NCBI GenBank assembly: GCA_964361495.1 | Contig: CAYIAH010000003.1 | Location: 1 to 60,129 of the forward strand | DNA: 60,129 bases | Source of the DNA: an uncultured Candidatus Saccharibacteria bacterium | GTDB taxonomy: Bacteria > Patescibacteriota > Minisyncoccia > Sungbacterales > HO2-52-23 | Direction: 5' to 3' | In this document: one piece after another, positions 1-60,129 of the stretch | Numbering within the stretch: the stretch's first letter is position 1 | Layout: each line of letters starts with the position of its first letter | Made by a program: the position numbers and the translations under genes | Notes under the pieces: generated by a model | Told to the model about the DNA's origin: nothing | The model's input: only the letters and a program-made list of their open reading frames with translations | The model's database searches: none

Positions 1-92
1 GCGGAGCGCGTAGGATTTGTCCGCGCGGAGCACCGAGAGCGGAAAAGGATGGGGCGAGAGACACCTACCTGTGCCTTTGAGAGCCGCGCGTT

Positions 93-770
93 CTACATAA
101 GATGCAGTCCGCACTCCTGACCCTGATGCGTGGTTCCCGAAAACCGTCCTGCGCGTTCAAATTGTCCCTGCCGCCCTCCTCCCTCGCGCACTTTTCCGCT
201 TGTCGTGCACGGCTTGCAGCCGAGCGATAAAAATCCTTCGTCGTAAAGCGGGTGATATTTCAAATTTTGTTCTTTGATATACTGCCAGATCTCGTCTTTG
301 GTCCAAAACGCAATCGGATTTATTTTTGCAATTTTCCCCTGCTCAATAAGTTTCGTATTTTTTCGATACTCGGTCTCATCCCTCCGGAGTCCCGTGATCC
401 ATGCATCATAGTGCGGCAAGACCCGCTCAATCGCCGGAATCTTCATCTCGCAACATTTGTACTGATCATTTTTTATAAAAGAATCTCCGTACTCTTCATC
501 AATTTTTCTTCGCGCTTCATCTGATGCGCGCACCCATTCAAATTTCATGCCGGTCTCGCGGACAAGCGTCTCTCCGAACGCAAGCGTCTCTGGGAATTCG
601 TAGCCCGTGTCAATGCCGATGAATTTGATGTCGGGCCGCACCCGCATCGCGAGGTCTACAATCACGCGCGAGTCCTTTCCGAAGGAACACGCCACGAACA
701 GCCGCGAATATTTCTCAACCGCGTATTGTATAATCAGCTGCGAAAGCTCTGCTTTTTCATCAAGAGTCAT
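93..770 (-). CDS. cysH: APS/PAPS reductase, CysH family (Fe-S type)
   Basis: 225-aa ORF. It has a PP-loop-like FGKDS, a Cys pair KCCEMK, a GCKPCT CxxC and the C-terminal ECGLH catalytic motif. Confidence 0.8.
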   Translation of the reverse strand: MTLDEKAELSQLIIQYAVEKYSRLFVACSFGKDSRVIVDLAMRVRPDIKFIGIDTGYEFPETLAFGETLVRETGMKFEWVRASDEARRKIDEEYGDSFIKNDQYKCCEMKIPAIERVLPHYDAWITGLRRDETEYRKNTKLIEQGKIAKINPIAFWTKDEIWQYIKEQNLKYHPLYDEGFLSLGCKPCTTSGKVREGGGRQGQFERAGRFSGTTHQGQECGLHLM

Positions 771-796
771 AGATATAAAGTAGAACGTCCGGCGCG

Positions 797-1525
797 CTAT
801 TCCGGTAACGTTTTTCCGCGCGCCTTGAGATACTCCAGATACGCCTCAATCAATTCAAGATCTTCCCGATAATCAATATCCATCGCATACACGGGAGGTA
901 CGATCAAAGGAAAATTTCTGCGCCCCTCAAGCTTTCGATCTTGGAGGAGCGTTCGGCGGCTTGAAATCCACATATTTGCTGCGTGGTAAAATTTCGGTTT
1001 GCGCTTCACCGCATAGTATTCGTAATGCAGATCGTTTTGCCAAAAAACAATGATGCCGTCTTCGCCGATTGCGCGAATGTTGTACGGATGATTGATCGTA
1101 TTGACTTCGGCGACCGAGACCACGGAATCGGCGTTCTTTTCTTTCGCGAGCGCGAGGCCTCGATCTATCTGTGCTCCGGTCACCAAAGGAGTCGCCGGTT
1201 GAAGAAGAATCGTGTAGTCCGGCTGGTATCCTTCGCGCCGTTCAAGCTCCGCGACGGTCCAAATCATTGCGTCAATCACCGAACTTGAATCTGCGGCAAG
1301 CGCTGCCGGACGCATAAATGGCACCTCGGCCCCGGCCTTCTTTGCGGCCGCGGCGATTTCTTCATTATCGGTTGACACCACAACGCGTTCAAGAAGCGTT
1401 GCGGCGCGCGCCGCTTCAATCGGAAGGGCCACCAAGGGTTTGCCGAGCAGTGGATATACATTTTTTCCGGGAAAGCGCTTACTCCCTCCGCGCGCGGGAA
1501 TAATTGCAAGACAATGCGTGTTCAT
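797..1525 (-). CDS. neuA: Acylneuraminate/nonulosonate cytidylyltransferase (CMP-sugar synthetase), copy 1
   Basis: The N-terminal IIPARGGSKRFPGKN motif is typical of the CTP_transf_3 family. ATGA overlap with the upstream gene at 1522-1525. Confidence 0.8.
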   Translation of the reverse strand: MNTHCLAIIPARGGSKRFPGKNVYPLLGKPLVALPIEAARAATLLERVVVSTDNEEIAAAAKKAGAEVPFMRPAALAADSSSVIDAMIWTVAELERREGYQPDYTILLQPATPLVTGAQIDRGLALAKEKNADSVVSVAEVNTINHPYNIRAIGEDGIIVFWQNDLHYEYYAVKRKPKFYHAANMWISSRRTLLQDRKLEGRRNFPLIVPPVYAMDIDYREDLELIEAYLEYLKARGKTLPE

Positions 1526-2520
1526 TTGACTGCAAAAAATTTAAGTTTATATCCAAGTCCAAGATCTTCAAGCGCGCGCTCAAGCGCCCCCGCCTTCTCC
1601 GGATCCCGCAAAAATTCCTGGAAACGTTCCGGTAAATACTCCAGAGTCTCATCGCCGAACGGATCCAGAAATTGAAAATAATTAAGGAGCGAGTCCCTTC
1701 CGCTCACAAACGTTTCGATGGCAACTTCGCGAAAACCAATTCTCTTTTCTAAAAGTTCGTGAAGCGTTTTTTCTGAAAAATAACTCAAATGCACGCGGCC
1801 GGTGAATGTCCGCGCCTCTCCGCGAAGAATCATACACACCAGACTTGCCACATTCGGGCACCGGCCGATAAACATGCCGCCGGGCTTCAGAATCCGATGC
1901 ACTTCGCGGATCACCTCGACTGGTTTCGGAAGATGCTCAATCACGCCAAACATTGATACGATATCAAAATGTTGATCCGGAAATCTGCAGTCCTCAAGAA
2001 GACGCGGCTGGACGCGAATTCCGAATTTCTCTTCTGCCATGCGCCCCGCCTTTTCGTTTAATTCAAGTCCCTCCACGTCGTACCCGCGATCTTTCGCGGT
2101 CTTTAAGAAGAGACCAAATGAACATCCGATATCAAGCACGCGCCCTCTCTGAAGATGCGGGGGGATGCGCGCAAATATCTCCTCATAAAGCTTTTTATCC
2201 ACTTCCTGCTGACGCGCGCTTGCAAGAAATTCAAGCGCGCGATTATTCGATGGCAACTCGTCGCTGTAGTATTTCAAAATTGCGGATTCTTTGAGCTGCG
2301 GGTTTACATACACAAGCGCACAGCGAGCGCACCGCACGAAACGAAAACCGTTTTTAACAAAAAGCGCCCGATAGTCGCGGGTGCCGCAAAGCCGACAGGG
2401 AATTTCTTCCGTGAGTTCAGAACGAACAAAACCGGTTTCCGGATCAATCAGACGATCAAGCTCTCCATCGCGCGCTTCAAAAAATTCATTACGTCTTGTT
2501 TCTTTATCAAACGTGCTCAT
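1522..2520 (-). CDS. Class I SAM-dependent methyltransferase with N-terminal zinc ribbon
   Basis: CRLCG...CARCALVYVNP double CxxC, followed by the VLDIGCSFGLF SAM-binding motif. Confidence 0.75.
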   Translation of the reverse strand: MSTFDKETRRNEFFEARDGELDRLIDPETGFVRSELTEEIPCRLCGTRDYRALFVKNGFRFVRCARCALVYVNPQLKESAILKYYSDELPSNNRALEFLASARQQEVDKKLYEEIFARIPPHLQRGRVLDIGCSFGLFLKTAKDRGYDVEGLELNEKAGRMAEEKFGIRVQPRLLEDCRFPDQHFDIVSMFGVIEHLPKPVEVIREVHRILKPGGMFIGRCPNVASLVCMILRGEARTFTGRVHLSYFSEKTLHELLEKRIGFREVAIETFVSGRDSLLNYFQFLDPFGDETLEYLPERFQEFLRDPEKAGALERALEDLGLGYKLKFFAVK

Positions 2521-3697
2521 ATGATAATTGTTTGTCCAAAAGCCGCTGATTGAGCGGCACGGTTTTGACGACGTCCAGTATCTTCTCCGACGCTTTCCCG
2601 TCGCCGAGGTGATACCCGCAGCGGGAAAGTTTTAATCTGAATTTTTTATCCGCAGGAAGGTCACGGATTTTTTTCGCAATTGCCGAAGCTTCTATCTTGC
2701 AGTCAATGACATTTTCTTCCCGAAATCGGCCGCGCTCGCGCTCGCCGAAATTGAGCGCGGGGAGTTTCAAATACGGCGCCTCTTTTATCATCGTGGAAGA
2801 ATTACCGAGCATCACCGACGCTCCTGCCATCAATCCGAGAAAATCAAGATTCGCGATATTTTTATGGACAAGAAACTGCCGGTCGCGTCGCACCTCGTCA
2901 ATTGCTTTAATAATCCCCTCATAGCCCGGATCTGAACACGGATATACTACTATTGAACGAACGCCCGACTCGCGGACTCCTTTGAGAATTTCGCGCATCC
3001 GGCGGTAATTTTCCGCGCGCGAGAGATACGTTTCCGGATGATACAGGAGAATCGCGTATGATCCGCTTTCGCCAAGACCATATTTTTTTCTGCTTTCTTG
3101 AGGATCACTATAAAGCTTTTTCATGATGCGATCTATATAGAGCGATCCCGCCGTGTGAATCCGCCATTGTTCCTCGCCCATGCGAGCGATACATTCGGCG
3201 GCATCTTTGGTTTCCGGAAAATGGAGATGTGCGAGTTTCGTGATGGAATGACGGATGATTTCATCAATATTTCCGGTGCGATCTCCTCCTTGCGAATGCG
3301 CAACCGGAATACCAAGAGTGATTGCCGCAAGCGCAACCACAAGATGCTCTCCGCGATCGCCGTGCACCATAATCATGTCCGGCTCAAGATCTGCGAGCAG
3401 CCGCGCCGCGGCCGTCATGCATACGCCGAGATTCTCCGCTCGGGTCTCGGGAGTATCATCCTTCCCCGTACCCATCTGAATGGTTTTAATCTTCGCGCGC
3501 GGAAAAAGCGCGCGCGCCTCGCCAACCGTACTGCCGAACGCAGCCGACGTATGCATATCGCCCAAAAGAATCTGAAGTTCGAGCGCGGGATCCCGTTCAA
3601 TAAGCCGCATGAGCGGCACATACGCACCGAATCCTCCTCGTTTTCCTGAAAAGGCGCATATTTTTCTTTTTGGTGATTTTGGTGATCTTGATTTCAT
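2507..3697 (-). CDS. neuC: UDP-N-acetylglucosamine 2-epimerase (hydrolysing), NeuC-like
   Basis: Motifs HGDRGEHL and HSQGGDRTGNIDEIIRHSITKLAHLHF. The start was moved to the ATG at 3697, which forms an ATGA overlap with the upstream stop at 3694. The ORF-track start at 3769 is probably an upstream extension. Confidence 0.75.
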   Translation of the reverse strand: MKSRSPKSPKRKICAFSGKRGGFGAYVPLMRLIERDPALELQILLGDMHTSAAFGSTVGEARALFPRAKIKTIQMGTGKDDTPETRAENLGVCMTAAARLLADLEPDMIMVHGDRGEHLVVALAAITLGIPVAHSQGGDRTGNIDEIIRHSITKLAHLHFPETKDAAECIARMGEEQWRIHTAGSLYIDRIMKKLYSDPQESRKKYGLGESGSYAILLYHPETYLSRAENYRRMREILKGVRESGVRSIVVYPCSDPGYEGIIKAIDEVRRDRQFLVHKNIANLDFLGLMAGASVMLGNSSTMIKEAPYLKLPALNFGERERGRFREENVIDCKIEASAIAKKIRDLPADKKFRLKLSRCGYHLGDGKASEKILDVVKTVPLNQRLLDKQLSYEHV

Positions 3698-5046
3698 CCG
3701 GGTAACCCCATTTCTTTTAGCAAAAATAATCCGATTCGTTCCCCTGATTTTCCATCGAGAAACTCGCATTGTTCGCGGGTAAGCAGTTTTCTCTCCTCCG
3801 CATCCGTTGACGGATTGTCAAAATACGTTCTCACCCACCGTATCAACTCATCGCGACTCGCGACCATCCGGATTCCCCCGGTCTGAAGCGCCTGCTGATA
3901 ATGCGTCATGCCGTACAGCCGCTTCGCATTATCATCCTCGATTCCAAAACCGATATTAATTACCGGCTTCCCGAACACTGCCGCATCCACGCTGATACTT
4001 GAAGCGTGACACACCAACACCGACATATGATACAGCGTATTCGCAAGCTCACCCATCTCCTCGCTCGTCATATCCCACTCGGCGAGGTGTGTCCGAGAAA
4101 AACGCGCGCCCGGGTACTCATAAATAAGGTCCGGACGCTTCTTGAGTTCTTCCGCGTCAATCGTGTCGTACGGAGGAAACCGAACGAGCAGTCCCGCATC
4201 CGCGCCGAATGCCCCCGATCGGGTCAATTCATGCATCAGGTCAATCACTTCCCAGTCAGATTTTGTAAAGGCGCTTCCGAGCGGCGAATACACAATCAGT
4301 TTTTTTCGCGGATCAAGACCTCTTTTTCTGAAAAATTCTTCGCGCGGCTCCGGAGAAAATCCGAAATACCCGTCATACTGCGGAATCCCGCCGATAAAAA
4401 TCATTTCTGATCTCACCGCGTGCCGCTCAATCAAATTTTTCCTGATGTGCCGGTTATACACGATGAGGCGATCCGGCAGAAGCCGCAGGACACATCGCGC
4501 CGTGGCCTTATCCCACGAGTTGATAAGCCCGACGGTCATGACCCTGCGCCTCCGCGCTTCCCGCACCAAATGCGTCTCGGTCTCATCAAATAAATTTCCG
4601 AGGAATACACAATCGGGCCGGTATTTTGAGAAAAGGCCCCAGAATGTTCTGTTTTGAACGAAGAGATAATCAAACAGGCGCGAGATCTTCACGAGGGGAC
4701 GGCGCGCGAAACACCAGTTCGCGAGAAAATACAGCGCATACCCCGCGTGATCACGCCGCTCTTCATAGAGCAGACGGCGGCGCAGAAGCGTCGTCTCGGT
4801 CCGCAAAAGCAGAAATTTCAATCGCGCAAACACTCTGTCGAGTCCCTTCGGCCGTATGGCCGGCACCGCTTCATAGATAATCCGCGGATCGTTAAATTCT
4901 TTTCTGTGATACTCCGCCCGCGCCTCATTTTTCACAAGAAGCACCAGCCGCAGATCCGGTGAGCGCATGAACGTTTTGAAAATTGCGGTTCGGAGAATAT
5001 TCTTCGATTCCACTCCCTCAAAGAGCGTGATGAAAAGCGTCTTCAT
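3694..5046 (-). CDS. TagB/TagF-like (CDP-glycerol glycerophosphotransferase-like) GT-B transferase, paralog 1 of 4
   Basis: GGIPQYD resembles the TagF GYPRxD motif. KKLIVYSP resembles ILYAPT. VLVCHASSISVDAAVFGKPVI resembles LITDYSS..FD...KPxI. It shares the MKT-FIT N-terminus and motif order with the ORFs at 45950, 47362 and 48785. Confidence 0.55.
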   Translation of the reverse strand: MKTLFITLFEGVESKNILRTAIFKTFMRSPDLRLVLLVKNEARAEYHRKEFNDPRIIYEAVPAIRPKGLDRVFARLKFLLLRTETTLLRRRLLYEERRDHAGYALYFLANWCFARRPLVKISRLFDYLFVQNRTFWGLFSKYRPDCVFLGNLFDETETHLVREARRRRVMTVGLINSWDKATARCVLRLLPDRLIVYNRHIRKNLIERHAVRSEMIFIGGIPQYDGYFGFSPEPREEFFRKRGLDPRKKLIVYSPLGSAFTKSDWEVIDLMHELTRSGAFGADAGLLVRFPPYDTIDAEELKKRPDLIYEYPGARFSRTHLAEWDMTSEEMGELANTLYHMSVLVCHASSISVDAAVFGKPVINIGFGIEDDNAKRLYGMTHYQQALQTGGIRMVASRDELIRWVRTYFDNPSTDAEERKLLTREQCEFLDGKSGERIGLFLLKEMGLPG

Positions 5047-6092
5047 CGAGAAAATGAAGCATAGTGCGCCCGGTTGAGAATCTGCATCACCTCAAGGCCG
5101 CGTTCGAATGAGAGCGGCGAATCATGCGGCGGCATTTCTCCCGCAAGCATTTTTTGATAATGCGCGGTCTCGCGAAAAAAATCATCCGGCCGTTTTTTGA
5201 CAAAGACGCGCTCAACCAATTCTTTTCCTTCCGTCTGATACCGGACAAGGTCGCCTTCCGGCGCGCCGTTACAGTGCCATTCAATAAAACCGCACTCGCC
5301 CTGAAGACGCGCCCATTTTCTTACCGGATACGTGATTACATCCTGCACCACGCGGCCCGCGCCGCCGCGCTCGGCCTTCAGAAGAAATGCGGCGAGGCGA
5401 TCATACTCGCCCCCGCGCTCTTCCTGCATGTCAAAAAGAGATTTCGCGGTCGTCACACTTCCCCATCCGAGCGCGCGCGCAAAAAAGAGCCACAGGTGCA
5501 GCGCGTGCGAATGCTCTCCTCCCGCGCCGCCGCCGCGCCGCCAGTATCCGAGGTATGAATCCCACGGACCCGCAAGCCACGGATGCGCCGAAAAAATCCC
5601 CCGCCAATGTTCCCGAAATTCAACATCCATTGTAAGAATTTTTCCGAACATTCCCTCACGCGCCAGCGCCGCGACCGCTTCAACGCTTTCCGCGATCCCA
5701 TGATCGTACCCGACGGTCACGATCGTCTCGCCGAATCTCTGGCGCGCGCTTATAAACTCGCTCACTCCCGCGAGATCCGGTGTGCATAACGGCTTCTCAA
5801 TGTGAAGCAGACGCGGCCGGTCCTCAAGCAAAGACGCGAGCGCGAGCTTCATGTGAGAATCGGGCGGGGTGCCAATTACGACCACGTCAAAACCCCCTTT
5901 CGGTTCTTTTCCTGTTTCAAAAAGCTGGATCGCGGGATCCCATGCGCCGTAACGAGCGGGATAAATATCGTTCCGCATACGCTCGAGCGAACGCGGATCG
6001 TTATCAACCACCGCGACGTCCCATCCCATGCGGCGACTTGCCTGCGCCATATGATTTCCGATGGATCCCGCGCCTATGATTTTTACCTTCAT
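5043..6092 (-). CDS. Gfo/Idh/MocA-family NAD(P)-dependent oxidoreductase
   Basis: N-terminal Rossmann KVKIIGAGSIGNHMA and the EKP motif (LLHIEKPLC). ATGA overlaps at both ends. Confidence 0.65.
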   Translation of the reverse strand: MKVKIIGAGSIGNHMAQASRRMGWDVAVVDNDPRSLERMRNDIYPARYGAWDPAIQLFETGKEPKGGFDVVVIGTPPDSHMKLALASLLEDRPRLLHIEKPLCTPDLAGVSEFISARQRFGETIVTVGYDHGIAESVEAVAALAREGMFGKILTMDVEFREHWRGIFSAHPWLAGPWDSYLGYWRRGGGAGGEHSHALHLWLFFARALGWGSVTTAKSLFDMQEERGGEYDRLAAFLLKAERGGAGRVVQDVITYPVRKWARLQGECGFIEWHCNGAPEGDLVRYQTEGKELVERVFVKKRPDDFFRETAHYQKMLAGEMPPHDSPLSFERGLEVMQILNRAHYASFSR

Positions 6093-6727
6093 ACATTTTT
6101 TGCGACAAGCGGCCCAAGTTCCGCGATCGCGCGTATTAAAGGAAATCTTTTATTCTTCCACTGATTAAAATCGTTCGCCACGCCGACGAATGGACAGCCG
6201 CAGCGCTCCGCCGCTTCAATATCTCCTTCGCCGTCCCCCACCATCATCACTTCGGCGGAATCTCGTCCTTCCGCCGCAATAATGTTTTTTAGATTTTCAG
6301 TTTTCTCCGGCGGCCATCCATATATACGTTTAAAAAAACTGTGGATCCCCAGATGCGATATGGTTTTCTCAAGCGCCGCCTGCGGCGTCATGGAATTGAC
6401 GTAGAGCGCATAGCTTCTGCCGAGTTCCGCGAGCGCCTCACGCGTTCCGGGAATCATTCCATACTCGGCAATGCCTCGCTGCACCGCGTCGTCAAAACGC
6501 TTCGCGTACTCATCCGTGAGCGCCGCAACTTCTTCGGCATTCTTTCCGCTCCGCACAAAAATATCTCGCAGGATATCAAATCGCGTTCCCTGAGTGCGAG
6601 ACTCAACCTCACGGACAATGTCCTCTTTCACGCCGCTTCCCTCAAAGATCGAAAGGAGCGATTCCTGCTTCAGACGATTGGAATCAACGATCACGCCGTC
6701 AAAATCAAAGACAATCACCCGGATCAT
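6089..6727 (-). CDS. HAD-superfamily phosphatase
   Basis: VFDFDGVIVDS (DxDG motif I) and a late MVGDGEGD motif. Translationally coupled to neuB. Confidence 0.8.
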   Translation of the reverse strand: MIRVIVFDFDGVIVDSNRLKQESLLSIFEGSGVKEDIVREVESRTQGTRFDILRDIFVRSGKNAEEVAALTDEYAKRFDDAVQRGIAEYGMIPGTREALAELGRSYALYVNSMTPQAALEKTISHLGIHSFFKRIYGWPPEKTENLKNIIAAEGRDSAEVMMVGDGEGDIEAAERCGCPFVGVANDFNQWKNKRFPLIRAIAELGPLVAKNV

Positions 6728-8277
6728 ACCGCGTCAACGAATTCGTCAAACTGATGCCGTCCCCAATTGCGCAAATAGGTTTTTCGCTCGTCGCGGCCCA
6801 TTCGCGCAATCGCACGGTCAACGTAAAACGAATCGTTGCTCACATTTGCGGTTGATATCTCCTCAAAAATCGCGCCCGTTCTCGTGCCGAATCCGTGCCA
6901 CACTCCCTGCGGAACCCACAGCGTATCCCCGGGAACGAGCACCTTTCGGCGCCCCTCAATTTCAACTTCAAGTTCCCCGGTAAGCATGCAGAACGTCTCG
7001 TCCTTTTTCTTGTGGTAATGCACCGGATTCCACTGGCCCGCGAGCTGGATAATAAGCTTGCGCGCATATTCGCGGTTCACGCACTCAATGATGACGCAAC
7101 CGGTATCGCCGAATTGCTCAAGCCCATAGTGATGGGAAAGCTCCACCGAAAAATCATGCCCCAAGGGAATACGCGCCTCGTTGAGCATTCCCTTCACCGC
7201 GTGCACCGCGGAGTAGATCACATCTTTCTTCACATTTCGCCCGCGCTTCGCGACCTCGCCCGCGATCGCCTCCTGCGGCGCGTAGGCGCGATCGGCCACA
7301 AGGCCCTCATGCCAATCGCCGCTTGAGAGCTGTCCCGCGCCCCACGGCATCGCAAAGAATACGTCGGCGCGTTCAATCACCGCACCCGGACGCACTTCTT
7401 TTCGTGCAAAGACGCCTCGTTTGAGCGAGGCGAGATCGCTTTTTTCCTTCTCGCTGATCTCGCGCTCGCCTTCTCCCCCGCACGCATCAACCGCCTCTTG
7501 GTACGCGCTCACCCACGCATCAATCTGTTCGGGGGTCGCAGAATACGCATTGAGCGTGATCGTGTCGGTCGCGACACCGACATGTTTTTCAAAAATTCGG
7601 GCGCCCTTTGCGTATGCGATGCGCACCGCATTAATGTTTGAAGGATCTTCGTGGGTTGAAAAACCGATCGTGATCCCCGGATACCGGATGCGCATTACGA
7701 CGATCTGATTGAGATGCAGAATGCTGTTTGGCGCGGGATAGACCGCGACACAATGCATGAGCGCGAAGTGCACGCCGCGGTGCTGAAAAAAGCTTACAAT
7801 CTTGTCGATCCGCTTGAGCGTGAGTCCGCCCGTGGAACAAATCACGGGCTTCCCGGTTTCCGCGACGCGTTCAAGCAGAGGCCAATCTTCCGCGGAGCAA
7901 CTTCCTATTTTAACCACCTCAATCCCGAGCCGTTCAATCTTGTCAACCGACGCCTCGTCGAACGGCGTGGCGATGGTGACGAGATTTTTTCGTTTTGTCT
8001 CCTCCACAAGCGTCCTGAATTCTTCTTCCGAAAGACGCGTTGAGAGAAATCGGGGAATGTGCTTATTGTCTTTACTCTCATGGTGGGCGGGATGGATAAA
8101 CGTTTCCAGCTCCCTGAATTGAAGCTTGATCGCTCCGCGCACACCGTGGCGTCCCGCGATGTCGGCCATCGCGCGAATAATGCGAAGCCCGTGCTCAACC
8201 GATCCCTGATGGTTATTCGCCATCTCGAATATAAAAAGATTTTTGAAATCAAATTTTTGCGGCGGGAACGTATTCAT
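6724..8277 (-). CDS. neuB: Nonulosonate (N-acetylneuraminate-type) synthase NeuB fused to a SAF domain and a C-terminal D-lyxose/mannose-isomerase-like cupin
   Basis: NeuB-like FIFEMANNHQGS, KIGSCS and FSTHE motifs. SAF-like KRGVFARKEVRPGAVI. C-terminal cupin with WNPVHYHKKKDETF...PGDTLWVPQGVWHGF...FEEISTANVSNDSFY. Confidence 0.8.
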   Translation of the reverse strand: MNTFPPQKFDFKNLFIFEMANNHQGSVEHGLRIIRAMADIAGRHGVRGAIKLQFRELETFIHPAHHESKDNKHIPRFLSTRLSEEEFRTLVEETKRKNLVTIATPFDEASVDKIERLGIEVVKIGSCSAEDWPLLERVAETGKPVICSTGGLTLKRIDKIVSFFQHRGVHFALMHCVAVYPAPNSILHLNQIVVMRIRYPGITIGFSTHEDPSNINAVRIAYAKGARIFEKHVGVATDTITLNAYSATPEQIDAWVSAYQEAVDACGGEGEREISEKEKSDLASLKRGVFARKEVRPGAVIERADVFFAMPWGAGQLSSGDWHEGLVADRAYAPQEAIAGEVAKRGRNVKKDVIYSAVHAVKGMLNEARIPLGHDFSVELSHHYGLEQFGDTGCVIIECVNREYARKLIIQLAGQWNPVHYHKKKDETFCMLTGELEVEIEGRRKVLVPGDTLWVPQGVWHGFGTRTGAIFEEISTANVSNDSFYVDRAIARMGRDERKTYLRNWGRHQFDEFVDAV

Positions 8278-8316
8278 AAATTAAATAGAGGATTCTCTTA
8301 TATTTTATTAGTTTCA

Positions 8317-8784
8317 TTAGTTGCGTGGAGATGCAAGTCCTTTCACATAACGCGCAAGAAGCCACGAGCTTGACTGCACTTTGCCGCCGCGGCCGACTCG
8401 AAAAATCATTCTGCATCCGATCTTCCGGCAGACGCCGACCTCCGGAATGTTATCAGCGAAACGGTCGCCGCCATTTGCAAAGATGTCGGGCTTCACATGA
8501 ATCAATTCTACGGCAACGCTCATGTCTTTCGGATCGGGGAGGTGACGCGTGAGAATAACACGATCCACGCAACGGAACGATTCAATGATTTCCTTCCGCT
8601 CCTCCTGCGGCATGAAAATAACCTTCTTTTTTTTCTTCAGCCAGTGGTCGTTATTCAAAATAACAATCAGGGTGTCGCCGAGCTTCTTTGCTTCTTCAAA
8701 CAGCCGCACGTGTCCCACATGGACCGGATCAAATCCGCCGCTCACCGCGACCACCGTCAATTTTTTCTTCATGCCTCGCGCCAT
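8317..8784 (-). CDS. Cytidylyltransferase-fold nucleotidyltransferase (TagD / RfaE domain II-like)
   Basis: GGFDPVHVGHV (HxGH) motif and CVDRVIL. Small 155-aa single-domain protein. An alternative ATG lies at 8772. Confidence 0.7.
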   Translation of the reverse strand: MARGMKKKLTVVAVSGGFDPVHVGHVRLFEEAKKLGDTLIVILNNDHWLKKKKKVIFMPQEERKEIIESFRCVDRVILTRHLPDPKDMSVAVELIHVKPDIFANGGDRFADNIPEVGVCRKIGCRMIFRVGRGGKVQSSSWLLARYVKGLASPRN

Positions 8785-8829
8785 AGTACTATGGTTATAA
8801 CCGTCTCTCCTTCCTGATGGTTTCTCGTA

Positions 8830-9564
8830 CTATGCCGCGCCATTTTCGATCCTTTTTTTCATAAACCATTCCGCGATTTCAAAGTCAAGACCGTGATCAA
8901 TGTTCACCGAATCCTCAGGCGTCATAAAAAAATACACGAGCTTCCTGCCTGAGGTTGACTTTAGTTCGCGGATCGTCCGCGTGCGCATCACATCCATAGC
9001 GCCTGTGTGGATATATGCCTTCGGGAAGAGCTGGCGGGGAAGATTATGCGGTTCGTCAAAACCAGTGAAGGACGTGGGCAAAAACGGTTCCAGAAATCGC
9101 CCGTCGGCAGAACTGATCCGCCACAATTTATAGGGATGTTTCGGAGCCTCGCAAATCGGCCGCGCGGCATCCGCATCGGGATTCCCGAAGAGCGTCTCAA
9201 TGCCCTCGTCAATATGCGCGGCGGTGCGGAGCGGCGAGGTCGGCGGAAGCCGGAGCACCATCTCGGGTTCATACCCCTCGCGCATTTTCAGCCAGTCAAG
9301 CGCGTGCAGCAAAAATTCCACATCAGTGGAAAGATCGTCCGAAATTTCTGCCGGCCGCAAAAACGGCACCTCGGCGCCGTGCGCCCGTGCAACCGCCGCG
9401 ATCTCCGGATCATCCGTGGATACGATCGTCCGGGTAAGACGCCTTGATTGCTTCGCCGCGTCAATGGTCCACGCAATCAAAGGCCTGCCGCACAGCAGTT
9501 TTATATTTTTTCGCGGTATGCTTTTTGACCCCCCACGCGCGGGGATAATACCCAGAATGCCCAT
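8830..9564 (-). CDS. neuA: Acylneuraminate/nonulosonate cytidylyltransferase, copy 2
   Basis: IIPARGGSKSIPRKNIK motif. First gene of the minus-strand operon that runs from 9564 to 93. Confidence 0.8.
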   Translation of the reverse strand: MGILGIIPARGGSKSIPRKNIKLLCGRPLIAWTIDAAKQSRRLTRTIVSTDDPEIAAVARAHGAEVPFLRPAEISDDLSTDVEFLLHALDWLKMREGYEPEMVLRLPPTSPLRTAAHIDEGIETLFGNPDADAARPICEAPKHPYKLWRISSADGRFLEPFLPTSFTGFDEPHNLPRQLFPKAYIHTGAMDVMRTRTIRELKSTSGRKLVYFFMTPEDSVNIDHGLDFEIAEWFMKKRIENGAA

Positions 9565-9637
9565 TAGTCTTTATTTCTACGGTATATAAAACGAGCAGAC
9601 CTTACAAATTGTTTTAATAATGATGAGTGATGCAACG

Positions 9638-9677
9638 TTACATCAAATTTTAAACGATCGTTAGAAATTTGATGTAA
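9638..9677. promoter_or_regulatory. Perfect palindrome TTACATCAAATTT-N14-AAATTTGATGTAA (candidate operator, site 1)
   Basis: Read directly from the sequence. It lies in the AT-rich spacer between the regulator stop (9708) and the start of the nonulosonate operon (9564). Confidence 0.6.
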
Positions 9678-9707
9678 TTGCGACTCAAACTACACCGCTT
9701 CGCTCCG

Positions 9708-10286
9708 CTAGATCAGCCGGAAAAATTTTCGTGCTGCCCCCTCACATTTTCCCAAATCCTTGGTAACAAAATAATGAACATACCGTTCAACTTCCCAAAA
9801 TGAAGCGAGCGATTCAATTTCTTCATGACAATCGTATGGATACACAAATACACTTTTCTGGAAGGCAAAACATCCAAGAATTTTAAGATGCTGCTGGAAT
9901 GCGCGCCGGCCCCCTCCGCTTCGTTCCGGAATATCAAAAAGAATTACTCTCCATTTTTTATCCCATACTCCTTCGGGTAATTCAAAATTGTCCAATTCGA
10001 ATTGTCGTACATATTTTTTTCCGCTTTCAGTCACATAAAGATACATCTTGTTTCCGCGCTCCCTGTATTCAATAAGACGGCGCCGATGTAGCGCGCGAAG
10101 CGCTCGTTGAATTCTATCCCGTTCATGATTACTCCGTCTTCCGCCGCCAAGAAATGGCTTCAATACTTTCAGTGCATTTGGTGCCATTAATGCCATCGCA
10201 AGAGCCGTTCCGGTGCCAAGCACAATCAAAATTGCTTTGGTAAGCGTCCTGACGTGGAGATAATTTTTTATTTCATGAAGTGCCAT
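9708..10286 (-). CDS. Membrane-anchored PaaX-like regulator (wHTH plus Cas2-like ferredoxin-fold domain)
   Basis: The N-terminal hydrophobic segment AILIVLGTGTALAMALMAP is followed by a wHTH-like RALRALHRRRLIEYRERGNKMYLYVTESGKKY. Next comes WRVILFDIPERSGGGRRAFQQHLKILGCFAFQKSVFVYPYD, which matches the PaaX/Cas2-fold signature. The gene is visibly more AT-rich than its neighbours. Confidence 0.6.
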   Translation of the reverse strand: MALHEIKNYLHVRTLTKAILIVLGTGTALAMALMAPNALKVLKPFLGGGRRSNHERDRIQRALRALHRRRLIEYRERGNKMYLYVTESGKKYVRQFELDNFELPEGVWDKKWRVILFDIPERSGGGRRAFQQHLKILGCFAFQKSVFVYPYDCHEEIESLASFWEVERYVHYFVTKDLGKCEGAARKFFRLI

Positions 10287-10299
10287 ACATCCAGTAAGT

Positions 10300-10338
10300 T
10301 TACATCAAATTTATTCCTATCGTCAAAAATTTGATGTA
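10300..10338. promoter_or_regulatory. Palindrome TTACATCAAATTT-N14-AAATTTGATGTA (candidate operator, site 2)
   Basis: Same arms and same 14-nt spacer length as site 1. It lies in the divergent regulator/tkt intergenic region. It overlaps a candidate minus-strand promoter TTGACG-N18-TAAACT (plus-strand 10297-10326). Confidence 0.6.
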
Positions 10339-10359
10339 CATATAGATGTAAAATCACTC

Positions 10360-10387
10360 TTGACTAAATCCTCTCATCAAGTACTCT
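10360..10387 (+). promoter_or_regulatory. Candidate sigma70-like promoter for tkt (TTGACT-N16-TACTCT)
   Basis: TTGACT at 10360-10365 and TACTCT at 10382-10387, only about 14 nt before the ATG at 10402. No obvious Shine-Dalgarno sequence, so the leader would be very short. Confidence 0.3.
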
Positions 10388-10401
10388 GAAAGTGCATCGC
10401 A

Positions 10402-12282
10402 ATGAATCCATCATCTCCAATCTATCTTCGCAATCTCGCGCGGCTTGTGCGGTATTATATTCTCCTCTCCACCACCGAGGCCGGATCAGGGCATCCGACG
10501 TCATCCCTCTCCGCCGCCGACCTTATGACCATCCTCGTCTTCGGAGGATTTTTTCATTTTGATCCCGCAAATCCGGAGAACCCTGCAAACGACCGGCTCA
10601 TTTTTTCAAAAGGACATGCTTCTCCGCTCCTTTATGCCCTCTGGGCCGCTGCTGGAAAAATAACCGAAGAGGAATTAAAAACTCTTCGCATGTTCGGATC
10701 GCGACTCGAAGGGCATCCCGCAATGACATTCCCCTATACCGAAGCGGCAACCGGCTCGCTCGGACAAGGACTTTCCATAGGCGTCGGCATGGCGCTCAAC
10801 GCGAAGTATCTGGACAAAATTCCTTATCGAACGTTCGTGCTCTTGGGCGACAGCGAAATCGCCGAGGGATCGGTATGGGAAGCAATGCAGTGCGCGGCGC
10901 ATTATAAATTGAATAATCTCGCAGGAATTCTTGATGTGAATCGCCTTGGCCAGCGGGGAGAAACCATGCACGGCCACGACCTTGAAGCATACGAGAAAAA
11001 GGTGATCGCATTCGGATGGAATGCGATCATGATTGACGGACACTCGCATGACGAGATCGCCCGCGCCTATGAACACGCGCTCACGGCAACGGAAAAACCA
11101 GTAATGATCATTGCGCGCACTCTCAAAGGAAAGGGGATTTCATTTCTTGAAGATCAGGACGGGTGGCACGGAAAAGCGCTTTCGCGCGACCAATTTCAAA
11201 ATGCACTCAAAGAACTGGAGGAGGTTGACCGGACAATTCGGGGGGAAATTGCACCGCCGCCCGCATATTCATCTTCTTCCAATTTGGAAACTCGATCCCC
11301 GGGTAACGTCCCCGCACCTTCCCCGACACAAGAACTTCCGCCTCCGGTCTATCCGATCGAGACGCCGGTCGCCACCAGAAAAGCCTACGGCAACGCGCTC
11401 GCGAGGATTTCTCCCGCATTTCCCGATATCGTTGTGCTTGATGCGGAAGTCGGCAATTCAACATTCGCCGAGATCTTCAAAAAAGCGCATCCGGAACGGT
11501 TTTTTGAAATGTATATCGCGGAACAAAATATGGCGGGCGCCGCCCTCGGTATGTCGCGCCGCGGCAAAATTCCTTTTTGTTCCACATTCGCGGCGTTTTT
11601 CACCCGCGCCTTCGATCAAATCAGAATGAGTCAGTATTCAGATGCGAATATCAAATTCACTGGTTCCCATGCGGGCGTTTCCATCGGCGAGGACGGTCCA
11701 TCCCAAATGGGACTTGAAGACCTCGCGATGTTCAGAACACTCCGCGACGGTGTCGTCCTCTATCCTTCTGATGCAATCTCAACAGAGCGTCTTGTTGAAG
11801 AAGCGGCGCAATCACGCGGCATTGTGTACATTCGCACCACCCGAAAAGACACGCCGATTCTTTACGACGCGGGCGAGAAATTTCCCATTGGCGGGAGCAA
11901 AACCATCCGTTCAAACAATCATGATATCGCGACCATTGTGGCCGCAGGCATCACCCTTCACGAGGCGCTCGCCGCGCATGAATCGTTACAAAAAGAGAGA
12001 ATCTCAATTCGCGTCATTGATTGCTACAGCATCAAACCCCTTGACACTGCAACGCTTCTCAAAGCCGCACAAGAAACACACACGCTTATCACTGTTGAAG
12101 ATCACTATCCCGAAGGCGGACTTGGCGAAGCCGTCGCGGCGGCGCTCGCGAATTCCGGCGCCTCCATGCATTCGCTTGCAGTCCGGCGCCGGCCGAAAAG
12201 CGGAGAGCCGAACGAGCTTCTCGACTATGAAGAAATTTCAAAAGACGCGATCATCCGTGCCATACACAGGATACTGCAATAA
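10402..12282 (+). CDS. tkt: Transketolase (fused split-type N and C halves)
   Basis: GSGHPTSSLSAADLM and GSLGQGLS motifs in the N-terminal half, and a Pyr/C-terminal half with EQNM. A Pro/Ser-rich linker (nt 11251-11367) joins the halves. Confidence 0.9.
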   Translation: MNPSSPIYLRNLARLVRYYILLSTTEAGSGHPTSSLSAADLMTILVFGGFFHFDPANPENPANDRLIFSKGHASPLLYALWAAAGKITEEELKTLRMFGSRLEGHPAMTFPYTEAATGSLGQGLSIGVGMALNAKYLDKIPYRTFVLLGDSEIAEGSVWEAMQCAAHYKLNNLAGILDVNRLGQRGETMHGHDLEAYEKKVIAFGWNAIMIDGHSHDEIARAYEHALTATEKPVMIIARTLKGKGISFLEDQDGWHGKALSRDQFQNALKELEEVDRTIRGEIAPPPAYSSSSNLETRSPGNVPAPSPTQELPPPVYPIETPVATRKAYGNALARISPAFPDIVVLDAEVGNSTFAEIFKKAHPERFFEMYIAEQNMAGAALGMSRRGKIPFCSTFAAFFTRAFDQIRMSQYSDANIKFTGSHAGVSIGEDGPSQMGLEDLAMFRTLRDGVVLYPSDAISTERLVEEAAQSRGIVYIRTTRKDTPILYDAGEKFPIGGSKTIRSNNHDIATIVAAGITLHEALAAHESLQKERISIRVIDCYSIKPLDTATLLKAAQETHTLITVEDHYPEGGLGEAVAAALANSGASMHSLAVRRRPKSGEPNELLDYEEISKDAIIRAIHRILQ

Positions 12283-13077
12283 TCAATGAGACGCTTTTTT
12301 GAAATGATACACCCCGATAGCGCCCCCGTAATCCGTATCGCGCTCGAAAGGAACCGCATGCCGATTAAGCCACTCCATGAATAGTTTAATCTTTTTCTCG
12401 TCAATGCCGAGTTTTGAATCGCGGGCAACATTCGGGAGCCGGCGGCTAAGGTCATCAATCATCTTTTTTCCATGCGCCCATTCGTGATCCACGGTTTTCC
12501 ATTCAAGTTCCATTTTGAGAATTTTTCCCCACTCCATAAAATTGAACGGCGTGAGATAATGGAGATCCGCAAGAGTAATTCGCGCATCGAATAAGCACCG
12601 AAGTGCGGTCAAAATATATCCGCGGGGATTGAGCCAGTTCGGACACGAAACGATAAGCGATCCCCCCGGTTTCAAAAGTTCTTTGAAACGCCGGAGGATC
12701 GCAAGCGGATCATCCATGTGCTCAAGCGTCCCGAGGCAGACCACGGCATCAAACTTTCCGCGCACGTTTTTAATCTCTGTTTTCTGAAATAAAAGATTCG
12801 GGCATTGATGGGCGCTCTTCGCGACCGCGATCGCGTCGGAAGAATAATCAATGCCGATCACTCTTTTCGCGCCGCGTTCCGCAATTAAGTACGCGAGTTC
12901 TCCGGTTCCGCATCCCGCGTCAAGTACCATTTTTCCCTTCCATGAAGGAATGGCTTTTAATACCTCAATACGGTCATAGGCAAGATCGCCCTTTGCAAAA
13001 AGGAGTTTCGTGTAATGCGTGGATTCTCCGCGCCGGTAAATGGAATTGTAAATCGCCTCAAGATCTTTATTGTGCAT
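12283..13077 (-). CDS. Class I SAM-dependent methyltransferase
   Basis: VLDAGCGTGELAY motif. Its stop codon abuts the convergent tkt stop with no spacer. Confidence 0.8.
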   Translation of the reverse strand: MHNKDLEAIYNSIYRRGESTHYTKLLFAKGDLAYDRIEVLKAIPSWKGKMVLDAGCGTGELAYLIAERGAKRVIGIDYSSDAIAVAKSAHQCPNLLFQKTEIKNVRGKFDAVVCLGTLEHMDDPLAILRRFKELLKPGGSLIVSCPNWLNPRGYILTALRCLFDARITLADLHYLTPFNFMEWGKILKMELEWKTVDHEWAHGKKMIDDLSRRLPNVARDSKLGIDEKKIKLFMEWLNRHAVPFERDTDYGGAIGVYHFKKASH

Positions 13078-13084
13078 AACGGAA

Positions 13085-13245
13085 TAGACCTGTCGCGTAA
13101 TAATTTTCGTAGCGAAATTTTCAGATTTTGAGCGAGGCGAAGCAAAAATTTTGAAGCATATACAGAGTATCTGTTGAAAAATTTTTGCAAAGCCGCAGCC
13201 AAAATATGGAAATTGCAGCAGAAAGATTATTACGCAACAGGTCTA
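13085..13245. repeat. 20-bp inverted repeat pair (1 mismatch) enclosing a 121-bp AT-rich core
   Basis: TAGACCTGTCGCGTAATAAT at 13085-13104 pairs with ATTATTACGCAACAGGTCTA at 13226-13245. The pair fills the rmlA/methyltransferase intergenic spacer. Confidence 0.7.
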
Positions 13246-13250
13246 CTGTA

Positions 13251-13976
13251 TTACCTCTCGGATGCGCTTCGCTTCGCGGCCCATATGGACGTTCCAAGAA
13301 GCGTCGAAAATGTCCCCGCGTCAGACCAAAATCCTTTTATAAATTCAAAGGTGTAGTCGCCTTTTCTGATATATTCGTTCACGGCATCAACAATTTCAAG
13401 TTCCCCCCGCGCCGAGGGGTGCAGTGTTCGTATAATATCAAAGATGCGGTGATCAAAAAGATAGAATCCGACATCTGCATAGGGGAATCTGGGCCTTTTT
13501 GACTTCTCAATAATTTTGAGAATCCGGGTACGCGTACGATTAAACACCGGCGTGCCGAAGCGGCGCGGATCCGCAACTTTTTTTAAAAAAATGGCGGTGC
13601 CGCTTCTGAATTTCCGAACCGCGTTCTTAAAATTCTGTTCAAAGATATTATCGCCGAGAATCATGGCAACCGATCCCCCATCCGCAAAATCTTCCGCACA
13701 GCTCAACGCATCGGCAATGCCGCCGTTATCTTTATCCTGCAACGCATAAGAAAGTTTAACGCCGTGCTCCTTTCCCGATCCCAAAAAATTCATAAAATGC
13801 CCCGCATGTTCTTTTCCGCATACAATCATAATTTCTTTAATCCCCGAACGACGCAAAGTTTCCAATGGATATAAAATCATCGGTTTGTCGTACAAAGGCA
13901 GAAGATGCTTATTCGTAATTCTCGTCAACGGACGAAGACGCGTCCCGAGTCCGCCGGCAGTAATGACTCCTTTCAT
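13251..13976 (-). CDS. rmlA: Glucose-1-phosphate thymidylyltransferase (short RmlA type)
   Basis: GGLGTRLRPLTRITNKHLLPLYDKPMILYPL. ATGA-coupled to rmlB. Confidence 0.8.
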   Translation of the reverse strand: MKGVITAGGLGTRLRPLTRITNKHLLPLYDKPMILYPLETLRRSGIKEIMIVCGKEHAGHFMNFLGSGKEHGVKLSYALQDKDNGGIADALSCAEDFADGGSVAMILGDNIFEQNFKNAVRKFRSGTAIFLKKVADPRRFGTPVFNRTRTRILKIIEKSKRPRFPYADVGFYLFDHRIFDIIRTLHPSARGELEIVDAVNEYIRKGDYTFEFIKGFWSDAGTFSTLLGTSIWAAKRSASER

Positions 13977-15013
13977 AGAAGATGGGGGTTAAGCAACGCG
14001 GTCTTTTTCATAACCCTCTTAAGCCATAGATGGTTATCGCGATACCACCGGAGGGTCTCGACAATCGCTTTTCCAAATTCGCGGCGGGGCCGCCACCCGA
14101 ATGTCTCTCGGATTTTCTCCGTCGCAAGTGCATAACGCCGATCGTGTCCCGGCCGGTCGGCAACAAATTCAATATCTGCGGCATCGCGGCCGAACGCCCG
14201 AAGGAGCTCCTCTGCAACCGCACGGTTACTCTTCTCCGTTTCGGCGCCGATGTGATAAATCTCGCCCGCTTTTCCTTTGCGAAGGATAACGTCAAGCGCA
14301 TGACAGTGATCCTCAACGTGAATCCAGTCGCGCACATGTTCCCCGTCTCCGTAGAGCGGAATTTTTTTTCCTTCCATGAGTCGCGTCACAAAAAAAGGAA
14401 TCAGTTTTTCCGGATATTGCCGCGGACCAAAATTATTTCCCGAGCGAGTGATGACGGCCGGAATGCCGAAGGTTCTGTGGTACGCGAGACATAAAAGATC
14501 TCCCGCCGCTTTCGTCGCCGCGTACGGAGAGCTCGGCCGCAGGGAAGAATGTTCGCGAAACTTCTCGCCGGAGCCAAGAGGCAGATCGCCGTATACTTCA
14601 TCGGTGCTCACCTGCACGTATCTTTGCGCTTCCGGGTACCGCCGCACTGCCTCAAGAAGTATGCGCACCCCCTCAATGTTGGTACGCACAAAATCACCGG
14701 CATTTCCGTGAATACTCCGGTCAACATGGGTCTCTGCGGCAAAATTGATCACCGCGCCGGGATGATATTTCTTAAACACCCGCTCCACGACACGCTCATC
14801 CGCAATATCGCCTTTCACGAACGAGTAACGCCGATCTCCCGCAACATCGCGAAGATTCTCAAGATTCCCGCAGTAAGTGAGCTTATCAAAATTGACCACG
14901 CGCGCCGCCCCTCTTGCACGGGAATTCCCGAGAATATACCGGATGAAATTTGAGCCGATAAACCCCGCGCCGCCGCATACCAATAAAGTTTTAGCCCAAT
15001 TTTTCCGTTTCAT
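13973..15013 (-). CDS. rmlB: dTDP-glucose 4,6-dehydratase
   Basis: GGAGFIGSNF Rossmann motif, YAATKAAGD (YxxxK), and length and overall layout typical of RmlB. Confidence 0.9.
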   Translation of the reverse strand: MKRKNWAKTLLVCGGAGFIGSNFIRYILGNSRARGAARVVNFDKLTYCGNLENLRDVAGDRRYSFVKGDIADERVVERVFKKYHPGAVINFAAETHVDRSIHGNAGDFVRTNIEGVRILLEAVRRYPEAQRYVQVSTDEVYGDLPLGSGEKFREHSSLRPSSPYAATKAAGDLLCLAYHRTFGIPAVITRSGNNFGPRQYPEKLIPFFVTRLMEGKKIPLYGDGEHVRDWIHVEDHCHALDVILRKGKAGEIYHIGAETEKSNRAVAEELLRAFGRDAADIEFVADRPGHDRRYALATEKIRETFGWRPRREFGKAIVETLRWYRDNHLWLKRVMKKTALLNPHLL

Positions 15014-15659
15014 CTTTATCTAGAACGAAGTAATGGTTGCGCGGGGTATCGTGCCTCACGTAGTGGTTTCTCACGCGAAACTTCGCGCGCCTGATCTCCC
15101 GCAATACTCGCGCCACCGGATAGCCGCGCATGCCGATCTCCCATTGGTGCGCCCCGGGCGGTGCGGGAGGAAGCCGCCGCAGCGCGGGAAAACGCACCGC
15201 CCATGCAATTTCTTTCATGAAAGGAAATTTCAATACGCCGCCGAAAAGTGTCCTGCGCGCGTCCGGCATCGACATAAAAAGCGTGCGTCTCGTCACGCGC
15301 CGCAGTTCTGCAAGCGCTTTCGGAAAATCTTCAAAAGGAAGATGCTCCAGCACTTCGCACGCAATGCTCATTTCAAAAGAATTATCCGCCGCGGGAATCG
15401 CGAGCACCGATCCCACAAAATCGGGCGCATACTCCGGCTTCACGTCAAGGGTTTTGATCGCGACGCCGAACTTTTTTAAATAGCCGGTCACGAGGCCGTG
15501 CGAAGGGCCCACTTCGAGCACCGAAAATGAGGCGCGGCCCGCCTCTTCGTGCCGCGCGATCTCATGCGCCACCGCCCTGATTTGATTGAAATAATGGATC
15601 CACCGCGCCTTATGGTCATAAAAGCGCGGCGACCAAAATGGTACATCGTATACGCCCAT
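14991..15659 (-). CDS. SAM-dependent methyltransferase
   Basis: VLEVGPSHGL and CEVLEHLP motifs. The start is set at the ATG at 15659 (MGVYDV), just after the upstream stop at 15667. The ORF-track start is 15725. Confidence 0.6.
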   Translation of the reverse strand: MGVYDVPFWSPRFYDHKARWIHYFNQIRAVAHEIARHEEAGRASFSVLEVGPSHGLVTGYLKKFGVAIKTLDVKPEYAPDFVGSVLAIPAADNSFEMSIACEVLEHLPFEDFPKALAELRRVTRRTLFMSMPDARRTLFGGVLKFPFMKEIAWAVRFPALRRLPPAPPGAHQWEIGMRGYPVARVLREIRRAKFRVRNHYVRHDTPRNHYFVLDKDETEKLG

Positions 15660-15666
15660 AGTATAT

Positions 15667-16437
15667 CTATTTTTGAAAAACTCCGAAAAGCCATCGCCCC
15701 CTGCCCGACCGTATAAAAAGATCATCGCCCATCAGAAAATAATAGAGCGCCTCTGCAAGACACCGGCTTCCAATCTGTCGAATCCGAGAAAAACGTCTCG
15801 GCATCCTTTCGGTCTCAACCGATGCGTCATATCCGCTTAAATTATAACCATGTATATGTACGAGCATACGATAATACAGTTGATACAACGGCCACCCCCA
15901 TGTAAAAAGTTTTACCGGCCGGAGTCCTGCGCGGCGGCATTTTTCGATTAAATCCTCACGCTCGTAACGGCGAAAATTCCGTGTATCGTCAAGTATCGTC
16001 CAGTAGGATACGCGATGCTGTACTGCGGCAATAAAGTATCCGCCGGCGTGAAGCATTGAAGCGCTTGCCGCAATCACTGAATCATCGTCCTCAATTACAT
16101 CGAGCGTCGCCATGCAAGTAATGAGGTCAAAGGGCGCTCCCGCGATCCATTCCTTCCCATCTGCACGCACAAATCTGCACGAAGGACATGAGCCGCGTGC
16201 TTCCACGAGCGCGGCTTCGGAGATGTCGCTCCCTGTCAATTCCGCGTATTTCTTATCCCGGGCGAGAACCGAAAGCAACGTACCGCTCCCGCAGCCAACA
16301 TCGAGTACCCGCCCCCCGGTCGGACAGAATGCAACCACAAGCCGCCGCATGACGCGACAACGCGAACGCGTGCTCGGACCTATGGTAAGCACACGATTCG
16401 CATCACTTTTCCATATGCGATCCCAGTTATTTTCCAT
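15667..16437 (-). CDS. Class I SAM-dependent methyltransferase
   Basis: VLDVGCGSGTLL motif. The ATG at 16437 is preferred over the TTG at 16479. Confidence 0.8.
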   Translation of the reverse strand: MENNWDRIWKSDANRVLTIGPSTRSRCRVMRRLVVAFCPTGGRVLDVGCGSGTLLSVLARDKKYAELTGSDISEAALVEARGSCPSCRFVRADGKEWIAGAPFDLITCMATLDVIEDDDSVIAASASMLHAGGYFIAAVQHRVSYWTILDDTRNFRRYEREDLIEKCRRAGLRPVKLFTWGWPLYQLYYRMLVHIHGYNLSGYDASVETERMPRRFSRIRQIGSRCLAEALYYFLMGDDLFIRSGRGRWLFGVFQK

Positions 16438-17425
16438 AAAAACGAAGCCCTCGAAATAACAATAATGCTCCGTATACAAAGATCAAGAATACTACTACAA
16501 AAACTTGTTCCTGCAGGTGAAGTATCAGTGCGGAGCGCACGGCGATCTCGCGAGCGATGCCGATGAGCATCAAACCAAATGCCGCAGACCCCTCATACAC
16601 GCCAAATCCACCCGTAATCGGAAGAGGTATGGCACTCACCGCAAATATAGGAAAACCGTACGCAGTCATACTTCCCGCGATACCAATCTCAACCCCCGCG
16701 GCCCTCAACAAAAGAAATCCAATCATAAAATTGATTACCCAAAGGACAAATGAGATTACAACCACCGCGAAATGAGCGCCGCTTCCGAGACGCGCGCCCT
16801 CCATAAAGAATTCACCCGCAGTCGCTGCGAGCCACGCGAGAATCTTCTGATTCTTTTCTCGTGCCCGCGATCCCGCTCGTATGAATCGGCCTCCGAGATA
16901 TACGCGCCATCGGCGACGCGCACTCATCAAAAAAATAATACCGATCGAGAATGCCGCAAAAGGAACCGCATACCATGCGATCACTGCGGCATTTCCTGCG
17001 CCAAGTACCCACATAGCCGCAATGAAAAAGAGCAACGCCGCACTCATAAAGTCGTATGCGCGCGCCACTGCCAGCGATGCCACCGCACCGCCAATCGCAA
17101 TCCCGGCGCGATGCGCCATATGAACGTATGAAAACTCTCCTGCGCGAAATGGAAGTACGAGATTCAATACATTCTGAATCGCAACTATCGGGACGATCTT
17201 TTGAATCAACATTCTGCCGCCGAGCAGCAGACTAAAACGCCATGCGCGCATCATATTGACTGCCGCATACAATAAGAATCCAACCGCAGCGAAACGCCAA
17301 TCTGTGATACGCGCGTGCGCAACGAACTCCTTTACGCCGACCATACGGACAATAAATACTGCGATGGTTATGCCGGCAGTAATCGAAAAAACAGTAGCGA
17401 TCAATGAACGGAGATGGAATTTCAT
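16427..17425 (-). CDS. Polytopic membrane protein, flippase-like / LPG_synthase_TM-like domain
   Basis: About 8 hydrophobic segments. The N-terminus MKFHLRSLIATVF...MRAWRFSLLLG resembles the UPF0104/LPG synthase TM family. The start at 17425 forms an ATGA overlap. Confidence 0.55.
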   Translation of the reverse strand: MKFHLRSLIATVFSITAGITIAVFIVRMVGVKEFVAHARITDWRFAAVGFLLYAAVNMMRAWRFSLLLGGRMLIQKIVPIVAIQNVLNLVLPFRAGEFSYVHMAHRAGIAIGGAVASLAVARAYDFMSAALLFFIAAMWVLGAGNAAVIAWYAVPFAAFSIGIIFLMSARRRWRVYLGGRFIRAGSRAREKNQKILAWLAATAGEFFMEGARLGSGAHFAVVVISFVLWVINFMIGFLLLRAAGVEIGIAGSMTAYGFPIFAVSAIPLPITGGFGVYEGSAAFGLMLIGIAREIAVRSALILHLQEQVFVVVFLIFVYGALLLFRGLRFYGK

Positions 17426-18360
17426 TGAAGTCGGTTTTCTGATTTCTGTAAAAGAAAGGTGCACCGGGAACTTTTCCCCGCGACCGCCGCCGCAATGCTG
17501 ACAGGAAGCGCGAGTCCGAAAAGGAGGGGATTTTTTATACTGAAGAATTTTCCTGTCGTCGTCCAGCCCCGCGAATTGAGGAAACGCCGCACGCCGCCGA
17601 TCCAATCATTCGGCACTGCGCTCTGCGAGATATTGACGATTCGAAACCCCGCTTCACGAACGTAGCGCGCCATGGTTTCGCGCGTAAAAATATAGAAATG
17701 GCGCGGCGCGTCGAGGCAATGCCAGTAGGTGCCAAAAACTTTTCGATCCCATGACTCAAAATTCGGCACGCTGACGAGCGCATATCCTCCTTCTTTGAGA
17801 AGACCCCGCATCTTTGCAAGCGCCGCTTTCGGAGAAGCGAGATGCTCAAGGACGTAACGAAGCATCACGACATCAAACTCGCGCGGTTCGGTCGGCACGA
17901 ACTCCTCAAACGTCGTCGTCCAAATGTCGAGGCCATAGACGCGCCTCCCTTCACGAGCTGCCCGTTCATCCATCTCAAGACCATAAACCTTATAACGGTC
18001 CCTAAAATATGCAAGGAATTCACCCGATGCGCAGCCGACCTCAAGCACCGCACTCCCCCTTGGAACGTATCTCCGAATAAGCCGTTTCTCGCGCATCCAA
18101 AAAATCTGTTTTGCATACCGAACGAGCCGCGAACTAATCTCATAAGGAAGATACGTTTCCGGATAATAGCGGCCGATTTCACTTCTTGATGGCCGCGGAT
18201 TCAAATAATAGAGGCCGCACTCTCGACAACGTACCAATGTAAATCTCCCCCCAAGACACCAATTCGTATCCGCAATATCATTCATCACGGCCAGAAAATC
18301 AGACGATCCGCATAGATCGCATATCGTATATTCAAGAGCGCTCACCGCATCGTCTTTCAT
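17422..18360 (-). CDS. SAM-dependent methyltransferase with N-terminal zinc ribbon
   Basis: CDLCG...CRECGLYYLNP followed by VLEVGCASGEF. Same architecture as the ORF at 1522-2520. Confidence 0.75.
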   Translation of the reverse strand: MKDDAVSALEYTICDLCGSSDFLAVMNDIADTNWCLGGRFTLVRCRECGLYYLNPRPSRSEIGRYYPETYLPYEISSRLVRYAKQIFWMREKRLIRRYVPRGSAVLEVGCASGEFLAYFRDRYKVYGLEMDERAAREGRRVYGLDIWTTTFEEFVPTEPREFDVVMLRYVLEHLASPKAALAKMRGLLKEGGYALVSVPNFESWDRKVFGTYWHCLDAPRHFYIFTRETMARYVREAGFRIVNISQSAVPNDWIGGVRRFLNSRGWTTTGKFFSIKNPLLFGLALPVSIAAAVAGKSSRCTFLLQKSENRLQ

Positions 18361-19457
18361 AAAGAGTGCGCCGCCGCGCGGATTTCTTTTACGAGTAAAT
18401 CGGCCTGCCGCTCAAGAGAAAAACGCTCTTCGGCAATTTTCCTTCCCTCATCGCCGAGCCGCTGCCGCAAGGCCGCATTAGTCACAAGTAAAGAGAGCGC
18501 TTCGACCCACTCATCCAAAGAATTAACCAAAAACCCGTTAATGCCATGGCGTACCACGGTTCGATTCAAACCTAAGTTAGATGCCACAATGGGAATACCC
18601 ACGCTCATATAAAGAATCATTTTGCCGCCAAGCCGTCCCCGATTGAATGGAGCATCGTCAAGCGGCATGACGCCGATGTCAAATGAACAGAGGTCCGCAT
18701 ATTCTTCTTCGAGCCGCCATTCTTTTTTGATGAACCCGATTCCTTTCATTGAAAAATCAAGTGCGGCGCCCACCACTTTTAATTGAACGTTCTCGTGACG
18801 CGCCGCGAGTCGTGCGAAAACTGGCGCGATCCCCTCCAAAAGATAACTCGTCGAGGGGCTGCCGATCCAACCGACGGTTACCGTCTCCAAAGATCTTCCG
18901 CGAGGAACGGGATGAATTCGCGCACTATTCACCGGAAATGAAATAATAAAAACATGAGGATTGTACTTTTTTGCTTCCGCCGCAAGATACTCATTTTCAG
19001 TCATCACTGAAACCGCATGGCGTACCATATTACGAAAAAGATGCGCTTGATAACGGATAAGTCTGGATTCGATGCGTCCTTGCGGCAAAAAGGGATTCGT
19101 CTCATAAATCGCATCTTCAAAGCCATAGATCACGTGCGGATTACAGAGACGCAATACCCAGTAGAGCGACGCGGGCATCGTATATTTTTGAATGTAGACC
19201 ACGTCATATCGCCATGCGCCGCAGATCCACCATGAAGTTTTCATAATGCCGCAAAGAGACGACCAAAAGAAATTTATTTTTTTAACAATCCGATGCGCGG
19301 GTACCAGCCCCATCTGCAATTTGAAGAATCGATCAGAGTAAATGTTCCTGACGATACACGAAATCCCCGCGCGTTCAAACAACGGCACGAATTGATATAC
19401 ATAGATACGGCTTGTGCCTCCGAGGGGAGAAAAAAGTGTGAGAAATAATACTTTCAT
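18357..19457 (-). CDS. GT-B glycosyltransferase (GT4-like)
   Basis: MKVLFLTLF N-terminus and a C-terminal GGKMILYMSVGIPIVAS sugar-donor motif region. The start at 19457 forms an ATGA overlap. Confidence 0.7.
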   Translation of the reverse strand: MKVLFLTLFSPLGGTSRIYVYQFVPLFERAGISCIVRNIYSDRFFKLQMGLVPAHRIVKKINFFWSSLCGIMKTSWWICGAWRYDVVYIQKYTMPASLYWVLRLCNPHVIYGFEDAIYETNPFLPQGRIESRLIRYQAHLFRNMVRHAVSVMTENEYLAAEAKKYNPHVFIISFPVNSARIHPVPRGRSLETVTVGWIGSPSTSYLLEGIAPVFARLAARHENVQLKVVGAALDFSMKGIGFIKKEWRLEEEYADLCSFDIGVMPLDDAPFNRGRLGGKMILYMSVGIPIVASNLGLNRTVVRHGINGFLVNSLDEWVEALSLLVTNAALRQRLGDEGRKIAEERFSLERQADLLVKEIRAAAHSL

Positions 19458-20602
19458 ACTCTCTCTGCTGCGCCCGAATGAACAAGGCAATGGCGCAGCG
19501 CGGAAACCACATACTCCTGTTCTTTTGTCTTTATGTTCTCAAAAAATGGAAGTGAGAGAATGCGTTCCGCAGCACGATCGCTCACCGGGCATTGATCACG
19601 GGGGCCGGCGTACCACGGCTGACGATACACAGGTAGCGGATAATGCACGGCGGTTTCGACTCCGCGATCTTCCAGCGCAACGCGAAGTTTCTCGCGATCA
19701 ATACCTTCAATAAGTTCAACCACATAAAGATGGTATACGTGCCGTACGCGTGAATCCCGACCCACCGGCATAAGGGGAAGGCCCGCCTTCTTCAATAATG
19801 CATCATAATATCCTGCTCGCTCCTGCCGACGACGTATAGCCGCGCCAAGCGTCTTAAGTTTAAGGGATAGACAAATCGCCTGCAGCCCGTCAAGCCGCAT
19901 ATTAAATCCGAAATAACGGTGATCATTTTTTGCGGCTTGCCCGAGGTTTCTGATCGCGCGCATCTTTTCGTAGAGATCTTTTCTACTGGTTACCACCGCG
20001 CCCGCGTCCCCGAATGCCCCGAGATTCTTGGTCGGATAAAAACTGAACGCGCCGATATCGCCCCAAAGGCCCGCTAATTTTTTCTTGAACAACGCGAGGT
20101 GCGCCTGCGCGCAATCTTCCACGACGAAAAGCTTGTGCGCGCGCGCAATCGCGCATATCTTCTCCATATCGCACGGCTGACCATAAAGATGCACCGGGAG
20201 GATCGCCTTTGTTCTTGCCGTAATGAGATTTTCGATCTTGGACGGATTTAATAAAAGCGTATCCTTTCTGATGTCCGCAAATCGCGGCGCAGCTCCCGTT
20301 CTCATGATCGCGGTCACGGTCGCATTATACGCATTCCCCTGTGTGATCACCTCATCGCCTTCTCCAATCCCGAGCGCGGCGAGCGCAAGATACAATGCGT
20401 CAGAACCGCTGCTCGTGCCAAGGCACCAGCGCGCGCCAAGGATTTTTGCCCATGCGCGCTCAAAATCCTCCACTTCTTTGCCCAAAATAAATTGTTGCCG
20501 CTCCAGAAATTTTCCGACGGCGCCCAGATATTGTGTCTTTATTCGTTCGGTTGGAACTCCGAGATTCATCAGCGGCACTCGTATTTTTTTAGCGATTTTC
20601 AT
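19454..20602 (-). CDS. DegT/DnrJ/EryC1/StrS-family PLP-dependent sugar aminotransferase
   Basis: Contains the conserved stretches GTSSGSDALYLAL and DCAQA. The PLP-lysine context is SFYPTKNLGAFGDAG. Confidence 0.85.
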   Translation of the reverse strand: MKIAKKIRVPLMNLGVPTERIKTQYLGAVGKFLERQQFILGKEVEDFERAWAKILGARWCLGTSSGSDALYLALAALGIGEGDEVITQGNAYNATVTAIMRTGAAPRFADIRKDTLLLNPSKIENLITARTKAILPVHLYGQPCDMEKICAIARAHKLFVVEDCAQAHLALFKKKLAGLWGDIGAFSFYPTKNLGAFGDAGAVVTSRKDLYEKMRAIRNLGQAAKNDHRYFGFNMRLDGLQAICLSLKLKTLGAAIRRRQERAGYYDALLKKAGLPLMPVGRDSRVRHVYHLYVVELIEGIDREKLRVALEDRGVETAVHYPLPVYRQPWYAGPRDQCPVSDRAAERILSLPFFENIKTKEQEYVVSALRHCLVHSGAAERV

Positions 20603-21530
20603 GAGTAAAAAATCTATAGGAAGCGAGGGTGCGCCTCAGGCCTTCTCTTAAAGGAGTGCGCGCATGAAAATTAATCAGCCGCGCCGCACGTGATATATCA
20701 AGGACTCGCCGGACCTGGCCCTCGGGCCGTGATGCATCCCACTGCAAATCTCCATTAAAAGAGACCAGCTGGAATAAAATTTTTATCAGATCGCGGATGG
20801 ACGTCTCCTTTCCGCTCCCAATATTCATCGATTCAGGCCCATCAAAAGATTCCGCTGCACGCACGATCGCTTCTGCCGCATCGTCGACGTATAAAAAATC
20901 GCGGGTGGCGCGCCCCCTCCCCCACCCCATAAAAACACGGTCTCCCGCGCGCTTCGCCTCAAGAATCTGTCGCGTCAGAGAAGGAATAAGGTATGTCCCA
21001 TTCTTATCATCCCCGGGACCGTACACATTCCCCAATATAAGATGCGCTGCGTTCAATCCACACATGGAATGGTAGAGCATGCCCTGCGCAAGCATGAGAC
21101 GTTTCGACATCGCATACCCCAGCTGTGTATGATCTGGAGCGCCGTTCCATATATACTCCTCCCGGAATGGAACCGGCGTCTCGCGGGGATATTCACTCGC
21201 GCTTCCCACATTCACTATCTTTTGGACACCCGTCCTGCGCGCCGCTTCCATGATATTGAGATTGATGAGTGTATTCTCATAGAAAAGCCTGCCGACATCC
21301 TTTTCATGAAATCCAATACCTCCGGTGACCGCAGCAAGATGAATAACCACATCTATTTTCCTGACGGCACGCATCGCGTCATCCCATGTCCGAAGATCAC
21401 ATTCACGCGAGGTCGGCATACGAAGGGAGCGCCGCGAGAGACCGCATTTTTCAATGAGCCTCCGCACCACGTGTTGACCGATAAACCCGCTGCCGCCCGT
21501 GATCAATATTTTCTTCCCGCGCAAGCGCAT
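20589..21530 (-). CDS. GDP-L-fucose synthase-like NDP-sugar epimerase/reductase (SDR)
   Basis: ILITGGSGFIGQHV, YAMSKRL (YxxxK), NVYGPGD and RDFLYVDD, arranged in the Fcl-like layout. Confidence 0.7.
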   Translation of the reverse strand: MRLRGKKILITGGSGFIGQHVVRRLIEKCGLSRRSLRMPTSRECDLRTWDDAMRAVRKIDVVIHLAAVTGGIGFHEKDVGRLFYENTLINLNIMEAARRTGVQKIVNVGSASEYPRETPVPFREEYIWNGAPDHTQLGYAMSKRLMLAQGMLYHSMCGLNAAHLILGNVYGPGDDKNGTYLIPSLTRQILEAKRAGDRVFMGWGRGRATRDFLYVDDAAEAIVRAAESFDGPESMNIGSGKETSIRDLIKILFQLVSFNGDLQWDASRPEGQVRRVLDISRAARLINFHARTPLREGLRRTLASYRFFTHENR

Positions 21531-21557
21531 AATCTATTTTAAAACGCCTGCTTCCCC

Positions 21558-22742
21558 CTATACGTCACCCCTCTCAATAATCATCGGCGCCGGCACGTGA
21601 GTGATCCATTTGCCCCCCGACTGCCGAAACCACGCCTGATTCGCGTCAATTTCTTTGAAGTGATTCCACGCAAAGAGCATCGCGTGATCAACATTTTTAA
21701 ATTCTTCCTGCCCCACCACGGGAATGTGCACTCCCGGATAATATTTTCCCTGTTTTGCGGGCGTATTGTCGGTGATAAAAGGGATTAAATCCGGGCCAAT
21801 GCCGCAATAGTTGCACACAATCACGCCTTTTGATGTTGCGCCAAACCCGCACAGACGCGCGCCCTCTTTTTTACAGCGAGAAAGCAATTCCACCAATTCC
21901 CGTTTTGATCTCTCGATGTTCGCGGAGAAGTTTTCAATCAGCCGCGGCAATTCCCGCTCGCGGCCAACCCAATCGAGCACTTTGTTTTTGACCGGATACG
22001 CATCCTGGCGGCCGATGTACATCCGCATGCTTCCGCCATGGGTTTCAAGATGCTCAATATCAAATACATGAAGACCAAACGGAGCGGCAAGCGCGTTGAT
22101 AAATCCGATGGTGAAATACCAGATGTGTTCATCATAAATCTGGTCATACGCGTTTTTCTCCATCACGTCCAAAAAATAGGGGTCTTCAATAACGCATATC
22201 CCGCGGCCGCCGATGAGGCGCACCGCCATCCGAAAATATCCGGCAATATCATCAATTGAAATCAAACTATTTGCCTCGTAGATCACCGACACCGGCCCGC
22301 GCGCAAGGATCTCGTCAATGACGCCATCATCCATAAATTTGACGGTCACTTCATGGCCCTTTTCTTGGGCGACGCGCGCGACGTTTGCCGAGGGCTCCAC
22401 GCCCATCGCTCGCACGCCAAGATCCCGCCACGCGTCAAGCATAATGCCGTCGTTGCTTCCAACCTCGACGACGATTCCTTTTTCTGCATACGGCAGGAGC
22501 GTCTCTGCCGCCCTGCGGAAATGCTCTTTCATCGCGCGCGACGTCGAGGAATAATACGCATAATGATCATGGAACATCATCTCCCGCGGGACTATATTCA
22601 TAAGTCCCACTGCTTTTGTCCGCGGATCGTATCCCAAAACCATTTCATAGAAATATTCCCGCCCGAATTCTTCAGGAGTGAGAAAGGCGTTCGCGATCGG
22701 CATTTTTCCGAAATTGATGACCGGCTGAAGCGCAATATCCAT
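21558..22742 (-). CDS. NDP-hexose C-methyltransferase-like (TylCIII family)
   Basis: The N-terminus PVINFGKMPIANAFL, a central methyltransferase core VVEVGSNDG, and a long C-terminal domain are typical of sugar C-methyltransferases. Confidence 0.65.
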   Translation of the reverse strand: MDIALQPVINFGKMPIANAFLTPEEFGREYFYEMVLGYDPRTKAVGLMNIVPREMMFHDHYAYYSSTSRAMKEHFRRAAETLLPYAEKGIVVEVGSNDGIMLDAWRDLGVRAMGVEPSANVARVAQEKGHEVTVKFMDDGVIDEILARGPVSVIYEANSLISIDDIAGYFRMAVRLIGGRGICVIEDPYFLDVMEKNAYDQIYDEHIWYFTIGFINALAAPFGLHVFDIEHLETHGGSMRMYIGRQDAYPVKNKVLDWVGRERELPRLIENFSANIERSKRELVELLSRCKKEGARLCGFGATSKGVIVCNYCGIGPDLIPFITDNTPAKQGKYYPGVHIPVVGQEEFKNVDHAMLFAWNHFKEIDANQAWFRQSGGKWITHVPAPMIIERGDV

Positions 22743-22765
22743 ACGATGACTATACCCTGCTTATC

Positions 22766-23884
22766 TCATTTTGACAACCGAAGCAGCTTCGCGGCGCGCA
22801 TTTTTTTCAATGTGCGCGCGAGGTATTTTTTTGCTTCCGGAAAATTTTTCACCCATTCAATGTATTCTGTCGCGCTTTCCTCCGCCGAAACCCGGGAGCG
22901 CCATCCCAGTTTTTTTAAACTCCCCACGTCGGCAATGGAATGGCGCGGCGCGCCGATCCGGTACAGGCCCGGAAACACGGGGTCATACCGAATGCCGGCG
23001 GCATGCGCCACAATCTTCGCGAGCTCCGTTACCCGAAGCGGCGTCCCGCTCCCCACGTTAAATGCCCTGAAATCCGCGGCAGGATCGCTCAAGACCGTAA
23101 GATGCGCCGCGGCAACATCTTTTACATTGACATAATCGCGAATCTGCATGCCGTCCTCGTGCATAGTCATCGGCTCGCCCGCCATAGCCATCACCGCGAA
23201 TTGCCGCAGCGCGCCGGAATAAAAATGCCGAAAGGTTTGGTGCGATCCGTGCGCAATCGTATAGCGCATGACAACGGAGGGTATCTCATACCTCTTTCCC
23301 AAATCCCATGCGATATCTTCAACCGCGCGTTTTGAAATGCCGTAGGGGATGATCGGCTTCAAAAAATCGTCCTCTTTTTCGGGAAGGGGATCTACGTCGT
23401 GATTCCCGCGGACACACCGCACCTCCCACTCATGTTTTTTAAGCTCGCGCTCGGCGCGCGGGGAGGGATAAAAAATCCCGTGAGTTTTGCAGCGATACTT
23501 TCCTTCTCCGTAGACCGACTGCGAAGACGCGACAACGACTTTTTTTATTGGATATTTTTTTTCAACAATCACCTCATAAAGAAGCGCGGTACTCGCCGTG
23601 TTCACCGTGAAAAAAGTGCTGAAATCCAGATGGAAATCAAGATAGCCGGCAAGATGAAATACATAATCAACGCGCCGGAGTACCGCCGTCCAATCATTTT
23701 TATTCCGCACGTCGCCGCGAACATATTCCGCTTTTTTATTCATCCAAAGAGGCGTCTCGCCGCCGTGGATCAACGCATCAAAATTATCCATGACGCGCAC
23801 GCGAAAACCCGCATCAATCAGTGCGGTTGCAAGATGCGATCCGATAAATCCGGCGCCCCCGGTGATCAACGCCCTTTCTTTCAT
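22766..23884 (-). CDS. NAD-dependent NDP-sugar epimerase/dehydratase (extended SDR)
   Basis: ALITGGAGFIGSHL and YGISKRAVE (YxxxK). Confidence 0.75.
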   Translation of the reverse strand: MKERALITGGAGFIGSHLATALIDAGFRVRVMDNFDALIHGGETPLWMNKKAEYVRGDVRNKNDWTAVLRRVDYVFHLAGYLDFHLDFSTFFTVNTASTALLYEVIVEKKYPIKKVVVASSQSVYGEGKYRCKTHGIFYPSPRAERELKKHEWEVRCVRGNHDVDPLPEKEDDFLKPIIPYGISKRAVEDIAWDLGKRYEIPSVVMRYTIAHGSHQTFRHFYSGALRQFAVMAMAGEPMTMHEDGMQIRDYVNVKDVAAAHLTVLSDPAADFRAFNVGSGTPLRVTELAKIVAHAAGIRYDPVFPGLYRIGAPRHSIADVGSLKKLGWRSRVSAEESATEYIEWVKNFPEAKKYLARTLKKMRAAKLLRLSK

Positions 23885-24888
23885 ATGTTTTTATTTTCTC
23901 TATATACCGACTCAACAATGCGTAATGTCGCGAGTCCGTCCTCGCCGCTCGGACGCGGAGCTCTCCGACCGCGGATTGCCGCCGCAAACTCTTCAAGCTC
24001 ACGCACGAGAGCTTTGTCCGCATCGGGATCGCATTCAATAATTCTTTCTTTCCGGACGGCAAAGTCATCGGTGCGGCTTGCCGCGATTACCCGTTCACTT
24101 CCGCCATACTTCCTCCCGAGACCCTCGACTTTCACATATCCGGACGTCCCGTACACCTCAAAAGAAAACAGGGGGTCCCACTGGGTTAAACTGATGTGAA
24201 GCGACGAAAGTCCCCCGTTCTTGTGACGTATGATGACACACGCATTATCCTCAACGTCTGATTTCCAAAAAGAGCGCGCAGTCAAACCCCGCGCACGCAT
24301 ACTATCTCCCAAAAACCACCGCGATAAATCAATCAAATGCACTCCCTGATCTATCAAGTGGCCGCCCCCGCTTATTTTTTTGTCATGCCGCCACGTCGCC
24401 TCATACCCTTTTCTTCCCCCGAATCCGTGCCGCGCGCGGACAAAAATAGGGATGCCGATTTTCCCTGAGTCAACCATCTTTTTTGCCGCGAGAATCCCGG
24501 AGAAATAACGATAATTATATCCCATCATCAAGACGCATTTTTTTCTTCGCGCCAATGCGACTGCCGCCGCGAGCTCGCGTGCGGTGCGGCCGCCGGGCTT
24601 CTCAAGAAGCACGTGAAATCCCGCCGCAAGCGAGTTCCGAGCAAGAGAAGACAACGCATCATGCGGAACCGCAATCACCGCTGCGTCAACCGCCGCCTTT
24701 TTATCTTCAAGCAATTCTTCAATCCCCGCGAAAGGAACCGCCCCGAAACGCGCCGCCGCATTTTGAGCGCGCTCGCGCGCGATATCAACCACGGCGGCAA
24801 GACGTCCCCCGCGAAATGCATGGATTGCCTGCGCCCAACGCCATCCCATTGCACCGGCCCCGATTAATGCGATATTCAGCCGTTTCAT
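23881..24888 (-). CDS. Gfo/Idh/MocA-family oxidoreductase
   Basis: LNIALIGAGAMG Rossmann motif and VLLEKPGG. The ATG at 24888 is preferred; the ORF-track start at 24912 is a TTG. Confidence 0.8.
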   Translation of the reverse strand: MKRLNIALIGAGAMGWRWAQAIHAFRGGRLAAVVDIARERAQNAAARFGAVPFAGIEELLEDKKAAVDAAVIAVPHDALSSLARNSLAAGFHVLLEKPGGRTARELAAAVALARRKKCVLMMGYNYRYFSGILAAKKMVDSGKIGIPIFVRARHGFGGRKGYEATWRHDKKISGGGHLIDQGVHLIDLSRWFLGDSMRARGLTARSFWKSDVEDNACVIIRHKNGGLSSLHISLTQWDPLFSFEVYGTSGYVKVEGLGRKYGGSERVIAASRTDDFAVRKERIIECDPDADKALVRELEEFAAAIRGRRAPRPSGEDGLATLRIVESVYRENKNI

Positions 24889-24898
24889 AAATCCGTAC

Positions 24899-26200
24899 TC
24901 ACGCCTTTCCAATCCCTTTATAGAGAAAACCGAGTTTGGTTAATTCTTCTTCGCGTTCGCGGAAAAAATTGCGTGTATCAAAAAAAAGATGCGGCTCCTT
25001 CATCTTATCCTTGAGCAGTGCGAAATCAATTTCTGCAAATTGCGGCCATGCGGTCAGCAAAACCACCGCATGACATCCCGACGCCATCTCATACGGACTC
25101 GCACACGGAGACGCGCGAAGCATCCCCGCGAGCTCCCCGGAATCTGCCGCCGGGTCATACGCGACAACGTCCGCGCCGCGCGCTTTTAATAAAGATGCCA
25201 CCTCGAGTGCGAGCGAACGGCGCAATGTCGCGGTCCCGGGCTTGTACGTTGCACCCAATATCCCCACACGCGCCCCAAAGAGAGTCCGCCCAAGCAGTGT
25301 TTCAATCCGATCGATCATACGGCGGCGACGGGTTTCATTCGTTACCGCCGCGCCCTCAATCACGGGCAGGACAAGTTTCGCCTCCTTTGAAAGACCTATC
25401 AGCATTTTTATATCGCGCATGAGCGTGCCGCCGGAAAATCCGATGCTTGCGTCAAGATACGCGGCTGGCCCGATCCGGGAATCGCTTTTCAATGCTTTCG
25501 TCACATCAGCAATATCGCCGCCATGCGCTTCGCATAGATCCGCGATGTTATATATAAAAGAAAGGGAAGTTCCGAGATACCCGTTGAGCGCGTGTTTTGA
25601 CAATTCCGCCGAGGCAATCTTCATGTGAAGCCGCGGAGAAGAACTCTTTGCTAAAATTAATTCAACTGCATCGTGCCCATCCGCGCTGTCCGCGCCGATC
25701 ACAAAACGATCCGCATTCAAAAAACAGTCCATCGCTTTGCCCAACTGCAGGTTCTCCGGAAAATAGACCGGCTCGCATTTCCGCGCGCGATCGTCCCCGG
25801 CAATAATCGCCGCGAGTTTTTTGGTCGTCCCCACCGGCACTTGGCTCATCACCACAAAAAGAATCTTCGCGGGAAGAAACGGGGCGATTTTTTTCGCGGC
25901 GGCAAATAAAATAGAGGTATCCGGCTCATCCGCGTCAGTCACCGGCGTATCAAAAGTAAAAAAAATACTCTCGCACTGCGCGAGATTTTTTATGTCGTGG
26001 GTAAACGAAAGGGTGCCGGCGCGAAGATGCTTCGCGATGGACTCCCGAAGGCCTGGCTCTTCAAGCGGAGGAATTCCTTTCTGCAGATTTTCAATCGTCT
26101 CTGGATTTTCATCAACGCCAATCACTCTATGCCCCAATTCGGCAAGCCCCGCCGCCGCAATTTCCCCCAAATGCCATAATCCGACTACGCCGATTTTCAT
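24899..26200 (-). CDS. UDP-glucose/GDP-mannose (NDP-sugar) 6-dehydrogenase family
   Basis: MKIGVVGLWHLGEIAAAGLAELGH Rossmann motif and the three-domain length (433 aa) typical of the Ugd/WecC family. Confidence 0.8.
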   Translation of the reverse strand: MKIGVVGLWHLGEIAAAGLAELGHRVIGVDENPETIENLQKGIPPLEEPGLRESIAKHLRAGTLSFTHDIKNLAQCESIFFTFDTPVTDADEPDTSILFAAAKKIAPFLPAKILFVVMSQVPVGTTKKLAAIIAGDDRARKCEPVYFPENLQLGKAMDCFLNADRFVIGADSADGHDAVELILAKSSSPRLHMKIASAELSKHALNGYLGTSLSFIYNIADLCEAHGGDIADVTKALKSDSRIGPAAYLDASIGFSGGTLMRDIKMLIGLSKEAKLVLPVIEGAAVTNETRRRRMIDRIETLLGRTLFGARVGILGATYKPGTATLRRSLALEVASLLKARGADVVAYDPAADSGELAGMLRASPCASPYEMASGCHAVVLLTAWPQFAEIDFALLKDKMKEPHLFFDTRNFFREREEELTKLGFLYKGIGKA

Positions 26201-26230
26201 ACACCGAATATACCCTATGGCACGAAAAAA

Positions 26231-27175
26231 TCAACCGGCGGCGCGGGCATTCGCGATTGATCGAAGATGCGAAATCGTCTCCCTGATTCCTTCTCTCAAA
26301 TCTCCTCGCGGCTCGCAGCCGCGGCTGCGGAATTTTGAATCATCAACCTCGTACGAAAGTTGATTCATAATTGGCGAATCCACATGCGCAATCGTGAGCT
26401 CCGGCGCGAATTCACGAATCGCTTCCACGATGTTCTCCACCGTGTAATTCGCCGTGAGCACGTTATACGTCTCACCGTCAAAGAAATCGCGTTCCAGTAT
26501 AAAGTTGATCGCACGCACGCAGTCGCCCAAATCCAAATACGGACGCTTCTGTTTCCATACGGTCTTCCACACCGTCAGGGGCTCGCCCATGACTGCCTGC
26601 CAGATGAATTTATTCACTGCGGTATGAAACCGCATGCCGACCGACCACCCGAAAATCGTGCCAAAACGGCAGATGACATAACGCAGCCCCCGCGATTTCA
26701 AATTTCTTATATACGCTTCGGCTGCGAGTTTTGACTCCGCATACGGACTCTGGGGTTTTAATTCCGTGCAGGTCTCGTCCACGCGCGATTCCTGGCTCCC
26801 ATAGACGCTCGTCGTCGAGGGGAAAAAGAGTGGCGCGCCCGTCTCACGGCATGCTTCGGCAAGCCGCCTTGTCCCTTCAAAATTAACATCCATCACCTCC
26901 CGCGCGCGCTCATGACTATTCGCCGCATCAGTGAGCGCCGCAAGATGGATCACAAGATCCGCGCTCTCAATTAATCTCTTCATATCCGCACTCCGAATAT
27001 CATTCTCAACAAAAGTAAATTTAATATCCTTCGGCAAATCAAAAAGCGACGGATACCGCTGCGTCGCAAGATTATCCAATAAAATCACTTCACTGATCTG
27101 TCGTTCGGGCAACTCTCGAATCAAGCGGGAACCAATATGGCCCAAGGGGCCGGTGATAAGAATTTTTTTATGCAT
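26231..27175 (-). CDS. NAD-dependent epimerase/dehydratase (SDR)
   Basis: ILITGPLGHIGSRL and YAESKLAAE. Confidence 0.75.
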   Translation of the reverse strand: MHKKILITGPLGHIGSRLIRELPERQISEVILLDNLATQRYPSLFDLPKDIKFTFVENDIRSADMKRLIESADLVIHLAALTDAANSHERAREVMDVNFEGTRRLAEACRETGAPLFFPSTTSVYGSQESRVDETCTELKPQSPYAESKLAAEAYIRNLKSRGLRYVICRFGTIFGWSVGMRFHTAVNKFIWQAVMGEPLTVWKTVWKQKRPYLDLGDCVRAINFILERDFFDGETYNVLTANYTVENIVEAIREFAPELTIAHVDSPIMNQLSYEVDDSKFRSRGCEPRGDLREGIRETISHLRSIANARAAG

Positions 27176-27187
27176 GTCACAAAATTT

Positions 27188-28369
27188 TTATGCGAGTTCC
27201 GACGCAATCTCAAGAACGCCGCGCGTTTCGTCTGTAAGAAAGGTGAGGCATCCCGCCCCATTCCCGGCCTCCATGTCGCGCGCGTCATCACCGATAAAAA
27301 TCGTCTTGGTGAGATCAAAATCATGTTCGCGCGCGGCCTGATACAGCATTCCGGATTTTGGTTTGCGGCACTCGCATCCTTCATCCCATCCATGCGGACA
27401 ATAATATACGCCCCCAAGATGCACGCCCTCTTGTTCAAGTTCCGCGGCAAGCCGGGCGTGTATTTCATCGAGATCACGATGCGTCATCATCCCTCTGCCG
27501 ATACCCGCTTGATTGGTCACGATATACATCGCGTATCCCTTTTCTGCAAGCATTCGAAGAGCACGCTTCGCGCCCGGCAAAAATTCAAATTCATTCCAGC
27601 TTTTTACATATTCCCCCGGAGGAGGTTTTTTGTTAATTATCCCGTCGCGATCAAGAAAGATAACTTTTTTCGGACGAAGCGCGCGCCTCATCCGTTCAAG
27701 TTTTTCCATGGTACCGATACTGTAATACGGATGATCCGTACGAAACCCCGCGAGCTCGCGCTCCTTGATCAAAACCGGCAGCACCTCTTTTTCAAATGAG
27801 AAATTATGCCCCGGCATGTAGGAAAACACTTTTTTCTTGAGAAGAAAAAAACCGATTTCAACGCCGTTGAGGTTTTCAACCTCCCGTAAAGGGTCATACA
27901 CAGTCACATACCCATCTTCGTCAACACGCATATTATTCCTGCTCTGTCTGTCCTTATTCGTATAAACCGCCACCGAAGCGATGGTGTTTTTCTTCTGATA
28001 AAAATCAAAAAGCGGATCAAGCCGAAGCGGCCAATAATTGTCGCCGTAGAGCAAAAGGAACGTATCGCGGACTAAGGGTGCGGCCGCACTGAGACGCGCG
28101 CCCGTTTCGTCTTCAGCGCGAGTCACGGAGTAGCTGATTTTCACTCCATACCGAGACCCATCACCGAAATGGTCCCTGATTTTCTCCGGCAAATAGCCCA
28201 AAAGCAAAACAATTTCTTGAACTCCGTTCTGCCGCAAGAGTTCAACGAGATACTCCAAAAAGGGCTTGCCGTTCACCGGCGCCATGGGTTTGGGCAGTCT
28301 ATCCGTGAGCGGCCGCAGCCGCGTTCCTCGTCCGCCCGCTAAAATAATGGCCTGTTCAATCACGCCCAT
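27188..28369 (-). CDS. Bifunctional sugar-1-phosphate nucleotidyltransferase (HddC-like) / D,D-heptose 1,7-bisphosphate phosphatase (GmhB)
   Basis: The N-terminal half has AIILAGGRGTRLRPLTDRLPKPMAPV (NTP_transferase). The C-terminal half has VIFLDRDGIINKK and CPHGWDEGCECRKPKSGML (GmhB Zn-loop motif). Confidence 0.75.
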   Translation of the reverse strand: MGVIEQAIILAGGRGTRLRPLTDRLPKPMAPVNGKPFLEYLVELLRQNGVQEIVLLLGYLPEKIRDHFGDGSRYGVKISYSVTRAEDETGARLSAAAPLVRDTFLLLYGDNYWPLRLDPLFDFYQKKNTIASVAVYTNKDRQSRNNMRVDEDGYVTVYDPLREVENLNGVEIGFFLLKKKVFSYMPGHNFSFEKEVLPVLIKERELAGFRTDHPYYSIGTMEKLERMRRALRPKKVIFLDRDGIINKKPPPGEYVKSWNEFEFLPGAKRALRMLAEKGYAMYIVTNQAGIGRGMMTHRDLDEIHARLAAELEQEGVHLGGVYYCPHGWDEGCECRKPKSGMLYQAAREHDFDLTKTIFIGDDARDMEAGNGAGCLTFLTDETRGVLEIASELA

Positions 28370-29391
28370 CGTAAATTCTTAGTAATTTCATTCTGATCCC
28401 GCAAATGCCTGATTTGCTGCAGGCGATTGCATGATCTTCCCCGAAAGTGTTCTTCGCTGAATCGCATCTCCTTAAAAAACTGGACAAGCTCTTTTCCCCC
28501 GCGATCCAAATCCCACCCGGGCTTATAATGATCTTTTAAAACCGTCGAAATTTTATTGAACGATACGCGGTACGTGCGCGCATCGCTTCCGTGCTCTCCG
28601 GTAAAGACGAGCGCGCTGCCCGGAACTGCGCGCTGGGCGGCCTCGGCAAGATCGCGCACCGTGAAATTGCCCTGCGGAATCCCGACATTAAACGATTCGC
28701 CGTTCACCGATTCCTGCCCCGCTTCAAGCCCCGCGATAAATGCGGATGCGACATCCTTCACGTGCACCACCGGACGCCACGGCGTGCCATCGCTTTTTAT
28801 TTCAATTTTTCCCGTCGTATACGCGGAGGCGACAAAATTGTTAAAGACGACATCGCACCGAAGCATCGGGCTCGCGCCAAACACCGTGGATGGCCTGAAA
28901 AGCACCACGATAAAATCATCCGCCGCCATTTTCTTTAATGCCTGCTCCGCCTCCCATTTCGTGCGCGCATACGCGGTCACCGGATTTTTTTGGCTCGTCT
29001 CTTCATCCAATTCCTGCGAAGTATCGGAAACGCCGTACATGCTTTGAGACGAAGCGTAGATAAAACGGCGCACTCCCGCCGCTTTCGCCGCTTCTGCTGC
29101 TCGTACGGTTGCCTTAAAATTGATTGCTTCGGTTAAACTGGGGTCAAATTCGCCCAGGGGATCATTGGAGAGCGCGGCAAGATGCACCACCGCGTCAATT
29201 CCTTCAAAATCATCGCGAGACACATCGCGGATATCTTTTCTGATTTGGCGTTCTATCGCCGGCAGCGCGCCGAACGCCAAAGGCCGGTAATAATCCGTGT
29301 CATATCCGACCACGCCGTGTCCGCGCTCGCTCAATACGCCCGCGAGCACCGCGCCAATGTATCCGTTATTTCCCGTAACCATTATTCGCAT
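28360..29391 (-). CDS. NAD-dependent epimerase/dehydratase (SDR)
   Basis: IMVTGNNGYIGAVL and YARTKWEAE. Confidence 0.75.
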   Translation of the reverse strand: MRIMVTGNNGYIGAVLAGVLSERGHGVVGYDTDYYRPLAFGALPAIERQIRKDIRDVSRDDFEGIDAVVHLAALSNDPLGEFDPSLTEAINFKATVRAAEAAKAAGVRRFIYASSQSMYGVSDTSQELDEETSQKNPVTAYARTKWEAEQALKKMAADDFIVVLFRPSTVFGASPMLRCDVVFNNFVASAYTTGKIEIKSDGTPWRPVVHVKDVASAFIAGLEAGQESVNGESFNVGIPQGNFTVRDLAEAAQRAVPGSALVFTGEHGSDARTYRVSFNKISTVLKDHYKPGWDLDRGGKELVQFFKEMRFSEEHFRGRSCNRLQQIRHLRDQNEITKNLRWA

Positions 29392-29410
29392 AACTATATA
29401 AAGTTATTTT

Positions 29411-29440
29411 AAAAAAAGACCTCCGCGCGCGGTAGAGGTC
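29411..29440 (-). terminator. Rho-independent terminator
   Basis: On the minus strand the sequence is GACCTC-TACCGCGCGCG-GAGGTC followed by T7. It lies about 30 nt downstream of the IMPase-family stop (29472). It is the only clean GC stem plus U-tract I found in the window. Confidence 0.6.
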
Positions 29441-29471
29441 ATGAATCATTTGGGGATACTCACGCGCATGT

Positions 29472-30296
29472 TCACGTCTCGTGCAGAAGATTAAGCACCG
29501 CATCATGAAGAAATCCATTTGAAAAAACAAGCGTACTGAAATTCTCCAACGACCATCGTTTTCCTTCAAAATCAGTCACGCGCCCGCCCGCTTCTTCAAT
29601 AAAGAGACATGCGGGCAAGTTATCCCACGGCTTGTTCCCGACGGTCATTAAAAGATCCGCGCCGGCGGGCATATTCTTTCCTCCGGCAACCCCGACGAGC
29701 GACCAGCACGACGAGAGATTCGCGCGCCATCTTGGCACTGCATCCACTATCCGCATTACCGCAGGAGATTTCAGGAATGCCCTGGAACTTCCCTCTACGA
29801 AGAGCAGCGCTTTCACAAGTTTCTTTTTCTGCGAAACGTACAGCGGGAATAAATCAAGAAAAGGATCAACACCCCATGCGCCATACCCGCGCGTGGCGAA
29901 GTAAAGACCGCTACGGCCGAACATCCGCTGTGCCGGAAGAAACACCGCGCCAAACACCACATCGCCGCGATCGCAATATGCAAGCATTGTTCCAAACATG
30001 GGCAATCCCATAAGGAAATTATGCGTGCCGTCCAACGGATCAATCACCCAAAATCTGTCCGATTCCGGGGGCCACACGTGCGCTGTTTCTTCGCTGACAA
30101 TCACTGCAGATGGATCTCTGTCCCGAATAAATTGCATCAATGCCTTTTCCAATGCGAGATCAAAACTGCTCACCAGCTCTCCCTCGTATTTCTCGGTAAC
30201 ATCTACCGCGGGGGCGCGCAACTGACGCGAGAAATCAGGAGAAAGCTCGTTGAAAAAATCGAAAAGTTCCCTCGTGAATCTCCCGCCGAAATACAT
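29472..30296 (-). CDS. Inositol monophosphatase-family phosphatase (IMPase/CysQ/FBPase-like)
   Basis: VSEE, WVIDPLDGTHNF and PWDNLPA motifs. Preceded by a strong Shine-Dalgarno sequence GAAAGGAG. Confidence 0.75.
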   Translation of the reverse strand: MYFGGRFTRELFDFFNELSPDFSRQLRAPAVDVTEKYEGELVSSFDLALEKALMQFIRDRDPSAVIVSEETAHVWPPESDRFWVIDPLDGTHNFLMGLPMFGTMLAYCDRGDVVFGAVFLPAQRMFGRSGLYFATRGYGAWGVDPFLDLFPLYVSQKKKLVKALLFVEGSSRAFLKSPAVMRIVDAVPRWRANLSSCWSLVGVAGGKNMPAGADLLMTVGNKPWDNLPACLFIEEAGGRVTDFEGKRWSLENFSTLVFSNGFLHDAVLNLLHET

Positions 30297-30396
30297 CTAA
30301 ATTCTCCTTTCTTTAGCGTCTTCGTACACTCCTCGCGCTTATTGATAGCGAGTTGAAAGAACGCAACACACAGAATATCCCAAAATATAAAAATGG

Positions 30397-31011
30397 TCAA
30401 GGCGTTTTTGTGTCAGGCGCGCTTTGGGCGATGTGATCAAAATAATTTTTGAAATACTCGGTGATAAGGTGCAAAACCGCGCCATGTACGCTCTCCACCA
30501 CGCCGTACGCTCCTTTTGGACTCGCCACGAGAATTTTTGCGTCCGCAAGCTCATTCAGTTTGCCGCCGTCAAAACCCGAGAGGCCTATAACAGGAATTTT
30601 ATGCGCCTTAGCGAGCTCAACCGCTTTTATGATATTGGGCGAATTTCCTGAACTTGAAATCGCAATCACCGTATCCGCATCCTGAAGATAATTGCGCAGC
30701 GGCCCCGCAAACACCATCTCATACCCCACGTCATTCGCCCATGCAGTCAGCTCTTCTTCGGTTGAAGGAATGCGAATTGCCTGAAACCGTTTCGTTTCTC
30801 CTTCAAGATGCCTGCTAAAGACGGTCTTATTGAAATCGCTGACCCAGTGCGTCGCGAGCGCGAGCGACCCGCCGTTTCCGCATACATACATTCGACCGTC
30901 GCGCTCGTATGTGCCCTGCACAATATTCATCGCGCGGGCGATTTCTTTTTCCGGAAGCGCGGCGAGCGCTTCACTCACCCGCGCCGAAAATTCTTTGATG
31001 TACTTTTCCAT
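30397..31011 (-). CDS. gmhA: Phosphoheptose (sedoheptulose-7-P) isomerase, SIS domain, copy 1
   Basis: YVCGNGGSLALATHWVSDF and AISSSGNSPN. Confidence 0.8.
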   Translation of the reverse strand: MEKYIKEFSARVSEALAALPEKEIARAMNIVQGTYERDGRMYVCGNGGSLALATHWVSDFNKTVFSRHLEGETKRFQAIRIPSTEEELTAWANDVGYEMVFAGPLRNYLQDADTVIAISSSGNSPNIIKAVELAKAHKIPVIGLSGFDGGKLNELADAKILVASPKGAYGVVESVHGAVLHLITEYFKNYFDHIAQSAPDTKTP

Positions 31012-31014
31012 AAT

Positions 31015-32037
31015 TTATGCCCACATTCCATGGAGCTCCCTTCCCTTAAATACGACCTCCGACCCGGACTGCACAAAATGCACCGGAATTTCCTGCATTC
31101 CTTCGAGGTGAAGCGCGCCCGCGGTTTTTTTCATGGCATAGCGCAGCGCATCTTTCTTCTCCGGCGACAGCAAAAACATAATGCACCCGCCGCCGCCCGC
31201 GCCCAAGACTTTGCCGCCCCATGCGCCGTAATTCATTCCCGCATCATACAACGCGTCAAGAATCGAATTTGACACCGAAGACGCAAGTGTTTTTTTCTCC
31301 GTCCATCCCTGATGAAGCATGCTGCCTAGTCCTTCAAAATCTCCGGAGGCGAGTCGTTCACGAAATTCAAACACCGAATCCGCCATGCGGCAGAGCGTCT
31401 CAAACCGCGAGGGAATATTTACTTTTTGTTCCGCAAGCACGCCTGCGGCAAGCCGCGTGATTCCAGTGAAAAAAATAAGCAGGCGGTCTTCGAGCGCGAA
31501 CCGTTTTTTATAGTCAAGAAACACCGGATCCACGCCCACGGAGCCGTCCTGATTAAATTCAAAAACATTAAATCCTCCGAATGCCGCCGCATAGTGATCC
31601 TGTTTGCCGACGGGCTCCCGCAAACGTTCAATTTCAAGACGGCATGCGGCTTCAGCCGCCTCCCCGGCGTCCATTTTTTTCCCTTGATACGCCGAGAGGC
31701 CTTTCATCATCCCCACGGACAAACTTGACGAAAATCCCAAACCGGTTTTTACCGGCAAATGCCCGAAATACCCGATCTCAATATTGGAATGGATCCCCAT
31801 CTCAAGAAGCGCTTCGCGAATGACGTTATGCTGGAGTAAAGATGGATGCCCAACGCTCTCCGATATGCTGTATCGGACCGAGACGTTCTTCAAAAGCGGC
31901 GTGTGGTTGATCACCACATAGACATATTTGTCAATCGCGGTTGAGATCACGCGGCCGGTTCTTTTTGTATAAAACCCGGGGAGGTCAGTCCCTCCTCCAA
32001 GGAAACTCACGCGAAACGGTGTGCGGGTAATTATCAT
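31015..32037 (-). CDS. hddA: GHMP-family sugar kinase, D-glycero-alpha-D-manno-heptose-7-P kinase-like, copy 1
   Basis: TPFRVSFLGGGTDLPGFY N-terminus and the GHMP motif GLGFSSS. Confidence 0.75.
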   Translation of the reverse strand: MIITRTPFRVSFLGGGTDLPGFYTKRTGRVISTAIDKYVYVVINHTPLLKNVSVRYSISESVGHPSLLQHNVIREALLEMGIHSNIEIGYFGHLPVKTGLGFSSSLSVGMMKGLSAYQGKKMDAGEAAEAACRLEIERLREPVGKQDHYAAAFGGFNVFEFNQDGSVGVDPVFLDYKKRFALEDRLLIFFTGITRLAAGVLAEQKVNIPSRFETLCRMADSVFEFRERLASGDFEGLGSMLHQGWTEKKTLASSVSNSILDALYDAGMNYGAWGGKVLGAGGGGCIMFLLSPEKKDALRYAMKKTAGALHLEGMQEIPVHFVQSGSEVVFKGRELHGMWA

Positions 32038-32051
32038 ACGCGAGCAATGAA

Positions 32052-32489
32052 TCAGCGACTGCTCAAATGTTTTCTTGCGCGTGCAAGAAATGCATCATAA
32101 TCATTGAGATACTCCGCGCGGTCAAAATATTCATCCGTGATCGCGCCGAGCACGCAATCTGGAGAAAAATTGGTGAGGCGCACCCACACATAGGGATTGA
32201 TAAAAACCCCCATCGCGGGATCGCGCAGAAGAAATTTTTGTCTTCTCTCCCCGTCGTCAACATGCACGACACACGAGCCATGCACGCATACAAGCACCTG
32301 GCGGCCGCGGGTATGCGCGTGGTTTGCGCGCGCTGCGTCCGGATCTTTTACCCCGCGGATAAAAAATATCCTTTTCATCTCAAAGGGAATATCGCGCAGC
32401 GCCTCAATCGGAATGAGCGCGCCCCGCCGTTTTTCTCGCATGTGCTTGAAACGAAGCACACGCACATTCTTAACTCGTACGTTCACCAT
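32052..32489 (-). CDS. FdtA/WxcM-like NDP-4-keto-6-deoxyhexose 3,4-ketoisomerase (cupin)
   Basis: FEMKRIFFI...ANHAHTRGRQVLVCVHGSCVV pattern in a 145-aa cupin. Confidence 0.7.
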   Translation of the reverse strand: MVNVRVKNVRVLRFKHMREKRRGALIPIEALRDIPFEMKRIFFIRGVKDPDAARANHAHTRGRQVLVCVHGSCVVHVDDGERRQKFLLRDPAMGVFINPYVWVRLTNFSPDCVLGAITDEYFDRAEYLNDYDAFLARARKHLSSR

Positions 32490-32920
32490 TGAAAATTAAT
32501 CGCCGGATCGTCGTGGGGAATATGCTCAATCTGCCGCCGCGAAGAATCATACGGCTGTTCCGCGTGATAGATAATCCCCATGGGACTTGGTCCGAGCGCC
32601 TGATATCCGTGCGCGACGTTCGGTGGAATTGCAATCGTTTGAAAATCGTCCTCTCCCGCAAAAATCACCTGCGTCTCCCCGCGCGTTGGTGAATCGGGAC
32701 GTCCGTCGTAGAGCACCACACGCGCGCGTCCTTTTATCACGCACCACACCTCCCAATAGTCATGCACATGAAATGCCTTGACGACGCCCAGCCGCGTCTC
32801 GCTGTAGCTTGTCTGACGTATTTCATGAAAGGTCTCCTCGCCCGCTTTTAGGAGTTCCGCAAAAAACCCTCTCTCATCCCTATGGAGTATGACTTTTTTT
32901 ATTGCAAGCCCTTGAATCAT
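32483..32920 (-). CDS. dTDP-4-dehydrorhamnose 3,5-epimerase-like cupin (RmlC family)
   Basis: HRDERGFFAEL...VKAFHVH...NVAHGYQ. The ATG at 32920 is preferred over the ORF-track start at 32989. Confidence 0.65.
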   Translation of the reverse strand: MIQGLAIKKVILHRDERGFFAELLKAGEETFHEIRQTSYSETRLGVVKAFHVHDYWEVWCVIKGRARVVLYDGRPDSPTRGETQVIFAGEDDFQTIAIPPNVAHGYQALGPSPMGIIYHAEQPYDSSRRQIEHIPHDDPAINFQW

Positions 32921-32976
32921 CGTGTACCGTAGAAATACCATAAATGCTGGCCGCGCACAAGGTTTTATAAACCCCC

Positions 32977-33720
32977 ATGGAACCGTCACTCTATTACACG
33001 CATGCGGAAAACGAAGGCACCCGCTGGTGGGATCAGGCGCGACACGCCATTATTCATCGCCTGATCGGGCCCGAGCTTGCCGAGCGCCCTCATCCTCGTA
33101 TTCTTTCCGCCGGATGCGGAACCGGCGGGGAGCTCTCCTTTCTTTCACGATATGGAGAAGTTGTGGGCGTAGATGCGAGCGAAGAAGCGCTCCGATTTGC
33201 ACATGCGAAACAATCTGAATTCCGGCTGGTCCACGGATCGCTGGAGCGCCTCCCCTTTCCATCCAATTCGTTTGATGCGGTATTTGCGCTGGATGTCATC
33301 GAGCATATCCAAAACGACAAAGCGGCGGTCCAAGAAATGTATCGGGTGCTGGGAGACAACGGCCTCGCCGTCTTTACGGTCCCTGCATTTGGGTGGCTCT
33401 GGAGCAAATTCGATCTGCGGGAGCATCATGTCCGCAGATACCGCCGCGCACCGCTTGCCGCGATACTCACTCATGCCGGCTTCGCCATCAAAAAAATAAC
33501 GTATTTTAACACTTTTCTTTTTCCCCTCATCGCTCCCGCGAAAATTCTTTCCCGCATCCGTGAACCGAAATTTCTCCCCGCATCGGAAATCCGCGTTCCC
33601 CGATTTTTAAATAAATTATTTACCATAATTTTCGCTGCTGAAGCGCGTCCCCTCCGAAAATTCAATTTTCCTTTTGGCATCTCGATCCTTGCGATCGCGT
33701 ATAAGACGCCGCGATTTTAA
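32977..33720 (+). CDS. Class I SAM-dependent methyltransferase
   Basis: ILSAGCGTGGEL and ALDVIEHI motifs. Confidence 0.8.
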   Translation: MEPSLYYTHAENEGTRWWDQARHAIIHRLIGPELAERPHPRILSAGCGTGGELSFLSRYGEVVGVDASEEALRFAHAKQSEFRLVHGSLERLPFPSNSFDAVFALDVIEHIQNDKAAVQEMYRVLGDNGLAVFTVPAFGWLWSKFDLREHHVRRYRRAPLAAILTHAGFAIKKITYFNTFLFPLIAPAKILSRIREPKFLPASEIRVPRFLNKLFTIIFAAEARPLRKFNFPFGISILAIAYKTPRF

Positions 33721-33738
33721 CGCGTCATCAATCAATGT

Positions 33739-35736
33739 ATGAACGGGAAACGAGTAAAAGAATTTTTTATCCGCCACCGCCTTGCACTTTTTCTCGCGGT
33801 GGCGGCTTCTCTCCTCTACGGCTTCCATCACGCGGTATTGTCACACAAACTTGAGCGGCAAAATCTCTCCTATTATCCGACGCTCATCGGCATTGATGAC
33901 AAGTACCATACCATCGCCAAAATCAAAGAAGTGTATCTTACCGGTTTTGTTTCGGGTGACGTAAGTCTTGCCGAATACCCTCATGCGCCCGCAGTGATGC
34001 CTCCTTTGCCCCATCTTATTATGGGGTACTTTGCCAAAATTTTTAATTCAATAACCCGCGCATTTATTGCAAGCAGCTTTCTCTTTCCCGCGGCGAGTTT
34101 TTTTCTCTTCTATCTTCTTGGATTTGAAATGACCCGCGCCCGTACTTTCTCGGCATTTTTCGCGACATTTCTTGCGATCATGCCGCGGTATCTTCTTTAT
34201 TTTCCTTTCATCACCGAATATGGCCGGGCCTGGGCCTTCGCCCAGCTCATCTGGCCCCAAAATCGGCTTTATCTCAATCGCCTTGAGGATCCGCTGATCA
34301 CTGTTCCGTTTCTCTTTCTTGCATTATATCTCGTCTGGCGCGCGCTCGCCCGGAATGAACGATTGACTCTCTATGCGGCCGCGCTAAGCTCCGGAGTACT
34401 TTTCTATGTTTATTTCTACTACGCAGTATATCTTTGGGCGGGCCTCCTTCTTATCAGCGCGATTTTTCTTATGCAGAAAAATTATGTCCTCGCGAAACGC
34501 CTTGCGCTCATCATCGGACTCGGACTTCTTACGACCGCCTATTACTGGATACGATTTCTCGCCCTTGTTCGCCTTCCTTCATATCCGGATTTGATCTTGC
34601 GCATCGGTCCGGAACACGGCTATAAGCCGTTTTTGTATCCCCAAATACTTTTTGCCTATGCCCAGCATACCGCTCTTGCAATTGGAGTCTACTTATTTTT
34701 CCGAAAGTATCGTCCCGCTTTTGCGGCATATCTTACCGGAATGCTCCTCGCCGTATTTGCAATATACAATTTTCAAGTGGTCACCGGATTTAATCCCCAG
34801 CCGGATCATTGGATCAAGCCCCGGCAATTCATACTCGCAATAAGTATCTTTGCCCTCGGTTATGGGATATTCACCCGGTACCGCTCTTGGTTGACCTTCC
34901 GATCCATCGGGATATTCGCCGGGCTTTTCGTCACCGGCTTCATCATCCGAGGAGTCACCACGGCAAATCAATTCGTCCAAACCGCAACATTGGGAATCGC
35001 AGGAATAATCACTTTCGGAGGAATCGCATACTGGATCAGCAGAAAATACATAAGAATTTCCGCGACGCAAATCATGCGCATCTTTGTATCGTGTGCAATT
35101 CTCTTGCTCTTTATAAAGGGCGCAGCCATCCAGCGGCGTTTTATCAAAGAAAGTCTGCCAAAGGCAACACTTCCCAAAACCGAGGAATCGAGTTATCAAT
35201 GGCTGCTTACCAATTCCCCGCCGGGATCCGTCGTGGGCACTCCTTCGTTCCTGACCAACACGCTGATTAAACATCTCACCTACAATAAGATATTCGTTCC
35301 GGACGGATTTGATACTATTGCATCAGATAAAGAAGTGCTCAATCGTATGTATCTCATAAACCGTCTTTTCTCTGTTGACCCCAAAACGTTTGGAACTTAT
35401 TTTGCGACAAAAGATACCTATCCGCCCGCCGACGAAGACCATGAAGGAATCTCATACTTATTCACTGACCGCTATCGCGCCGCCGAGCCCGGGTCTATTT
35501 TCACTTCAGCGGGATACGCATATCCCGTCTGGCCCGATGGACTCCACCAAAAAGTAGTGGATAAATACGCCGCGATCTTTGCCGCGAAAGAGATGCCGTT
35601 CCCCTATCGAATAGATTATCTCTACTATGGCCCCCGCGAGCGCGCATTTGCCGATGACCCGACCAAGAGTATCCCGTCGCTCAAACTCGTCTACCACGCC
35701 GGCGGGATAAAAATTTACGCGATCAAAAAAGATTAA
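33739..35736 (+). CDS. GT-C fold membrane glycosyltransferase (ArnT/PMT-like)
   Basis: 665 aa with more than 12 hydrophobic segments. An acidic pair lies in the first external loop (IGIDDKYH). The C-terminal domain of about 170 aa is soluble. Confidence 0.55.
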   Translation: MNGKRVKEFFIRHRLALFLAVAASLLYGFHHAVLSHKLERQNLSYYPTLIGIDDKYHTIAKIKEVYLTGFVSGDVSLAEYPHAPAVMPPLPHLIMGYFAKIFNSITRAFIASSFLFPAASFFLFYLLGFEMTRARTFSAFFATFLAIMPRYLLYFPFITEYGRAWAFAQLIWPQNRLYLNRLEDPLITVPFLFLALYLVWRALARNERLTLYAAALSSGVLFYVYFYYAVYLWAGLLLISAIFLMQKNYVLAKRLALIIGLGLLTTAYYWIRFLALVRLPSYPDLILRIGPEHGYKPFLYPQILFAYAQHTALAIGVYLFFRKYRPAFAAYLTGMLLAVFAIYNFQVVTGFNPQPDHWIKPRQFILAISIFALGYGIFTRYRSWLTFRSIGIFAGLFVTGFIIRGVTTANQFVQTATLGIAGIITFGGIAYWISRKYIRISATQIMRIFVSCAILLLFIKGAAIQRRFIKESLPKATLPKTEESSYQWLLTNSPPGSVVGTPSFLTNTLIKHLTYNKIFVPDGFDTIASDKEVLNRMYLINRLFSVDPKTFGTYFATKDTYPPADEDHEGISYLFTDRYRAAEPGSIFTSAGYAYPVWPDGLHQKVVDKYAAIFAAKEMPFPYRIDYLYYGPRERAFADDPTKSIPSLKLVYHAGGIKIYAIKKD

Positions 35737-35778
35737 CACGCGCTTTATTTCCCCGATACGCTTTTTTATTCCCTGAAG

Positions 35779-36702
35779 TTATTTATTCTCCACAACGTCG
35801 CGTATAAAATAAGGGGTCGCATTCCTGCCTTCGTAATATACCCGCAGGATTAATTCGGCCAGAAATCCCATCATAATGAAAATCAGGCCGACAATGATAA
35901 AGAAAGAAGCAATCACCGGCAGTGGAGTTTGGGCCAAGTTTCTTATGTCATATATCTTCAGCAGCGCCGCGGTAATGACGGCAGTAATCCCGACCCCCTC
36001 GCTTGCGAGTCCCATGACCCCAAACACCAGGAGCGGGCGTGAGGTTGAAATTAAAAATTTTACCGTAAAAAGATCGGTTAAATTTTTTAAACCCTTGAGG
36101 ACTGTGTACTTGGTAAGGCCCCGATTTCGCTCGCGATGCGCGATCGGCATTTGGGCGACCCGCGCTCCGCGCAAATGCAGAATCGCTGCTAAATAAATAT
36201 GCATCTCGCCGTAGAGACGGATGCCTTCAAGATATTTTTTCTTAAAAATTTTCAGGGCGCAACCGTAATCGCGCACGCGGAATCCGAGTACCGCCCCGGC
36301 AAGCCAATTTGCAAGACGCGAAGCAATTTTTCGATCCAATGAATCCCGCCGACTTTCGCGCCAGCCAACGACCGCATCATAGCCCTCTTGAAGCTTCGCG
36401 CGCATCCGCAAAATATCGTGCGGATCATTCTGCAAATCCGCATCCAGCGTCACAATCAAATCGCCTTGAGCCGCGTGAATTCCCGCATCGAGTCCCGCGC
36501 TCTGGCCCATGTTATATGCGATCGATACGATTCTTATCGGTGAGAGTTTCAAAAGCTCTTCCCGCGTTCGATCGGTTGAACCATTGTCAACCGCAATGAT
36601 TTCAAAGGGCTCGCCGATCGCGCGAAGTGCCCCGATCAATCGTTCATGGAGTTCCTTCACATTTTCCTCTTCGTTGTATGCGGGGAAGATGGCAGAAATC
36701 AT
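35779..36702 (-). CDS. GT2 polyprenyl-phosphate glycosyltransferase (GtrB/ArnC/DPM1-like), copy 1
   Basis: ISAIFPAYNEEENV, AVDNGSTDRT and DADLQNDP motifs, plus two C-terminal TM helices. Confidence 0.8.
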   Translation of the reverse strand: MISAIFPAYNEEENVKELHERLIGALRAIGEPFEIIAVDNGSTDRTREELLKLSPIRIVSIAYNMGQSAGLDAGIHAAQGDLIVTLDADLQNDPHDILRMRAKLQEGYDAVVGWRESRRDSLDRKIASRLANWLAGAVLGFRVRDYGCALKIFKKKYLEGIRLYGEMHIYLAAILHLRGARVAQMPIAHRERNRGLTKYTVLKGLKNLTDLFTVKFLISTSRPLLVFGVMGLASEGVGITAVITAALLKIYDIRNLAQTPLPVIASFFIIVGLIFIMMGFLAELILRVYYEGRNATPYFIRDVVENK

Positions 36703-36705
36703 ACA

Positions 36706-37437
36706 TCAGCTCATCCAATTTTTAAAATCTGAAAGGAATTGCGCAATGACTTCATCGGTTTTGAAATGGGAAATCATATCCGGGAAAAACTTCGGCGGCA
36801 CGGTGACAATGTGCGCTCCCGCGAGTGCCGCGTCTCTCACGTCGGTTACTTTTCTGATACTGCCCGCGATAATCTCAACATTCGGATAGGAACGATCAAG
36901 AAGCATCCGGACCGCGCGCACCACTTCGTGCGGCGAGGCATCTTTTTCGTCGAGCGCACCCTTTTCAATCGCCGCGGCGTGTGTCACCGCGTGGCCGGGA
37001 TTCGCGCTGTCGCGAATTCTGCCCCAGAAGAGCGATACGTAACGGGCACCCGCCGCAGCGGCCATGGCCGCCTGACTCACCGTCATGCAGCAGGTGCAGT
37101 TGACCGAGAAACCATCTGCGGCGAGTTTCCGGATGGCCTCAAGTTCGTCCCATCCGATCTGCACTTTTATGGAGAGGTGTTCGTAACGGAACGTTTCCCG
37201 AAATTCGTTTGCCTGGCGCAGAATTTCTTCCGGATTTTGCGAGAATACTTCCACAGAAAGATGGATACCGTTCCCGAAGCGCCGGATCAATTCGATGATT
37301 TTTCCTATATGCGCGCTAAACTGCGTTTTCGGTTCTTTAGAGAGAAGCGACGGATTTGTGGTGATGCCGCGCACAAAGCCTCGTTTCAATGCGTCTTCGA
37401 TGTCATGAAGATTTGCCGAATCAATGAAGATTTTCAT
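36706..37437 (-). CDS. tal: Transaldolase / fructose-6-phosphate aldolase family (short TalC/Fsa type)
   Basis: MKIFIDSANLHDIEDALKRGFVRGITTNPSL. ATGA-coupled to gmhB. Confidence 0.85.
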   Translation of the reverse strand: MKIFIDSANLHDIEDALKRGFVRGITTNPSLLSKEPKTQFSAHIGKIIELIRRFGNGIHLSVEVFSQNPEEILRQANEFRETFRYEHLSIKVQIGWDELEAIRKLAADGFSVNCTCCMTVSQAAMAAAAGARYVSLFWGRIRDSANPGHAVTHAAAIEKGALDEKDASPHEVVRAVRMLLDRSYPNVEIIAGSIRKVTDVRDAALAGAHIVTVPPKFFPDMISHFKTDEVIAQFLSDFKNWMS

Positions 37438-37985
37438 AAAGGGTGTTGAAGTTTAATAATAAGTTCCGCGGCTGCGAAAAAATGTAATGCGCGATAGTCG
37501 CTTTTGATTCCCTCGTTGTACGGCGCGGAAATAAGGATGCTTTTGCTTCCCGCCGCGGCTGCGGCCGCCATGTCCGTGTCGCTGTCGCCGATAAAATAGG
37601 AACGGCGAAGATCAATGTTCCATGCGCGGGCCGCCTCCATGAGCATGCCCGGTTTCGGTTTTTTGCAGGAGCAGTTATCTTCGGTGCGATGCGGACACAT
37701 GCGGATATCGTCAAAGGGAAGTTTCTCCACTTCATTTTGAATGGCGCGCCACGCGTCTTGTGAAATAAGTCCTCGTGCGCGATCAGGTTGATTAGAGACG
37801 AGAATCCGCACGAATCCGTTTTGTCCAAGCAGTTCCAGCGCGGCCGCCGCACCGAGGATCAGTTCGAATTCTTCAAGCGCACGCGGAGCTGTGGGGAAAT
37901 TGAGTCCTTCGCGAACGATCCCTTTAACCACCACTCCGTCTCGATCAATAAATACTGCGCAACGTGTAAGATTGAGATCCGTCAT
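37434..37985 (-). CDS. gmhB: D,D-heptose 1,7-bisphosphate phosphatase (HAD), stand-alone copy
   Basis: VFIDRDGVVVKG and CPHRTEDNCSCKKPKPGML. Confidence 0.8.
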   Translation of the reverse strand: MTDLNLTRCAVFIDRDGVVVKGIVREGLNFPTAPRALEEFELILGAAAALELLGQNGFVRILVSNQPDRARGLISQDAWRAIQNEVEKLPFDDIRMCPHRTEDNCSCKKPKPGMLMEAARAWNIDLRRSYFIGDSDTDMAAAAAAGSKSILISAPYNEGIKSDYRALHFFAAAELIIKLQHPL

Positions 37986-38644
37986 TTTAACTTTGGCGCA
38001 AGCCCGAGCGTTTCAAAATAACGAAACTCCGCGATGAGTTCTTTCAGACGGAACGCGATGAGGTGATGCAGGAATACATGGAATGACTCCACGAGCGCGG
38101 TTGAATGCACGGGCACGACGATGGGAATGTCTGCCAATGTTTTCATTGGACCGCCTTCAAATCCGGAAAATCCGATCGTGGCGCCGCCGCGGTCTTTTAT
38201 ATACTGCAATCCTTTCAGAAGATTTTGCGACCATTTTCCGCCGACGTCAGATCCGCTGCCGCCATGCACGCTTATGCCAATCCCGATTCCCCCCGTTTCG
38301 TAATGAGTGTCAAGCCACGCGGTAAACATATCTTCTTTCGGGCGATCGTTCACAATGGCGCTGATGAGCGGGATGTTGTCCCAGGGTGCGGTTGCGCGAA
38401 GCCCCCGACTTCCCGGCTGGTCATTGATTGTTTTAGAAAGGTCTGCGGCAAAGTGAGACGCGGTGGATGCAGAGCCGCCATTGCCCATGATATAAACTGG
38501 AAGATCGGCGCGCCACGCATGAAAAAGCGCGTCAACCGCGGCATCAAGATGCCCGATCTCTTTTTCAGCGAGCGCTGAAAGCGTGTGCTCGCCGTCGCGC
38601 AGATACCGAAGAATATATTCCTGATGGTGCATAGGCGAATGCAA
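37982..38644 (-). CDS. gmhA: Phosphoheptose isomerase (SIS), copy 2
   Basis: YIMGNGGSASTASHFAADL. The ORF-track start is a TTG at 38644; an ATG alternative lies at 38632. Confidence 0.75.
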   Translation of the reverse strand: MHSPMHHQEYILRYLRDGEHTLSALAEKEIGHLDAAVDALFHAWRADLPVYIMGNGGSASTASHFAADLSKTINDQPGSRGLRATAPWDNIPLISAIVNDRPKEDMFTAWLDTHYETGGIGIGISVHGGSGSDVGGKWSQNLLKGLQYIKDRGGATIGFSGFEGGPMKTLADIPIVVPVHSTALVESFHVFLHHLIAFRLKELIAEFRYFETLGLAPKLK

Positions 38645-38710
38645 TGAATTCTAGATTAAGAAGTATCACGGGGGAGTTCAGCACGCAACTAAAGCATGCT
38701 CTAAAATTTG

Positions 38711-39688
38711 TTAGAGGAGAGTTGCGCCTTTCCAATCATAGGCGAAAGGGATTTCTTTGAAGCCCATTGTTGTGACGAGCCAGTCGTGGACATCAGCTTT
38801 TCTTTCCGGATTGGTGTAGAACATAAAAAACCCGCCGCCGCCCGCGCCCACGAGTTTTCCGCCGAGGGCCCCGCGCGTCCGCGCGCCTTCATAAATCTCG
38901 TCAAAATAAGGATCACTCACGCCCGAAAGATTTCGTTTGGCGGACCAGTGTTCGTGCAGCAGATTTCCAAAAGAAGCGGTGTCGCCCGAAACGATCGCGC
39001 GATACACGTCGCGGCCTATTTCTTTAATCGTTTTATAATACGAGATGACGGCGGGGTCGTCTTCGGCGAGTTCTTTTTGTTTTCCGAGGATCGCGGCGCT
39101 GTTGTGACGTCTGCCGGTATAAAAAAGTCCGATTCTTTGCGTAAGCGTGTGGAGGGTTTCCGATGCGACCTTCGGGGTTTTGACCTCAACGCTTCCGTCG
39201 GGCGCAATCTCCAAAAGCCGAAGTCCGCCAAATGACGCCATGTATTGATCATGTTTGCCGATGGGGCGTTTGAGAATGTCCATTTCCAGCGCCGCGGCGT
39301 ATTCGGCGAGTGTATGACGGTCAAGGGAGATATTTTTATCGTGATACAGCGTCTGTATGAGCCCCACCGCATAGGCGCCCGAGGTGCCGAGGCCCGTGCC
39401 GTCCGCGACATCGCTTAAGAACGCAACTTCAACACTGTCGCGTGTGCCCGCATGCGTGAGCGCCGCGCGCACGAGATCATTTTTAAGGGCATCCACCGAA
39501 TCCACGTCTTCGCTCACATGCGATTTGACGCGAATGCGCGAATCAAGCGCCGGGCGGTTAATGATGACGTATGCGTATTTGTCAAGCGCGACGCTCAAGA
39601 CAAACCCGCCGTGACGCGACGCGAAAAACGGGAGGTCAGTACCCCCTCCGCCAAGAGAAATGCGAACCGGCATGCGCGCGATAATCAT
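38711..39688 (-). CDS. hddA: GHMP-family heptose-7-P kinase-like, copy 2
   Basis: MPVRISLGGGGTDLPFF and GLGTSGA. Clearly homologous to copy 1 along its N-terminal region by eye, but divergent. Confidence 0.75.
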   Translation of the reverse strand: MIIARMPVRISLGGGGTDLPFFASRHGGFVLSVALDKYAYVIINRPALDSRIRVKSHVSEDVDSVDALKNDLVRAALTHAGTRDSVEVAFLSDVADGTGLGTSGAYAVGLIQTLYHDKNISLDRHTLAEYAAALEMDILKRPIGKHDQYMASFGGLRLLEIAPDGSVEVKTPKVASETLHTLTQRIGLFYTGRRHNSAAILGKQKELAEDDPAVISYYKTIKEIGRDVYRAIVSGDTASFGNLLHEHWSAKRNLSGVSDPYFDEIYEGARTRGALGGKLVGAGGGGFFMFYTNPERKADVHDWLVTTMGFKEIPFAYDWKGATLL

Positions 39689-39739
39689 GAATTAAACGTA
39701 CCGTACGCATACGGCAAGTCAAGGGGAATAATTGCTTTC

Positions 39740-41476
39740 ATGGGCGCCCTGTTATATGTTAAAAAAACTATACTTTCCAAAATGAATATCATGCCTCTAA
39801 AACAAGTATCTCGGCATCCCTATTTCTTCGTGGGAATCATTGTACTCGTGTGGCTCGCTTCATACATTCTTGTCCATTACACTGTCGGTGAATTTCTAAA
39901 CTGGGATGAAATCGAACATCTTTCTGTGGCGCGCGGAATCGTTCGCGATTTTGACTTCAGTGCGCGCGACTACACCATCATGGGGATCATCAAACAGGGA
40001 TATCCCGCTCATCTGAGTTATTATCCGGTATTTGCGACTTATTTGGCGTCCTTTATGGCGATTCTCGGAGATACGGCCGAAGTTGCTTATTTTGCAAATT
40101 GGATTGCGGCGTTAGCAACATCAATCCTTATATATCTCATTTCGCTCCGCCTCATTCCTCAAAGCCGCGCCTTCGCGTTTATCACTGCGCTCGCCTTTCT
40201 CTTCTTTCCCGGCAACTGGATGCATATTCAGTCCGCACTCATGGAGCAAGCGGGCGCATTTTTGATCGCCCTTGCCGCTCTCGTCTTCATACAAGAATAT
40301 ATGCGCGGGCGATTTACCGCATGGACGATTTTAAAATTCTCACTTCTTCTCGCGGTGCTTTGGTTTTTCAAAACGCTTCTGGTTGGTTTTTTCTTTGGAG
40401 CGGCGGCATTTTTTGCTTTTGTCTATTGGGAGCGCCGGCGCGGAAACGGCATACATCTCCGCATCTCCTTCCCCCTATTTTTAGCGGCAACCGGAGCGGG
40501 ATTTAGCGTTCTCGTCTTTCTTGGAACCTATTATCTCTTCTATCCGCTCTCGCCGTATTTCGTCGCCGTGCCCGCGCTGAAAACCGCCCAAGTATATGCT
40601 GACTTCCTCGGCGGATTTTTTAATAACTTCTGGCAGAACATATATGTGAACCTCACCCATCTCGTCACCCGTCTCATTTTCCAGCAAATCATCTATCCCG
40701 CGCAGCCGACTCCGTATCTCACTTCATTCATGGTATTCGTACGATATTATTTCTTCATATTTTTTGCGGCGCTGTTTTTTGCCGTCTCCGGATGGAAACG
40801 CATGACTCCCGTCATGCGCGTCTTCAGCGCGCTCTCGGTAGGCTCAATAATCGCATTTAACATTATTTTAAATACGATCGCCATTGAAGGGCCAGAGAAC
40901 ATTCATCGCTACAATCTTAATTATCTGCCGCTCTATCTTCCGTTCATAAGCATTATTTTCTATGCCAATTTAGGTTACCTGGCGCGATTCATGGAAGAAC
41001 ACCGACGCATCGCGCAGTATCTGGCAGGCCTTGTGATCGCCATATTTTACGTGCCGCTTTTTTTGACCATGTTCAAACACCAAATCTCTCTTCTGCACCG
41101 ATACAACACTCTCGGAAGCCGCACTTCAAAGATCATCACCGCATTTATAAGAGATTCGAAACCCGCATTTATTTATTTAAACAGAGGAGCGCACACTCAT
41201 TTCATTTCCTATCCGGTGCGGGTGGTCAGCGAGCAAGCGACTCACGAACAATTCGTCAAAGTAAATACCATTCTCCCCGAACCGATGAAATTTCTTTTCC
41301 TCACCGAACGCGACTGGCTGTATCAGGAGAATCGGGAAGAAATCGAACAGAAAAAATCAATTTTTAATGGCCAGTATGCGTATCAAGGCAGCGGTGTCCT
41401 ACCCGGAAAAAATCAAGACAAGGTAATGGTATACATGCTGAAAGAAAAAAATGCGCCTGCCGGCCCAGCCGACTAG
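39740..41476 (+). CDS. GT-C fold membrane glycosyltransferase (ArnT/PMT-like)
   Basis: Many hydrophobic segments and an acidic motif after TM1 (NWDEIEH). The start is set at the ATG at 39740 (or 39782), because the ORF-track 5' part (39452-39739) overlaps hddA antisense. Confidence 0.55.
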   Translation: MGALLYVKKTILSKMNIMPLKQVSRHPYFFVGIIVLVWLASYILVHYTVGEFLNWDEIEHLSVARGIVRDFDFSARDYTIMGIIKQGYPAHLSYYPVFATYLASFMAILGDTAEVAYFANWIAALATSILIYLISLRLIPQSRAFAFITALAFLFFPGNWMHIQSALMEQAGAFLIALAALVFIQEYMRGRFTAWTILKFSLLLAVLWFFKTLLVGFFFGAAAFFAFVYWERRRGNGIHLRISFPLFLAATGAGFSVLVFLGTYYLFYPLSPYFVAVPALKTAQVYADFLGGFFNNFWQNIYVNLTHLVTRLIFQQIIYPAQPTPYLTSFMVFVRYYFFIFFAALFFAVSGWKRMTPVMRVFSALSVGSIIAFNIILNTIAIEGPENIHRYNLNYLPLYLPFISIIFYANLGYLARFMEEHRRIAQYLAGLVIAIFYVPLFLTMFKHQISLLHRYNTLGSRTSKIITAFIRDSKPAFIYLNRGAHTHFISYPVRVVSEQATHEQFVKVNTILPEPMKFLFLTERDWLYQENREEIEQKKSIFNGQYAYQGSGVLPGKNQDKVMVYMLKEKNAPAGPAD

Positions 41477-41499
41477 AGTCTATTTCAGAAACCCATATT

Positions 41500-43392
41500 C
41501 TACACGAGAGACGATCCGAGAAACCAACGATCATACCATAGTTGAAATACAATAAGAGTCCATAATTTTCTCGCATTATTCTCTTTGCCCGCATTATGGC
41601 GATCACATAGATTCGCAATATATTCGGGGTTGAATAATCCATGCCGCCCAAGAGCATCATGAGACAGCATGCGGGCGGCAAATTCTTTTAAGTCGTGTTT
41701 TAACCAATAGCTGAGGGGCACCCCGAAACCCTTTTTTACGCGATAGACGATTTCTTTTGGAAGCCGCGGCTCCATAAGTTTTTTTAAAATATATTTCGTG
41801 GTAAATCCGCGGTATTTAAAATCATACGGCAGCGCATTCACGAAGTTGACGACGTCAATATCTAAAAAAGGGGCGCGCACTTCGAGGGAATTCGCCATGC
41901 TTGAGCGATCCACTTTCACCAAAACTCCATCCATCATATAGGTGCGCTGATACAAATAGAGGATTTTCGATTCTTCGTCAGCTGCGCGCACTTCCCCATA
42001 ATACCGGTCAATGTCTTCAAATTCATTATATCCTGCAATCTCTTTCCAGACCGATGGCGAAAAAAGCATCGCGCGTTCAGGTCGCGAAAAACTTCCGAGC
42101 CACAATTGATGCTGATACCGGCGATCTCCCCGAAATCCGTCAAGAAACTTCTTCAGCCGAAAGTCAATGCTAAAATAGGTGTCTTTCACCGGAAGAGCCC
42201 GGATTGCCGGCTCTATCATTACTGTTCTCAGCAACGATGGAATTTTTGCGTATGCGCGAGCGATCTTATCGGCCTGAAAAGTGCTGTATCCGCAGAAAAG
42301 TTCATCTCCTCCGTCTCCGGCTAATGCCACGGTGACATATTCTCGGGCAAATTTAGACAAAAGATAGGTGGGAATGATCGAGACATCTGCGAGGGGTTCA
42401 TCCATCAATTCTTCCACCATCGGAATGACCTCCAACATATCTTGAGACGTCACAATCCGTGAGGCGTGATCCGTCCCAAGCGCTTCTGCGACCATCTGGG
42501 CATAACGCAACTCGTCATAACTATCCTCACGAAATCCGATCGAAAATGTTTTAATCTTCTTCGCGCTTGCCGTTTGCGCATAGTACGCGATGGTTGAGCT
42601 GTCGATTCCCCCGCTTAAAAATACGCCGAGCGGCACATCTGCGATCAATCGCAGACGAACGCTCTCTTGGAGTTGCCGATCCAATACATTCAGCGCTTCG
42701 GGAAGCGAAGTCGCGCGCGGAGCAATAAAATTCGGCTGCCAAAATATTCCCTTCTCCGCAATTTTTGTATCCCACACGAGATACTGTGCCGGTTCCAACT
42801 TGAACATTCCCGCAAAAATCGAATCCGGAGTCGGAATATATTCATATTGCAGGTACTTATTGACTGCGCCGATGTTAATTTCTTTCCTCACGAGAGGATG
42901 CGCAAGAACCGCCTTAATCTCTGATCCGAAAACCAATGTTTCCTGAAAAACGCCATAGTAAAGGGGCTTTTTCCCCATCCGATCCCGCCCTAAAATCAGT
43001 TTCCCCCGATTAAAATCGTAAAGCGCAATTGCAAACATTCCGTTAAATTTCTCAAAACAGCGCATGCCATATTCCTGATACGCATAGATAATTACTTCAG
43101 TATCGGTCTTTGACTTGAAGAAATATCTTCCAGTGGCAAGAAGCTCGTCCCGCAGGGTCTGAAAATTATAAATCTCTCCGTTAAATACAAGTCCGATTTT
43201 CTTCTCCCGATCAAACATAGGCTGACGGCCGTCTTCGGAAAGATCAATGATACTCAAACGGGCATTCGCGAATCCGATGCCTTGAGACAAAAAGACGCCC
43301 TGCTGATCAGGGCCGCGATGCTTTAGAGTCGCAATCATCCGTTGGAGATCGCGCTCATTTCCTTTTCCAATAAAACCGGCAATACCGCACAC
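41500..43392 (-). CDS. Asparagine synthase (glutamine-hydrolysing)-family amidotransferase
   Basis: MCGIAGFIG Ntn-amidotransferase N-terminus and the SGGIDSS PP-loop. Confidence 0.85.
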   Translation of the reverse strand: MCGIAGFIGKGNERDLQRMIATLKHRGPDQQGVFLSQGIGFANARLSIIDLSEDGRQPMFDREKKIGLVFNGEIYNFQTLRDELLATGRYFFKSKTDTEVIIYAYQEYGMRCFEKFNGMFAIALYDFNRGKLILGRDRMGKKPLYYGVFQETLVFGSEIKAVLAHPLVRKEINIGAVNKYLQYEYIPTPDSIFAGMFKLEPAQYLVWDTKIAEKGIFWQPNFIAPRATSLPEALNVLDRQLQESVRLRLIADVPLGVFLSGGIDSSTIAYYAQTASAKKIKTFSIGFREDSYDELRYAQMVAEALGTDHASRIVTSQDMLEVIPMVEELMDEPLADVSIIPTYLLSKFAREYVTVALAGDGGDELFCGYSTFQADKIARAYAKIPSLLRTVMIEPAIRALPVKDTYFSIDFRLKKFLDGFRGDRRYQHQLWLGSFSRPERAMLFSPSVWKEIAGYNEFEDIDRYYGEVRAADEESKILYLYQRTYMMDGVLVKVDRSSMANSLEVRAPFLDIDVVNFVNALPYDFKYRGFTTKYILKKLMEPRLPKEIVYRVKKGFGVPLSYWLKHDLKEFAARMLSHDALGRHGLFNPEYIANLCDRHNAGKENNARKLWTLIVFQLWYDRWFLGSSLV

Positions 43393-43398
43393 AGTGAA

Positions 43399-44340
43399 TC
43401 AAATATTGATTTTCCCTTTAATATGATATGGCGTTTTCTTTTGCGATTCATAGTAGGTGCGCATCACCATCTCTGCGAGCACCCCCATGATAATGAGCTG
43501 GATGCCTACAATAATAAAGAGCGCCGAGAGAATCGGCAGAGGCGTTCTTATCAATGACCTCCCCGAAATTATTTTAAGCATAACAGCGCCCGTCCCCGCG
43601 GCACATCCGATAAAAAATGCAAATAACCCGACTCCTCCAAAAAAATGAATCGGCCGATTCATGTAACGCGTAAGAAATTTAATCAGCAGGAGGTCGAGCA
43701 CCACCCGGAAAATCCGCGACAGGCCGTACTTGCTTGTCCCGTGGATTCTCGGCCGATACTTCACCGGAATCTCTGCCACGCGCGCCCCTTTCCAATAAAG
43801 ATACGCGGGGATAAAACGATGCATCTCTCCATAGAGCGGCACGCCGGCGATCGCTTCTCGCCGATAGGCTTTCAGCGTGCAGCCATAATCATGAAGCCGC
43901 AGTCCGCCGATTCTTGAAATCAGCCAGTTCGCAATCAGAGAAGGAAGTTTTCGTGCAAGAACGCGGTCGTTCCATCGTCCCTGCCGCCAGCCGGACACCA
44001 CGTCGTATCCCTCTTTGAGTTTTTCGAGAAGCCGCGGAATATCTTCTGGATCATTTTCAAGATCACTGTCAATCGTAACGATCACATCGCCCCGCGCGGC
44101 CGCAATCCCCGCGGCGAGTGCTGCGGTCTGTCCGAAGTTTCGGGAAAATTGAATAACTTTAAGACGGGGTTCACGTCCTGCGATGCGGGTGAGTTCCTCA
44201 AAACTCCTATCGCGCGAACCGTCATCAACCCCAATCAATTCAAATAATTCTTCGCGCCTTCCCAATACGGAAAGGAGCCTCTCAACCAGAGGATTGATAT
44301 TCTCCCGTTCGTTATACACCGGAAACACCGCAGAAATCAT
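43399..44340 (-). CDS. GT2 polyprenyl-phosphate glycosyltransferase (GtrB/ArnC-like), copy 2
   Basis: ISAVFPVYNERENI, GVDDGSRDRS and DSDLENDP motifs, plus two C-terminal TM helices. Confidence 0.8.
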   Translation of the reverse strand: MISAVFPVYNERENINPLVERLLSVLGRREELFELIGVDDGSRDRSFEELTRIAGREPRLKVIQFSRNFGQTAALAAGIAAARGDVIVTIDSDLENDPEDIPRLLEKLKEGYDVVSGWRQGRWNDRVLARKLPSLIANWLISRIGGLRLHDYGCTLKAYRREAIAGVPLYGEMHRFIPAYLYWKGARVAEIPVKYRPRIHGTSKYGLSRIFRVVLDLLLIKFLTRYMNRPIHFFGGVGLFAFFIGCAAGTGAVMLKIISGRSLIRTPLPILSALFIIVGIQLIIMGVLAEMVMRTYYESQKKTPYHIKGKINI

Positions 44341-45962
44341 GGTTTTCTTCGATAAAGCTTAAGCGTGCCCCCGTCATTTCCTTCCGTATATTTTCGCGGG
44401 TATACATTCAAAGCGGTTCCCACAAGCTCGTACTTCGTATCAATAATTTCCTGGATTTCTTTCATCCCGCGCCCCGCGTCTTCAGTCCCCGTGCCCCAAA
44501 AAGGCAACCGGAGAATCGCCCAAGGCCATCGTTCTTCATGCACCGCGAAATAATCAGCGCGCTCCGCGAGCCAGAACTTGACCATCTCCAGATTATAAAA
44601 TCCAAGACGCGCGACTTTCGCTGTATCGGCGTCTCCCAGAAGAAAAAAATTGCGATTCATCAAAGGAGCGAATGTTCGCCGGTCAGCCGCAAAAATATGA
44701 ATAATGGAATTATCAAGAGCGATAATCCGATCACCGGCGCCCGTGTGCGCGGCAAGAAACGCAGCGCCCCGATTCACGCGCGCAATATCGGATTCTTCTC
44801 TCGGATTTGAAACCACGTCAATCCGATAAAGATTCCCCGCGAGACCCAACACGATTGCCGCGCCCGCCATCGCAGAAAACAAACGATTCCCCGCCAGAAA
44901 TCGTGCGCCTCCGACCACGACTGCAAGAATCATCAAAGGAATAAAATAATTCGCGTAATATACGTGACTCACGATTCTTGGATAAAAATAATGGCTTCCC
45001 ATGAGCGCGAAAGACATAAAAATCAAAAGGGCGTACAGACGCTCGCGTCTCAAAAACGATACGAGCTCCCCCTTCTTTTCCAAAAAAATTGCCGAGAGTC
45101 CCGCAAAAAATAGTATCAGGATGCCCAGATACTCCCGGACAAAAGCGGTGAACGCCTCAAGAAACTGCATCAGCGTCTGCCCCCCTTCTTTTGATGATGC
45201 AGGAAGCCCGCTCAATGGACCGATATTTCCGAAAGGGCTCACCGCATAGGCAAATGCAAGCGACGGATCATGCACCATCAATGGAAAATATCCGAGTGCC
45301 GTGAACCCCGCGACGAGAACGCAAAAGAATATAATTTCTCTGAAACTCACTTTAATAAAAAAATAGTAGGCGAGAATCGCGAGTACGGCGGCGACCATAT
45401 TCGCGCGCGTGAGAATGAGCACCGCGCTCGCCGCCGCCATGATAATTATTTTTTTATCCCGCGAGATCTTCCATGTTTCGCTCCAGACCGCGCATAAAAG
45501 AGTCGACATCACGATCGAATAGCTCGTCGCGGAAACATAATTTCCCGCGAGGAGGATATTGCTCACAATGAGCGCGAGCGCGGCAAAAGCCCATTCTTTG
45601 CTTCCATTCCGCGCCGCGAGCCGATACACAAGAAAAAGGGTTGCGGCAAAAAATGCGCTTGCGAGAATCCGTCCTGCATATAAACTCGGCCCGAAGAAGT
45701 ACTGTACGGCTCCGTGCGTCGGGATGATAAACGGGGGGTAGGGAAAAACACCGTCCCGAAACGGAATGAATTCTCCTTTCACGACAAGAAAACTGCGCCA
45801 TGCGGCAAAAAGTTCATCCACCCAAAATTCGCGGTAAAGAATCAACGCCGTGATTTCTGCCGCCGCAAAAAATGCGATACCTATGAGGCCGCAAAGCGTC
45901 AAAGCGCGCCGAGAGATAAGCGACGATCTATGCATATACCGACTGTACCTTATACTTGACAA
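44337..45962 (-). CDS. GT-C fold membrane glycosyltransferase (ArnT/PMT-like)
   Basis: Polytopic, with an acidic motif after TM1 (FWVDELF). ATGA-coupled to the GtrB-like gene. The ORF-track start is a TTG at 45962; an ATG alternative lies at 45935. Confidence 0.55.
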   Translation of the reverse strand: MSSIRYSRYMHRSSLISRRALTLCGLIGIAFFAAAEITALILYREFWVDELFAAWRSFLVVKGEFIPFRDGVFPYPPFIIPTHGAVQYFFGPSLYAGRILASAFFAATLFLVYRLAARNGSKEWAFAALALIVSNILLAGNYVSATSYSIVMSTLLCAVWSETWKISRDKKIIIMAAASAVLILTRANMVAAVLAILAYYFFIKVSFREIIFFCVLVAGFTALGYFPLMVHDPSLAFAYAVSPFGNIGPLSGLPASSKEGGQTLMQFLEAFTAFVREYLGILILFFAGLSAIFLEKKGELVSFLRRERLYALLIFMSFALMGSHYFYPRIVSHVYYANYFIPLMILAVVVGGARFLAGNRLFSAMAGAAIVLGLAGNLYRIDVVSNPREESDIARVNRGAAFLAAHTGAGDRIIALDNSIIHIFAADRRTFAPLMNRNFFLLGDADTAKVARLGFYNLEMVKFWLAERADYFAVHEERWPWAILRLPFWGTGTEDAGRGMKEIQEIIDTKYELVGTALNVYPRKYTEGNDGGTLKLYRRKP

Positions 45963-47365
45963 TTTTTCAAAAGAAGTTCAATAATTTCTTCCGCAGTACT
46001 CCGGCTACGAACTGGACACATGGTCCGGCGCATCAATGCCCGGCCGTCTCTATCCAGAGACGGATTATCAAGATATTTTTTAATCGCGGCGTACAGATCA
46101 TCAAACGTGCGCGTGACCCGAATTCCGCCTGTCGCATACACATCCTGAAAATGGGTGAATCCTTCAAATCTACGGACGGAGCGATGAAAAGGTCTTGCGC
46201 GATGTCCATCAAATCCGATCGCGATGAGCGGCCGATCAAAAAGCGCGACCTCAAGTGCGGCTGTGCTGAATGCAGAAAGCACTACGTCCGCGTGCGCCAT
46301 CAAATTAAGCAGTTCTCTGGTGCCGGGAAGATCGTGCCATGATTCGCGCTGATAAAAAACCACGCGCGGATGGGTTTTGAATCCTTCAAATTTTTTTATG
46401 TCAAAATCGCGATCGCGCAGACGCCCGCCAAGATACGGACGGATTACCAGCCGCACGTCATGCGGCAAGAATCGTCCTTCATCAATCCAGCGAAGCACTT
46501 CCTCAATGACGTCCGGCTCGTCAGGACAATAGACGCTTCCGGAAATATAGAGAAGATATTTCGTATCCCTCGGAAACCCGATTGAAGATAAAAGGGCGCT
46601 GCGCGGGATAAGATATTCTTTGCTATTGATAAAATCAAAATGCGGATATCCGATCACCATAATCTCGGCTGGTCTATAACCCTGAAGACGCACCGCGGCA
46701 TCCCGAATGTGGTTATTTTGCGCAAAGAACAAATCAGTCCGTACCGGCATGAAATATTTATCAATGTGATCCCAATTTGCCGTCATCCCGACGGTTTTTA
46801 TCCCATGCGCTTTCGCGTCGCGAGCGCATACTGTATCAAACCATCCGTAAAGATTCGGAACAAACACAAGATCAGGATGATATGTATGCAGTACATCCGA
46901 AAAGGGTTCCGCGGGAAACAGATAGTCAAAAAGCGCGGGTACCGCTTTTTGTGTAATAAATGAAGACCTCCCAAATGTCTCGGCAATCGCGGCCTTCATG
47001 GGCGCAAGATACCTGCTTCCCGCGAACATCTCATCAGGGCGAGTTCCCATCGTCGCGAGAAGCCGCGTCGTGCTCGTGTAAATAAGATACGAGTAGAAGA
47101 ACCGAAAAAGCCGCGCAACGATTCCTTGCGGCGCAGGGACACTGACGTAGTCAATAAAAATTTGTTCCGGAAAACGGCGAATCATGGACGCGCACCACGG
47201 CCCATACTTTTCTTTATAGTAATCGGGCATCACGACAACCGCACGGAATGATTTTTCTTTATCTGCCGCGCACAGTGCGCCTAACTTTTCCCAGAAACTC
47301 CCCGGAAAGAGAAAAAAATTCTTAAAGACCGGCTGCGATGAAAGCGTGATGATAAAAGTATTCAT
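45950..47365 (-). CDS. TagB/TagF-like GT-B transferase, paralog 2 (most divergent)
   Basis: IGYPHFD, KYLLYISG and ADVVLSAFSTAALEVALFDRPLIAIGF. Same motif order as the other three paralogs. Confidence 0.5.
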   Translation of the reverse strand: MNTFIITLSSQPVFKNFFLFPGSFWEKLGALCAADKEKSFRAVVVMPDYYKEKYGPWCASMIRRFPEQIFIDYVSVPAPQGIVARLFRFFYSYLIYTSTTRLLATMGTRPDEMFAGSRYLAPMKAAIAETFGRSSFITQKAVPALFDYLFPAEPFSDVLHTYHPDLVFVPNLYGWFDTVCARDAKAHGIKTVGMTANWDHIDKYFMPVRTDLFFAQNNHIRDAAVRLQGYRPAEIMVIGYPHFDFINSKEYLIPRSALLSSIGFPRDTKYLLYISGSVYCPDEPDVIEEVLRWIDEGRFLPHDVRLVIRPYLGGRLRDRDFDIKKFEGFKTHPRVVFYQRESWHDLPGTRELLNLMAHADVVLSAFSTAALEVALFDRPLIAIGFDGHRARPFHRSVRRFEGFTHFQDVYATGGIRVTRTFDDLYAAIKKYLDNPSLDRDGRALMRRTMCPVRSRSTAEEIIELLLKNCQV

Positions 47366-48774
47366 AGAGTTCGTGACTCGCGGGATAACGTCCGCAACTC
47401 CAAGGCATCAAGAAGCGCATGCGCGAGGCGTTCGGCAGAACGTCCGTCCATATATTCGCACTGCTCGGCAACAATTTTTTTTCTCCCTTCGCCAAGATCA
47501 GACGGATCGCGAAGCGCCCGATTCACCGCTTCTAATAATTCTTCACGGCTTTTGACAAGCCGTATGCCGTTCAGTTTTTTTATATCGGCAAGATGGTTCC
47601 AATCAAAAAAGCGCGAGGCAGAATCCCAGTACTTGCGCGGCCGCGCGCCGTCAAAACCGATACCGATAAGCGGCTTATCAAAAATCGCCGCTTCAATGAA
47701 AAATGTTGAATACATAGTGAGCACGCAATCCGCGTGGGCGAGACTGTTCGTAATCAGCGACAAAGCCGCATGATCAAATTCCCAGCTCTCCGCTCCATCC
47801 CCCACATGCGCCACCGGAGATGCGACAAGAAATCCGTACTTCTCGCGCAACCGTTCAAGCTTCTCGAGCGGAAAGTCGTATCGCGGATAAGGCCGAAGAA
47901 GCACCTGAACGTTGTCCGATATTTCTTTTTTCTGGAGCGCGTCATACAGCATCTCTATAATTTCAAATTCTATTTCGAGGCCGGCTTTCCCCGAAAAAGC
48001 GTATAGTATTAATTTCTTTGCAGGATCTGCGCCGATTTTTTTAAAAAATTCAGCGCGCTCCTCCATCCCTTCGCGGCGAAAATGCCGATCATACTGCGGC
48101 ACGCCGACGATGAAACTCTTGCCACGCGGAAAATCTCCAAAACGCTCTGCTGCGTCTCTCACATACCGCGTCTGAACGAACAAGAGGTCTGGATGAACAC
48201 GAAGCAGGGTTTTACTGAAAAGATTGTCCCATGAAAGAACCATTCCTGCGGTTTTTATTTTGCGGCGGCGCGCCTCCCGCAGAAATGCGTAATCACGACC
48301 GATCATTGTCGGACAAAAAAGAAGATCGGGCGCATAGCGATCAAAAATCCGGGAAACCCCCGCATTGGAGAAGAAAAGGTAGAATCGGCGCACAGCGCCG
48401 CGCCACCACGAATATCTGCCCGCATGCCATAATGCGCGTCTCAACAAAAAGAGCGGGATTTTGCGCGCGATCGCCCTCGCCGACTTCTCACGCGACATGT
48501 CCCAATGCTGCAGCATATTTTCCGTGCGGGAATGAATGCTTGAGGTTTCGATCAATTTAAAAAAGCGTTCAATGCATGTTTCCTTCGTCTCAGAAATTTC
48601 CTCAAATATAAAAGATGCCGATGAAAATTCTTTTCGATAATAATCAACTTTTTCCCGGGTTGCGAGAAATACGACGCGCACATCGGACGCCGCCTGAAGA
48701 ATCCGACGCGCATCCGTCCGGAGAAACGTCCGCACGAAAAAATTACTGGTGATGGGAATTAAGATAGTTTTCAT
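47362..48774 (-). CDS. TagB/TagF-like GT-B transferase, paralog 3
   Basis: VGVPQYD, KKLILYAF and ADCVLTMYSTFFIEAAIFDKPLIGIGF. The ATG at 48774 (MKTILIPIT) is preferred over the TTG at 48798. Confidence 0.55.
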   Translation of the reverse strand: MKTILIPITSNFFVRTFLRTDARRILQAASDVRVVFLATREKVDYYRKEFSSASFIFEEISETKETCIERFFKLIETSSIHSRTENMLQHWDMSREKSARAIARKIPLFLLRRALWHAGRYSWWRGAVRRFYLFFSNAGVSRIFDRYAPDLLFCPTMIGRDYAFLREARRRKIKTAGMVLSWDNLFSKTLLRVHPDLLFVQTRYVRDAAERFGDFPRGKSFIVGVPQYDRHFRREGMEERAEFFKKIGADPAKKLILYAFSGKAGLEIEFEIIEMLYDALQKKEISDNVQVLLRPYPRYDFPLEKLERLREKYGFLVASPVAHVGDGAESWEFDHAALSLITNSLAHADCVLTMYSTFFIEAAIFDKPLIGIGFDGARPRKYWDSASRFFDWNHLADIKKLNGIRLVKSREELLEAVNRALRDPSDLGEGRKKIVAEQCEYMDGRSAERLAHALLDALELRTLSRESRTL

Positions 48775-48784
48775 ATTATAATTT

Positions 48785-50134
48785 CTAAGAACGGTCAAGC
48801 ATATTCAAAAGTTCGCCGGCCATACGCGCGCCCGCATGCCCGTCCGCATGGGAAAACCACAACGCCCGGCCGCGCGCTCTTCCCTCTCGATCGCGATCGG
48901 GATTTTTAAGATAGTCGTCAATGGCTCCAAGAAACGTTTCTTTCGTCCCGGCATAGCGCACCGCGCCCGTGGCGAGAAGTTTCTGAATGTGCAGATCCCC
49001 ATAGCGCCACGCGGTGTCAAAAAACGGCCGCGGCGTCGGATAGATATTCACCGCAATCACCGGCTTGTCAAAAAAGATGCCGTCCAGACAAATGCTTGTC
49101 GGACCAGTGATCACAAGGTCCGCGTGCGCGAGCATTACAGCAAGACGTTCATCGTCTTCGGGACGGATCTCGCGATCTCCCACTTCTTTGTCCTTAAATA
49201 CAAATCCAGGCCGGTCAAACGCCATATGCCGCGGCGGTACGAAACCGTCGAGCGTCACGCCTTTTTCCGGCGGAAATCGGACAAGAATTGACGCATCCCG
49301 AACCTCGCTCAAAAGGTTCAAAATATATTGATCCGCGTCATTCTTGCGAATAAGCGCGTTGCTTATGGGCGCATAGACAATGAGTTTTTTTAACGGATCA
49401 AGTCCGTATTCCCGGCATAACTCTTCTCGCGATTGCCGGATGGAACTGGATTGATACCCGTCATAATGGGGATTTCCAGTGATCACCGCGCGAGATCGGG
49501 GATACCGATGAAACCGATCCAGCTCCTGCCGAAGCGTCTCCGATCCGACAAGAAGCGTGTCCGGGAAAATCCGCAAAATCCGCAAGGTGAGATTATCCCA
49601 CGAGCGCACCATGCCAACCGTGCGCACCCCGAATCGGCGCGCATCCTGCATCAAAGCCACATCATTTTCATTTTGTACATCGGTCGAAAAAATGAGGTTC
49701 GGATGATACTTCCGAAGGAGCGGCTCAAAAATCCCGCGCGGCGAAAACCGGTAATCCAGCGCGCGCACGCGCGCGCGGATAAAAAATAATCGTCCGATGG
49801 CCCCGAGGGACAATCCCAGAGCGAACTGCAGCGGTTTTTTATTCACGTGATACTGGTACCGCTTGAGATTTCGGGCGCTTCTTGAATCAAAAAGAAACAT
49901 GCCGAGTTTCTTAAAAAAAAGTCCCCGAAACAAGCGTGATGCCTGATAGGGCTTTACGCCCTCAATCATCACATTAGGTCCGCCGAATTGTTCTCGGAAG
50001 TATGCGCTCTTATACTCCGGCACTACGATCACAATCTGTAGACGTTTCTCGGCGCGAAGAATCCGAAATGCTTCGGTTGAAAGAATGTTTCTCGAAATAT
50101 GAGGATGAAAACTGGTGATAAAAATTGTTTTCAT
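48785..50134 (-). CDS. TagB/TagF-like GT-B transferase, paralog 4
   Basis: TGNPHYD, KKLIVYAP and ADLVITGPTSICLDGIFFDKPVIAV. This paralog is the closest to the canonical TagF motifs. Confidence 0.55.
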   Translation of the reverse strand: MKTIFITSFHPHISRNILSTEAFRILRAEKRLQIVIVVPEYKSAYFREQFGGPNVMIEGVKPYQASRLFRGLFFKKLGMFLFDSRSARNLKRYQYHVNKKPLQFALGLSLGAIGRLFFIRARVRALDYRFSPRGIFEPLLRKYHPNLIFSTDVQNENDVALMQDARRFGVRTVGMVRSWDNLTLRILRIFPDTLLVGSETLRQELDRFHRYPRSRAVITGNPHYDGYQSSSIRQSREELCREYGLDPLKKLIVYAPISNALIRKNDADQYILNLLSEVRDASILVRFPPEKGVTLDGFVPPRHMAFDRPGFVFKDKEVGDREIRPEDDERLAVMLAHADLVITGPTSICLDGIFFDKPVIAVNIYPTPRPFFDTAWRYGDLHIQKLLATGAVRYAGTKETFLGAIDDYLKNPDRDREGRARGRALWFSHADGHAGARMAGELLNMLDRS

Positions 50135-51327
50135 AGAGAACCGGAATTGACAATCGCGGCATTGAACAATTCAAGCATCGCGTCAGCATACTGCGGCCAT
50201 GAGATATGTTTCTCAACAAATGCCCGGCCGTTTCTGCTTATCTGCATGTATAACGCCGGATTGCTGATTAATTCCTCAACCGCCGCCGCAATGCCACGCG
50301 GGTCTTTTGGCTCAATAAGGAACGCATTCACTCCGTCAGTTAAAACTTCATGGGCGCCCGCACTGCGGGATACGATCGCCGGCGTCCCGCACGCCATTGC
50401 TTCAAACACCGCCATGCCCCATGACTGCAGATGACACGGAAATACGAATGCGCCGCTCTCCTGATAATATCGGACCAGTTCCGATTCAGACACCACGCCC
50501 GCGAAACGTACCGCCTCCTGCAGTCCAAGGTCGCTACGCAATGCGATCAGTTTTTCAAAGTAGGGATCCCGAGGCGAATACCCTCCCACAATCGTACAGA
50601 AAGTTCTATACCCGCGCTGAGAGAGCATCTTCACTGCGGTAATCAAATCCTCAAAACGGCGGTGGGGAAAGAGAATCCCTACGGCAAGCAGATTTAATTT
50701 TTTATCTTTTATCGGCGGAAGCGGCCGGTAAGGAAACCGAGGGAGGTCAAGACCGCTTCGCACCACGGTCGCCTCCTTGCCGAAAAATTGCCGCACCCAT
50801 TCACGGTCGCGATTATCAAGCACCGCAATCGCATCTTGCGCTCTAATTGCGGTACCAATATCATAGCGATCGTACACACGCCGTATCCATTTTCTGAACG
50901 GAGAGACCCGCCGCCTCAATCCGCACTCGCGTTCGCGCCAGTACCCCCACGTTTTCGTCGGCATATCGTTCATCATCCATACCGAAGGAATGTTCCGTAC
51001 ATACTTTTTGAAATAATACGCAACGCGATAACTCACCTGATCATGCGGATTCAGAAGCTCCGTATCGCGTGCGATCAGTGCGGCGAGGCGCCGGGAAACG
51101 CGGCACTCGTTCCAGAAATCAATCAGCGCGTTCCGGCTTTTTGGGTAGGCGCCGAGCGGAACCACGGACAGTCCTTGCAACAGTTCGGCATTCGCTCCTT
51201 CGCCGCGAAGAAAAGTATAGACGACCACATGGTGACCTCGTTTTTTAAGATTCTGCGCGAAAAAAAGGGCTTGCCTCTGCGTGCCGCCCTCTACATTGAG
51301 TCGCCGGATGATTAATGCAATCTTCAT
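50131..51327 (-). CDS. GT4 glycosyltransferase
   Basis: [19 protein letters not shown]-terminus and the [22 protein letters not shown]7E region. Confidence 0.8.
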
Positions 51328-52322
51328 GATTCGCGGATCCTCTGCGGAGTATATAACTTCATATCGCTGTCCGTCATCATTCGTACTAACTCCTTAAAGC
51401 TCACTTTGGGTTTCCACCCGAGCTCCCGGCGCGCGCGGCGCGCATCGGCGCAAAGATGCACCACCTCCGCCGGGCGCACGAACGCCTTATCCATTTTCAC
51501 ATATTTTTTCCAGTCAAGATCAAGATAGCTGAATGTTTCTTCAACAAATTCCCGGACGCTATGCGACTCACCCGTCCCGATCACATAATCTTTCCCACAC
51601 GCCCCTTGAAGCATGAGCCACATCGCCCGAACATAGTCACCCGCGAATCCCCAGTCGCGTTCGGCATCAAGATTTCCAAGACGCAGTTCTCTCTCCATGC
51701 CATGTTTAATTCGTGCCGCCGTACTGGTAATTTTGCGCGTGACAAACTCAAGCCCCCTGCGCGGGCTTTCATGATTAAAAAGTATTCCCGAGACCGCATA
51801 CATTCCATACGACTCGCGATAGTTAACCGTCATCCAATGGCCGTACAGTTTCGCGACCCCATAAGGACTTCGCGGATAGAAGGGCGTCTTCTCATTCTGC
51901 GGCAACTCTTTCGCGCCTCCGAACATTTCGCTGGAACTTGCCTGATAAAATTTTATTTTCGGATTTACTTGGCGAATCGCCTCCAGCACCCGGGTCACCC
52001 CAAGCCCCGTCACCTCGCCCGTATAGACGGGCTGCTTCCACGAGTCGCCGACAAACGACTGCGCCGCGAGGTTATACACTTCATCCGGCTCGGCCTCCTT
52101 AATCGCGTGCACGAGCGACGCTTCGTCGAGAACATCCCCGGAAACCAGCTCAATTTTTTCCTGAATATGTTCAATATTCTTTCTGTTTTTCTGGCTCAAC
52201 CGACGCTCCAGTCCAACGACGCGATAATTTTTTGACAATAAAAACTCTGCAAGATACGAGCCGTCCTGCCCGAGAATACCGGTGACAAATGCGGTCTTTT
52301 TACTTCTTTTCGGTTTTTGCAT
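51324..52322 (-). CDS. gmd: GDP-mannose 4,6-dehydratase
   Basis: [26 protein letters not shown] and FNHESPRRG. Confidence 0.9.
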
Positions 52323-52353
52323 ATAGTAACAGTGAACGCATAGCTACTATACC

Positions 52354-52920
52354 ATGAATCACAAAAAACTCAATATCGGGTGCGGGACCGACATCAAGCC
52401 CGGCTGGATAAATCTGGACTCCGCAAAACTCCCGGGCGTGGATGTTATTCATGATATTCAAAAACTGCCGCTTCCGTTCCGCAACGATGAATTTGATGAA
52501 ATCCTCTGTCAGGATGTCCTGGAACACATTGAGTATATTCCGGTACTGCGCGATCTCTATCGGATTCTAAAAACGGGCGGCTCGATCACCATACGCGTTC
52601 CCCACTTCACGTCAAAATTTAATTTTATTGATCCCACGCACAAAAAACTGTTTTCCATAAACACGTTCGATTTTTTTGTTGACCGTTCGCCCACAAAAAG
52701 CAACCATATCGCGCGGGAGCAAAACTATTATTTCGATTTCCGTTTTCACCGGATCGGGGCGCAAAAAATAACTTTTGAAAAAAGCTCCCGCTTTTTCGCA
52801 TACAACCGTCTCGTGGAGTGGTTCGTCAATCGTTCCCCAAGAATACGGCAACGCTACGAGTCCACGTTTCTTTCGCGTCTTTTTCCTGCCGAGAATATCA
52901 TCGTAGAACTTGTGAAGTAA
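52354..52920 (+). CDS. SAM-dependent methyltransferase (Methyltransf_11-like)
   Basis: LNIGCGTDIKPGWINLD and CQDVLEHI. A plus-strand gene embedded in a minus-strand run. Its 3' end overlaps the convergent GT4 gene by 23 nt. Confidence 0.75.
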   Translation: MNHKKLNIGCGTDIKPGWINLDSAKLPGVDVIHDIQKLPLPFRNDEFDEILCQDVLEHIEYIPVLRDLYRILKTGGSITIRVPHFTSKFNFIDPTHKKLFSINTFDFFVDRSPTKSNHIAREQNYYFDFRFHRIGAQKITFEKSSRFFAYNRLVEWFVNRSPRIRQRYESTFLSRLFPAENIIVELVK

Positions 52921-54019
52921 CAGGAAACGCCCGCATCTGTTGGTATACGTCAACATACTCTTCTATCCGCTGCTCCCATCCGGAAGCGCGCGCAAATGCA
53001 CGCGAGCGCATTCCCATCTCCTTTTTTAATTTCTCATCGCATAAAATCGCGAGAATCGCGTCCGCAAAATCGTCCGCACTGCGCGTCGGGACAAGAATTC
53101 CGTTCTCACCGTCGCGCACTGCGTCGTCAATGCCGCAGTTTTTACTCCCGACCACCGGCAGCCCCGCTGCGGCGGCTTCGAGAAAGACCTGGCCGAATCC
53201 TTCAACATCATGATTGACATTCTGTGAAAAAAGACAGAAGAGTTCCGCCTCGCGATAGACATCGGCGAGCTCTTCGCGCGTCGCAACATCTTCAAGAATA
53301 AATACGCGGCCCTCAAGGTGTAATTCCTTGATGAGGGCGCAAAGACGCATATAGTAATCTTCTTTATATTTCTTTCCCACAATGACGTAGTGAAGAGCCG
53401 GAAAACGCGCCGCCACCTTTGCAAACCCGCGGATGCTGAAATGATACCCTTTGCGCCAGCGAAGCTGCCCGACGCTCGCGATATACGGTTTATAGCGCGC
53501 GGCGTCATAGCGGGACGTTTGCGTGTCCCCAAAAAAATCCGCATCCACCCCGGGATTGATCACCTCAATCGCGCGCCTGGGCACCTTTTTTAAAATCTCC
53601 GCACGCGTGAATCGGCTGATCGCGATGACTTTATCGGCGCGCCGCAATGCCCATCGCGCGAGCCGCGCCTGAAAATAATGGTACAAAGGAACAATAGATC
53701 CGCTCCCGATCGCAGTAATAATTATTTTCTTCCCAAGGCCGAGAGAAATGAGCGCGCCCAAAAATCCGTACGGAAACACATCAAACGCATGCACCGCGTC
53801 GCATGTTCGTATACTTCTCCTGATTTCCGGCAAAGCGCGTATCATCCCAAAGATATTCAAAGACAAAATCGGCCGTTCAAACGGCATGCCGGACGGCACC
53901 GCCGCGAAAACAATCACCCGAGCTCCCAACGCCGATTGAAGGCCGCGGATAAGCCGGAGAGAAAATACGCCTCCACCGTTATCCTGCCGCAAATTGTGCG
54001 CCAAAAAACAAATTTTCAT
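52898..54019 (-). CDS. GT4 glycosyltransferase
   Basis: MKICFLAHNLRQDNGGG and EGFGQVFLEAAAAGLPVVGS. The start at 54019 forms an ATGA overlap. Confidence 0.8.
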   Translation of the reverse strand: MKICFLAHNLRQDNGGGVFSLRLIRGLQSALGARVIVFAAVPSGMPFERPILSLNIFGMIRALPEIRRSIRTCDAVHAFDVFPYGFLGALISLGLGKKIIITAIGSGSIVPLYHYFQARLARWALRRADKVIAISRFTRAEILKKVPRRAIEVINPGVDADFFGDTQTSRYDAARYKPYIASVGQLRWRKGYHFSIRGFAKVAARFPALHYVIVGKKYKEDYYMRLCALIKELHLEGRVFILEDVATREELADVYREAELFCLFSQNVNHDVEGFGQVFLEAAAAGLPVVGSKNCGIDDAVRDGENGILVPTRSADDFADAILAILCDEKLKKEMGMRSRAFARASGWEQRIEEYVDVYQQMRAFPVTSQVLR

Positions 54020-55080
54020 AAAAGAATTTTCATACATTCGCGCGCGGCCTTTTCCCATGAAAAAAGGCGGCTTCGCATTCTTCCCTTGCGGATACACTCT
54101 CTGCGCAGCGTCTCGTCCGTCGCAAGACGCACCATCGCCGAAGCGATTTCTTCTTCCGCCAAAGGGTTCACGAGCACCGCGGCATCCCCCGCAAGTTCCG
54201 GCAATGACGACACATTTGAAGTCACCACGGGCGCGCCAGCGCTCATTGCTTCAAGAACCGGGAATCCGAATCCCTCAATGATGCTCGGGAATATGCATGC
54301 AGTCGTCCTCCGGTACAGATACGCGCGTTCGCCGTCAGTCACATAGCCGACAAAATGAATGCGCTGAGCCGCCGCTCCCTCAGACGCCCTACGGCGAAGC
54401 TTTTCCGGATACGCGCCTTCTCCTTTGCCCGCGAGTATAAGATGATGCTGAGGAACACGAGACGCCGCGCGCGCGAACGCTCCGATGATTCGCTCAACAT
54501 TTTTACGCTCTTTGAGCACGCCGACATACAAGAAGAATTTCTCCGGCGCCGCGCATCGCTCTTCAACGATCCCGTCCATATCACGAACCCCCAGATACAC
54601 GACCGAAATTCGCTCATCGCGGATCCCAAAAAACTTTATGATATCTTTCTTTGTCGCCTCGGAGATCGCAATGATGCGATCCGCGCGACGCAGGGATCTC
54701 GCGTGATACCATGTAAGCAACAAGTGACGCGCGAGATCACGAACGCCGCGAGGCCGCTCATAGAGATACGCGAAATCAAGCGCAATCACAACTGATTTTT
54801 GAGGACAAAAAAATAACGGCAGCACGGGGGTGTTGAAAAGATATGCGTCAAGGCGCGGCATCGCGCGCATCCGTTCGCGCCAAAATATGCCTCCGCCGAG
54901 CGTTTCCACACGGACATTTCCGGAAAAATGAGGCGCGAGCTTCCGCGCATCTTTCAAAAATATGGTATATTCGTGCTCCGGATAGGCAGCGATGAGCGAT
55001 CGGGTCAATTCCAAAATCGCCCTGCCGAGTCCCGCAGGTTTTTCTTCGCCGTATGGATGAAGCACAATGCCAATTTTCAT
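54016..55080 (-). CDS. GT4 glycosyltransferase
   Basis: MKIGIVLHPYGEEKPAGLGR and EGFGFPVLEAMSAGAPVVTS. Confidence 0.8.
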   Translation of the reverse strand: MKIGIVLHPYGEEKPAGLGRAILELTRSLIAAYPEHEYTIFLKDARKLAPHFSGNVRVETLGGGIFWRERMRAMPRLDAYLFNTPVLPLFFCPQKSVVIALDFAYLYERPRGVRDLARHLLLTWYHARSLRRADRIIAISEATKKDIIKFFGIRDERISVVYLGVRDMDGIVEERCAAPEKFFLYVGVLKERKNVERIIGAFARAASRVPQHHLILAGKGEGAYPEKLRRRASEGAAAQRIHFVGYVTDGERAYLYRRTTACIFPSIIEGFGFPVLEAMSAGAPVVTSNVSSLPELAGDAAVLVNPLAEEEIASAMVRLATDETLRRECIRKGRMRSRLFSWEKAARECMKILL

Positions 55081-55156
55081 ACAAGGATCTCTATTAAAAT
55101 CTATTTGAAGTCGGACTTCAACAGATGCGAGGCGAGGAGGCGCGCATATACCTTAG

Positions 55157-56299
55157 TTAATTTGCCGCAATAAAATCAAGAATGCTCCGCGCGCGCGCGG
55201 GCCATGCATACGGACGAACCTTCTCATACGCGCGCGCAGTTTTTTCACGGTGGGCCTCCGGATCTACGCGCGTCTCTCCGATCGCGCGGGCGCAATCGGC
55301 CGCATCATCGGGCATATAAAAAATAACTTCTTCATCTGAAACAATCTCTTCATTTGCCGGAGTTCGCGCCGCAACAATCGGCCGATGACTTGCCATATAC
55401 TCAAAAAGTTTCATCGGGGACGTATGGTAATACGAATATTCATGTGCGCGCGTGCCGAGCACCAAAAGCACATCGGCGGCCGCGAGCCACTGCCGCACTT
55501 CTTGATACGGCCGGTGTCCCATGCAAAGTATTGAAGCATTCCCTATAGTGCTTTTTGTGGTCTCCTCAAATTCTTTGCGCGTGCCTCCGACTAAATAAAA
55601 AAACGAGCCGGAAGCGAGGCGTGCCGCCTCCGCAATAATGCCAAGCCCTTTCCATGGATATATTTTCCCGAGATACAGCGCAATAAACCGATCGCGCGGA
55701 ATTCCGAGCGCCGCGCGAGCTTCGCTCTGCGAAGGCATGTCAGAAAAAAAGACAAGATCAATGCCGTTCGGATGCACTCGCACACGATTCTCCGGTATGC
55801 CAAACTCCCGCATGACCGCATATTTAATGCGTTCATTGATGACCACGATGCCCTCGGCGCGACGGAGAAAAAATGCATACAGCATCCCGTACTTCTTCGC
55901 GTCATGAAGCTCGACAAAATACCGTTTTCCCACGAACGGGATGCACGCCCACGAAAATTGATCAATGTCGGTGGTATACACCACTCCTGTGCCGCTTCGA
56001 AGCCGCAACCAGAGAAAATAAAAAAAATACGCGGCCATGAATGTGCAAGAACTCAACCAGAAACCAATCCGTCCGCGATGATACCAATCCAATACCGCGA
56101 GTTTTTTTATGGGAACGGCGGCGCGCAATCCGTAAAAATCCTGAAGCGATTGATTCATCGCGCCCCGCCGCGGCACGATGAGTTCCACATCAACGCCCGC
56201 CTCAATAAACGCCTCGCACATCTTGGCAATTTGAAGTCCGTGCGCGCGTTCGGTCGGCATCCGTGCATTTGCGATATAGTATATTTTTGATCTTGTCAT
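55157..56299 (-). CDS. GT-B glycosyltransferase (GT4-like)
   Basis: YYIANARMPTERAHG N-terminus and the C-terminal SPMKLFEYMASHRPIVAA. Confidence 0.7.
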   Translation of the reverse strand: MTRSKIYYIANARMPTERAHGLQIAKMCEAFIEAGVDVELIVPRRGAMNQSLQDFYGLRAAVPIKKLAVLDWYHRGRIGFWLSSCTFMAAYFFYFLWLRLRSGTGVVYTTDIDQFSWACIPFVGKRYFVELHDAKKYGMLYAFFLRRAEGIVVINERIKYAVMREFGIPENRVRVHPNGIDLVFFSDMPSQSEARAALGIPRDRFIALYLGKIYPWKGLGIIAEAARLASGSFFYLVGGTRKEFEETTKSTIGNASILCMGHRPYQEVRQWLAAADVLLVLGTRAHEYSYYHTSPMKLFEYMASHRPIVAARTPANEEIVSDEEVIFYMPDDAADCARAIGETRVDPEAHREKTARAYEKVRPYAWPARARSILDFIAAN

Positions 56300-57351
56300 C
56301 TTCGGGAGCCCTCCCCAAGAAGCGGCACAAGTTGCGTAATCATCCGATCAAGACTATGACGTTCCGTGACGATCCGCCGGAGTATTTCATTCGGCCGCGG
56401 ATCGCCCGCAAGAGCTCCCAGACGCCCCGCGACAAACTCGGGACTCGTGTGTTCAAGAAAATATCGCGGCGGCAGAATATCGCGGTACGCTTCATTCGCA
56501 GTCAGCACCGTGCGTCCGCATGCCATTGCTTCGAGCACCGCTTTATCAAGCGATCCGGTCGCCGAAAGATTCAAAAAGAAATCGTGTTCGTTGAGAAACG
56601 CAGGGATCTCGCGGTATGGCCGCGGGCCGAGAAACTGCACGGCGCGCGCGAGCCCCGCATCCGCGACATACTTCCGAAGCAGAAGATAATACTTCTCGTC
56701 ATGCGCCGTCATTGGCCCTCCCGCGATGGAAAGCATCCAGCGTCCGGGCTCTTTTTTCTCCAGGATCTCAAGCGCTTTCAGCATTGTCTCATAATCTTTC
56801 ACCGGCGAGATTCGGCCCACCGTGATAATCCGCATACCCGACCCTTCGCGAAACGATTCTCTCTTGTCAGGACAAAATGCATCGGTATCAATCGCCTGCC
56901 CGGTATAGATCACTTTTTTCGAAGGAAGACGAAATCCGTTCGCCGATGAAGTAATCACCGTAGTCACAAGACGTTCCGCAACTTTCAATTTCCACGACAC
57001 GACGCCGTGCGCATACCAAAGAATCGACCGGCGCGGCATTGTTTTGAGAAAAGGCGCGGCGGCGAGCACAAATTCAGGAATCTGATGAAATAAGATAGCG
57101 TCCGATTCGCGGTAGTGGCGCGCGAAAAGCTTCATGAATTTGACGAACCTCCCGAACCGTCCGCGCGTTCCCCTTTCTCCCGTGCCAAAAACCGCAATCT
57201 TCACATGAGAAGGCAATTCTGCGTCGCCCGCCTCGCGGCAGAGAATCGTGAAAGCGTCCGCATGCGGCGCGAGTTTTTCCCACCATCGGTAAAAAGCTCC
57301 GAGGTTCTCATCGTTCCTGTCTACTTTTTGGGTGATCGCCAATAATCTCAT
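56296..57351 (-). CDS. GT-B glycosyltransferase (GT4-like)
   Basis: MRLLAITQKVD and GSLDKAVLEAMACGRTVLT. The ATG at 57351 forms an ATGA overlap with the upstream stop; the ORF-track start at 57363 is a GTG. Confidence 0.7.
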   Translation of the reverse strand: MRLLAITQKVDRNDENLGAFYRWWEKLAPHADAFTILCREAGDAELPSHVKIAVFGTGERGTRGRFGRFVKFMKLFARHYRESDAILFHQIPEFVLAAAPFLKTMPRRSILWYAHGVVSWKLKVAERLVTTVITSSANGFRLPSKKVIYTGQAIDTDAFCPDKRESFREGSGMRIITVGRISPVKDYETMLKALEILEKKEPGRWMLSIAGGPMTAHDEKYYLLLRKYVADAGLARAVQFLGPRPYREIPAFLNEHDFFLNLSATGSLDKAVLEAMACGRTVLTANEAYRDILPPRYFLEHTSPEFVAGRLGALAGDPRPNEILRRIVTERHSLDRMITQLVPLLGEGSRR

Positions 57352-60129
57352 GAAGCGAGGCACTGCTTAAAACTCTCTCTATATAACGCAACGGAGTGAT
57401 CGCGCGTTTTTGGCAATGCTGCCGCAACCGCCGCATATCCCGCATCCGCAATTTTCTTTCTCATCCCGGGATCTTCATATAATAATTGTACCGCGCCGAG
57501 AAATTCGTGCATATCTCCCACCCGCGCCACCAAACCATGTTCTCCATGCGTAATCACTTCATTCGCAAGCCCGACATCAGTCATCACCACGGGAAGACCC
57601 GCCGCCATCGCCTCAACCGCCGCCATTCCCCATCCTTCATACTTTGATGAGAAAAGAAACACGTCAAAAGATTTGTAAAAAGAGGCGAGGTCCTTCCGCC
57701 ACGGCTCCAGGATAACGTGTTTTTCCAGCGCCCGATTCTTAATTCTTAATTCATACCTTCCGCGATCCGGTCCCTCTCCCACAATAACAAGAAGCACTTT
57801 GGGATGTATTTTTACAAATTCCGCCATCATATCAATAAGCATCAAAAAATTTTTCTCTTTTTCTACAAATCTTCCCGCAGTGATCATTTTAAATGAATAC
57901 CCGCCGAATCGTTCGTCAACTTTTGGATCACGGACCGCATCCCGGAATTTTGAAACGTCGGTAAAAATCGGCAATACCGCAATAGGGCATCCGGGGCTCG
58001 ATATCCCGGATGCAACAAGAGATCTTTTTATTCTCTCTGACACGACACGCACACAATCTGCCCGCGGAATAAGAAATCGCGCAACGAGATACCGTGCATA
58101 TTCTTTCCATGATGCGCGCCGATACCACGAACTCATCACATCGGTGTGCAATTCAAGGCGAAAAGGAACGCGAAACCACCACGCAACAAGGAACGCCGCA
58201 ACCCCGGTTTCGTCCGCGCCTTGCGCGCTTACGATATCGCATCTTCTGAGACGCTGAATCCGAAACGCCTTTACACAATATAAAAATGGCCGCACAAAGA
58301 ATGCGCGTACGAAGATCGGATATATATGAAGTCGCCCTTCGTGCGCTTCCCGCGCTCCGCGTTTCCCGATTGAAACCGCATGCAGTTCATCGAACGATGC
58401 GGCATACTCGCGTAAGCGGTCGCGCACCTCGGAGTCGTCATCGAAAATCTTTGGATCCGAAGAACACATAAGCACGCTCATCCCGATACGATTTCGGACG
58501 AGAAATGAAATGGTTTGACGCATCATCCGTTCGCGGGAAAACGAGCGCGCGCGGGCAACCTCATGATCTCGCAGCGCCGCGCGGGCTTCAGGGGCCATAT
58601 CGCGGAGTCCCCGGATGATGCGGGCGATTCCATTCGTATCATTATACTCAAAAAGAAGTTCGGCGCACTGATCTCGAACGAGTTCCGGATTCCCGCCCGC
58701 ACGCGATGCCGCCACGGGCACCCCCAGCGCCATTGCTTCAAGAAGTGTATGCGAAAATCCTTCATACCCGGAATTGAGAATGAACACATCGCTTGCCGCG
58801 CAATATGCAAGAAAGGTTTCGTGCACGACGCCTCCGGTAAAAAAAACTTGCTCGCCAACGCCCGCATCACGCGCCAAATTCCGTAATGCCGATTCCTGAG
58901 GACCGTTGCCGACAATGACGAGCCGGATATTCGGAATCGTCTCTGCAAGAGACGGTATCATTTTAATAAGAGTCTCAAATCCTTTCCATGACACAAGTCG
59001 TCCTGCAGATAAAATCACATACCCATCAAGGCCTAAAGATGCGCGCGCATCCTCGCGCGAGATCGTGCGCGCCGGCGGCTCAAATGCGTTATACACGACA
59101 CAAATCTTCTCCTCTGCAACACCCCATTGTTGAACAATTTCCTTTAGATACTGACTCGGCACGATCACGCGCTCCGCCTGCCCTGCGGTCCAGCGTTCCG
59201 CCCGCCGCCGCATCTCCGTCATAAAATCCAAATGTTGCTTCTGAAATTGTTCTATCGTCACATAGTTTTGAGTTTTGAGTTTTGAGTTTTGAGCTCCGTG
59301 CTGATATTGTTCCCATGCATAATCACCGACTATTTTGAGCAGAAACCGTTTGCCCAAAAACAACGCCGCGAGCGCTGCGGGAATTCCGACGCTTACCGGA
59401 TCCTGCGCAAAAATAACGTCCGCGCCGCGTCCTGCGACGACAATCTTCAAAAAATACGCCGCGTGCCGAATCACTTTTGGCAGATGACGAACGGCTCGAA
59501 ACGCCGCGACGCGCGTCGCGATACGCTCACGCGGCAATTCGTCAGTGAGGATTTTGCTATACGTCGCCGGGCCTCCGATCTCCGGCGGAAAAAGACCGGT
59601 TGCAATGACAAGCCGTATCCGCGCCTCAACGAGACGCCGAAAACTTTCCGCGTACTTGCGCGCAATAGAATCCCATGAAAACCGCTCCCGCGCCATGCGT
59701 CCGCCTTCTTCAATAATTCTCTCGCGAAGTGTGCGATCCCGCAAAAGCGTCATAATTTTTTCCGCGAGATCCGCCGGATCTTCGGGATGCGCAAAAAGAC
59801 CGGTTCTCCCCTCTTCGATAATATCCCGGATTCCGCCCACCGGTGTGCCAATAACGGGGAGACCGGCGGCAAGCGCCTCGACAAACGCATTGCCCATTCC
59901 CTCGGATCGCGACGGCCGCACAAAAAGATCCGCCTCGCCAAGATACCCGGGGATGTCTTCATAAGAAACTCCGCCCAAAAACCGCACCGTGCGCTCAAGT
60001 CCCCCGCGCTCAACTCTTAACTTTAATTTTTTCTCCTCAGGCCCTTCGCCAATAATAGACAGCTGTATCTCGGGAAAACTCTCTTTGACGCGGCGAACCG
60101 CATCAATCAAAATATCAACTCCTTTTTTG
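57348..60129 (-). CDS. Multi-module GT4 glycosyltransferase (at least 2.5 GT4 modules in one frame; 5' end off-window)
   Basis: The frame is open from 57348 to the window edge. Module 1 is a C-terminal half only (SEGMGNAFVEALAAGLPVIGT). Module 2 starts near 59621 (RIRLVIATGLFPPEIGGPATY ... EGFSHTLLEAMALGVPVAAS). Module 3 starts at the internal ATG at 58481 (MSVLMCSSDPKIF ... EGWGMAAVEAMAAGLPVVMT). Confidence 0.7.
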   Translation of the reverse strand, partial: KKGVDILIDAVRRVKESFPEIQLSIIGEGPEEKKLKLRVERGGLERTVRFLGGVSYEDIPGYLGEADLFVRPSRSEGMGNAFVEALAAGLPVIGTPVGGIRDIIEEGRTGLFAHPEDPADLAEKIMTLLRDRTLRERIIEEGGRMARERFSWDSIARKYAESFRRLVEARIRLVIATGLFPPEIGGPATYSKILTDELPRERIATRVAAFRAVRHLPKVIRHAAYFLKIVVAGRGADVIFAQDPVSVGIPAALAALFLGKRFLLKIVGDYAWEQYQHGAQNSKLKTQNYVTIEQFQKQHLDFMTEMRRRAERWTAGQAERVIVPSQYLKEIVQQWGVAEEKICVVYNAFEPPARTISREDARASLGLDGYVILSAGRLVSWKGFETLIKMIPSLAETIPNIRLVIVGNGPQESALRNLARDAGVGEQVFFTGGVVHETFLAYCAASDVFILNSGYEGFSHTLLEAMALGVPVAASRAGGNPELVRDQCAELLFEYNDTNGIARIIRGLRDMAPEARAALRDHEVARARSFSRERMMRQTISFLVRNRIGMSVLMCSSDPKIFDDDSEVRDRLREYAASFDELHAVSIGKRGAREAHEGRLHIYPIFVRAFFVRPFLYCVKAFRIQRLRRCDIVSAQGADETGVAAFLVAWWFRVPFRLELHTDVMSSWYRRASWKEYARYLVARFLIPRADCVRVVSERIKRSLVASGISSPGCPIAVLPIFTDVSKFRDAVRDPKVDERFGGYSFKMITAGRFVEKEKNFLMLIDMMAEFVKIHPKVLLVIVGEGPDRGRYELRIKNRALEKHVILEPWRKDLASFYKSFDVFLFSSKYEGWGMAAVEAMAAGLPVVMTDVGLANEVITHGEHGLVARVGDMHEFLGAVQLLYEDPGMRKKIADAGYAAVAAALPKTRDHSVALYRESFKQCLAS
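59264..59293. repeat. Heptanucleotide tandem repeat AGTTTTG x4.3 inside the multi-GT4 coding sequence
   Basis: Read directly: AGTTTTG AGTTTTG AGTTTTG AGTTTTG AG. On the coding strand it encodes AQNSKLKTQN. Confidence 0.9.

Follow-up and report, generated by a model that had tools for sequence, protein, structure and literature searches.

A NeuB-type synthase and an isomerase-like cupin are fused in one gene

The window, which is the whole 60,129-nucleotide stretch of DNA analyzed here, encodes on its reverse strand a complete open reading frame (ORF) of 517 amino acids plus a stop codon, beginning with ATG (positions 6724–8277), in which a NeuB-type synthase, a SAF-like domain and a D-lyxose-isomerase-like cupin follow one another. 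The NeuB TIM-barrel domain, delimited by Pfam and alignments, spans about residues 12–270 (7468–8244, reverse strand). It is followed by a probable SAF/AFP-like domain at about residues 285–335 (7273–7425, reverse strand), placed by alignment to NeuB structures, and by the cupin at residues 341–517 (6727–7257, reverse strand), in which HMM matches and the AF2 fold place a helix ahead of the barrel and a tail behind it. The TIM barrel and, probably, the SAF/AFP-like domain are common to NmeNeuB from N. meningitidis (PDB 1xuz/1xuu), PseI and LegI, to which the fusion adds the 177-residue isomerase-like domain. With 168 residues beyond NmeNeuB (349 residues), the protein bears out the extra length described in the first-pass annotation, and the peptide quoted there is present.

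A Pfam scan recognized NeuB (PF03102) at residues 48–268 (144 bits; gathering score 22.1), Cupin_2 at residues 414–467 (44 bits) and, as a partial match, Lyx_isomer (PF07385; 25.8 bits, gathering score 20.8). The HMM scan suggested in the first-pass annotation thus gave a clear NeuB and a partial Lyx_isomer, with Pfam SAF unreported for this protein; the SAF region is covered by alignment to 1xuu and 3g8r, ending at residues 321–325, and Pfam SAF is reported for the clade C homologs described below. Taken together, the Pfam, profile and fold matches support a NeuB fused to a D-lyxose/D-mannose-isomerase-like cupin. A single-sequence AF2 model of the full-length protein (pLDDT 35) was of no use.

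NeuB and cupin domains occurred together in all of the 120 best database homologs, nearly all of which are about 490–545 residues long, and of 75 genome loci, drawn from many phyla, 71 have the same fused ORF. Cultured bacteria show it uninterrupted as well, in the RefSeq genomes of Chromobacterium, Azoarcus, Rhodocyclus and Salinisphaera. There is practically no chance that an assembly error or frameshift merged two genes near the junction, because the continuous ORF is conserved across all these genomes and a search among the loci for separate cupin and NeuB genes lying side by side yielded no genuine case: L085 owes its apparent split to a frameshift in a long-read assembly, and L083 is a truncated remnant adjoining a canonical NeuB. 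A NeuB synthase and a D-lyxose/D-mannose-isomerase-like domain are therefore confirmed to be truly fused in one gene. One further locus (L084) is fragmentary, and stand-alone homologs in Paenibacillus and one other genome lie in unrelated gene contexts, which gave no further information.

The same architecture was readily found in databases, as a widespread rather than a rare one: about 250 clusters at 50% identity, from many phyla, carry NeuB–SAF–cupin, and it already bears automatic domain annotation. No member of this family is known to have been characterized or subjected to an enzyme assay.

The cupin half resembles D-lyxose isomerases

We compared the cupin half with the D-lyxose/D-mannose isomerases of B. 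subtilis (YdaE, 2y0o), Thermofilum (7nzo–7nzq) and E. coli O157 (Z5688, 3kmh/3mpb). An HMM of the domain matched 7nzo (E = 5e-15) and 2y0o (E = 5e-14) over its whole length. Modeled by AF2 with a pLDDT of 92, the domain retrieved D-lyxose isomerases as all ten of its top PDB matches, with TM scores of 0.68–0.72 over 164–201 columns, and the match includes the N-terminal helix and C-terminal tail that surround the barrel; the fold match to KdgF covers the barrel only (TMq 0.47). A sequence-only PDB search had ranked generic cupins and quercetinase first, a misleading result (quercetinase scores as two domains) that the profile and fold searches corrected to D-lyxose isomerases.

At 22–24% identity, the fusion cupin and the D-lyxose isomerases share N-x-Y-C-x-K, P-G-Q..P.H.H, K-x-E-T-F, the histidine of cupin motif 2 and the tail G-A-I-x-E-x-S...D-x-F-x-D. 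The isomerase-type pattern recognized in the first-pass annotation is real, comprising H420-x-H422, K425-x-E427, H461, E473-x-S475 and N481-D482. The metal ligands are present and near-invariant: the predicted site H420/H422/E427/H461, together with K425 and E473, is conserved in 192–196 of 196 homologous sequences, and we assign putative catalytic roles to these six residues by analogy with cupin sugar isomerases. The fusion cupin differs from the D-lyxose isomerases in lacking a roughly 20-residue insert between the cupin motifs, in a shorter spacer from H-x-H to K-x-E, in being always fused to NeuB, and in an invariant S-H-H motif of its own (E379-x-S381-H382-H383), specific to the fusion family. 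It scores 19 bits against a cut-off of 350 in the NCBIfam D-lyxose/D-mannose isomerase equivalog (NF051472). The profile matches and the model support a domain that is specifically D-lyxose/D-mannose-isomerase-like, with its predicted catalytic residues intact.

The NeuB half keeps the catalytic core and has an altered acceptor pocket

The NeuB half retains the two metal-ligand histidines (H209 and H232) and the PEP-binding and catalytic residues E18, K51, Q53, K123, S126, S148, Y180, S207 and E230; the two histidines and the PEP-binding lysines and serines are shared with NmeNeuB. H209, H232, K51, K123, S126, S148 and S207, whose tested counterparts in NmeNeuB are H215, H236, K53, K129, S132, S154 and S213, are each kept in at least 193 of the 196 sequences. 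The acceptor pocket is changed. S128 and T208 stand where NmeNeuB has E134 and D214, as family-specific substitutions, S128 occurring in 195 of 196 sequences; A309-M310-P311 replaces K313-R314-P315. Arg314, the ManNAc-binding residue essential in NmeNeuB, corresponds to M310 here and to M, I, F or L in 195 of 196 sequences; PDB entries 4ipi and 4ipj carry a mutation at this arginine. By comparison, the canonical NeuBs found in ten fusion loci (n = 11) mostly keep these residues, with E134 present as E or D in nine, D214 in ten and R314 in nine.

The replacement of E134, D214, K313 and R314 in the fusions, while local canonical NeuBs mostly keep them, argues for an acceptor other than ManNAc. 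The scores point the same way: the fusion reaches about 92 bits with NmeNeuB, 141 bits in the N-acetylneuraminate synthase equivalog (TIGR03569; cut-off 399.65) and 134 bits in the PseI equivalog (cut-off 340). An Arg314 equivalent is also missing from human NANS, an enzyme that uses sugar 6-phosphates.

The fusion lies in a conserved gene module

Neighborhood counts were taken from the 75 genome loci that bear the fusion. Directly downstream of the fusion in the window lies a phosphoglycolate-phosphatase-like HAD-IA phosphatase of 212 residues (6089–6727, reverse strand), with its FDFDGV and GDGEGD motifs intact and its ATG overlapping the fusion stop codon (ATGA), which bears out the translational coupling read in the first-pass annotation. 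HAD is a separate gene in 30 loci and is fused to NeuB–cupin in one (L048). A divergent Gfo/Idh/MocA-family sugar oxidoreductase (349 residues; 5043–6092, reverse strand), with an invariant EKP motif, follows with another ATGA overlap and occurs in 37 loci at about 50% identity. A sequence search of the PDB returned no relative of this protein; a profile search placed it at the level of the Gfo/Idh/MocA family only, with inositol and sugar dehydrogenases as its closest solved relatives. Next comes a TagF-like (Glyphos_transf) transferase (450 residues; 3694–5046, reverse strand), overlapping the Gfo-like gene by ATGA, present in 31 loci and weakly matching the BFO_1060 family of glycosyltransferases; it is a candidate transferase for an activated sugar acid. 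The oxidoreductase and the TagF-like transferase, both conserved and both left out of account in the first-pass annotation, belong to the module of the fusion.

On the other side, a NeuA/PseF-like CTP_transf_3 cytidylyltransferase, CTP3_a (244 residues; 8830–9564, reverse strand), represents the most conserved partner, found in 58 of the 75 loci. Scores of 117 bits for NeuA and 30 bits for KdsB mark it as NeuA-like. Between it and the fusion lies a small TagD/RfaE-domain-II-like nucleotidyltransferase (155 residues; 8317–8784, reverse strand), restricted to the closest relatives of the window (8 of 75 loci) and fused to NeuB–cupin in some of them (P0016, L004). CTP3 is itself fused to NeuB–cupin in four cases (P0079, L004, L005, L010). 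In a distant clade, the only recurrent unit consists of a CTP_transf_3 gene fused to a small HAD plus the NeuB–cupin gene, the flanking genes not being conserved and the roughly 10-kb flanks of the fusion containing no Gfo-like gene. The four combinations seen (CTP3+TagD+NeuB+cupin, NeuB+cupin+HAD, CTP3+NeuB+cupin and CTP3+small HAD) link the activities of CTP3, HAD, NeuB and cupin.

NeuC points to a probable second nonulosonate module

The window also encodes a NeuC of 420 residues (2507–3769, reverse strand) and a second CTP_transf_3, CTP3_b (242 residues; 797–1525, reverse strand), 37% identical to CTP3_a, so that the operon does hold NeuC and two distinct CMP-transferases, as first proposed. 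NeuC is a hydrolyzing UDP-GlcNAc 2-epimerase (316 bits in TIGR03568, cut-off 236); a non-hydrolyzing MnaA/WecB for a teichoic-acid linkage unit was rejected, the wecB score being 98 bits.

NeuC was found in only 10 of the 75 fusion loci and there often adjoins a canonical NeuB, and with the altered acceptor residues of the fusion this led us to reject it as the general substrate supplier; it is not a conserved partner of the fusion. Within the 60-kb window no second NeuB was found. One locus syntenic with the window (L020) has a canonical NeuB further downstream. NeuC and CTP3_b, together with a PAPS-reductase-like gene, are probably parts of a second nonulosonate module of the canonical kind. 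The proposal that two different nonulosonates are made fits this picture, given that in related loci, the syntenic one included, NeuC is accompanied by a canonical NeuB in addition to the fusion.

A betaproteobacterial clade places the fusion in a different context

A structure from the same family as the NeuB half is 3g8r of Chromobacterium violaceum (314 bits), a structural genomics entry named 'probable spore coat polysaccharide biosynthesis protein E'. The construct is a truncated NeuB half (350 residues, without cupin). A reading of it as a cupin-less relative was rejected, as the natural protein (P0383) is a 495-residue NeuB–SAF–cupin fusion that aligns with the query from end to end at 44% identity. 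It shows the same serine, threonine and hydrophobic substitutions as the window fusion; in this family member, unlike in the window, the first metal histidine is glutamine.

Its betaproteobacterial clade, clade C, also differs in context. The fusion follows directly after DdhA, DdhB and RfbH of the CDP-glucose 4,6-dehydratase pathway, amid CDP-3,6-dideoxyhexose genes and an acetolactate-synthase-like TPP enzyme, with a Gmm-like NUDIX gene nearby and with no cytidylyltransferase or HAD within 10 kb, whereas the window offers a cytidylyltransferase, HAD and Gfo. The general role of the family may for this reason not be a CMP-nonulosonate pathway, and the context of this clade is incompletely explained by the Kdo-like model developed below.

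A proposed Kdo-like route and its alternatives

Starting from the architecture, the fold, the two conserved active sites, the changed acceptor pocket, the partners and the gene fusions, we infer a bifunctional, Kdo-like route to a Kdn-type acid, in which the cupin isomerase would feed a manno-type aldose to the fused synthase; we give this reading an even chance of being correct. The metal-dependent cupin would convert a ketose or ketose phosphate into an aldose of manno or lyxo configuration, most economically fructose-6-phosphate or fructose into mannose-6-phosphate or mannose. The NeuB domain would then condense the aldose irreversibly with PEP to a 2-keto-3-deoxy sugar acid, most likely a Kdn-type nine-carbon acid or its 9-phosphate. 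Phosphate removal by the coupled HAD, formation of the CMP-sugar by the NeuA-like CTP_transf_3 and transfer onto an envelope glycan by the TagF-like protein may follow, with the Gfo-like oxidoreductase modifying precursor or product. The substrate channeling and the mannose-to-Kdn conversion suggested in the first-pass annotation are conjectural, as is mannose-6-phosphate as a substrate.

The proposed logic is that of the Kdo pathway (KdsD, KdsA, KdsC, KdsB), in which isomerization of a ketose phosphate to an aldose phosphate is followed by condensation with PEP, dephosphorylation by an HAD enzyme and activation with CMP. All parts are non-orthologous: the Kdo pathway has a SIS isomerase, a KdsA/DAHPS-type synthase and the cytidylyltransferase KdsB, the fusion module a cupin, a NeuB-type synthase and a NeuA-like partner. 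Closer in its components is the Kdn/Neu5Ac-9-phosphate route, exemplified by the Kdn-9-phosphate synthase and phosphatase of B. thetaiotaomicron and by animal NANS, NANP and CMAS. This route shares with the fusion module a NeuB-type synthase, an HAD phosphatase and a CTP_transf_3 synthetase; the phosphatase and the CMP-nonulosonate-synthetase-like gene beside the synthase are both present here, conserved and sometimes fused. Vertebrate CMAS is a CTP_transf_3–HAD fusion, as in the distant clade. No system of this route is known to have a fused isomerase, and the fusion module further adds the Gfo-like oxidoreductase and the TagF-like transferase.

Several observations weigh against the Kdo-like reading. 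The phosphatase implies a phosphorylated intermediate, at odds with the characterized D-lyxose isomerases, which act on unphosphorylated sugars. The earlier link to nonulosonate-9-phosphate phosphatases stood as to the HAD superfamily and not as to type, since the window enzyme is HAD-IA and the known Kdn-9-phosphate phosphatase is of the capless KdsC type; this counts against a Kdn-9-phosphate-like scheme, as does the Gfo-like partner, for which the simplest scheme has no role.

There is a rather small chance that the cupin acts after the synthase, isomerizing the 2-keto-3-deoxy acid or a later intermediate, possibly with the Gfo-like oxidoreductase. The step order is not revealed by the fusion, and the conservation of the Gfo-like partner (37 of 75 loci), related to inositol and sugar dehydrogenases, would suit such a role: KduI and IolB are cupin isomerases acting on keto-deoxy sugar acids beside a dehydrogenase, with KduI/KduD and IolB/IolG as the analogous pairs. 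The closest relatives of the fusion cupin, however, are aldose–ketose isomerases of free sugars rather than KduI, IolB or KdgF, the last matching the barrel only, and the distant clade, with its fusion and CTP3–HAD gene and no Gfo-like gene in roughly 10 kb of flanks, indicates a cupin role independent of Gfo.

It is unlikely that the cupin instead changes the configuration of a free sugar, often a 6-deoxy one, after its release from a nucleotide sugar, with a modified nonulosonate rather than Kdn as product, much as the NeuC/LegG or PseG-type steps do on the way to legionaminic and pseudaminic acids. The DdhA–DdhB–RfbH and Gmm-like surroundings of clade C speak for this, as do the NDP-hexose transferase, 4,6-dehydratase and DegT genes 5–12 kb upstream in the window and an epimerase/dehydratase family in 37 loci. 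Against it, the top partners in the clade of the window are the phosphatase and cytidylyltransferase, not a dehydratase or aminotransferase, and the distant clade retains nothing recurrent beyond CTP3–HAD and NeuB–cupin.

Quite improbable, finally, is an ordinary N-acetylneuraminate synthase using NeuC-made ManNAc, with the cupin as a non-catalytic sugar-binding or oligomerization domain. A true hydrolyzing NeuC in the same operon and a 60-kb window without another NeuB leave ManNAc a conceivable substrate in this genome. The family-wide replacement of E134 and D214, the hydrophobic residue at the Arg314 position, the NeuB and PseI equivalog scores far under their cut-offs (141 versus 400 for the former), the rarity of NeuC among the loci and its company with canonical NeuBs, and the near-invariant catalytic residues of the cupin all run counter to it.

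Returning to the Kdo-like reading, we consider, more tentatively and with some doubt, that the fusion, the HAD and the NeuA-like cytidylyltransferase may form a self-contained new pathway from a central ketose phosphate to a CMP-activated Kdn-type or new acid for envelope glycans of Patescibacteria and many other phyla, the Betaproteobacteria reusing the enzyme in a TPP-dependent pathway to branched or higher-carbon sugars.

Implications

Nonulosonic acids (sialic, legionaminic and pseudaminic acids and Kdn) on microbial surfaces shape interactions with hosts and phages and are usually predicted in genome surveys via NeuB homologs. The fusion family, a NeuB clade of large size and wide phylogenetic range, is routinely labeled 'N-acetylneuraminate synthase'. 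Because its members lack the ManNAc-binding arginine and carry a sugar isomerase-like domain of their own, these labels are, judging from the sequences, probably wrong, and the surface sugar acid made is probably not ordinary sialic acid. Members of the family in culturable bacteria (Chromobacterium violaceum, Azoarcus, Salinisphaera and also Runella) make the question directly testable. If the Kdo-like reading is true, the family would open a short path to a sugar acid that is new or lacks an amino group, one prominent in Patescibacteria, where little of the envelope chemistry is understood, and needing no more than two genes in some lineages. It would also offer a natural case in which an isomerase is tied to an irreversible condensation that could pull an unfavorable ketose–aldose equilibrium.

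Architecture and distribution of the NeuB-cupin fusion

The minus-strand ORF at 6724–8277 (stop codon included) begins with ATG, encodes 517 aa and contains the peptide quoted in the first-pass annotation. An HMM scan gave Pfam matches to NeuB at residues 48–268 (143.9 bits) and to Cupin_2 at residues 414–467 (43.8 bits), along with a partial match to Lyx_isomer (25.8 bits vs a gathering score of 20.8). The NCBIfam equivalogs for NeuB and PseI scored only 141 and 134 bits (cut-offs 400 and 340, respectively). The protein exceeds Neisseria meningitidis NeuB (NmeNeuB, 349 aa) by 168 residues, a surplus that is entirely C-terminal and lies past a SAF-like region alignable to NmeNeuB as far as residue 321.

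The same fused ORF was found at 71 of the 75 inspected loci, and NeuB plus Cupin_2 in all 120 best database relatives, nearly all of them ~490–545 aa long and most also matching Lyx_isomer, which identifies a single fused gene rather than the assembly artefact considered at first pass. Searching for this architecture returned many examples across many phyla: a scan of species-representative genomes yielded 270 relatives, for the most part in Patescibacteria, with other hosts in Elusimicrobia, Chloroflexota, Bacteroidota (Runella, Rhodocytophaga, Xanthocytophaga), Firmicutes, Verrucomicrobia, Gammaproteobacteria (Salinisphaera, complete genome) and one Woesearchaeota MAG. At E ≤1e-30, the cupin profile recovered 254 clusters (50% identity) from 1.84 billion representatives, and the top 150 matches correspond mostly to the C-terminal part of ~500-aa proteins or to fragments. 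The Woesearchaeota fusion (locus L063), which lies alongside a CTP3-HAD gene, and a partial protein labelled as the heterokont alga Phaeothamnion confervicola (P0177), carrying the fusion or its cupin domain, may both reflect contamination. A stand-alone cupin homolog of 179 aa occurs in Paenibacillus sp. NPDC058071 (L001, 10001–10540) in a context unrelated to NeuB; its neighbors (a PLP decarboxylase, an NDK-like protein, a carbamoyltransferase, a carrier protein and an adenylating enzyme) have the appearance of a natural-product cluster.

Among PDB entries, the NeuB half is best matched by 3g8r (Chromobacterium violaceum; a structural-genomics entry of 350 aa annotated "SpsE"), a truncated construct of the database protein P0383, to which it is 100% identical. 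P0383 is itself a 495-aa NeuB-SAF-cupin fusion that shares 44% identity with the query from end to end and has the cupin signatures as well. The crystallized construct omits the cupin, a half of the family for which no structure has been solved.

The cupin domain resembles D-lyxose isomerases

Single-sequence searches with the cupin were ambiguous, generic cupins ranking top. An HMM was made from alignment A1, which combines the last 177 query residues with 51 cupin-only database matches. Against all PDB sequences, it matched D-lyxose/D-mannose isomerases from Thermofilum (7nzo, E 5e-15) and Bacillus subtilis (2y0o, E 5e-14), each as two stretches that jointly cover nearly the whole domain. 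The matches span the pre-barrel segment, N-x-Y-C-x-K, P-G-Q..P.H.H, K-x-E-T-F, the motif-2 His and the G-A-I-x-E-x-S...D-x-F-x-D tail. Quercetinase scored slightly higher, but only because two of its cupin domains add ~30 bits each. A confident AF2 model computed from A1 (pLDDT 92.2) had D-lyxose isomerases as all ten of its top PDB fold matches (2y0o, 7nzo/p/q and 3kmh/3mpb; TM 0.68–0.72, 164–201 aligned columns, 16–24% identity), followed by L-ribose isomerases, while small cupins matched over the barrel only (TMq ~0.46). In a set of 196 fusion proteins, H420, H422, E427 and H461, the predicted metal ligands, are conserved in 192, 196, 196 and 195, and the companion residues K425, E473, S475 and D482 in 196, 195, 191 and 195, respectively; their catalytic roles are assigned by analogy with cupin sugar isomerases. 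The D-lyxose-isomerase-type motif pattern read at first pass is correct. Compared with characterized D-lyxose isomerases, the fusion cupin is missing the ~20-residue insert that lies between their cupin motifs, carries an E-x-S-H-H motif (379–383) that is invariant in and specific to the family, and falls below the cut-off of the NCBIfam D-lyxose/D-mannose isomerase equivalog (19 vs 350 bits). For these reasons, it is a D-lyxose-isomerase-like domain, a putative rather than demonstrated D-lyxose isomerase.

The NeuB half has an altered acceptor site

Alignment to NmeNeuB showed that the metal-binding His pair (H209 and H232) is kept, as are E18, K51, Q53, K123, S126, S148, Y180, S207 and E230. 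Four positions are consistently replaced: E134 by S128, D214 by T208 (or G), K313 by A309 and R314 by M310 (M, I, F or L). R314, which is mutated in PDB entries 4ipi and 4ipj, is essential and contacts ManNAc. Since E134, D214 and R314 are replaced in the fusion but retained by most of the 11 stand-alone NeuBs found in 10 of the same loci, the fusion is predicted to be a synthase of distinct function whose acceptor pocket differs from theirs. The Arg is likewise missing from human NANS, an enzyme that uses sugar 6-phosphates (LTVKVGEPKG vs LWVKRPGNG in NmeNeuB, confirmed against 1wvo); this likeness is compatible with a phosphosugar substrate and lends it slight support.

Operon and conserved partners

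In 5′ to 3′ order along the minus strand, the window encodes a PaaX-like regulator (9711–10286), the CTP_transf_3 protein CTP3_a (8833–9564), a TagD/RfaE-II-like nucleotidyltransferase (8320–8784), NeuB-cupin (6727–8277), a HAD-IA phosphatase (6092–6727), a Gfo/Idh/MocA-like oxidoreductase (5046–6092), a TagF-like transferase (3697–5046), a hydrolyzing NeuC (2510–3769), a methyltransferase (1525–2520), a second CTP_transf_3 protein, CTP3_b (800–1525), and a PAPS-reductase-like protein (96–770). Four-nucleotide ATGA overlaps join fusion to HAD, as the reported translational coupling implied, as well as HAD to Gfo and Gfo to TagF. The HAD catalytic motifs are intact. CTP3_a resembles NeuA CMP-sialate synthetases (117, 103 and 87 bits) far more than KdsB (30 bits). 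The TagF-like protein weakly matched the NCBIfam "BFO_1060 family glycosyltransferase", a domain type carried by Tannerella nonulosonate transferases.

Within the 146 nt that separate the PaaX-like regulator gene from the first operon gene lies a 40-nt palindrome (9638–9677; two 20-nt arms, 90% complementary, no spacer: TTACATCAAATTTTAAACGA / TCGTTAGAAATTTGATGTAA) that could be an operator or terminator. Some 40 kb away, a tandem trio of TagF-like paralogs (45947–50134, minus strand) shares 28–31% identity with the operon gene. A dense glycan-tailoring block (12286–20602, minus strand), separated from the operon by a single-chain transketolase on the opposite strand (10402–12279), comprises five class-I methyltransferases, an NDP-hexose transferase, a 4,6-dehydratase, an LPG_synthase_TM-family membrane protein, a GT1-family (Glycos_transf_1) glycosyltransferase and a DegT aminotransferase.

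Across the 75 loci, and in agreement with unbiased clustering, the fusion is accompanied by CTP_transf_3 (58), Gfo-like (37; ~50% identical), TagF-like (31), HAD (30), methyltransferase (13), NeuC (10) and TagD-like (8) genes, usually ordered [CTP3][NeuB-cupin][HAD][Gfo](TagF) or [Gfo][NeuB-cupin][HAD][CTP3]. Rosetta-stone fusions link the partner activities to NeuB-cupin: CTP_transf_3 + CTP_transf_like (TagD-like) + NeuB + cupin (930–1002 aa) at loci L004 (94–2886), L005 and L010 (97–3105), NeuB + cupin + HAD_2 (760 aa) at L048 (10001–12283), CTP_transf_like + NeuB + cupin in protein P0016 and CTP_transf_3 + NeuB + cupin in P0079. In a distant clade (~50% identity; Bacteroidota, Firmicutes, Verrucomicrobia and Woesearchaeota), the sole recurrent neighbor is a ~346-aa CTP_transf_3 directly upstream, whose C-terminal 105 residues form a small phosphatase domain of HAD type (PDB 9iqw, "capsule biosynthesis protein", E 8e-16; HAD_PNKP, 9e-6). 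The 134-aa 9iqw, a recent deposit, is the sole solved relative of this domain. A phosphatase thus occurs with the fusion in three physical arrangements and as two HAD subtypes, which speaks for a phosphorylated intermediate as an integral part of the pathway.

Loci that have NeuC often show it next to a canonical NeuB and another CTP_transf_3 (L007, L018, L022 and L080). At L020, syntenic with the window, the order is NeuC, PAPS-reductase, two dehydratase/epimerase genes, CTP3_b and, further downstream, canonical NeuB. The 60-kb window holds no second NeuB; because its NeuC/CTP3_b module reaches the left edge, the canonical partner probably lies just beyond. The PAPS-reductase/PP-loop-family gene recurs in this canonical nonulosonate module (window 96–770, minus strand; L009, L018 and L020), of which it is an unusual member, and may encode an ATP-pyrophosphatase-type tailoring enzyme.

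A different context in Betaproteobacteria

In C. violaceum (L086), Azoarcus KH32C (L087) and Rhodocyclus tenuis (L088), a CDP-3,6-dideoxyhexose-type cluster surrounds the fusion, from ~3 kb upstream to 10 kb downstream. Upstream lie glucose-1-P cytidylyltransferase (DdhA), CDP-glucose 4,6-dehydratase (DdhB) and RfbH/DdhC, each above its equivalog cut-off. Downstream are a TPP enzyme resembling acetolactate synthase, a C-methyltransferase-type protein, a Gmm-like NUDIX or unknown protein, radical SAM enzymes and a very large glycosyltransferase; the Azoarcus cluster adjoins flagellin. CTP_transf_3, HAD and Gfo-like genes are all absent within 10 kb of these fusions. The cluster may be responsible for making an unusual higher-carbon or branched sugar. 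Here the enzyme could possibly make a 2-keto-3-deoxy acid for a YerE-like TPP enzyme or condense a free dideoxy sugar released from CDP. This context keeps alive a rival reading that we consider unlikely, namely that the cupin tailors a sugar released from a nucleotide sugar; the same context does not contradict our preferred model, in which isomerase and synthase together yield a keto-deoxy acid. It does show that the NeuB-cupin product is not always bound for CMP activation via a neighboring gene.

Proposed pathway

In the preferred model, the cupin would convert a ketose, free or phosphorylated, into an aldose of manno/lyxo configuration, which the NeuB domain would capture irreversibly with PEP; HAD would dephosphorylate the product, CTP3_a would form the CMP-sugar and the TagF-like protein would use it as donor for transfer. 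The simplest route would run from fructose-6-P through mannose-6-P to Kdn-9-P, in line with the first-pass suggestion of mannose as precursor of a KDN-type acid. Characterized D-lyxose isomerases act on free sugars, and the window phosphatase is of the HAD-IA type, whereas the known Kdn-9-P phosphatase is of the capless KdsC type. The scheme would follow the logic of the Kdo pathway (KdsD, KdsA, KdsC and KdsB) with non-orthologous parts. The NeuB-cupin combination is already visible in automatic annotations; we know of no functional characterization of the family. The fusion would represent a synthase of the NeuB family that carries its own sugar isomerase and whose acceptor site is changed.

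Follow-up and report, generated by a model that had tools for sequence, protein, structure and literature searches.

Within a window of 60,129 nucleotides, the whole stretch of DNA analysed here, taken from the genome of a Candidatus Sungbacteria-like member of the Patescibacteria, an ultra-small groundwater bacterium, a small gene encoding a PaaX-like protein is bracketed by two near-identical palindromes. The locus raises the question whether these palindromes serve the gene lying between them or the adjoining sugar genes, i.e. tkt on one side and a nonulosonate operon on the other, both of which the first-pass annotation had suggested as possible targets of this regulator together with its own gene. 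To our knowledge almost nothing is known about gene regulation in the tiny-genomed Patescibacteria. The following features are referred to throughout:

9708-10286, minus strand: regulator gene encoding a protein of 192 amino acids, mini-PaaX, assigned by PF20803 and by AlphaFold2/Foldseek
10179-10235, minus strand: hydrophobic segment, codons 18-36, AILIVLGTGTALAMALMAP, with a Kyte-Doolittle 19-residue mean of 1.97
9990-10130, minus strand: winged helix part (recognition helix, beta-hairpin wing and next helix), codons 53-99, from the AlphaFold2 model and the PaaX alignment
9747-9968, minus strand: Cas2-like ferredoxin-fold domain (PaaX_M), codons 107-180, with the motifs FDIPE...R...QKSVF and pLDDT >90
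9638-9677, no strand: site 1, the downstream palindrome, a perfect 13-N14-13 palindrome with its dyad between 9657 and 9658
10300-10339, no strand: site 2, the upstream palindrome, with the same arms as site 1 and its dyad between 10319 and 10320
10308-10315, minus strand: candidate -10 box, AATAAA or TAAATT, in the gene-proximal half of site 2, suggested by comparison with relatives
10297-10326, minus strand: alternative candidate promoter, TTGACG-N18-TAAACT, from the first-pass annotation, covered by the palindrome

Both palindromes were recovered as annotated before, having common arms and a common spacer length. Site 1 reads TTACATCAAATTT-TAAACGATCGTTAG-AAATTTGATGTAA with the core CGATCG at 9655-9660, its spacer also being palindromic over AACGATCGTT (18 of 20 positions symmetric), and site 2 reads TTACATCAAATTT-ATTCCTATCGTCAA-AAATTTGATGTAC, with 12 of 13 arm positions paired, the last base being the single mismatch, and the core CTATCG on the plus strand, corresponding to CGATAG in gene orientation. 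The earlier observations of ACGATCG and TATCGTC within the spacers of site 1 and site 2 and of a divergent spacer of 115 bp between tkt and the regulator gene are likewise correct, as is the claim that such a pair is beyond chance: 100 dinucleotide-preserving shuffles produced no match, even with three mismatches allowed. Only three dyads of at least 15/19 are present in the window, two of them being site 1 and site 2, and the 13-mer half-site with up to two mismatches occurs as the four arms plus two other matches, the latter being at chance level (expected 2.55). In an alignment of the window with its closest relative, locus L001, site 1 and site 2 are each conserved as an island. The dyad of site 2 lies 33 nt 5' of the regulator ATG; site 1 lies 30 nt past the regulator stop codon (9708) and 74 nt ahead of the next gene start, and can thus equally be described as downstream of the regulator and as upstream of the operon. 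Its nearness to the stop codon is absent from the first-pass annotation.

The protein encoded between the two sites combines a hydrophobic N-terminus, a winged helix and a Cas2-like PaaX_M domain. Pfam model PF20803 (PaaX_M) matches mini-PaaX with E = 2.1e-17 and 63.4 bits compared to a cut-off of 24 and also matches 25 out of 25 diverse members of its family, which comprises 2744 clusters at 50% identity. PF09827 (CRISPR_Cas2) gives a weak match in 17 of these 25; in mini-PaaX the PaaX_M match is far above the CRISPR_Cas2 match (2e-17 versus approximately 1e-2), and the Cas2 model TIGR01573 reaches 16 bits, below its cut-off of 24.5. Using the AlphaFold2 model, Foldseek returned the PaaX structures 8A39 and 3L09 as top matches, the best PDB match being E. 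coli W PaaX (8A39, E = 4.7e-6), to which the whole chain is aligned, and further matches to the winged helices of PadR, ArsR and MarR. Sequence and profile searches of the PDB yielded nothing significant, the best match being the winged helix of TubR with E = 0.33, too weak to count as evidence, and PADLOC reported weak Cas2 and winged-helix matches only. TIGR02277 aligns to residues 59-184 with E = 7.7e-8 and only 32 bits compared to a cut-off of 264, the Pfam model of the PaaX N-terminal part does not match mini-PaaX, and Pfam gives no match for the phenylacetyl-CoA-binding domain PaaX_C, mini-PaaX ending 12 residues past the PaaX_M match and the last approximately 120 residues of E. coli PaaX being unmatched in the alignment.

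In the AlphaFold2 model the winged helix is formed by helix 53-68, strands 72-77 and 80-85 and helix 87-99. Within the Cas2-like domain the motifs FDIPE...R...QKSVF are invariant in the family, including the residues D118, R127 and S145. The Cas2-type Asp (D118) and QKSVF are kept in the mini-PaaX family and lost in E. coli PaaX, and their invariance hints that a catalytic or nucleic-acid-handling role may have been retained. The N-terminal segment allows two structural interpretations. Its hydrophobicity is a family trait, 52 of 71 members showing a Kyte-Doolittle 19-residue mean of at least 1.6; the AlphaFold2 confidence is low in codons 18-36, and a MAFFT alignment with E. coli PaaX places them on the PaaX N-terminal helices. 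The segment may be either a membrane helix, as predicted, or a very hydrophobic form of helices 1-2 of the winged helix.

We compared the locus with 72 distinct relatives at 31-74% identity, the dyad scores of the flanks being evaluated for 71 loci. The sequence of the window locus is also present in ERZ1292623 (L059). The bracket is co-conserved with the regulator gene in nearly all relatives: equivalent palindromes were found upstream in 59, downstream in 66 and on both sides in 53 loci, with median dyad positions 43 nt 5' of the ATG and 41.5 nt 3' of the stop codon, a median dyad-to-dyad distance of 658 bp, and gaps between palindrome and ORF end ranging from -3 to approximately 100 nt. Strong dyads are rare away from the sites (99th percentile of the background windows, 15/20), and this 99th percentile is exceeded in 28 of the 71 flanks upstream of the gene and in 47 of the 71 downstream of it. 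The neighbourhood of the gene varies widely, 202 neighbour proteins falling into 160 clusters with no conserved partner gene; examples are ftsZ and a class II-type ribonucleotide reductase gene or SMC and a histidine kinase on the two sides of the gene, and tRNA synthetases are among the other neighbours. Since the bracket recurs with the gene throughout a very large family, it is most likely the regulator gene, and not the adjoining sugar genes, that the palindromes serve. As judged from these comparisons, the unit of one gene plus two putative sites is typical of a very large protein family of the Patescibacteria.

The two sites of a locus evolve together. A core C-N-A-T-N-G is common to the whole family, only its C, A, T and G positions being conserved between loci. 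The arms are lineage-specific, with 77-92% identity from one site of a locus to the other, reading TTACATCAAATTT in the window, TTACATAAAATTT in L001 and TTACCAAAAAT in L003, L005 and L007 at all four half-sites, so that between close relatives all four half-sites change in concert. Despite this massive sequence turnover, dyad pairing is kept in 87.4% of cells versus 45.7% after shuffling, and the covariation score is 0.975 versus 0.218 for shuffled and 0.15-0.21 for slid controls, all 18 pairs covarying. The symmetry is high next to the dyad (0.81-1.00 at positions +-1-4), lower at +-5-8 (0.53-0.79), high again in the outer arms (0.75-0.95 at +-9-17 and 0.83-0.95 at +-10-17), approximately 0.7 at +-18-19 and at background past +-20, a profile which fits putative protein contact blocks. 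The downstream site is more symmetric than the upstream site in 35 loci, the reverse being true in 9 (p = 2e-4), and a perfect palindrome of 40-50 bp, in which arms of 19-26 nt adjoin directly, is seen at many sites. Partial Mantel tests of arm similarity against protein regions gave correlations for all regions because of phylogeny, the highest for the recognition helix (0.23); being non-discriminating, they do not identify the winged helix as the part that reads the arms.

The upstream sites show asymmetric features that resemble promoter elements of the regulator gene. Hexamers resembling a -10 box occur in 23 of 59 upstream sites in sense versus 11 of 59 in antisense orientation, most commonly starting at +6 from the dyad; the sense orientation beats the antisense orientation in 20 upstream sites and the reverse holds in 5, the downstream sites being without such a bias. 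The candidate -10 box of the window aligns with TATAAA, TATAGA or TATAAT in relatives. The minus-strand match TTGACG-N18-TAAACT overlapping site 2, proposed before, is present as described; L001 has TTGACG-N18-TAAGTT in its place, and the hexamer TTGACG is absent in L003, L005 and L007. Both candidate promoters of the window fall inside site 2.

These data support a model according to which the two palindromes are probably the cognate operators of the PaaX-like protein encoded between them, gene and sites forming a self-contained autoregulatory unit. The protein would form a homodimer joined through the Cas2-like domain, as in PaaX, which would be placed over the conserved C-N-A-T-N-G centre, while its two winged helices would contact the lineage-specific outer arms at approximately +-9 to +-19 from the dyad, resulting in a predicted footprint of approximately 40 bp, equal to the span of the E. 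coli PaaX operator. The promoter of the gene would be covered by the upstream site, whose gene-proximal half contains the candidate -10 box, and binding would repress by steric hindrance. The downstream site, the cleaner palindrome, would be an auxiliary operator that might either cooperate with the upstream site by looping out the approximately 660 bp holding the gene, which is possible over the 662 bp between the window sites, or act as a roadblock insulating the gene from its neighbours. Of the earlier reading as an operator pair, the comparative evidence supports the cognate pair and the autoregulatory layout of the upstream site, but lends no support to tkt and the nonulosonate operon being controlled by it. 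Among the points against an autorepressor, a regulator with detectable sites only around its own gene has no obvious physiological output, and a true membrane helix at the N-terminus, if it is one, would complicate the topology for DNA binding. The many perfect palindromes, the invariance of D118 and QKSVF and the outcome of the Mantel tests also count against it. The site search covered approximately +-6 kb per relative and the 60 kb of the window, so that more distant targets may exist.

Part of the symmetry data is not accounted for by this model. There are 64 positions at which perfect symmetry holds within each site of a locus although the base pairs differ from one site to the other, compared to 209 single asymmetries, whereas approximately 2 such symmetric-but-different positions are estimated to arise from independent mutation; binding of a homodimer alone is insufficient to produce them. 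They favour, together with the many spacerless perfect palindromes with arms of 19-26 nt and the covariation in all 18 pairs, an explanation in which the palindromes do not serve as flat double-stranded operators but take effect as hairpins or cruciforms, be it in RNA, in single-stranded DNA or in extruded DNA. C-NATN-G would then be a closing pair plus tetraloop, and the Cas2-like domain would bind or cut such structures; an RNase-type autoregulator acting on its own mRNA ends would be an example. The relatives of the Cas2-like domain are metal-dependent nucleases, and the invariance of D118, R127 and S145 as well as the Cas2 hallmarks FDIPE and QKSVF, absent from E. coli PaaX, would suit this activity. 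The predicted hairpin of site 1 has a folding energy of -18.9 to -19.8 kcal/mol (z approximately -5), and the downstream site occupies the position of a 3' hairpin. We nevertheless consider this explanation unlikely. The dip in symmetry at +-5-8 is incompatible with a continuous stem; the mismatches are mostly transversions and lack an excess of G.U in the sense strand (G.T 36:37, A.C 35:23); and, given the sense-oriented -10 box within the upstream site, transcription would cover no more than half of this site. No obvious T-tract follows 3' of the inspected downstream sites, and Rfam 15 gave no match at E <= 1 over positions 9000-11000. Moreover, correction of quasi-palindromes by template switching is a known mutational bias, and symmetry within a site can arise from it with no function needed.

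A broader form of this thought, to which we would assign a small chance, is that the unit, instead of or in addition to regulating its own transcription, is a self-contained nucleic-acid-handling module acting on palindromes that flank its own gene. The protein with its kept Cas2 catalytic Asp would recognise hairpins or cruciforms and then nick, cut or process them. If true, this would represent either a new type of selfish or mobile cassette or a device by which an mRNA processes itself, distributed across the Patescibacteria and in evolutionary terms intermediate between Cas2 and PaaX.

That the gene and its two palindromes form a mobile or selfish cassette, the palindromes being its ends and the encoded protein moving or inverting it, appears improbable. 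The near-identical palindromes lie tight against both ORF ends; the unit stands alone among neighbours that are not conserved, its context differing even among relatives at 55-62% identity; and in 40 of 42 loci the gene is richer in AT than the DNA around it, the mean difference being 6.1 points, as it is in the window (0.432 versus a mean of 0.511), all of which would suit such a cassette. However, the GC content of the gene follows that of the host, and signs of movement are missing where they were looked for. Extra copies of the palindrome occur in only 4 of 60 relatives' loci (371 kb), all within approximately 850 nt of the gene, and extra or solo copies beyond this distance are absent from these 371 kb and from the 60-kb window; this also argues against a dispersal of the REP/MITE type, which had been named before as the finding that would overturn an operator pair. 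A motif scan of a collection of genome contigs, which does not include the genome of the window, gave 46 scattered single matches in unrelated phyla and none in Sungbacteria. There is no signal of a target-site duplication, the longest common substring having a mean of 4.7 versus 4.5 in controls. The context ftsA-ftsZ, gene, class II-type ribonucleotide reductase gene is kept in four Sungbacteria genomes, and another context is common to the window and L001, the orientation being constant in both groups with no sign of inversion. Domain searches found no transposase, recombinase or HUH domain in mini-PaaX or in family members, and the two window sites have different spacers, a disadvantage for site-specific recombination. 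The idea of a second copy beside a ribonucleotide reductase gene at the end of the contig was discarded, the 920-aa ORF at the end of the window being a glycosyltransferase.

The assumption that the main purpose of the sites is the control of tkt and the nonulosonate operon, coupling the supply of sedoheptulose-7-P to glycan synthesis, is in our view very unlikely to hold. It draws on site 2 lying in the divergent spacer between tkt and the regulator and on site 1 lying 74 nt 5' of the first operon gene, and on L001 having the same neighbours together with the sites; a protein bound at site 1 could also incidentally stop read-through from the regulator gene into the operon. But the bracket follows the gene whatever its neighbours are and is retained where these are wholly different, and in 27 of 58 loci the gene on the downstream side runs convergently. 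The best promoter candidates of the neighbours do not include the sites in the window: the candidate -35 element of tkt, TTGACT (10360-10365), is 20 nt outside site 2 and conserved in L001, where it lies approximately 60 nt further from the palindrome, its spacing not being conserved. The 60-kb glycan island contains no additional sites. The annotated genes of the window, approximately half of its large ORFs, located to either side of the regulator and at the two window ends, comprise glycan and nucleotide-sugar genes and tkt; no paa genes are found among them, nor is an effector evident.

That the palindromes are a generic REP/MITE-like repeat or ordinary intrinsic terminators standing by chance beside the gene would suit palindromic, intergenic, hairpin-capable sites, the downstream one at the position of a terminator, but is close to refuted by two copies in 60 kb where none is predicted by chance, by arms that follow the protein lineage around a family-wide core with strong dyads being rare elsewhere, and by a terminator scan without a call at site 1 or site 2.

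If the autoregulatory unit is real, a large protein family of at least 2,700 clusters at 50% identity, often mislabelled as 'Cas2', could be assigned a concrete, testable DNA target and a likely way of acting. The lineages having their own arms around a fixed core, nature would provide in this family hundreds of proteins matched with their operators, a library which could serve to read the recognition code of the winged helix and to build orthogonal repressors. In sequence, the family stands between Cas2 and PaaX, which is of interest for the question how a nuclease fold may have become the dimerisation domain of a repressor. For the annotation of the window it follows that the palindromes are no evidence of a common regulator for the tkt and nonulosonate genes.

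In the literature we found no paper in which PaaX-like or Cas2-like proteins from Patescibacteria are connected with palindromes beside their genes. The unit can be compared to several known systems. In RAYT/REP elements, at the ends of IS200/IS605 elements and in the case of hin between hixL and hixR, a single gene lies between near-identical palindromes which are recognised by its own product, and the unit described here resembles them in that near-identical short palindromes lie close to a single gene on either side. It differs from them in that mini-PaaX has no HUH or serine-recombinase domain and in that there are no dispersed repeats, no orientation variants and no sign of movement between close relatives. 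With the Cas2/VapD ferredoxin-fold nucleases mini-PaaX shares the fold, the hallmark Asp of beta1 and the QxSVF motif, and in MAG annotations many family members are named 'CRISPR-associated endonuclease Cas2'; it differs in being fused to a winged helix and in standing alone, no cas1 or other cas genes being found among the annotated ORFs. The window is also free of CRISPR arrays, and cas1 is absent from those neighbour clusters whose sequences were inspected.

In architecture, mini-PaaX resembles PaaX, the phenylacetyl-CoA-responsive repressor of the paa genes in E. coli and Pseudomonas, in which a winged helix is followed by a Cas2-like dimerisation domain. PaaX of E. coli binds TGATTC(N27)GAATCA, a site of 39 bp, and acts on its own promoter as a repressor through steric hindrance (PMC9493321). 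In both systems outer inverted repeats span approximately 40 bp, TGATTC-N27-GAATCA in E. coli and 13-N14-13 here, the match being one of geometry only. Mini-PaaX is distinguished from the 316 amino acids of PaaX by its length of 192 amino acids without a C-terminal ligand-binding domain, by its strongly hydrophobic N-terminus, by the presence of FDIPE and QKSVF, both missing in E. coli PaaX, and by the second site 3' of its own gene; around E. coli paaX, we found no self-flanking PaaX boxes with up to one mismatch per half-site.

The second site brings the unit near to repressors acting through auxiliary operators and DNA looping, such as lambda CI (OR/OL), the cI gene being located between two operator regions, coliphage 186 CI (FL/FR), LacI (O1/O2/O3) and AraC (O2/I1). 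As in these systems, a putative primary operator lies over a candidate promoter and a site of the same sequence, the possible auxiliary operator, a few hundred bp away. In contrast to them, no other regulated gene is evident for mini-PaaX, and the auxiliary site is found right after the stop codon in nearly all family members.

The palindromes on either side of the mini-PaaX regulator gene (9708-10286, minus strand) share one organization, with 30 nt separating the regulator's stop codon from the start of site 1, a point not stressed in the first-pass annotation:

9638-9677, site 1, downstream of the gene: TTACATCAAATTT-TAAACGATCGTTAG-AAATTTGATGTAA, a perfect 13-N14-13 palindrome
10300-10339, site 2, upstream of the gene: TTACATCAAATTT-ATTCCTATCGTCAA-AAATTTGATGTAC, 13-N14-13 with a single mismatch at the final base

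Their occurrence as a near-identical pair, claimed in that annotation, was borne out by a sequence check, shuffles, a half-site search and a dyad scan of the 60 kb, and its remaining sequence details on the sites proved correct on re-check. The pair has 0 matches in shuffled versions of the window, the half-site is found in the four arms of sites 1 and 2 and otherwise at chance level, and both sites are among the three dyads scoring at least 15/19. The third-strongest dyad (5965-6004, ATATCGTTCCGCATACGCTCGAGCGAACGCGGATCGTTAT, 15/19, centre CTCGAG) lies within coding sequence, covering the 3' end of a HAD-hydrolase gene and the start of an oxidoreductase gene, and is probably due to chance. At 13085-13245 an imperfect palindrome some 165 nt long (79-nt arms, 73% complementary), bearing no sequence relation to the two 40-bp sites, fills the entire gap between a methyltransferase gene (12283-13077, minus strand) and a nucleotidyl-transferase gene (13251-13976, minus strand), its minus-strand RNA folding with -61.7 kcal/mol (z = -8.8). 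The sugar product of the 'nonulosonate' operon is uncertain, since the 517-aa fusion of a NeuB-family synthase with a C-terminal cupin domain (6724-8277, minus strand) scores far under the NeuB and PseI cut-offs.

We compared the DNA around homologues and 80 further metagenome loci and found the gene bracketed alike in all close relatives, notwithstanding the neighbours.

Loci of relatives, with protein identity to the window's regulator, gene context and palindrome arms
L001, 74%: tkt / gene / cytidylyltransferase-NeuB operon, as in the window; arms TTACATAAAATTT
L003, L005 and L007, 62-63%: ftsA-ftsZ / gene / class II-type ribonucleotide reductase gene; arms TTACCAAAAAT
L010, 63%: the same ftsA-ftsZ context; arms TACGTAAAAT / CTACATAAAATTT
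L011, 55%: SMC / gene / convergent histidine kinase; arms TTACATAAA
L009, 39%: behind a series of small housekeeping genes (NUDIX, SET, HAD); arms ATGTTTCATTC, around CGCTATAGCG

In alignments of the window with L001 the palindromes stand out as conserved islands, and one C-to-A change in the arms is found at all four half-sites. Across 72 distinct proteins, with identity down to about 31%, a C-N-A-T-N-G-type palindrome ranks as the top dyad of the upstream flank in 59 cases and of the downstream flank in 66, with 53 loci having it on both sides, the flank dyad score exceeding the 99th percentile of background windows upstream in 28/71 and downstream in 47/71. The dyad centres lie at medians of 43 nt 5' of the ATG and 41.5 nt 3' of the stop, 658 bp apart. 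The palindromes thus co-occur and co-vary with the regulator gene, and it is this family-wide scope, beyond the single locus noticed at first, that constitutes the main interest. Four loci (L075, L104, L083, L134) carry a third or fourth palindrome copy no more than a few hundred nt away from the gene; in L075 three stand in tandem upstream (dyads at 82, 208 and 314, spaced by 126 and 106 bp). L068 encodes tandem family paralogues, the second (1113-1706) with its own GCGATAGC-centred site pair and the first (382-939) without a clear one. At about 9372 of L134, roughly 4 kb from the family gene, a further strong palindrome combines the same core type with other arms (GTTGCTATTATAATACGCGATAGCGTATTATAATAGCA); it may be the site of another regulator or a distant target.

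The nearest named homologues are Candidatus Sungbacteria proteins, remoter ones coming from Terrybacteria, Giovannonibacteria, Azambacteria, Tagabacteria, Minisyncoccales and the 'Patescibacteria group'. Clustered at 50% identity, the family amounts to 2744 clusters at E <= 1e-3 and 1363 at E <= 1e-10; with few exceptions the listed members are 180-200 aa long. Public names are often 'PaaX' or 'CRISPR-associated endonuclease Cas2', the latter label being carried by many members in public MAGs despite their standing alone; the window is free of CRISPR arrays, and its annotated ORFs include no cas gene. An identical protein with both sites is present on a 2.2-kb contig from a Hainich well H51 groundwater metagenome (L059, ERZ1292623), which suggests where the window's organism probably lives.

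The anatomy of the sites is block-wise.

Symmetric fraction by distance from the dyad
Positions 1-4 on either side: 0.81-1.00
Positions 5-8: 0.53-0.79
Positions 9-17: 0.75-0.95 (0.83-0.95 at 10-17)
Positions 18-19: about 0.7
Beyond position 20: background symmetry, about 0.25

Sequence conservation across loci is confined to the core C, A, T and G (0.91-1.0), with a weak A/T preference at positions 8-11; cores are chiefly CGATCG, CTATAG and the hybrids CGATAG/CTATCG, with a few CAATTG. The arms of same-locus sites (about positions 10-17) are 77-92% identical to each other. In a formal pair count on 61 downstream sites, with shuffled and slid partners as controls, 87.4% of cells are complementary vs 45.7% when shuffled, 510 vs 198 cells are changed on both sides, and the covariation score reaches 0.975 (0.218 in the shuffled control, 0.15-0.21 with slid partners). 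Over some 40 bp the sites run from a fixed core through a less constrained linker to specific outer arms, the pattern that separate protein contact blocks would give.

In Pfam, the 192-aa product hits PaaX_M (E = 2.1e-17), which in PaaX is the central, Cas2-like domain; its residues 59-184 also align, below threshold, with TIGR02277, a model of PaaX. Its AlphaFold2 model (mean pLDDT 76; low in residues 1-50, about 75 in 53-99 and above 90 in 107-192) shows, in order, the recognition helix, the wing formed by a beta-hairpin, another helix and the ferredoxin-fold domain. The top Foldseek matches in the PDB are E. coli W PaaX (8A39, E = 4.7e-6) and the Jannaschia PaaX-like protein 3L09, and the two halves separately match winged helices and Cas2 proteins, showing the regulator to have a PaaX-like fold. 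The PaaX C-terminal domain is absent, as judged by Pfam search and alignment with E. coli PaaX. Residues 18-36 are strongly hydrophobic (Kyte-Doolittle 19-residue mean 1.97; at least 1.6 in 52/71 relatives) and align with the first winged-helix helices of E. coli PaaX; they could be a membrane helix or a hydrophobic form of these helices. The Cas2 hallmarks FDIPE...R...QKSVF (residues 107-180; 9747-9968, minus strand) are retained family-wide with D118 invariant, whereas E. coli PaaX has neither FDIPE nor QKSVF.

The two sites differ in character, the upstream one being the less symmetric in 35 loci vs 9 for the reverse (Wilcoxon p = 2e-4). The gene-proximal half of upstream sites holds a -10-like hexamer in sense orientation in 23/59 and in antisense in 11/59, sense beating antisense in 20 sites and the reverse in 5, with +6 relative to the dyad as its commonest start; downstream sites have no such bias. 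Given a dyad-to-ATG distance of 43 nt, such a hexamer position would put the transcription start about 25 nt 5' of the ATG. Its counterpart in the window is:

10308-10315, candidate -10 box of the regulator gene: AATAAA/TAAATT

The TTGACG-N18-TAAACT proposed in the first-pass annotation is an alternative candidate promoter, also kept in L001, and site 2 spans both. Because the sense bias is confined to upstream sites and site 2 covers the candidate promoters, we infer the upstream site to be an operator that lies over the promoter of the regulator itself, in agreement with the autoregulatory layout suggested there.

From these sequence comparisons we propose that a dimer of the regulator likely binds both sites and that the upstream site likely represses the gene's own promoter; less surely, the downstream site would cooperate via looping of about 660 bp or block polymerases entering or leaving the gene. 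Several observations lie outside this model. Same-locus site pairs have 64 positions at which each site is perfectly symmetric yet carries a different base pair; from the rate of single asymmetries (209), about 2 would be estimated under independent mutation. Together with the many perfect palindromes of 40-50 bp, this suggests that the internal symmetry of each palindrome is somehow maintained, which could reflect selection for hairpin or cruciform formation or quasi-palindrome template-switch correction, a known mutational bias. The gene is AT-richer than its surroundings in 40/42 loci (L060-L138; mean 6.1 points, p = 4.5e-12), with a GC of 0.432 vs a mean of 0.511 in the window, where 0.7% of equal-sized windows are that low; its GC nonetheless follows that of the host, and the AT-richness could stem from weak expression, from the amino acids encoded or from horizontal spread. 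Targets beyond the regulator gene itself are not visible in the 60-kb window or in 371 kb of relatives' loci. Per-site symmetry, the invariant Cas2 Asp with QKSVF, the AT-rich gene and the lack of another visible target therefore keep two rivals alive, i.e. a hairpin- or nuclease-type mechanism at the palindromes, and gene and palindromes forming a selfish or mobile cassette.

Other readings fare worse. Control of tkt and the sialic-like operon by the sites, as originally suggested, is disfavoured by the varied neighbours (202 proteins in 160 clusters, the largest of n=5), by downstream neighbours being convergent in 27 loci (co-directional in 31), and by TTGACT at 10360-10365, the likely tkt -35, which lies outside site 2, is separately conserved and shifts about 60 nt relative to the palindrome between window and L001; upstream neighbours are co-directional in 46 loci and divergent in 14. 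REP/MITE-like dispersal, the alternative raised at the outset, is contradicted by the locus-specific half-site recurring at distances above 260 nt from the gene in just 4/60 loci (371 kb), always within about 850 nt. For a known RNA family, the Rfam search gave no match and site mismatches, mostly transversions, show no G.U excess (G.T:A.C = 36:37 upstream, 35:23 downstream), and for a transposon with duplications, a target-site duplication signal was looked for and none was found.

We found no description of the self-bracketing palindromes of the mini-PaaX family in the literature searched. The E. coli PaaX operator, TGATTC(N27)GAATCA, has the same span of about 40 bp (PMC9493321), the likeness being geometric; our sites are PaaX-like in size and block-wise in anatomy. 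The mini-PaaX proteins depart from the PaaX family in lacking the C-terminal domain, and with it the ligand domain of PaaX, as well as the paa context, and they share with it PaaX_M and the operator geometry. PaaX at Px has its operator over its own promoter (reviewed in PMC9493321), the layout we propose for the upstream site. The unit would work in the manner of a PaaX-type autorepressor that is aided by an auxiliary operator.

Follow-up and report, generated by a model that had tools for sequence, protein, structure and literature searches.

Four old paralogs, designated copies A to D, are encoded in the window, the 60,129-nucleotide stretch of DNA that was analyzed, within a surface-sugar gene island of a bacterium of the candidate phyla. 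The copies are TagF-like proteins without the catalytic histidines, and their family occurs inside operons for sialic-acid-like sugars, so that they more likely attach those sugars. On balance, copies A to D are best viewed as GT-B glycosyltransferases of the monotopic type, with CMP-nonulosonates as donors.

Four Paralogs in the Window

The four open reading frames are located where the preliminary description had placed them, and all are on the minus strand, which had not been specified (Table 1). The reading frame of copy C reaches upstream to a TTG at 48798. Pairwise identities are 27–33% over the full length of the proteins, with BLASTP E-values of 1e-59 (A/C), 1e-58 (A/D), 2e-48 (C/D), 2e-42 (B/C), 1e-32 (A/B), and 4e-30 (B/D). 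The paralogy proposed earlier is borne out by these full-length matches, of the order of 1e-30 to 1e-59: copies A to D are true paralogs that arose by old duplications. A family HMM recovered exactly four members and no fifth copy across the whole window. Every copy carries the shared motif G-x-P-(Q/H)-(Y/F)-D, in the form GIPQYD, GYPHFD, GVPQYD, or GNPHYD, together with the (D/G)(K/R)P(V/L)I block, and the C-terminal DG(K/R)S.ER is found in copies A and C as described. Two further motifs had been attributed to all four proteins and do not extend to copy B, which begins MNTFII instead of MKT and in which TKYLLY, the equivalent of KKLIVY, breaks the written pattern K-(K/Y)-L-(I/L)-(V/L)-Y. As also noted earlier, the copies are diverged and no characterized subfamily fits them.

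Table 1. Features of the window that are considered in the analysis.
Feature	Coordinates	Strand	Description
CMP-nonulosonate/Kdo synthetase-like cytidylyltransferase, first copy	797-1525	minus	Pfam CTP_transf_3; PseF 144.5 bits, below cut-off
NeuC-type hydrolyzing UDP-GlcNAc 2-epimerase	2507-3769	minus	NeuC_NnaA (NCBIfam) 316 bits, above cut-off of 235.9
Copy A	3694-5046	minus	450 aa; distal paralog inside nonulosonic acid operon; Glyphos_transf 37 bits, BFO_1060 41 bits
GFO/IDH/MocA-like oxidoreductase	5043-6092	minus	Pfam GFO_IDH_MocA; part of nonulosonic acid operon
HAD phosphatase	6089-6727	minus	Pfam HAD_2; part of nonulosonic acid operon
NeuB-family nonulosonate synthase with C-terminal cupin fusion	6724-8277	minus	Pfam NeuB and Cupin_2
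Small HxGH nucleotidyltransferase	8317-8784	minus	CTP_transf_like
CMP-nonulosonate/Kdo synthetase-like cytidylyltransferase, second copy	8830-9564	minus	Pfam CTP_transf_3
AsnB-like glutamine amidotransferase	41500-43392	minus	Pfam Asn_synthase and GATase_7
GT2 glycosyltransferase	43399-44340	minus	Pfam Glycos_transf_2; kept after membrane protein in related loci
Polytopic membrane protein	44337-45962	minus	541 aa; at least 9 hydrophobic segments; conserved downstream partner
Copy B	45950-47365	minus	471 aa; last gene of triplet; Glyphos_transf 31.2 bits
Copy C	47362-48774	minus	470 aa from MKT start; middle gene of triplet; Glyphos_transf 44.6 bits
Copy D	48785-50134	minus	449 aa; first gene of triplet; Glyphos_transf 33.8 bits, BFO_1060 29 bits
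GT4 glycosyltransferase	50131-51327	minus	Pfam Glycos_transf_1 and Glyco_transf_4; conserved upstream partner

Relationship to TagF-Like Enzymes

The preliminary description had assigned the copies to the TagF family and had suggested a teichoic-acid-like product. In this scheme, copies A to D would be true TagF-type polyol-phosphate transferases that produce a teichoic-acid-like phosphodiester polymer from CDP-glycerol, supplied via the gene at 8317-8784, or from another CDP-alditol, with Asp in place of the His base and Arg in place of the second His. Kinship with the superfamily is readily detected: all four copies exceeded the Glyphos_transf gathering threshold (31–45 bits versus 22.1), alignment with ten canonical TagF-like enzymes by hhalign gave probabilities of 98.4–99.1%, and TarL was the best PDB sequence match, with Cps3D also among the matches. 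A C-terminal DG.S..R in common and membrane-association helices like those of TagF and TarL also favor this scheme. The similarity to TagF-like enzymes is limited to the C-terminal two-thirds.

However, the two histidines that are essential in TagB, TagF, and TarL, and whose absence the preliminary description had held to speak against its own assignment, are both missing. The ten canonical enzymes are invariant in W299-H300, G-x-P-R-x-D, P-T-x-R, H433, T-D-Y-S-S, and R501, and H300 and H433 of TarL are essential (PMC10901376). H300, part of the W-H motif, has no counterpart in the window copies, and an invariant S-W-D occupies its place, an equivalence that is based on predicted strand order; hhalign puts W-H on the preceding helix. 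In alignments, H433 of the H-P motif corresponds to Tyr or Phe in each of copies A to D, and two residues before the lost histidine there is a new invariant Arg. Among 40 CPR and proteobacterial sequences, the family invariants are W182, D183, G224, D229, R294, H394, and R431, in which D183 is the Asp of S-W-D in copy C numbering, and the N-domain includes no invariant His. The P-T-x-R and T-D-Y motifs also are lost, the latter with the Asp of T-D-Y-S-S, and the stretch beyond the W-H position, which includes the polyol-site loop of TarL, is ~25–30 residues shorter than in the canonical enzymes. With TagF-like polyol-phosphate transferases the family has in common the C-terminal half that binds CMP/CDP nucleotides, but its catalytic set is different.

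The gene at 8317-8784 was described earlier as a TagD-like cytidylyltransferase, an assignment that proved ambiguous. The product is 37% identical to a genuine TagD from Pontibacillus, but its score is higher for a heptose-1-phosphate adenylyltransferase domain (rfaE_dom_II, 72.8 bits) than for a glycerol-3-phosphate cytidylyltransferase (g3p_cytidyltrns, 58.9 bits), both values being far under the cut-offs. Of 34 related loci, only one has a homologue of the gene no more than 10 kb from a family member, and neither TarI nor TarJ was found in 546 kb of sequence from related loci. Furthermore, TagD, TarI/TarJ, or another nucleotidyltransferase gene adjoins the transferase gene in six of ten canonical loci versus none of eight non-CPR loci of the family. 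Superfamily kinship stands, whereas the loss of the catalytic histidines, the fold search described below, and the scarcity of TagD/TarI/TarJ linkage all oppose a teichoic-acid-like role, and TagF-type activity is unlikely. The Glyphos_transf scores, the TarL match, and the presence of a TagD/RfaE-like gene in the window are also observations that count against a CMP-nonulosonate donor.

Gene Context in the Window and in Related Loci

Copy A overlaps the upstream oxidoreductase gene by 4 bp and forms an ATGA overlap with the NeuC gene provided that the latter starts at 3697, which is its probable true start; copy A is translationally coupled between nonulosonate (NulO) genes. The NeuB-cupin gene matched NeuB_NnaB (141 bits) and PseI (134 bits), both under cut-off, and the top NCBIfam match of the second cytidylyltransferase was PseF (134.6 bits, under the cut-off of 205.7). 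The triplet and its neighbors also constitute one operon, with 4-bp start/stop overlaps between the genes for GT4 and copy D, copies C and B, and the membrane protein and GT2, a 13-bp overlap between the genes for copy B and the membrane protein, and a 10-bp gap from D to C. The membrane protein had no Pfam, NCBIfam, or PDB sequence match. The triplet is located ~37 kb from the NulO genes of the window, which was counted against a CMP-nonulosonate donor.

The large, unnamed family comprises ~3,000 representatives (E ≤ 1e-30), and natural two- and three-module fusions occur. Orthologues of copy C (45–76% identity) were found in 34 Patescibacteria genomes, and copy D belongs to its own orthologous clade in Parcubacteria. 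The D-C-B order is kept across Sung-, Giovannoni-, and Taylorbacteria (Parcubacteria) with GT4 and the polytopic membrane protein flanking: in many related loci the GT4 gene directly precedes D or C, and the membrane protein gene follows copy B in loci L001, L005, L006, L014, L015, L017, L024, L033, and others. The AsnB-like gene recurs beside the triplet in CPR loci and in two proteobacterial NulO loci (L048 and L049).

NulO genes are present within 10 kb in nine of 34 related CPR loci. A NulO gene is within 6 kb of A-type orthologues in five of seven loci; the triplet types usually are not adjacent to such genes (4/26 for B, 8/34 for C, and 2/18 for D at the same 6-kb distance), which also counts against a CMP-nonulosonate donor. 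The gene order NeuB–NeuC–X–CTP_transf_3, in which X is a family member and the last gene specifies a CMP-sugar synthetase, recurs in all eight non-CPR loci, which derive from Rhizobium, Polaromonas, a Rickettsiales MAG, and five metagenome contigs. A CMP-nonulosonate donor, which the preliminary description had listed solely among assay options, is the one to which gene context points. The proteobacterial loci also hold separate Capsule_synth-type genes, which could encode the NulO transferases.

Predicted Fold of Copy C

In the AF2 model of copy C (pLDDT 91.8), the fold is GT-B, and residues 67–147 form a helical insertion that is cationic and rich in aromatic residues; copy C has no transmembrane segment. 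The fold search did not uphold the TagF assignment: UDP-GlcNAc 2-epimerases, MshA, and MGD1 ranked first, BshA and OtsA also were high, and no TagF or TarL chain was among the top 50 Foldseek matches. The best matches were the NeuC and WecB epimerases, with TM-scores of 0.45–0.56 against the epimerases.

The precedence of these generic GT-B proteins favors the view that copies A to D are ordinary GT-B glycosyltransferases acting on UDP-, GDP-, or dTDP-sugars, possibly heptose, 6-deoxy, or amino sugars made elsewhere in the island, and that the NulO link reflects shared surface-glycan islands. The many NDP-sugar pathways in the island and the fixed neighbors of the triplet, namely GT4 and GT2 enzymes and a GDP-mannose dehydratase, agree with this view. 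Nevertheless, the only transferase relatives at the sequence level, TagF-like enzymes and BFO_1060, use cytidine-nucleotide donors from which CMP leaves, and the NeuB–NeuC–X–CMP synthetase order, seen in eight of eight unrelated loci, is too constant to be coincidental; this view is doubtful and ranks behind TagF-type activity. That the copies instead are GT-B-fold enzymes that make or modify nonulosonates, such as NeuC-, LegG-, or PseG-style epimerases or hydrolases, would suit the Foldseek ranking, a PDB profile match to UDP-sugar 2-epimerases (E = 5e-5), weak Epimerase_2 matches, and the position of X between NeuC and CMP-synthetase genes, but is very improbable given Epimerase_2 scores of 13–17 bits versus a cut-off of 30.6, a bona fide NeuC already in every locus, a cationic, aromatic insertion that argues for membrane work, and the occurrence of three to four paralogs and of fused forms with several modules, which better suit transferases or polymerases.

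Proposed Activity

As CMP-nonulosonate glycosyltransferases, the copies would draw on the CMP-nonulosonic acid, or a similar ulosonic acid, that the NeuC, NeuB, and CMP-synthetase genes of the same island supply and, as monotopic membrane-associated enzymes, may transfer the sugar onto a lipid-linked glycan. The Asp of S-W-D may have as its target either the hydroxyl of the acceptor or the anomeric carbon, with R294 together with H394 and R431 predicted to handle the CMP phosphate. Copy A presumably works for its surrounding operon. Copies D, C, and B would form a fixed module with the adjoining GT4, GT2, and polytopic membrane protein, and may add successive or differently linked residues; the conserved D-C-B order and the natural fusions favor such cooperation.

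Comparison with Known Systems

UDP-GlcNAc 2-epimerases (PF02350; NeuC, WecB) share an H-P-type strand-loop in the C-domain with the family, but differ in lacking a membrane-association insertion and in HMM scores below cut-off. The GT-B sialyltransferases and polysialyltransferases (GT38, GT52, GT80) use CMP-sugars by the same proposed logic of an N-domain carboxylate base and C-domain phosphate binders, and their genes likewise are embedded in neuBCA operons; no sequence similarity to the family, or fold similarity within the top 50, was detectable. Retaining ulosonic acid transferases (GT99 WbbB, GT107 KpsC, GT118 KpsS1, GT140 KrkA) are GT-B-like, have an essential Asp and CMP-Kdo or CMP-Pse as donor, and include in KpsC a comparable tandem of two diverged modules; no sequence similarity to the family was found.

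TagF-like enzymes (PF04464; TagB/TagF, TarF/TarL, and Cps3D types) have in common with the window copies the GT-B fold with N-domain helices inserted for monotopic membrane binding, and a homologous nucleotide-binding C-terminal half with the linker G-x-P-x-x-D, a (D/N)(K/R)P-hydrophobic strand, and DG.S..R at its end. In the family of the window copies, by contrast, W-H is replaced by S-W-D, the H-P histidine by Tyr or Phe, and G-x-P-R-x-D by G-x-P-(Q/H)-x-D, the invariant residues H394 and R431 are added, and TagD/TarIJ genes are not linked.

BFO_1060 (NF046086; Tanf_01245, TFUB4_00887) was the top NCBIfam model for the window copies (23–41 bits, versus ≤17 bits for TarF/TarL/TarB) and the commonest match of proteobacterial members (14–29 bits in five of eight tested). 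Scores of 14–41 bits for both groups are far under the cut-off of 200, so that these proteins are not members and the link is remote. BFO_1060 is reported to have H-P and D/E-D/E-G motifs, whereas the window copies, compared by description, lack the H-P histidine. Within the window copies, the match takes in the C-terminus as well as the part of the N-domain around S-W-D. BFO_1060 proteins likewise are TagB-like GT-B proteins encoded with nonulosonate biosynthesis genes, and genetic work on Tannerella forsythia has proven them to be Pse/Leg transferases (PMC5420450).

Four Paralogs Within a Surface Glycan Island

The window forms a single long surface-glycan island that is nearly all on the minus strand. 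Four of its genes, copies A to D, had been described as paralogs on preliminary inspection, with D, C, and B as a tandem triplet. This observation was confirmed: full-length alignment of the products revealed 27–33% identity, pairwise BLASTP comparisons gave E = 4e-30 to 1e-59, and a family HMM detected these four members in the window and no more. The motifs listed in the preliminary description also are present, aside from two small errors for copy B which starts with MNTFII and has TKYLLY in place of a KKLIVY-type motif. D, C, and B belong to an operon in which a GT4 gene precedes them and genes for a polytopic membrane protein and a GT2 enzyme follow, with start/stop overlaps of 4 to 13 bp. 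Copy A is located inside a nonulosonic acid (NulO) operon with the order CMP-synthetase-like, small nucleotidyltransferase, NeuB-cupin, HAD phosphatase, oxidoreductase, copy A, NeuC, methyltransferase, and second CMP-synthetase-like gene, in which most junctions overlap by 4 bp.

Coordinates of the four paralogs and other features of the glycan island
Feature	Position	Strand	Details
Copy A	3694-5046	-	450 aa
Copy B	45950-47365	-	471 aa
Copy C	47362-48774	-	470 aa
Copy D	48785-50134	-	449 aa
NeuB-family synthase with C-terminal cupin domain	6724-8277	-	517 aa
Small HxGH nucleotidyltransferase ("TagD-like")	8317-8784	-	Between NeuB and CMP-synthetase genes
PAPS-reductase-domain protein	93-770	-	At NulO operon end
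PaaX-like regulator domain protein	9708-10286	-	Beside NulO operon
Transketolase	10402-12282	+	
Transaldolase	36706-37437	-	
LPG_synthase_TM gene	16427-17605		
Two heptose-nucleotide gene sets	27188-32037, 37434-39688	-	SIS/GmhA-like isomerase, GHMP kinase, HAD phosphatase, NTP-transferase-HAD fusion
Polytopic membrane protein (D-C-B operon)	44337-45962	-	At least 9 hydrophobic segments
Polytopic membrane protein	33739-35736	+	At least 7 hydrophobic segments
Polytopic membrane protein	39452-41476	+	At least 10 hydrophobic segments
AsnB-like gene	41500-43392		
ORF with three GT4 (Glycos_transf_1) modules	57348-60110	-	920 aa; end near window edge

Close homologs of the four proteins are restricted to Patescibacteria of the candidate phyla radiation (CPR), comprising Sungbacteria, Giovannonibacteria, Taylorbacteria, and other Parcubacteria. 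A phylogeny of the copies, as proposed in the preliminary description, was built by neighbor joining and assigned the copies to four distinct clades, all of them common to many Parcubacteria. Thus, the duplications that generated the copies are old. The gene order GT4–D–C–B–membrane protein–GT2 is repeated across lineages. Proteins that combine two or three modules of the family in one chain also occur, including P0279 (897 aa) in which a D-like module is followed by an A-like module, which suggests that the tandem copies cooperate. The multi-module proteins found in the representative search were P0279–P0283, P0342, and P0309, some of which may be gene-calling or assembly artifacts.

The small nucleotidyltransferase in the NulO operon, initially designated TagD-like, falls between two families: the protein scored 72.8 bits with the rfaE domain II (heptose-1-phosphate adenylyltransferase) model versus 58.9 bits with that for glycerol-3-phosphate cytidylyltransferase, and both values are far below cut-off. 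The transketolase and transaldolase encoded in the same island could be a source of sedoheptulose-7-phosphate. The NeuB-cupin fusion, which also is found in the related loci L016, L022, and L023 (56–61% identity), reached neither the NeuB nor the PseI equivalog cut-off. None of the three polytopic membrane proteins matched a Pfam or NCBIfam model, and the protein encoded in the D-C-B operon had no PDB sequence match either. In many Parcubacteria the gene for the latter lies immediately after copy B, and its product may be a polymerase, a ligase, or a GT-C-type enzyme.

Relationship to TagF-Like Enzymes

Copies A–D were initially likened to CDP-glycerol/ribitol phosphotransferases of the TagB/TagF type. 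The four proteins each exceeded the gathering threshold (22.1 bits) of the Pfam model PF04464 (Glyphos_transf) with scores of 37.0 (A), 31.2 (B), 44.6 (C), and 33.8 (D) bits, in matches limited to HMM positions ~134–366. Proteobacterial relatives fell under the threshold (21.7, 15.1, and 11.9 bits). A homolog search for canonical TagF-like proteins with a 117-aa TarL fragment recovered only fragments of ≤197 aa. The canonical comparison set consisted of ten enzymes from plasmid records, including annotated TarL and TarF, six of which are encoded beside a TagD, TarI/TarJ, or other nucleotidyltransferase gene. Profile–profile comparison (hhalign) of the family, namely A–D and their homologs, with these ten enzymes gave probabilities of 98.4–99.1%. 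The best PDB sequence match was TarL (8VA1; E = 7e-7) followed by UDP-sugar 2-epimerases (E = 5e-5) and the capsule polymerase Cps3D (E = 4e-3).

The confident AlphaFold model of copy C (pLDDT 91.8) adopts a GT-B fold into which helices are inserted at residues 67–147. The insertion is cationic and aromatic-rich, and the protein has no transmembrane segment. These traits recall the helices by which TagF and TarL are described as binding the membrane monotopically. Foldseek matches of the model were headed by NeuC/WecB epimerases, MshA, and MGD1, which are generic GT-B proteins, with TM scores of 0.45–0.56; no TagF or TarL chain was among the best 50. Although epimerases head this list, scores with the UDP-GlcNAc 2-epimerase model Epimerase_2 (PF02350) were 13–17 bits against a cut-off of 30.6. 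The GT38/52/80 sialyltransferases and the GT99/107/118/140 ulosonic-acid transferases were represented neither in PDB profile matches at E ≤ 10 nor among the best 50 Foldseek matches.

Alteration of the Catalytic Residues

In TagF-like enzymes the histidine of a W-H motif (TagF H444/TarL H300) is the catalytic base and a second histidine, in an H-P motif (TagF H584/TarL H433), touches the α-phosphate. TarL requires both H300 and H433, and the equivalent residues of TagB and TagF likewise are essential (PMC10901376). The ten canonical sequences share invariant W299-H300, K306, G-x-P-R361-x-D, P395-T396-x-R398, H433, D467, D472-Y-S-S, and R501 (TarL numbering). Invariant residues in 40 CPR and proteobacterial family sequences are W182, D183, G224, D229, R294, H394, and R431 (copy C numbering), and S181, K188, Q227, P297, D443-G444, and R449 are nearly invariant. 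The W-D motif was found in 141 of 145 retrieved family sequences. As the same invariant residues occur in all four copies, one chemistry probably is common to A–D.

The preliminary description named the catalytic histidine pair as a check, and both residues are absent from A–D. The N-domain of the family has no invariant histidine and instead possesses an invariant S-W-D motif. TarL H433 aligns with Y296 of copy C, and the other three copies also have Tyr or Phe at this position (R-P-Y-P or R-F-P-P), whereas the proteobacterial clade retains this histidine as R-C-H-P. The canonical G-x-P-R-x-D motif reads G-x-P-(Q/H)-x-D in the family, P-T-x-R is absent, and of T-D-Y-S-S the Ser/Thr pair alone is retained with the Asp and Tyr not conserved. 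Relative to the canonical enzymes, the family is ~25–30 residues shorter after W-H, in a stretch to which the polyol-pocket loop of TarL belongs.

We infer positional equivalence of S-W-D and W-H, since in the predicted topology each motif comes after strand five of the N-domain. However, local, global, and low-mact hhalign alignments always paired TarL KTVGF with the KTAGM strand of the family and set W-H on the preceding helix at non-conserved Arg/Lys/His positions. In view of this conflict between the hhalign placement and the predicted strand order, the equivalence is advanced as putative. The catalytic histidine is missing whichever of the two alignments is used.

Judged by their sequences, A–D therefore are superfamily relatives of TagF that fail its defining catalytic features. 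The initial interpretation is supported in part: the relationship stands at the superfamily level, but these features are missing and gene context favors CMP-nonulosonate donors. The proteins could still be true polyol-phosphate transferases in which Asp and Arg substitute for the histidines, as the Glyphos_transf and TarL matches would allow; set against the altered residues and the gene context, this is unlikely.

Association with Nonulosonic Acid Genes

A profile search of 1.84 billion representatives recovered 3,025 family sequences at E ≤ 1e-30 and 6,961 at E ≤ 1e-10. When a plasmid collection was searched with copy A, the sole homolog was a Rhizobium "hypothetical protein" whose gene directly follows neuC and an acylneuraminate cytidylyltransferase gene. 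Relatives of this protein mostly are unnamed and below the Pfam threshold. Seven more loci, in Polaromonas, a Rickettsiales MAG, and five metagenome contigs, read NeuB–NeuC–X–CTP_transf_3 in which the family gene X accompanies synthase, 2-epimerase, and CMP-sugar synthetase genes. With Rhizobium, this arrangement accounts for 8/8 non-CPR loci, none of which has TagD or TarI/TarJ. Of 34 CPR species-representative loci, nine had NulO genes within 10 kb and one had a TagD-like gene within that distance, while TarI/TarJ did not occur. NulO genes were located within 6 kb of 5/7 A-type, 4/26 B-type, 8/34 C-type, and 2/18 D-type genes. Literature searches yielded no relevant account of nonulosonic or teichoic acids in Patescibacteria.

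The proteobacterial loci (L045 and L046–L052) also tend to bear Capsule_synth (KpsS/KpsC-like) proteins and an AsnB-like amidotransferase, and L048 encodes an LPG_synthase_TM-Wzy_C protein; AsnB-like and LPG_synthase_TM genes have counterparts in the window. Other unknown proteins of 445–475 aa in L045–L048 were considered as additional family members and rejected, as the family HMM identified one strong member per locus.

Copies A–D are perhaps best regarded as glycosyltransferases that use CMP-nonulosonate donors, an assignment from sequence and gene context that is somewhat favored overall and in which confidence is higher for A than for B–D. The generic GT-B proteins among the Foldseek matches would suit ordinary NDP-sugar GT-B transferases, which is rather improbable given a gene context that favors CMP-nonulosonate donors. 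That the proteins are GT-B-fold NulO pathway enzymes, such as an epimerase or hydrolase, would fit the same operons and the epimerase matches, but is very improbable with Epimerase_2 scores so far below cut-off.

Proposed Mechanism and Significance

A model for CMP-nonulosonate transfer can be inferred from the paralogy, fold, loss of TagF catalytic residues, and NulO gene context. The enzymes would be held on the inner membrane face by the cationic helices, with the C-domain binding the CMP-activated nonulosonate. Residue D183 would act either as the base on the acceptor hydroxyl in an inverting reaction, like GT-B sialyltransferases, or as the nucleophile in a retaining reaction for which GT99, GT107, GT118, and GT140 provide analogs (PMC12887879). 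Residues R294, H394, and R431 would stabilize the leaving CMP. Copy A may work for its own operon, whereas D, C, and B might extend a lipid-linked glycan made by the neighboring GT4 and GT2 enzymes, adding residues in succession or in different linkages. The adjacent polytopic protein may polymerize, flip, or ligate the product.

A bolder proposal, which is conceivable but somewhat doubtful, is that the family constitutes a new family-level class of NulO glycosyltransferase that arose on the TagF scaffold by a W-H to W-D swap. The swap would redirect attack from the β-phosphorus of a CDP-polyol to C2 of a CMP-sugar. The family is widespread, with thousands of sequence clusters, and its gene holds a constant fourth place in many proteobacterial neuB-neuC-X-neuA operons. 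Triplication in Parcubacteria has given the conserved D-C-B module, which on this proposal would build an oligo- or poly-nonulosonate surface glycan that serves such tiny symbionts as an acidic "teichoic-acid substitute."

Family proteins are named "CDP-glycerol glycerophosphotransferase family protein" or "hypothetical protein" in databases. The former name would suggest teichoic acids in CPR bacteria, whereas the phosphotransferase catalytic set is gone from the sequences, and the finding thus corrects a widespread annotation. Few transferases are known for the sialic-acid-like sugars of bacteria, pseudaminic and legionaminic acids. A study of Tannerella described knowledge of these enzymes as scarce (PMC5420450). 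If the family fills this role, the proposal would provide a name for at least ~3,000 sequence clusters, account for the transferase missing from many neuB-neuC-neuA operons, and reveal a natural His-to-Asp switch from phosphotransferase to glycosyltransferase. An acidic nonulosonate-rich surface glycan would then be a conserved trait of Parcubacteria, which is of interest to CPR biology as these bacteria rely on host-cell contact.

Comparison with Tannerella Nonulosonic Acid Transferases

The top NCBIfam model for the window copies was BFO_1060 (NF046086), with scores of 41.2 (A), 22.7 (B), 40.5 (C), and 29.0 (D) bits; as the cut-off is 200 bits, the copies are not members. The same model was the commonest NCBIfam match among the proteobacterial relatives, five of eight scoring 14–29 bits and three having no match. 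The BFO_1060 family comprises enzymes of Tannerella forsythia; when these are deleted, the terminal pseudaminic or legionaminic acid is lost (PMC5420450). By published description these enzymes possess H-P and D/E-D/E-G motifs (PMC5420450), the H-P histidine being absent in the window copies but present in the proteobacterial clade. BFO_1060 is encoded with a NeuB/PseI-type synthase and a CMP-NulO synthetase, as are copy A and 8/8 non-CPR relatives, whereas the D-C-B triplet taken alone is not in this setting. Overall, the family is a large, unnamed GT-B group that lies between the TagF-like enzymes and the Tannerella NulO transferases.
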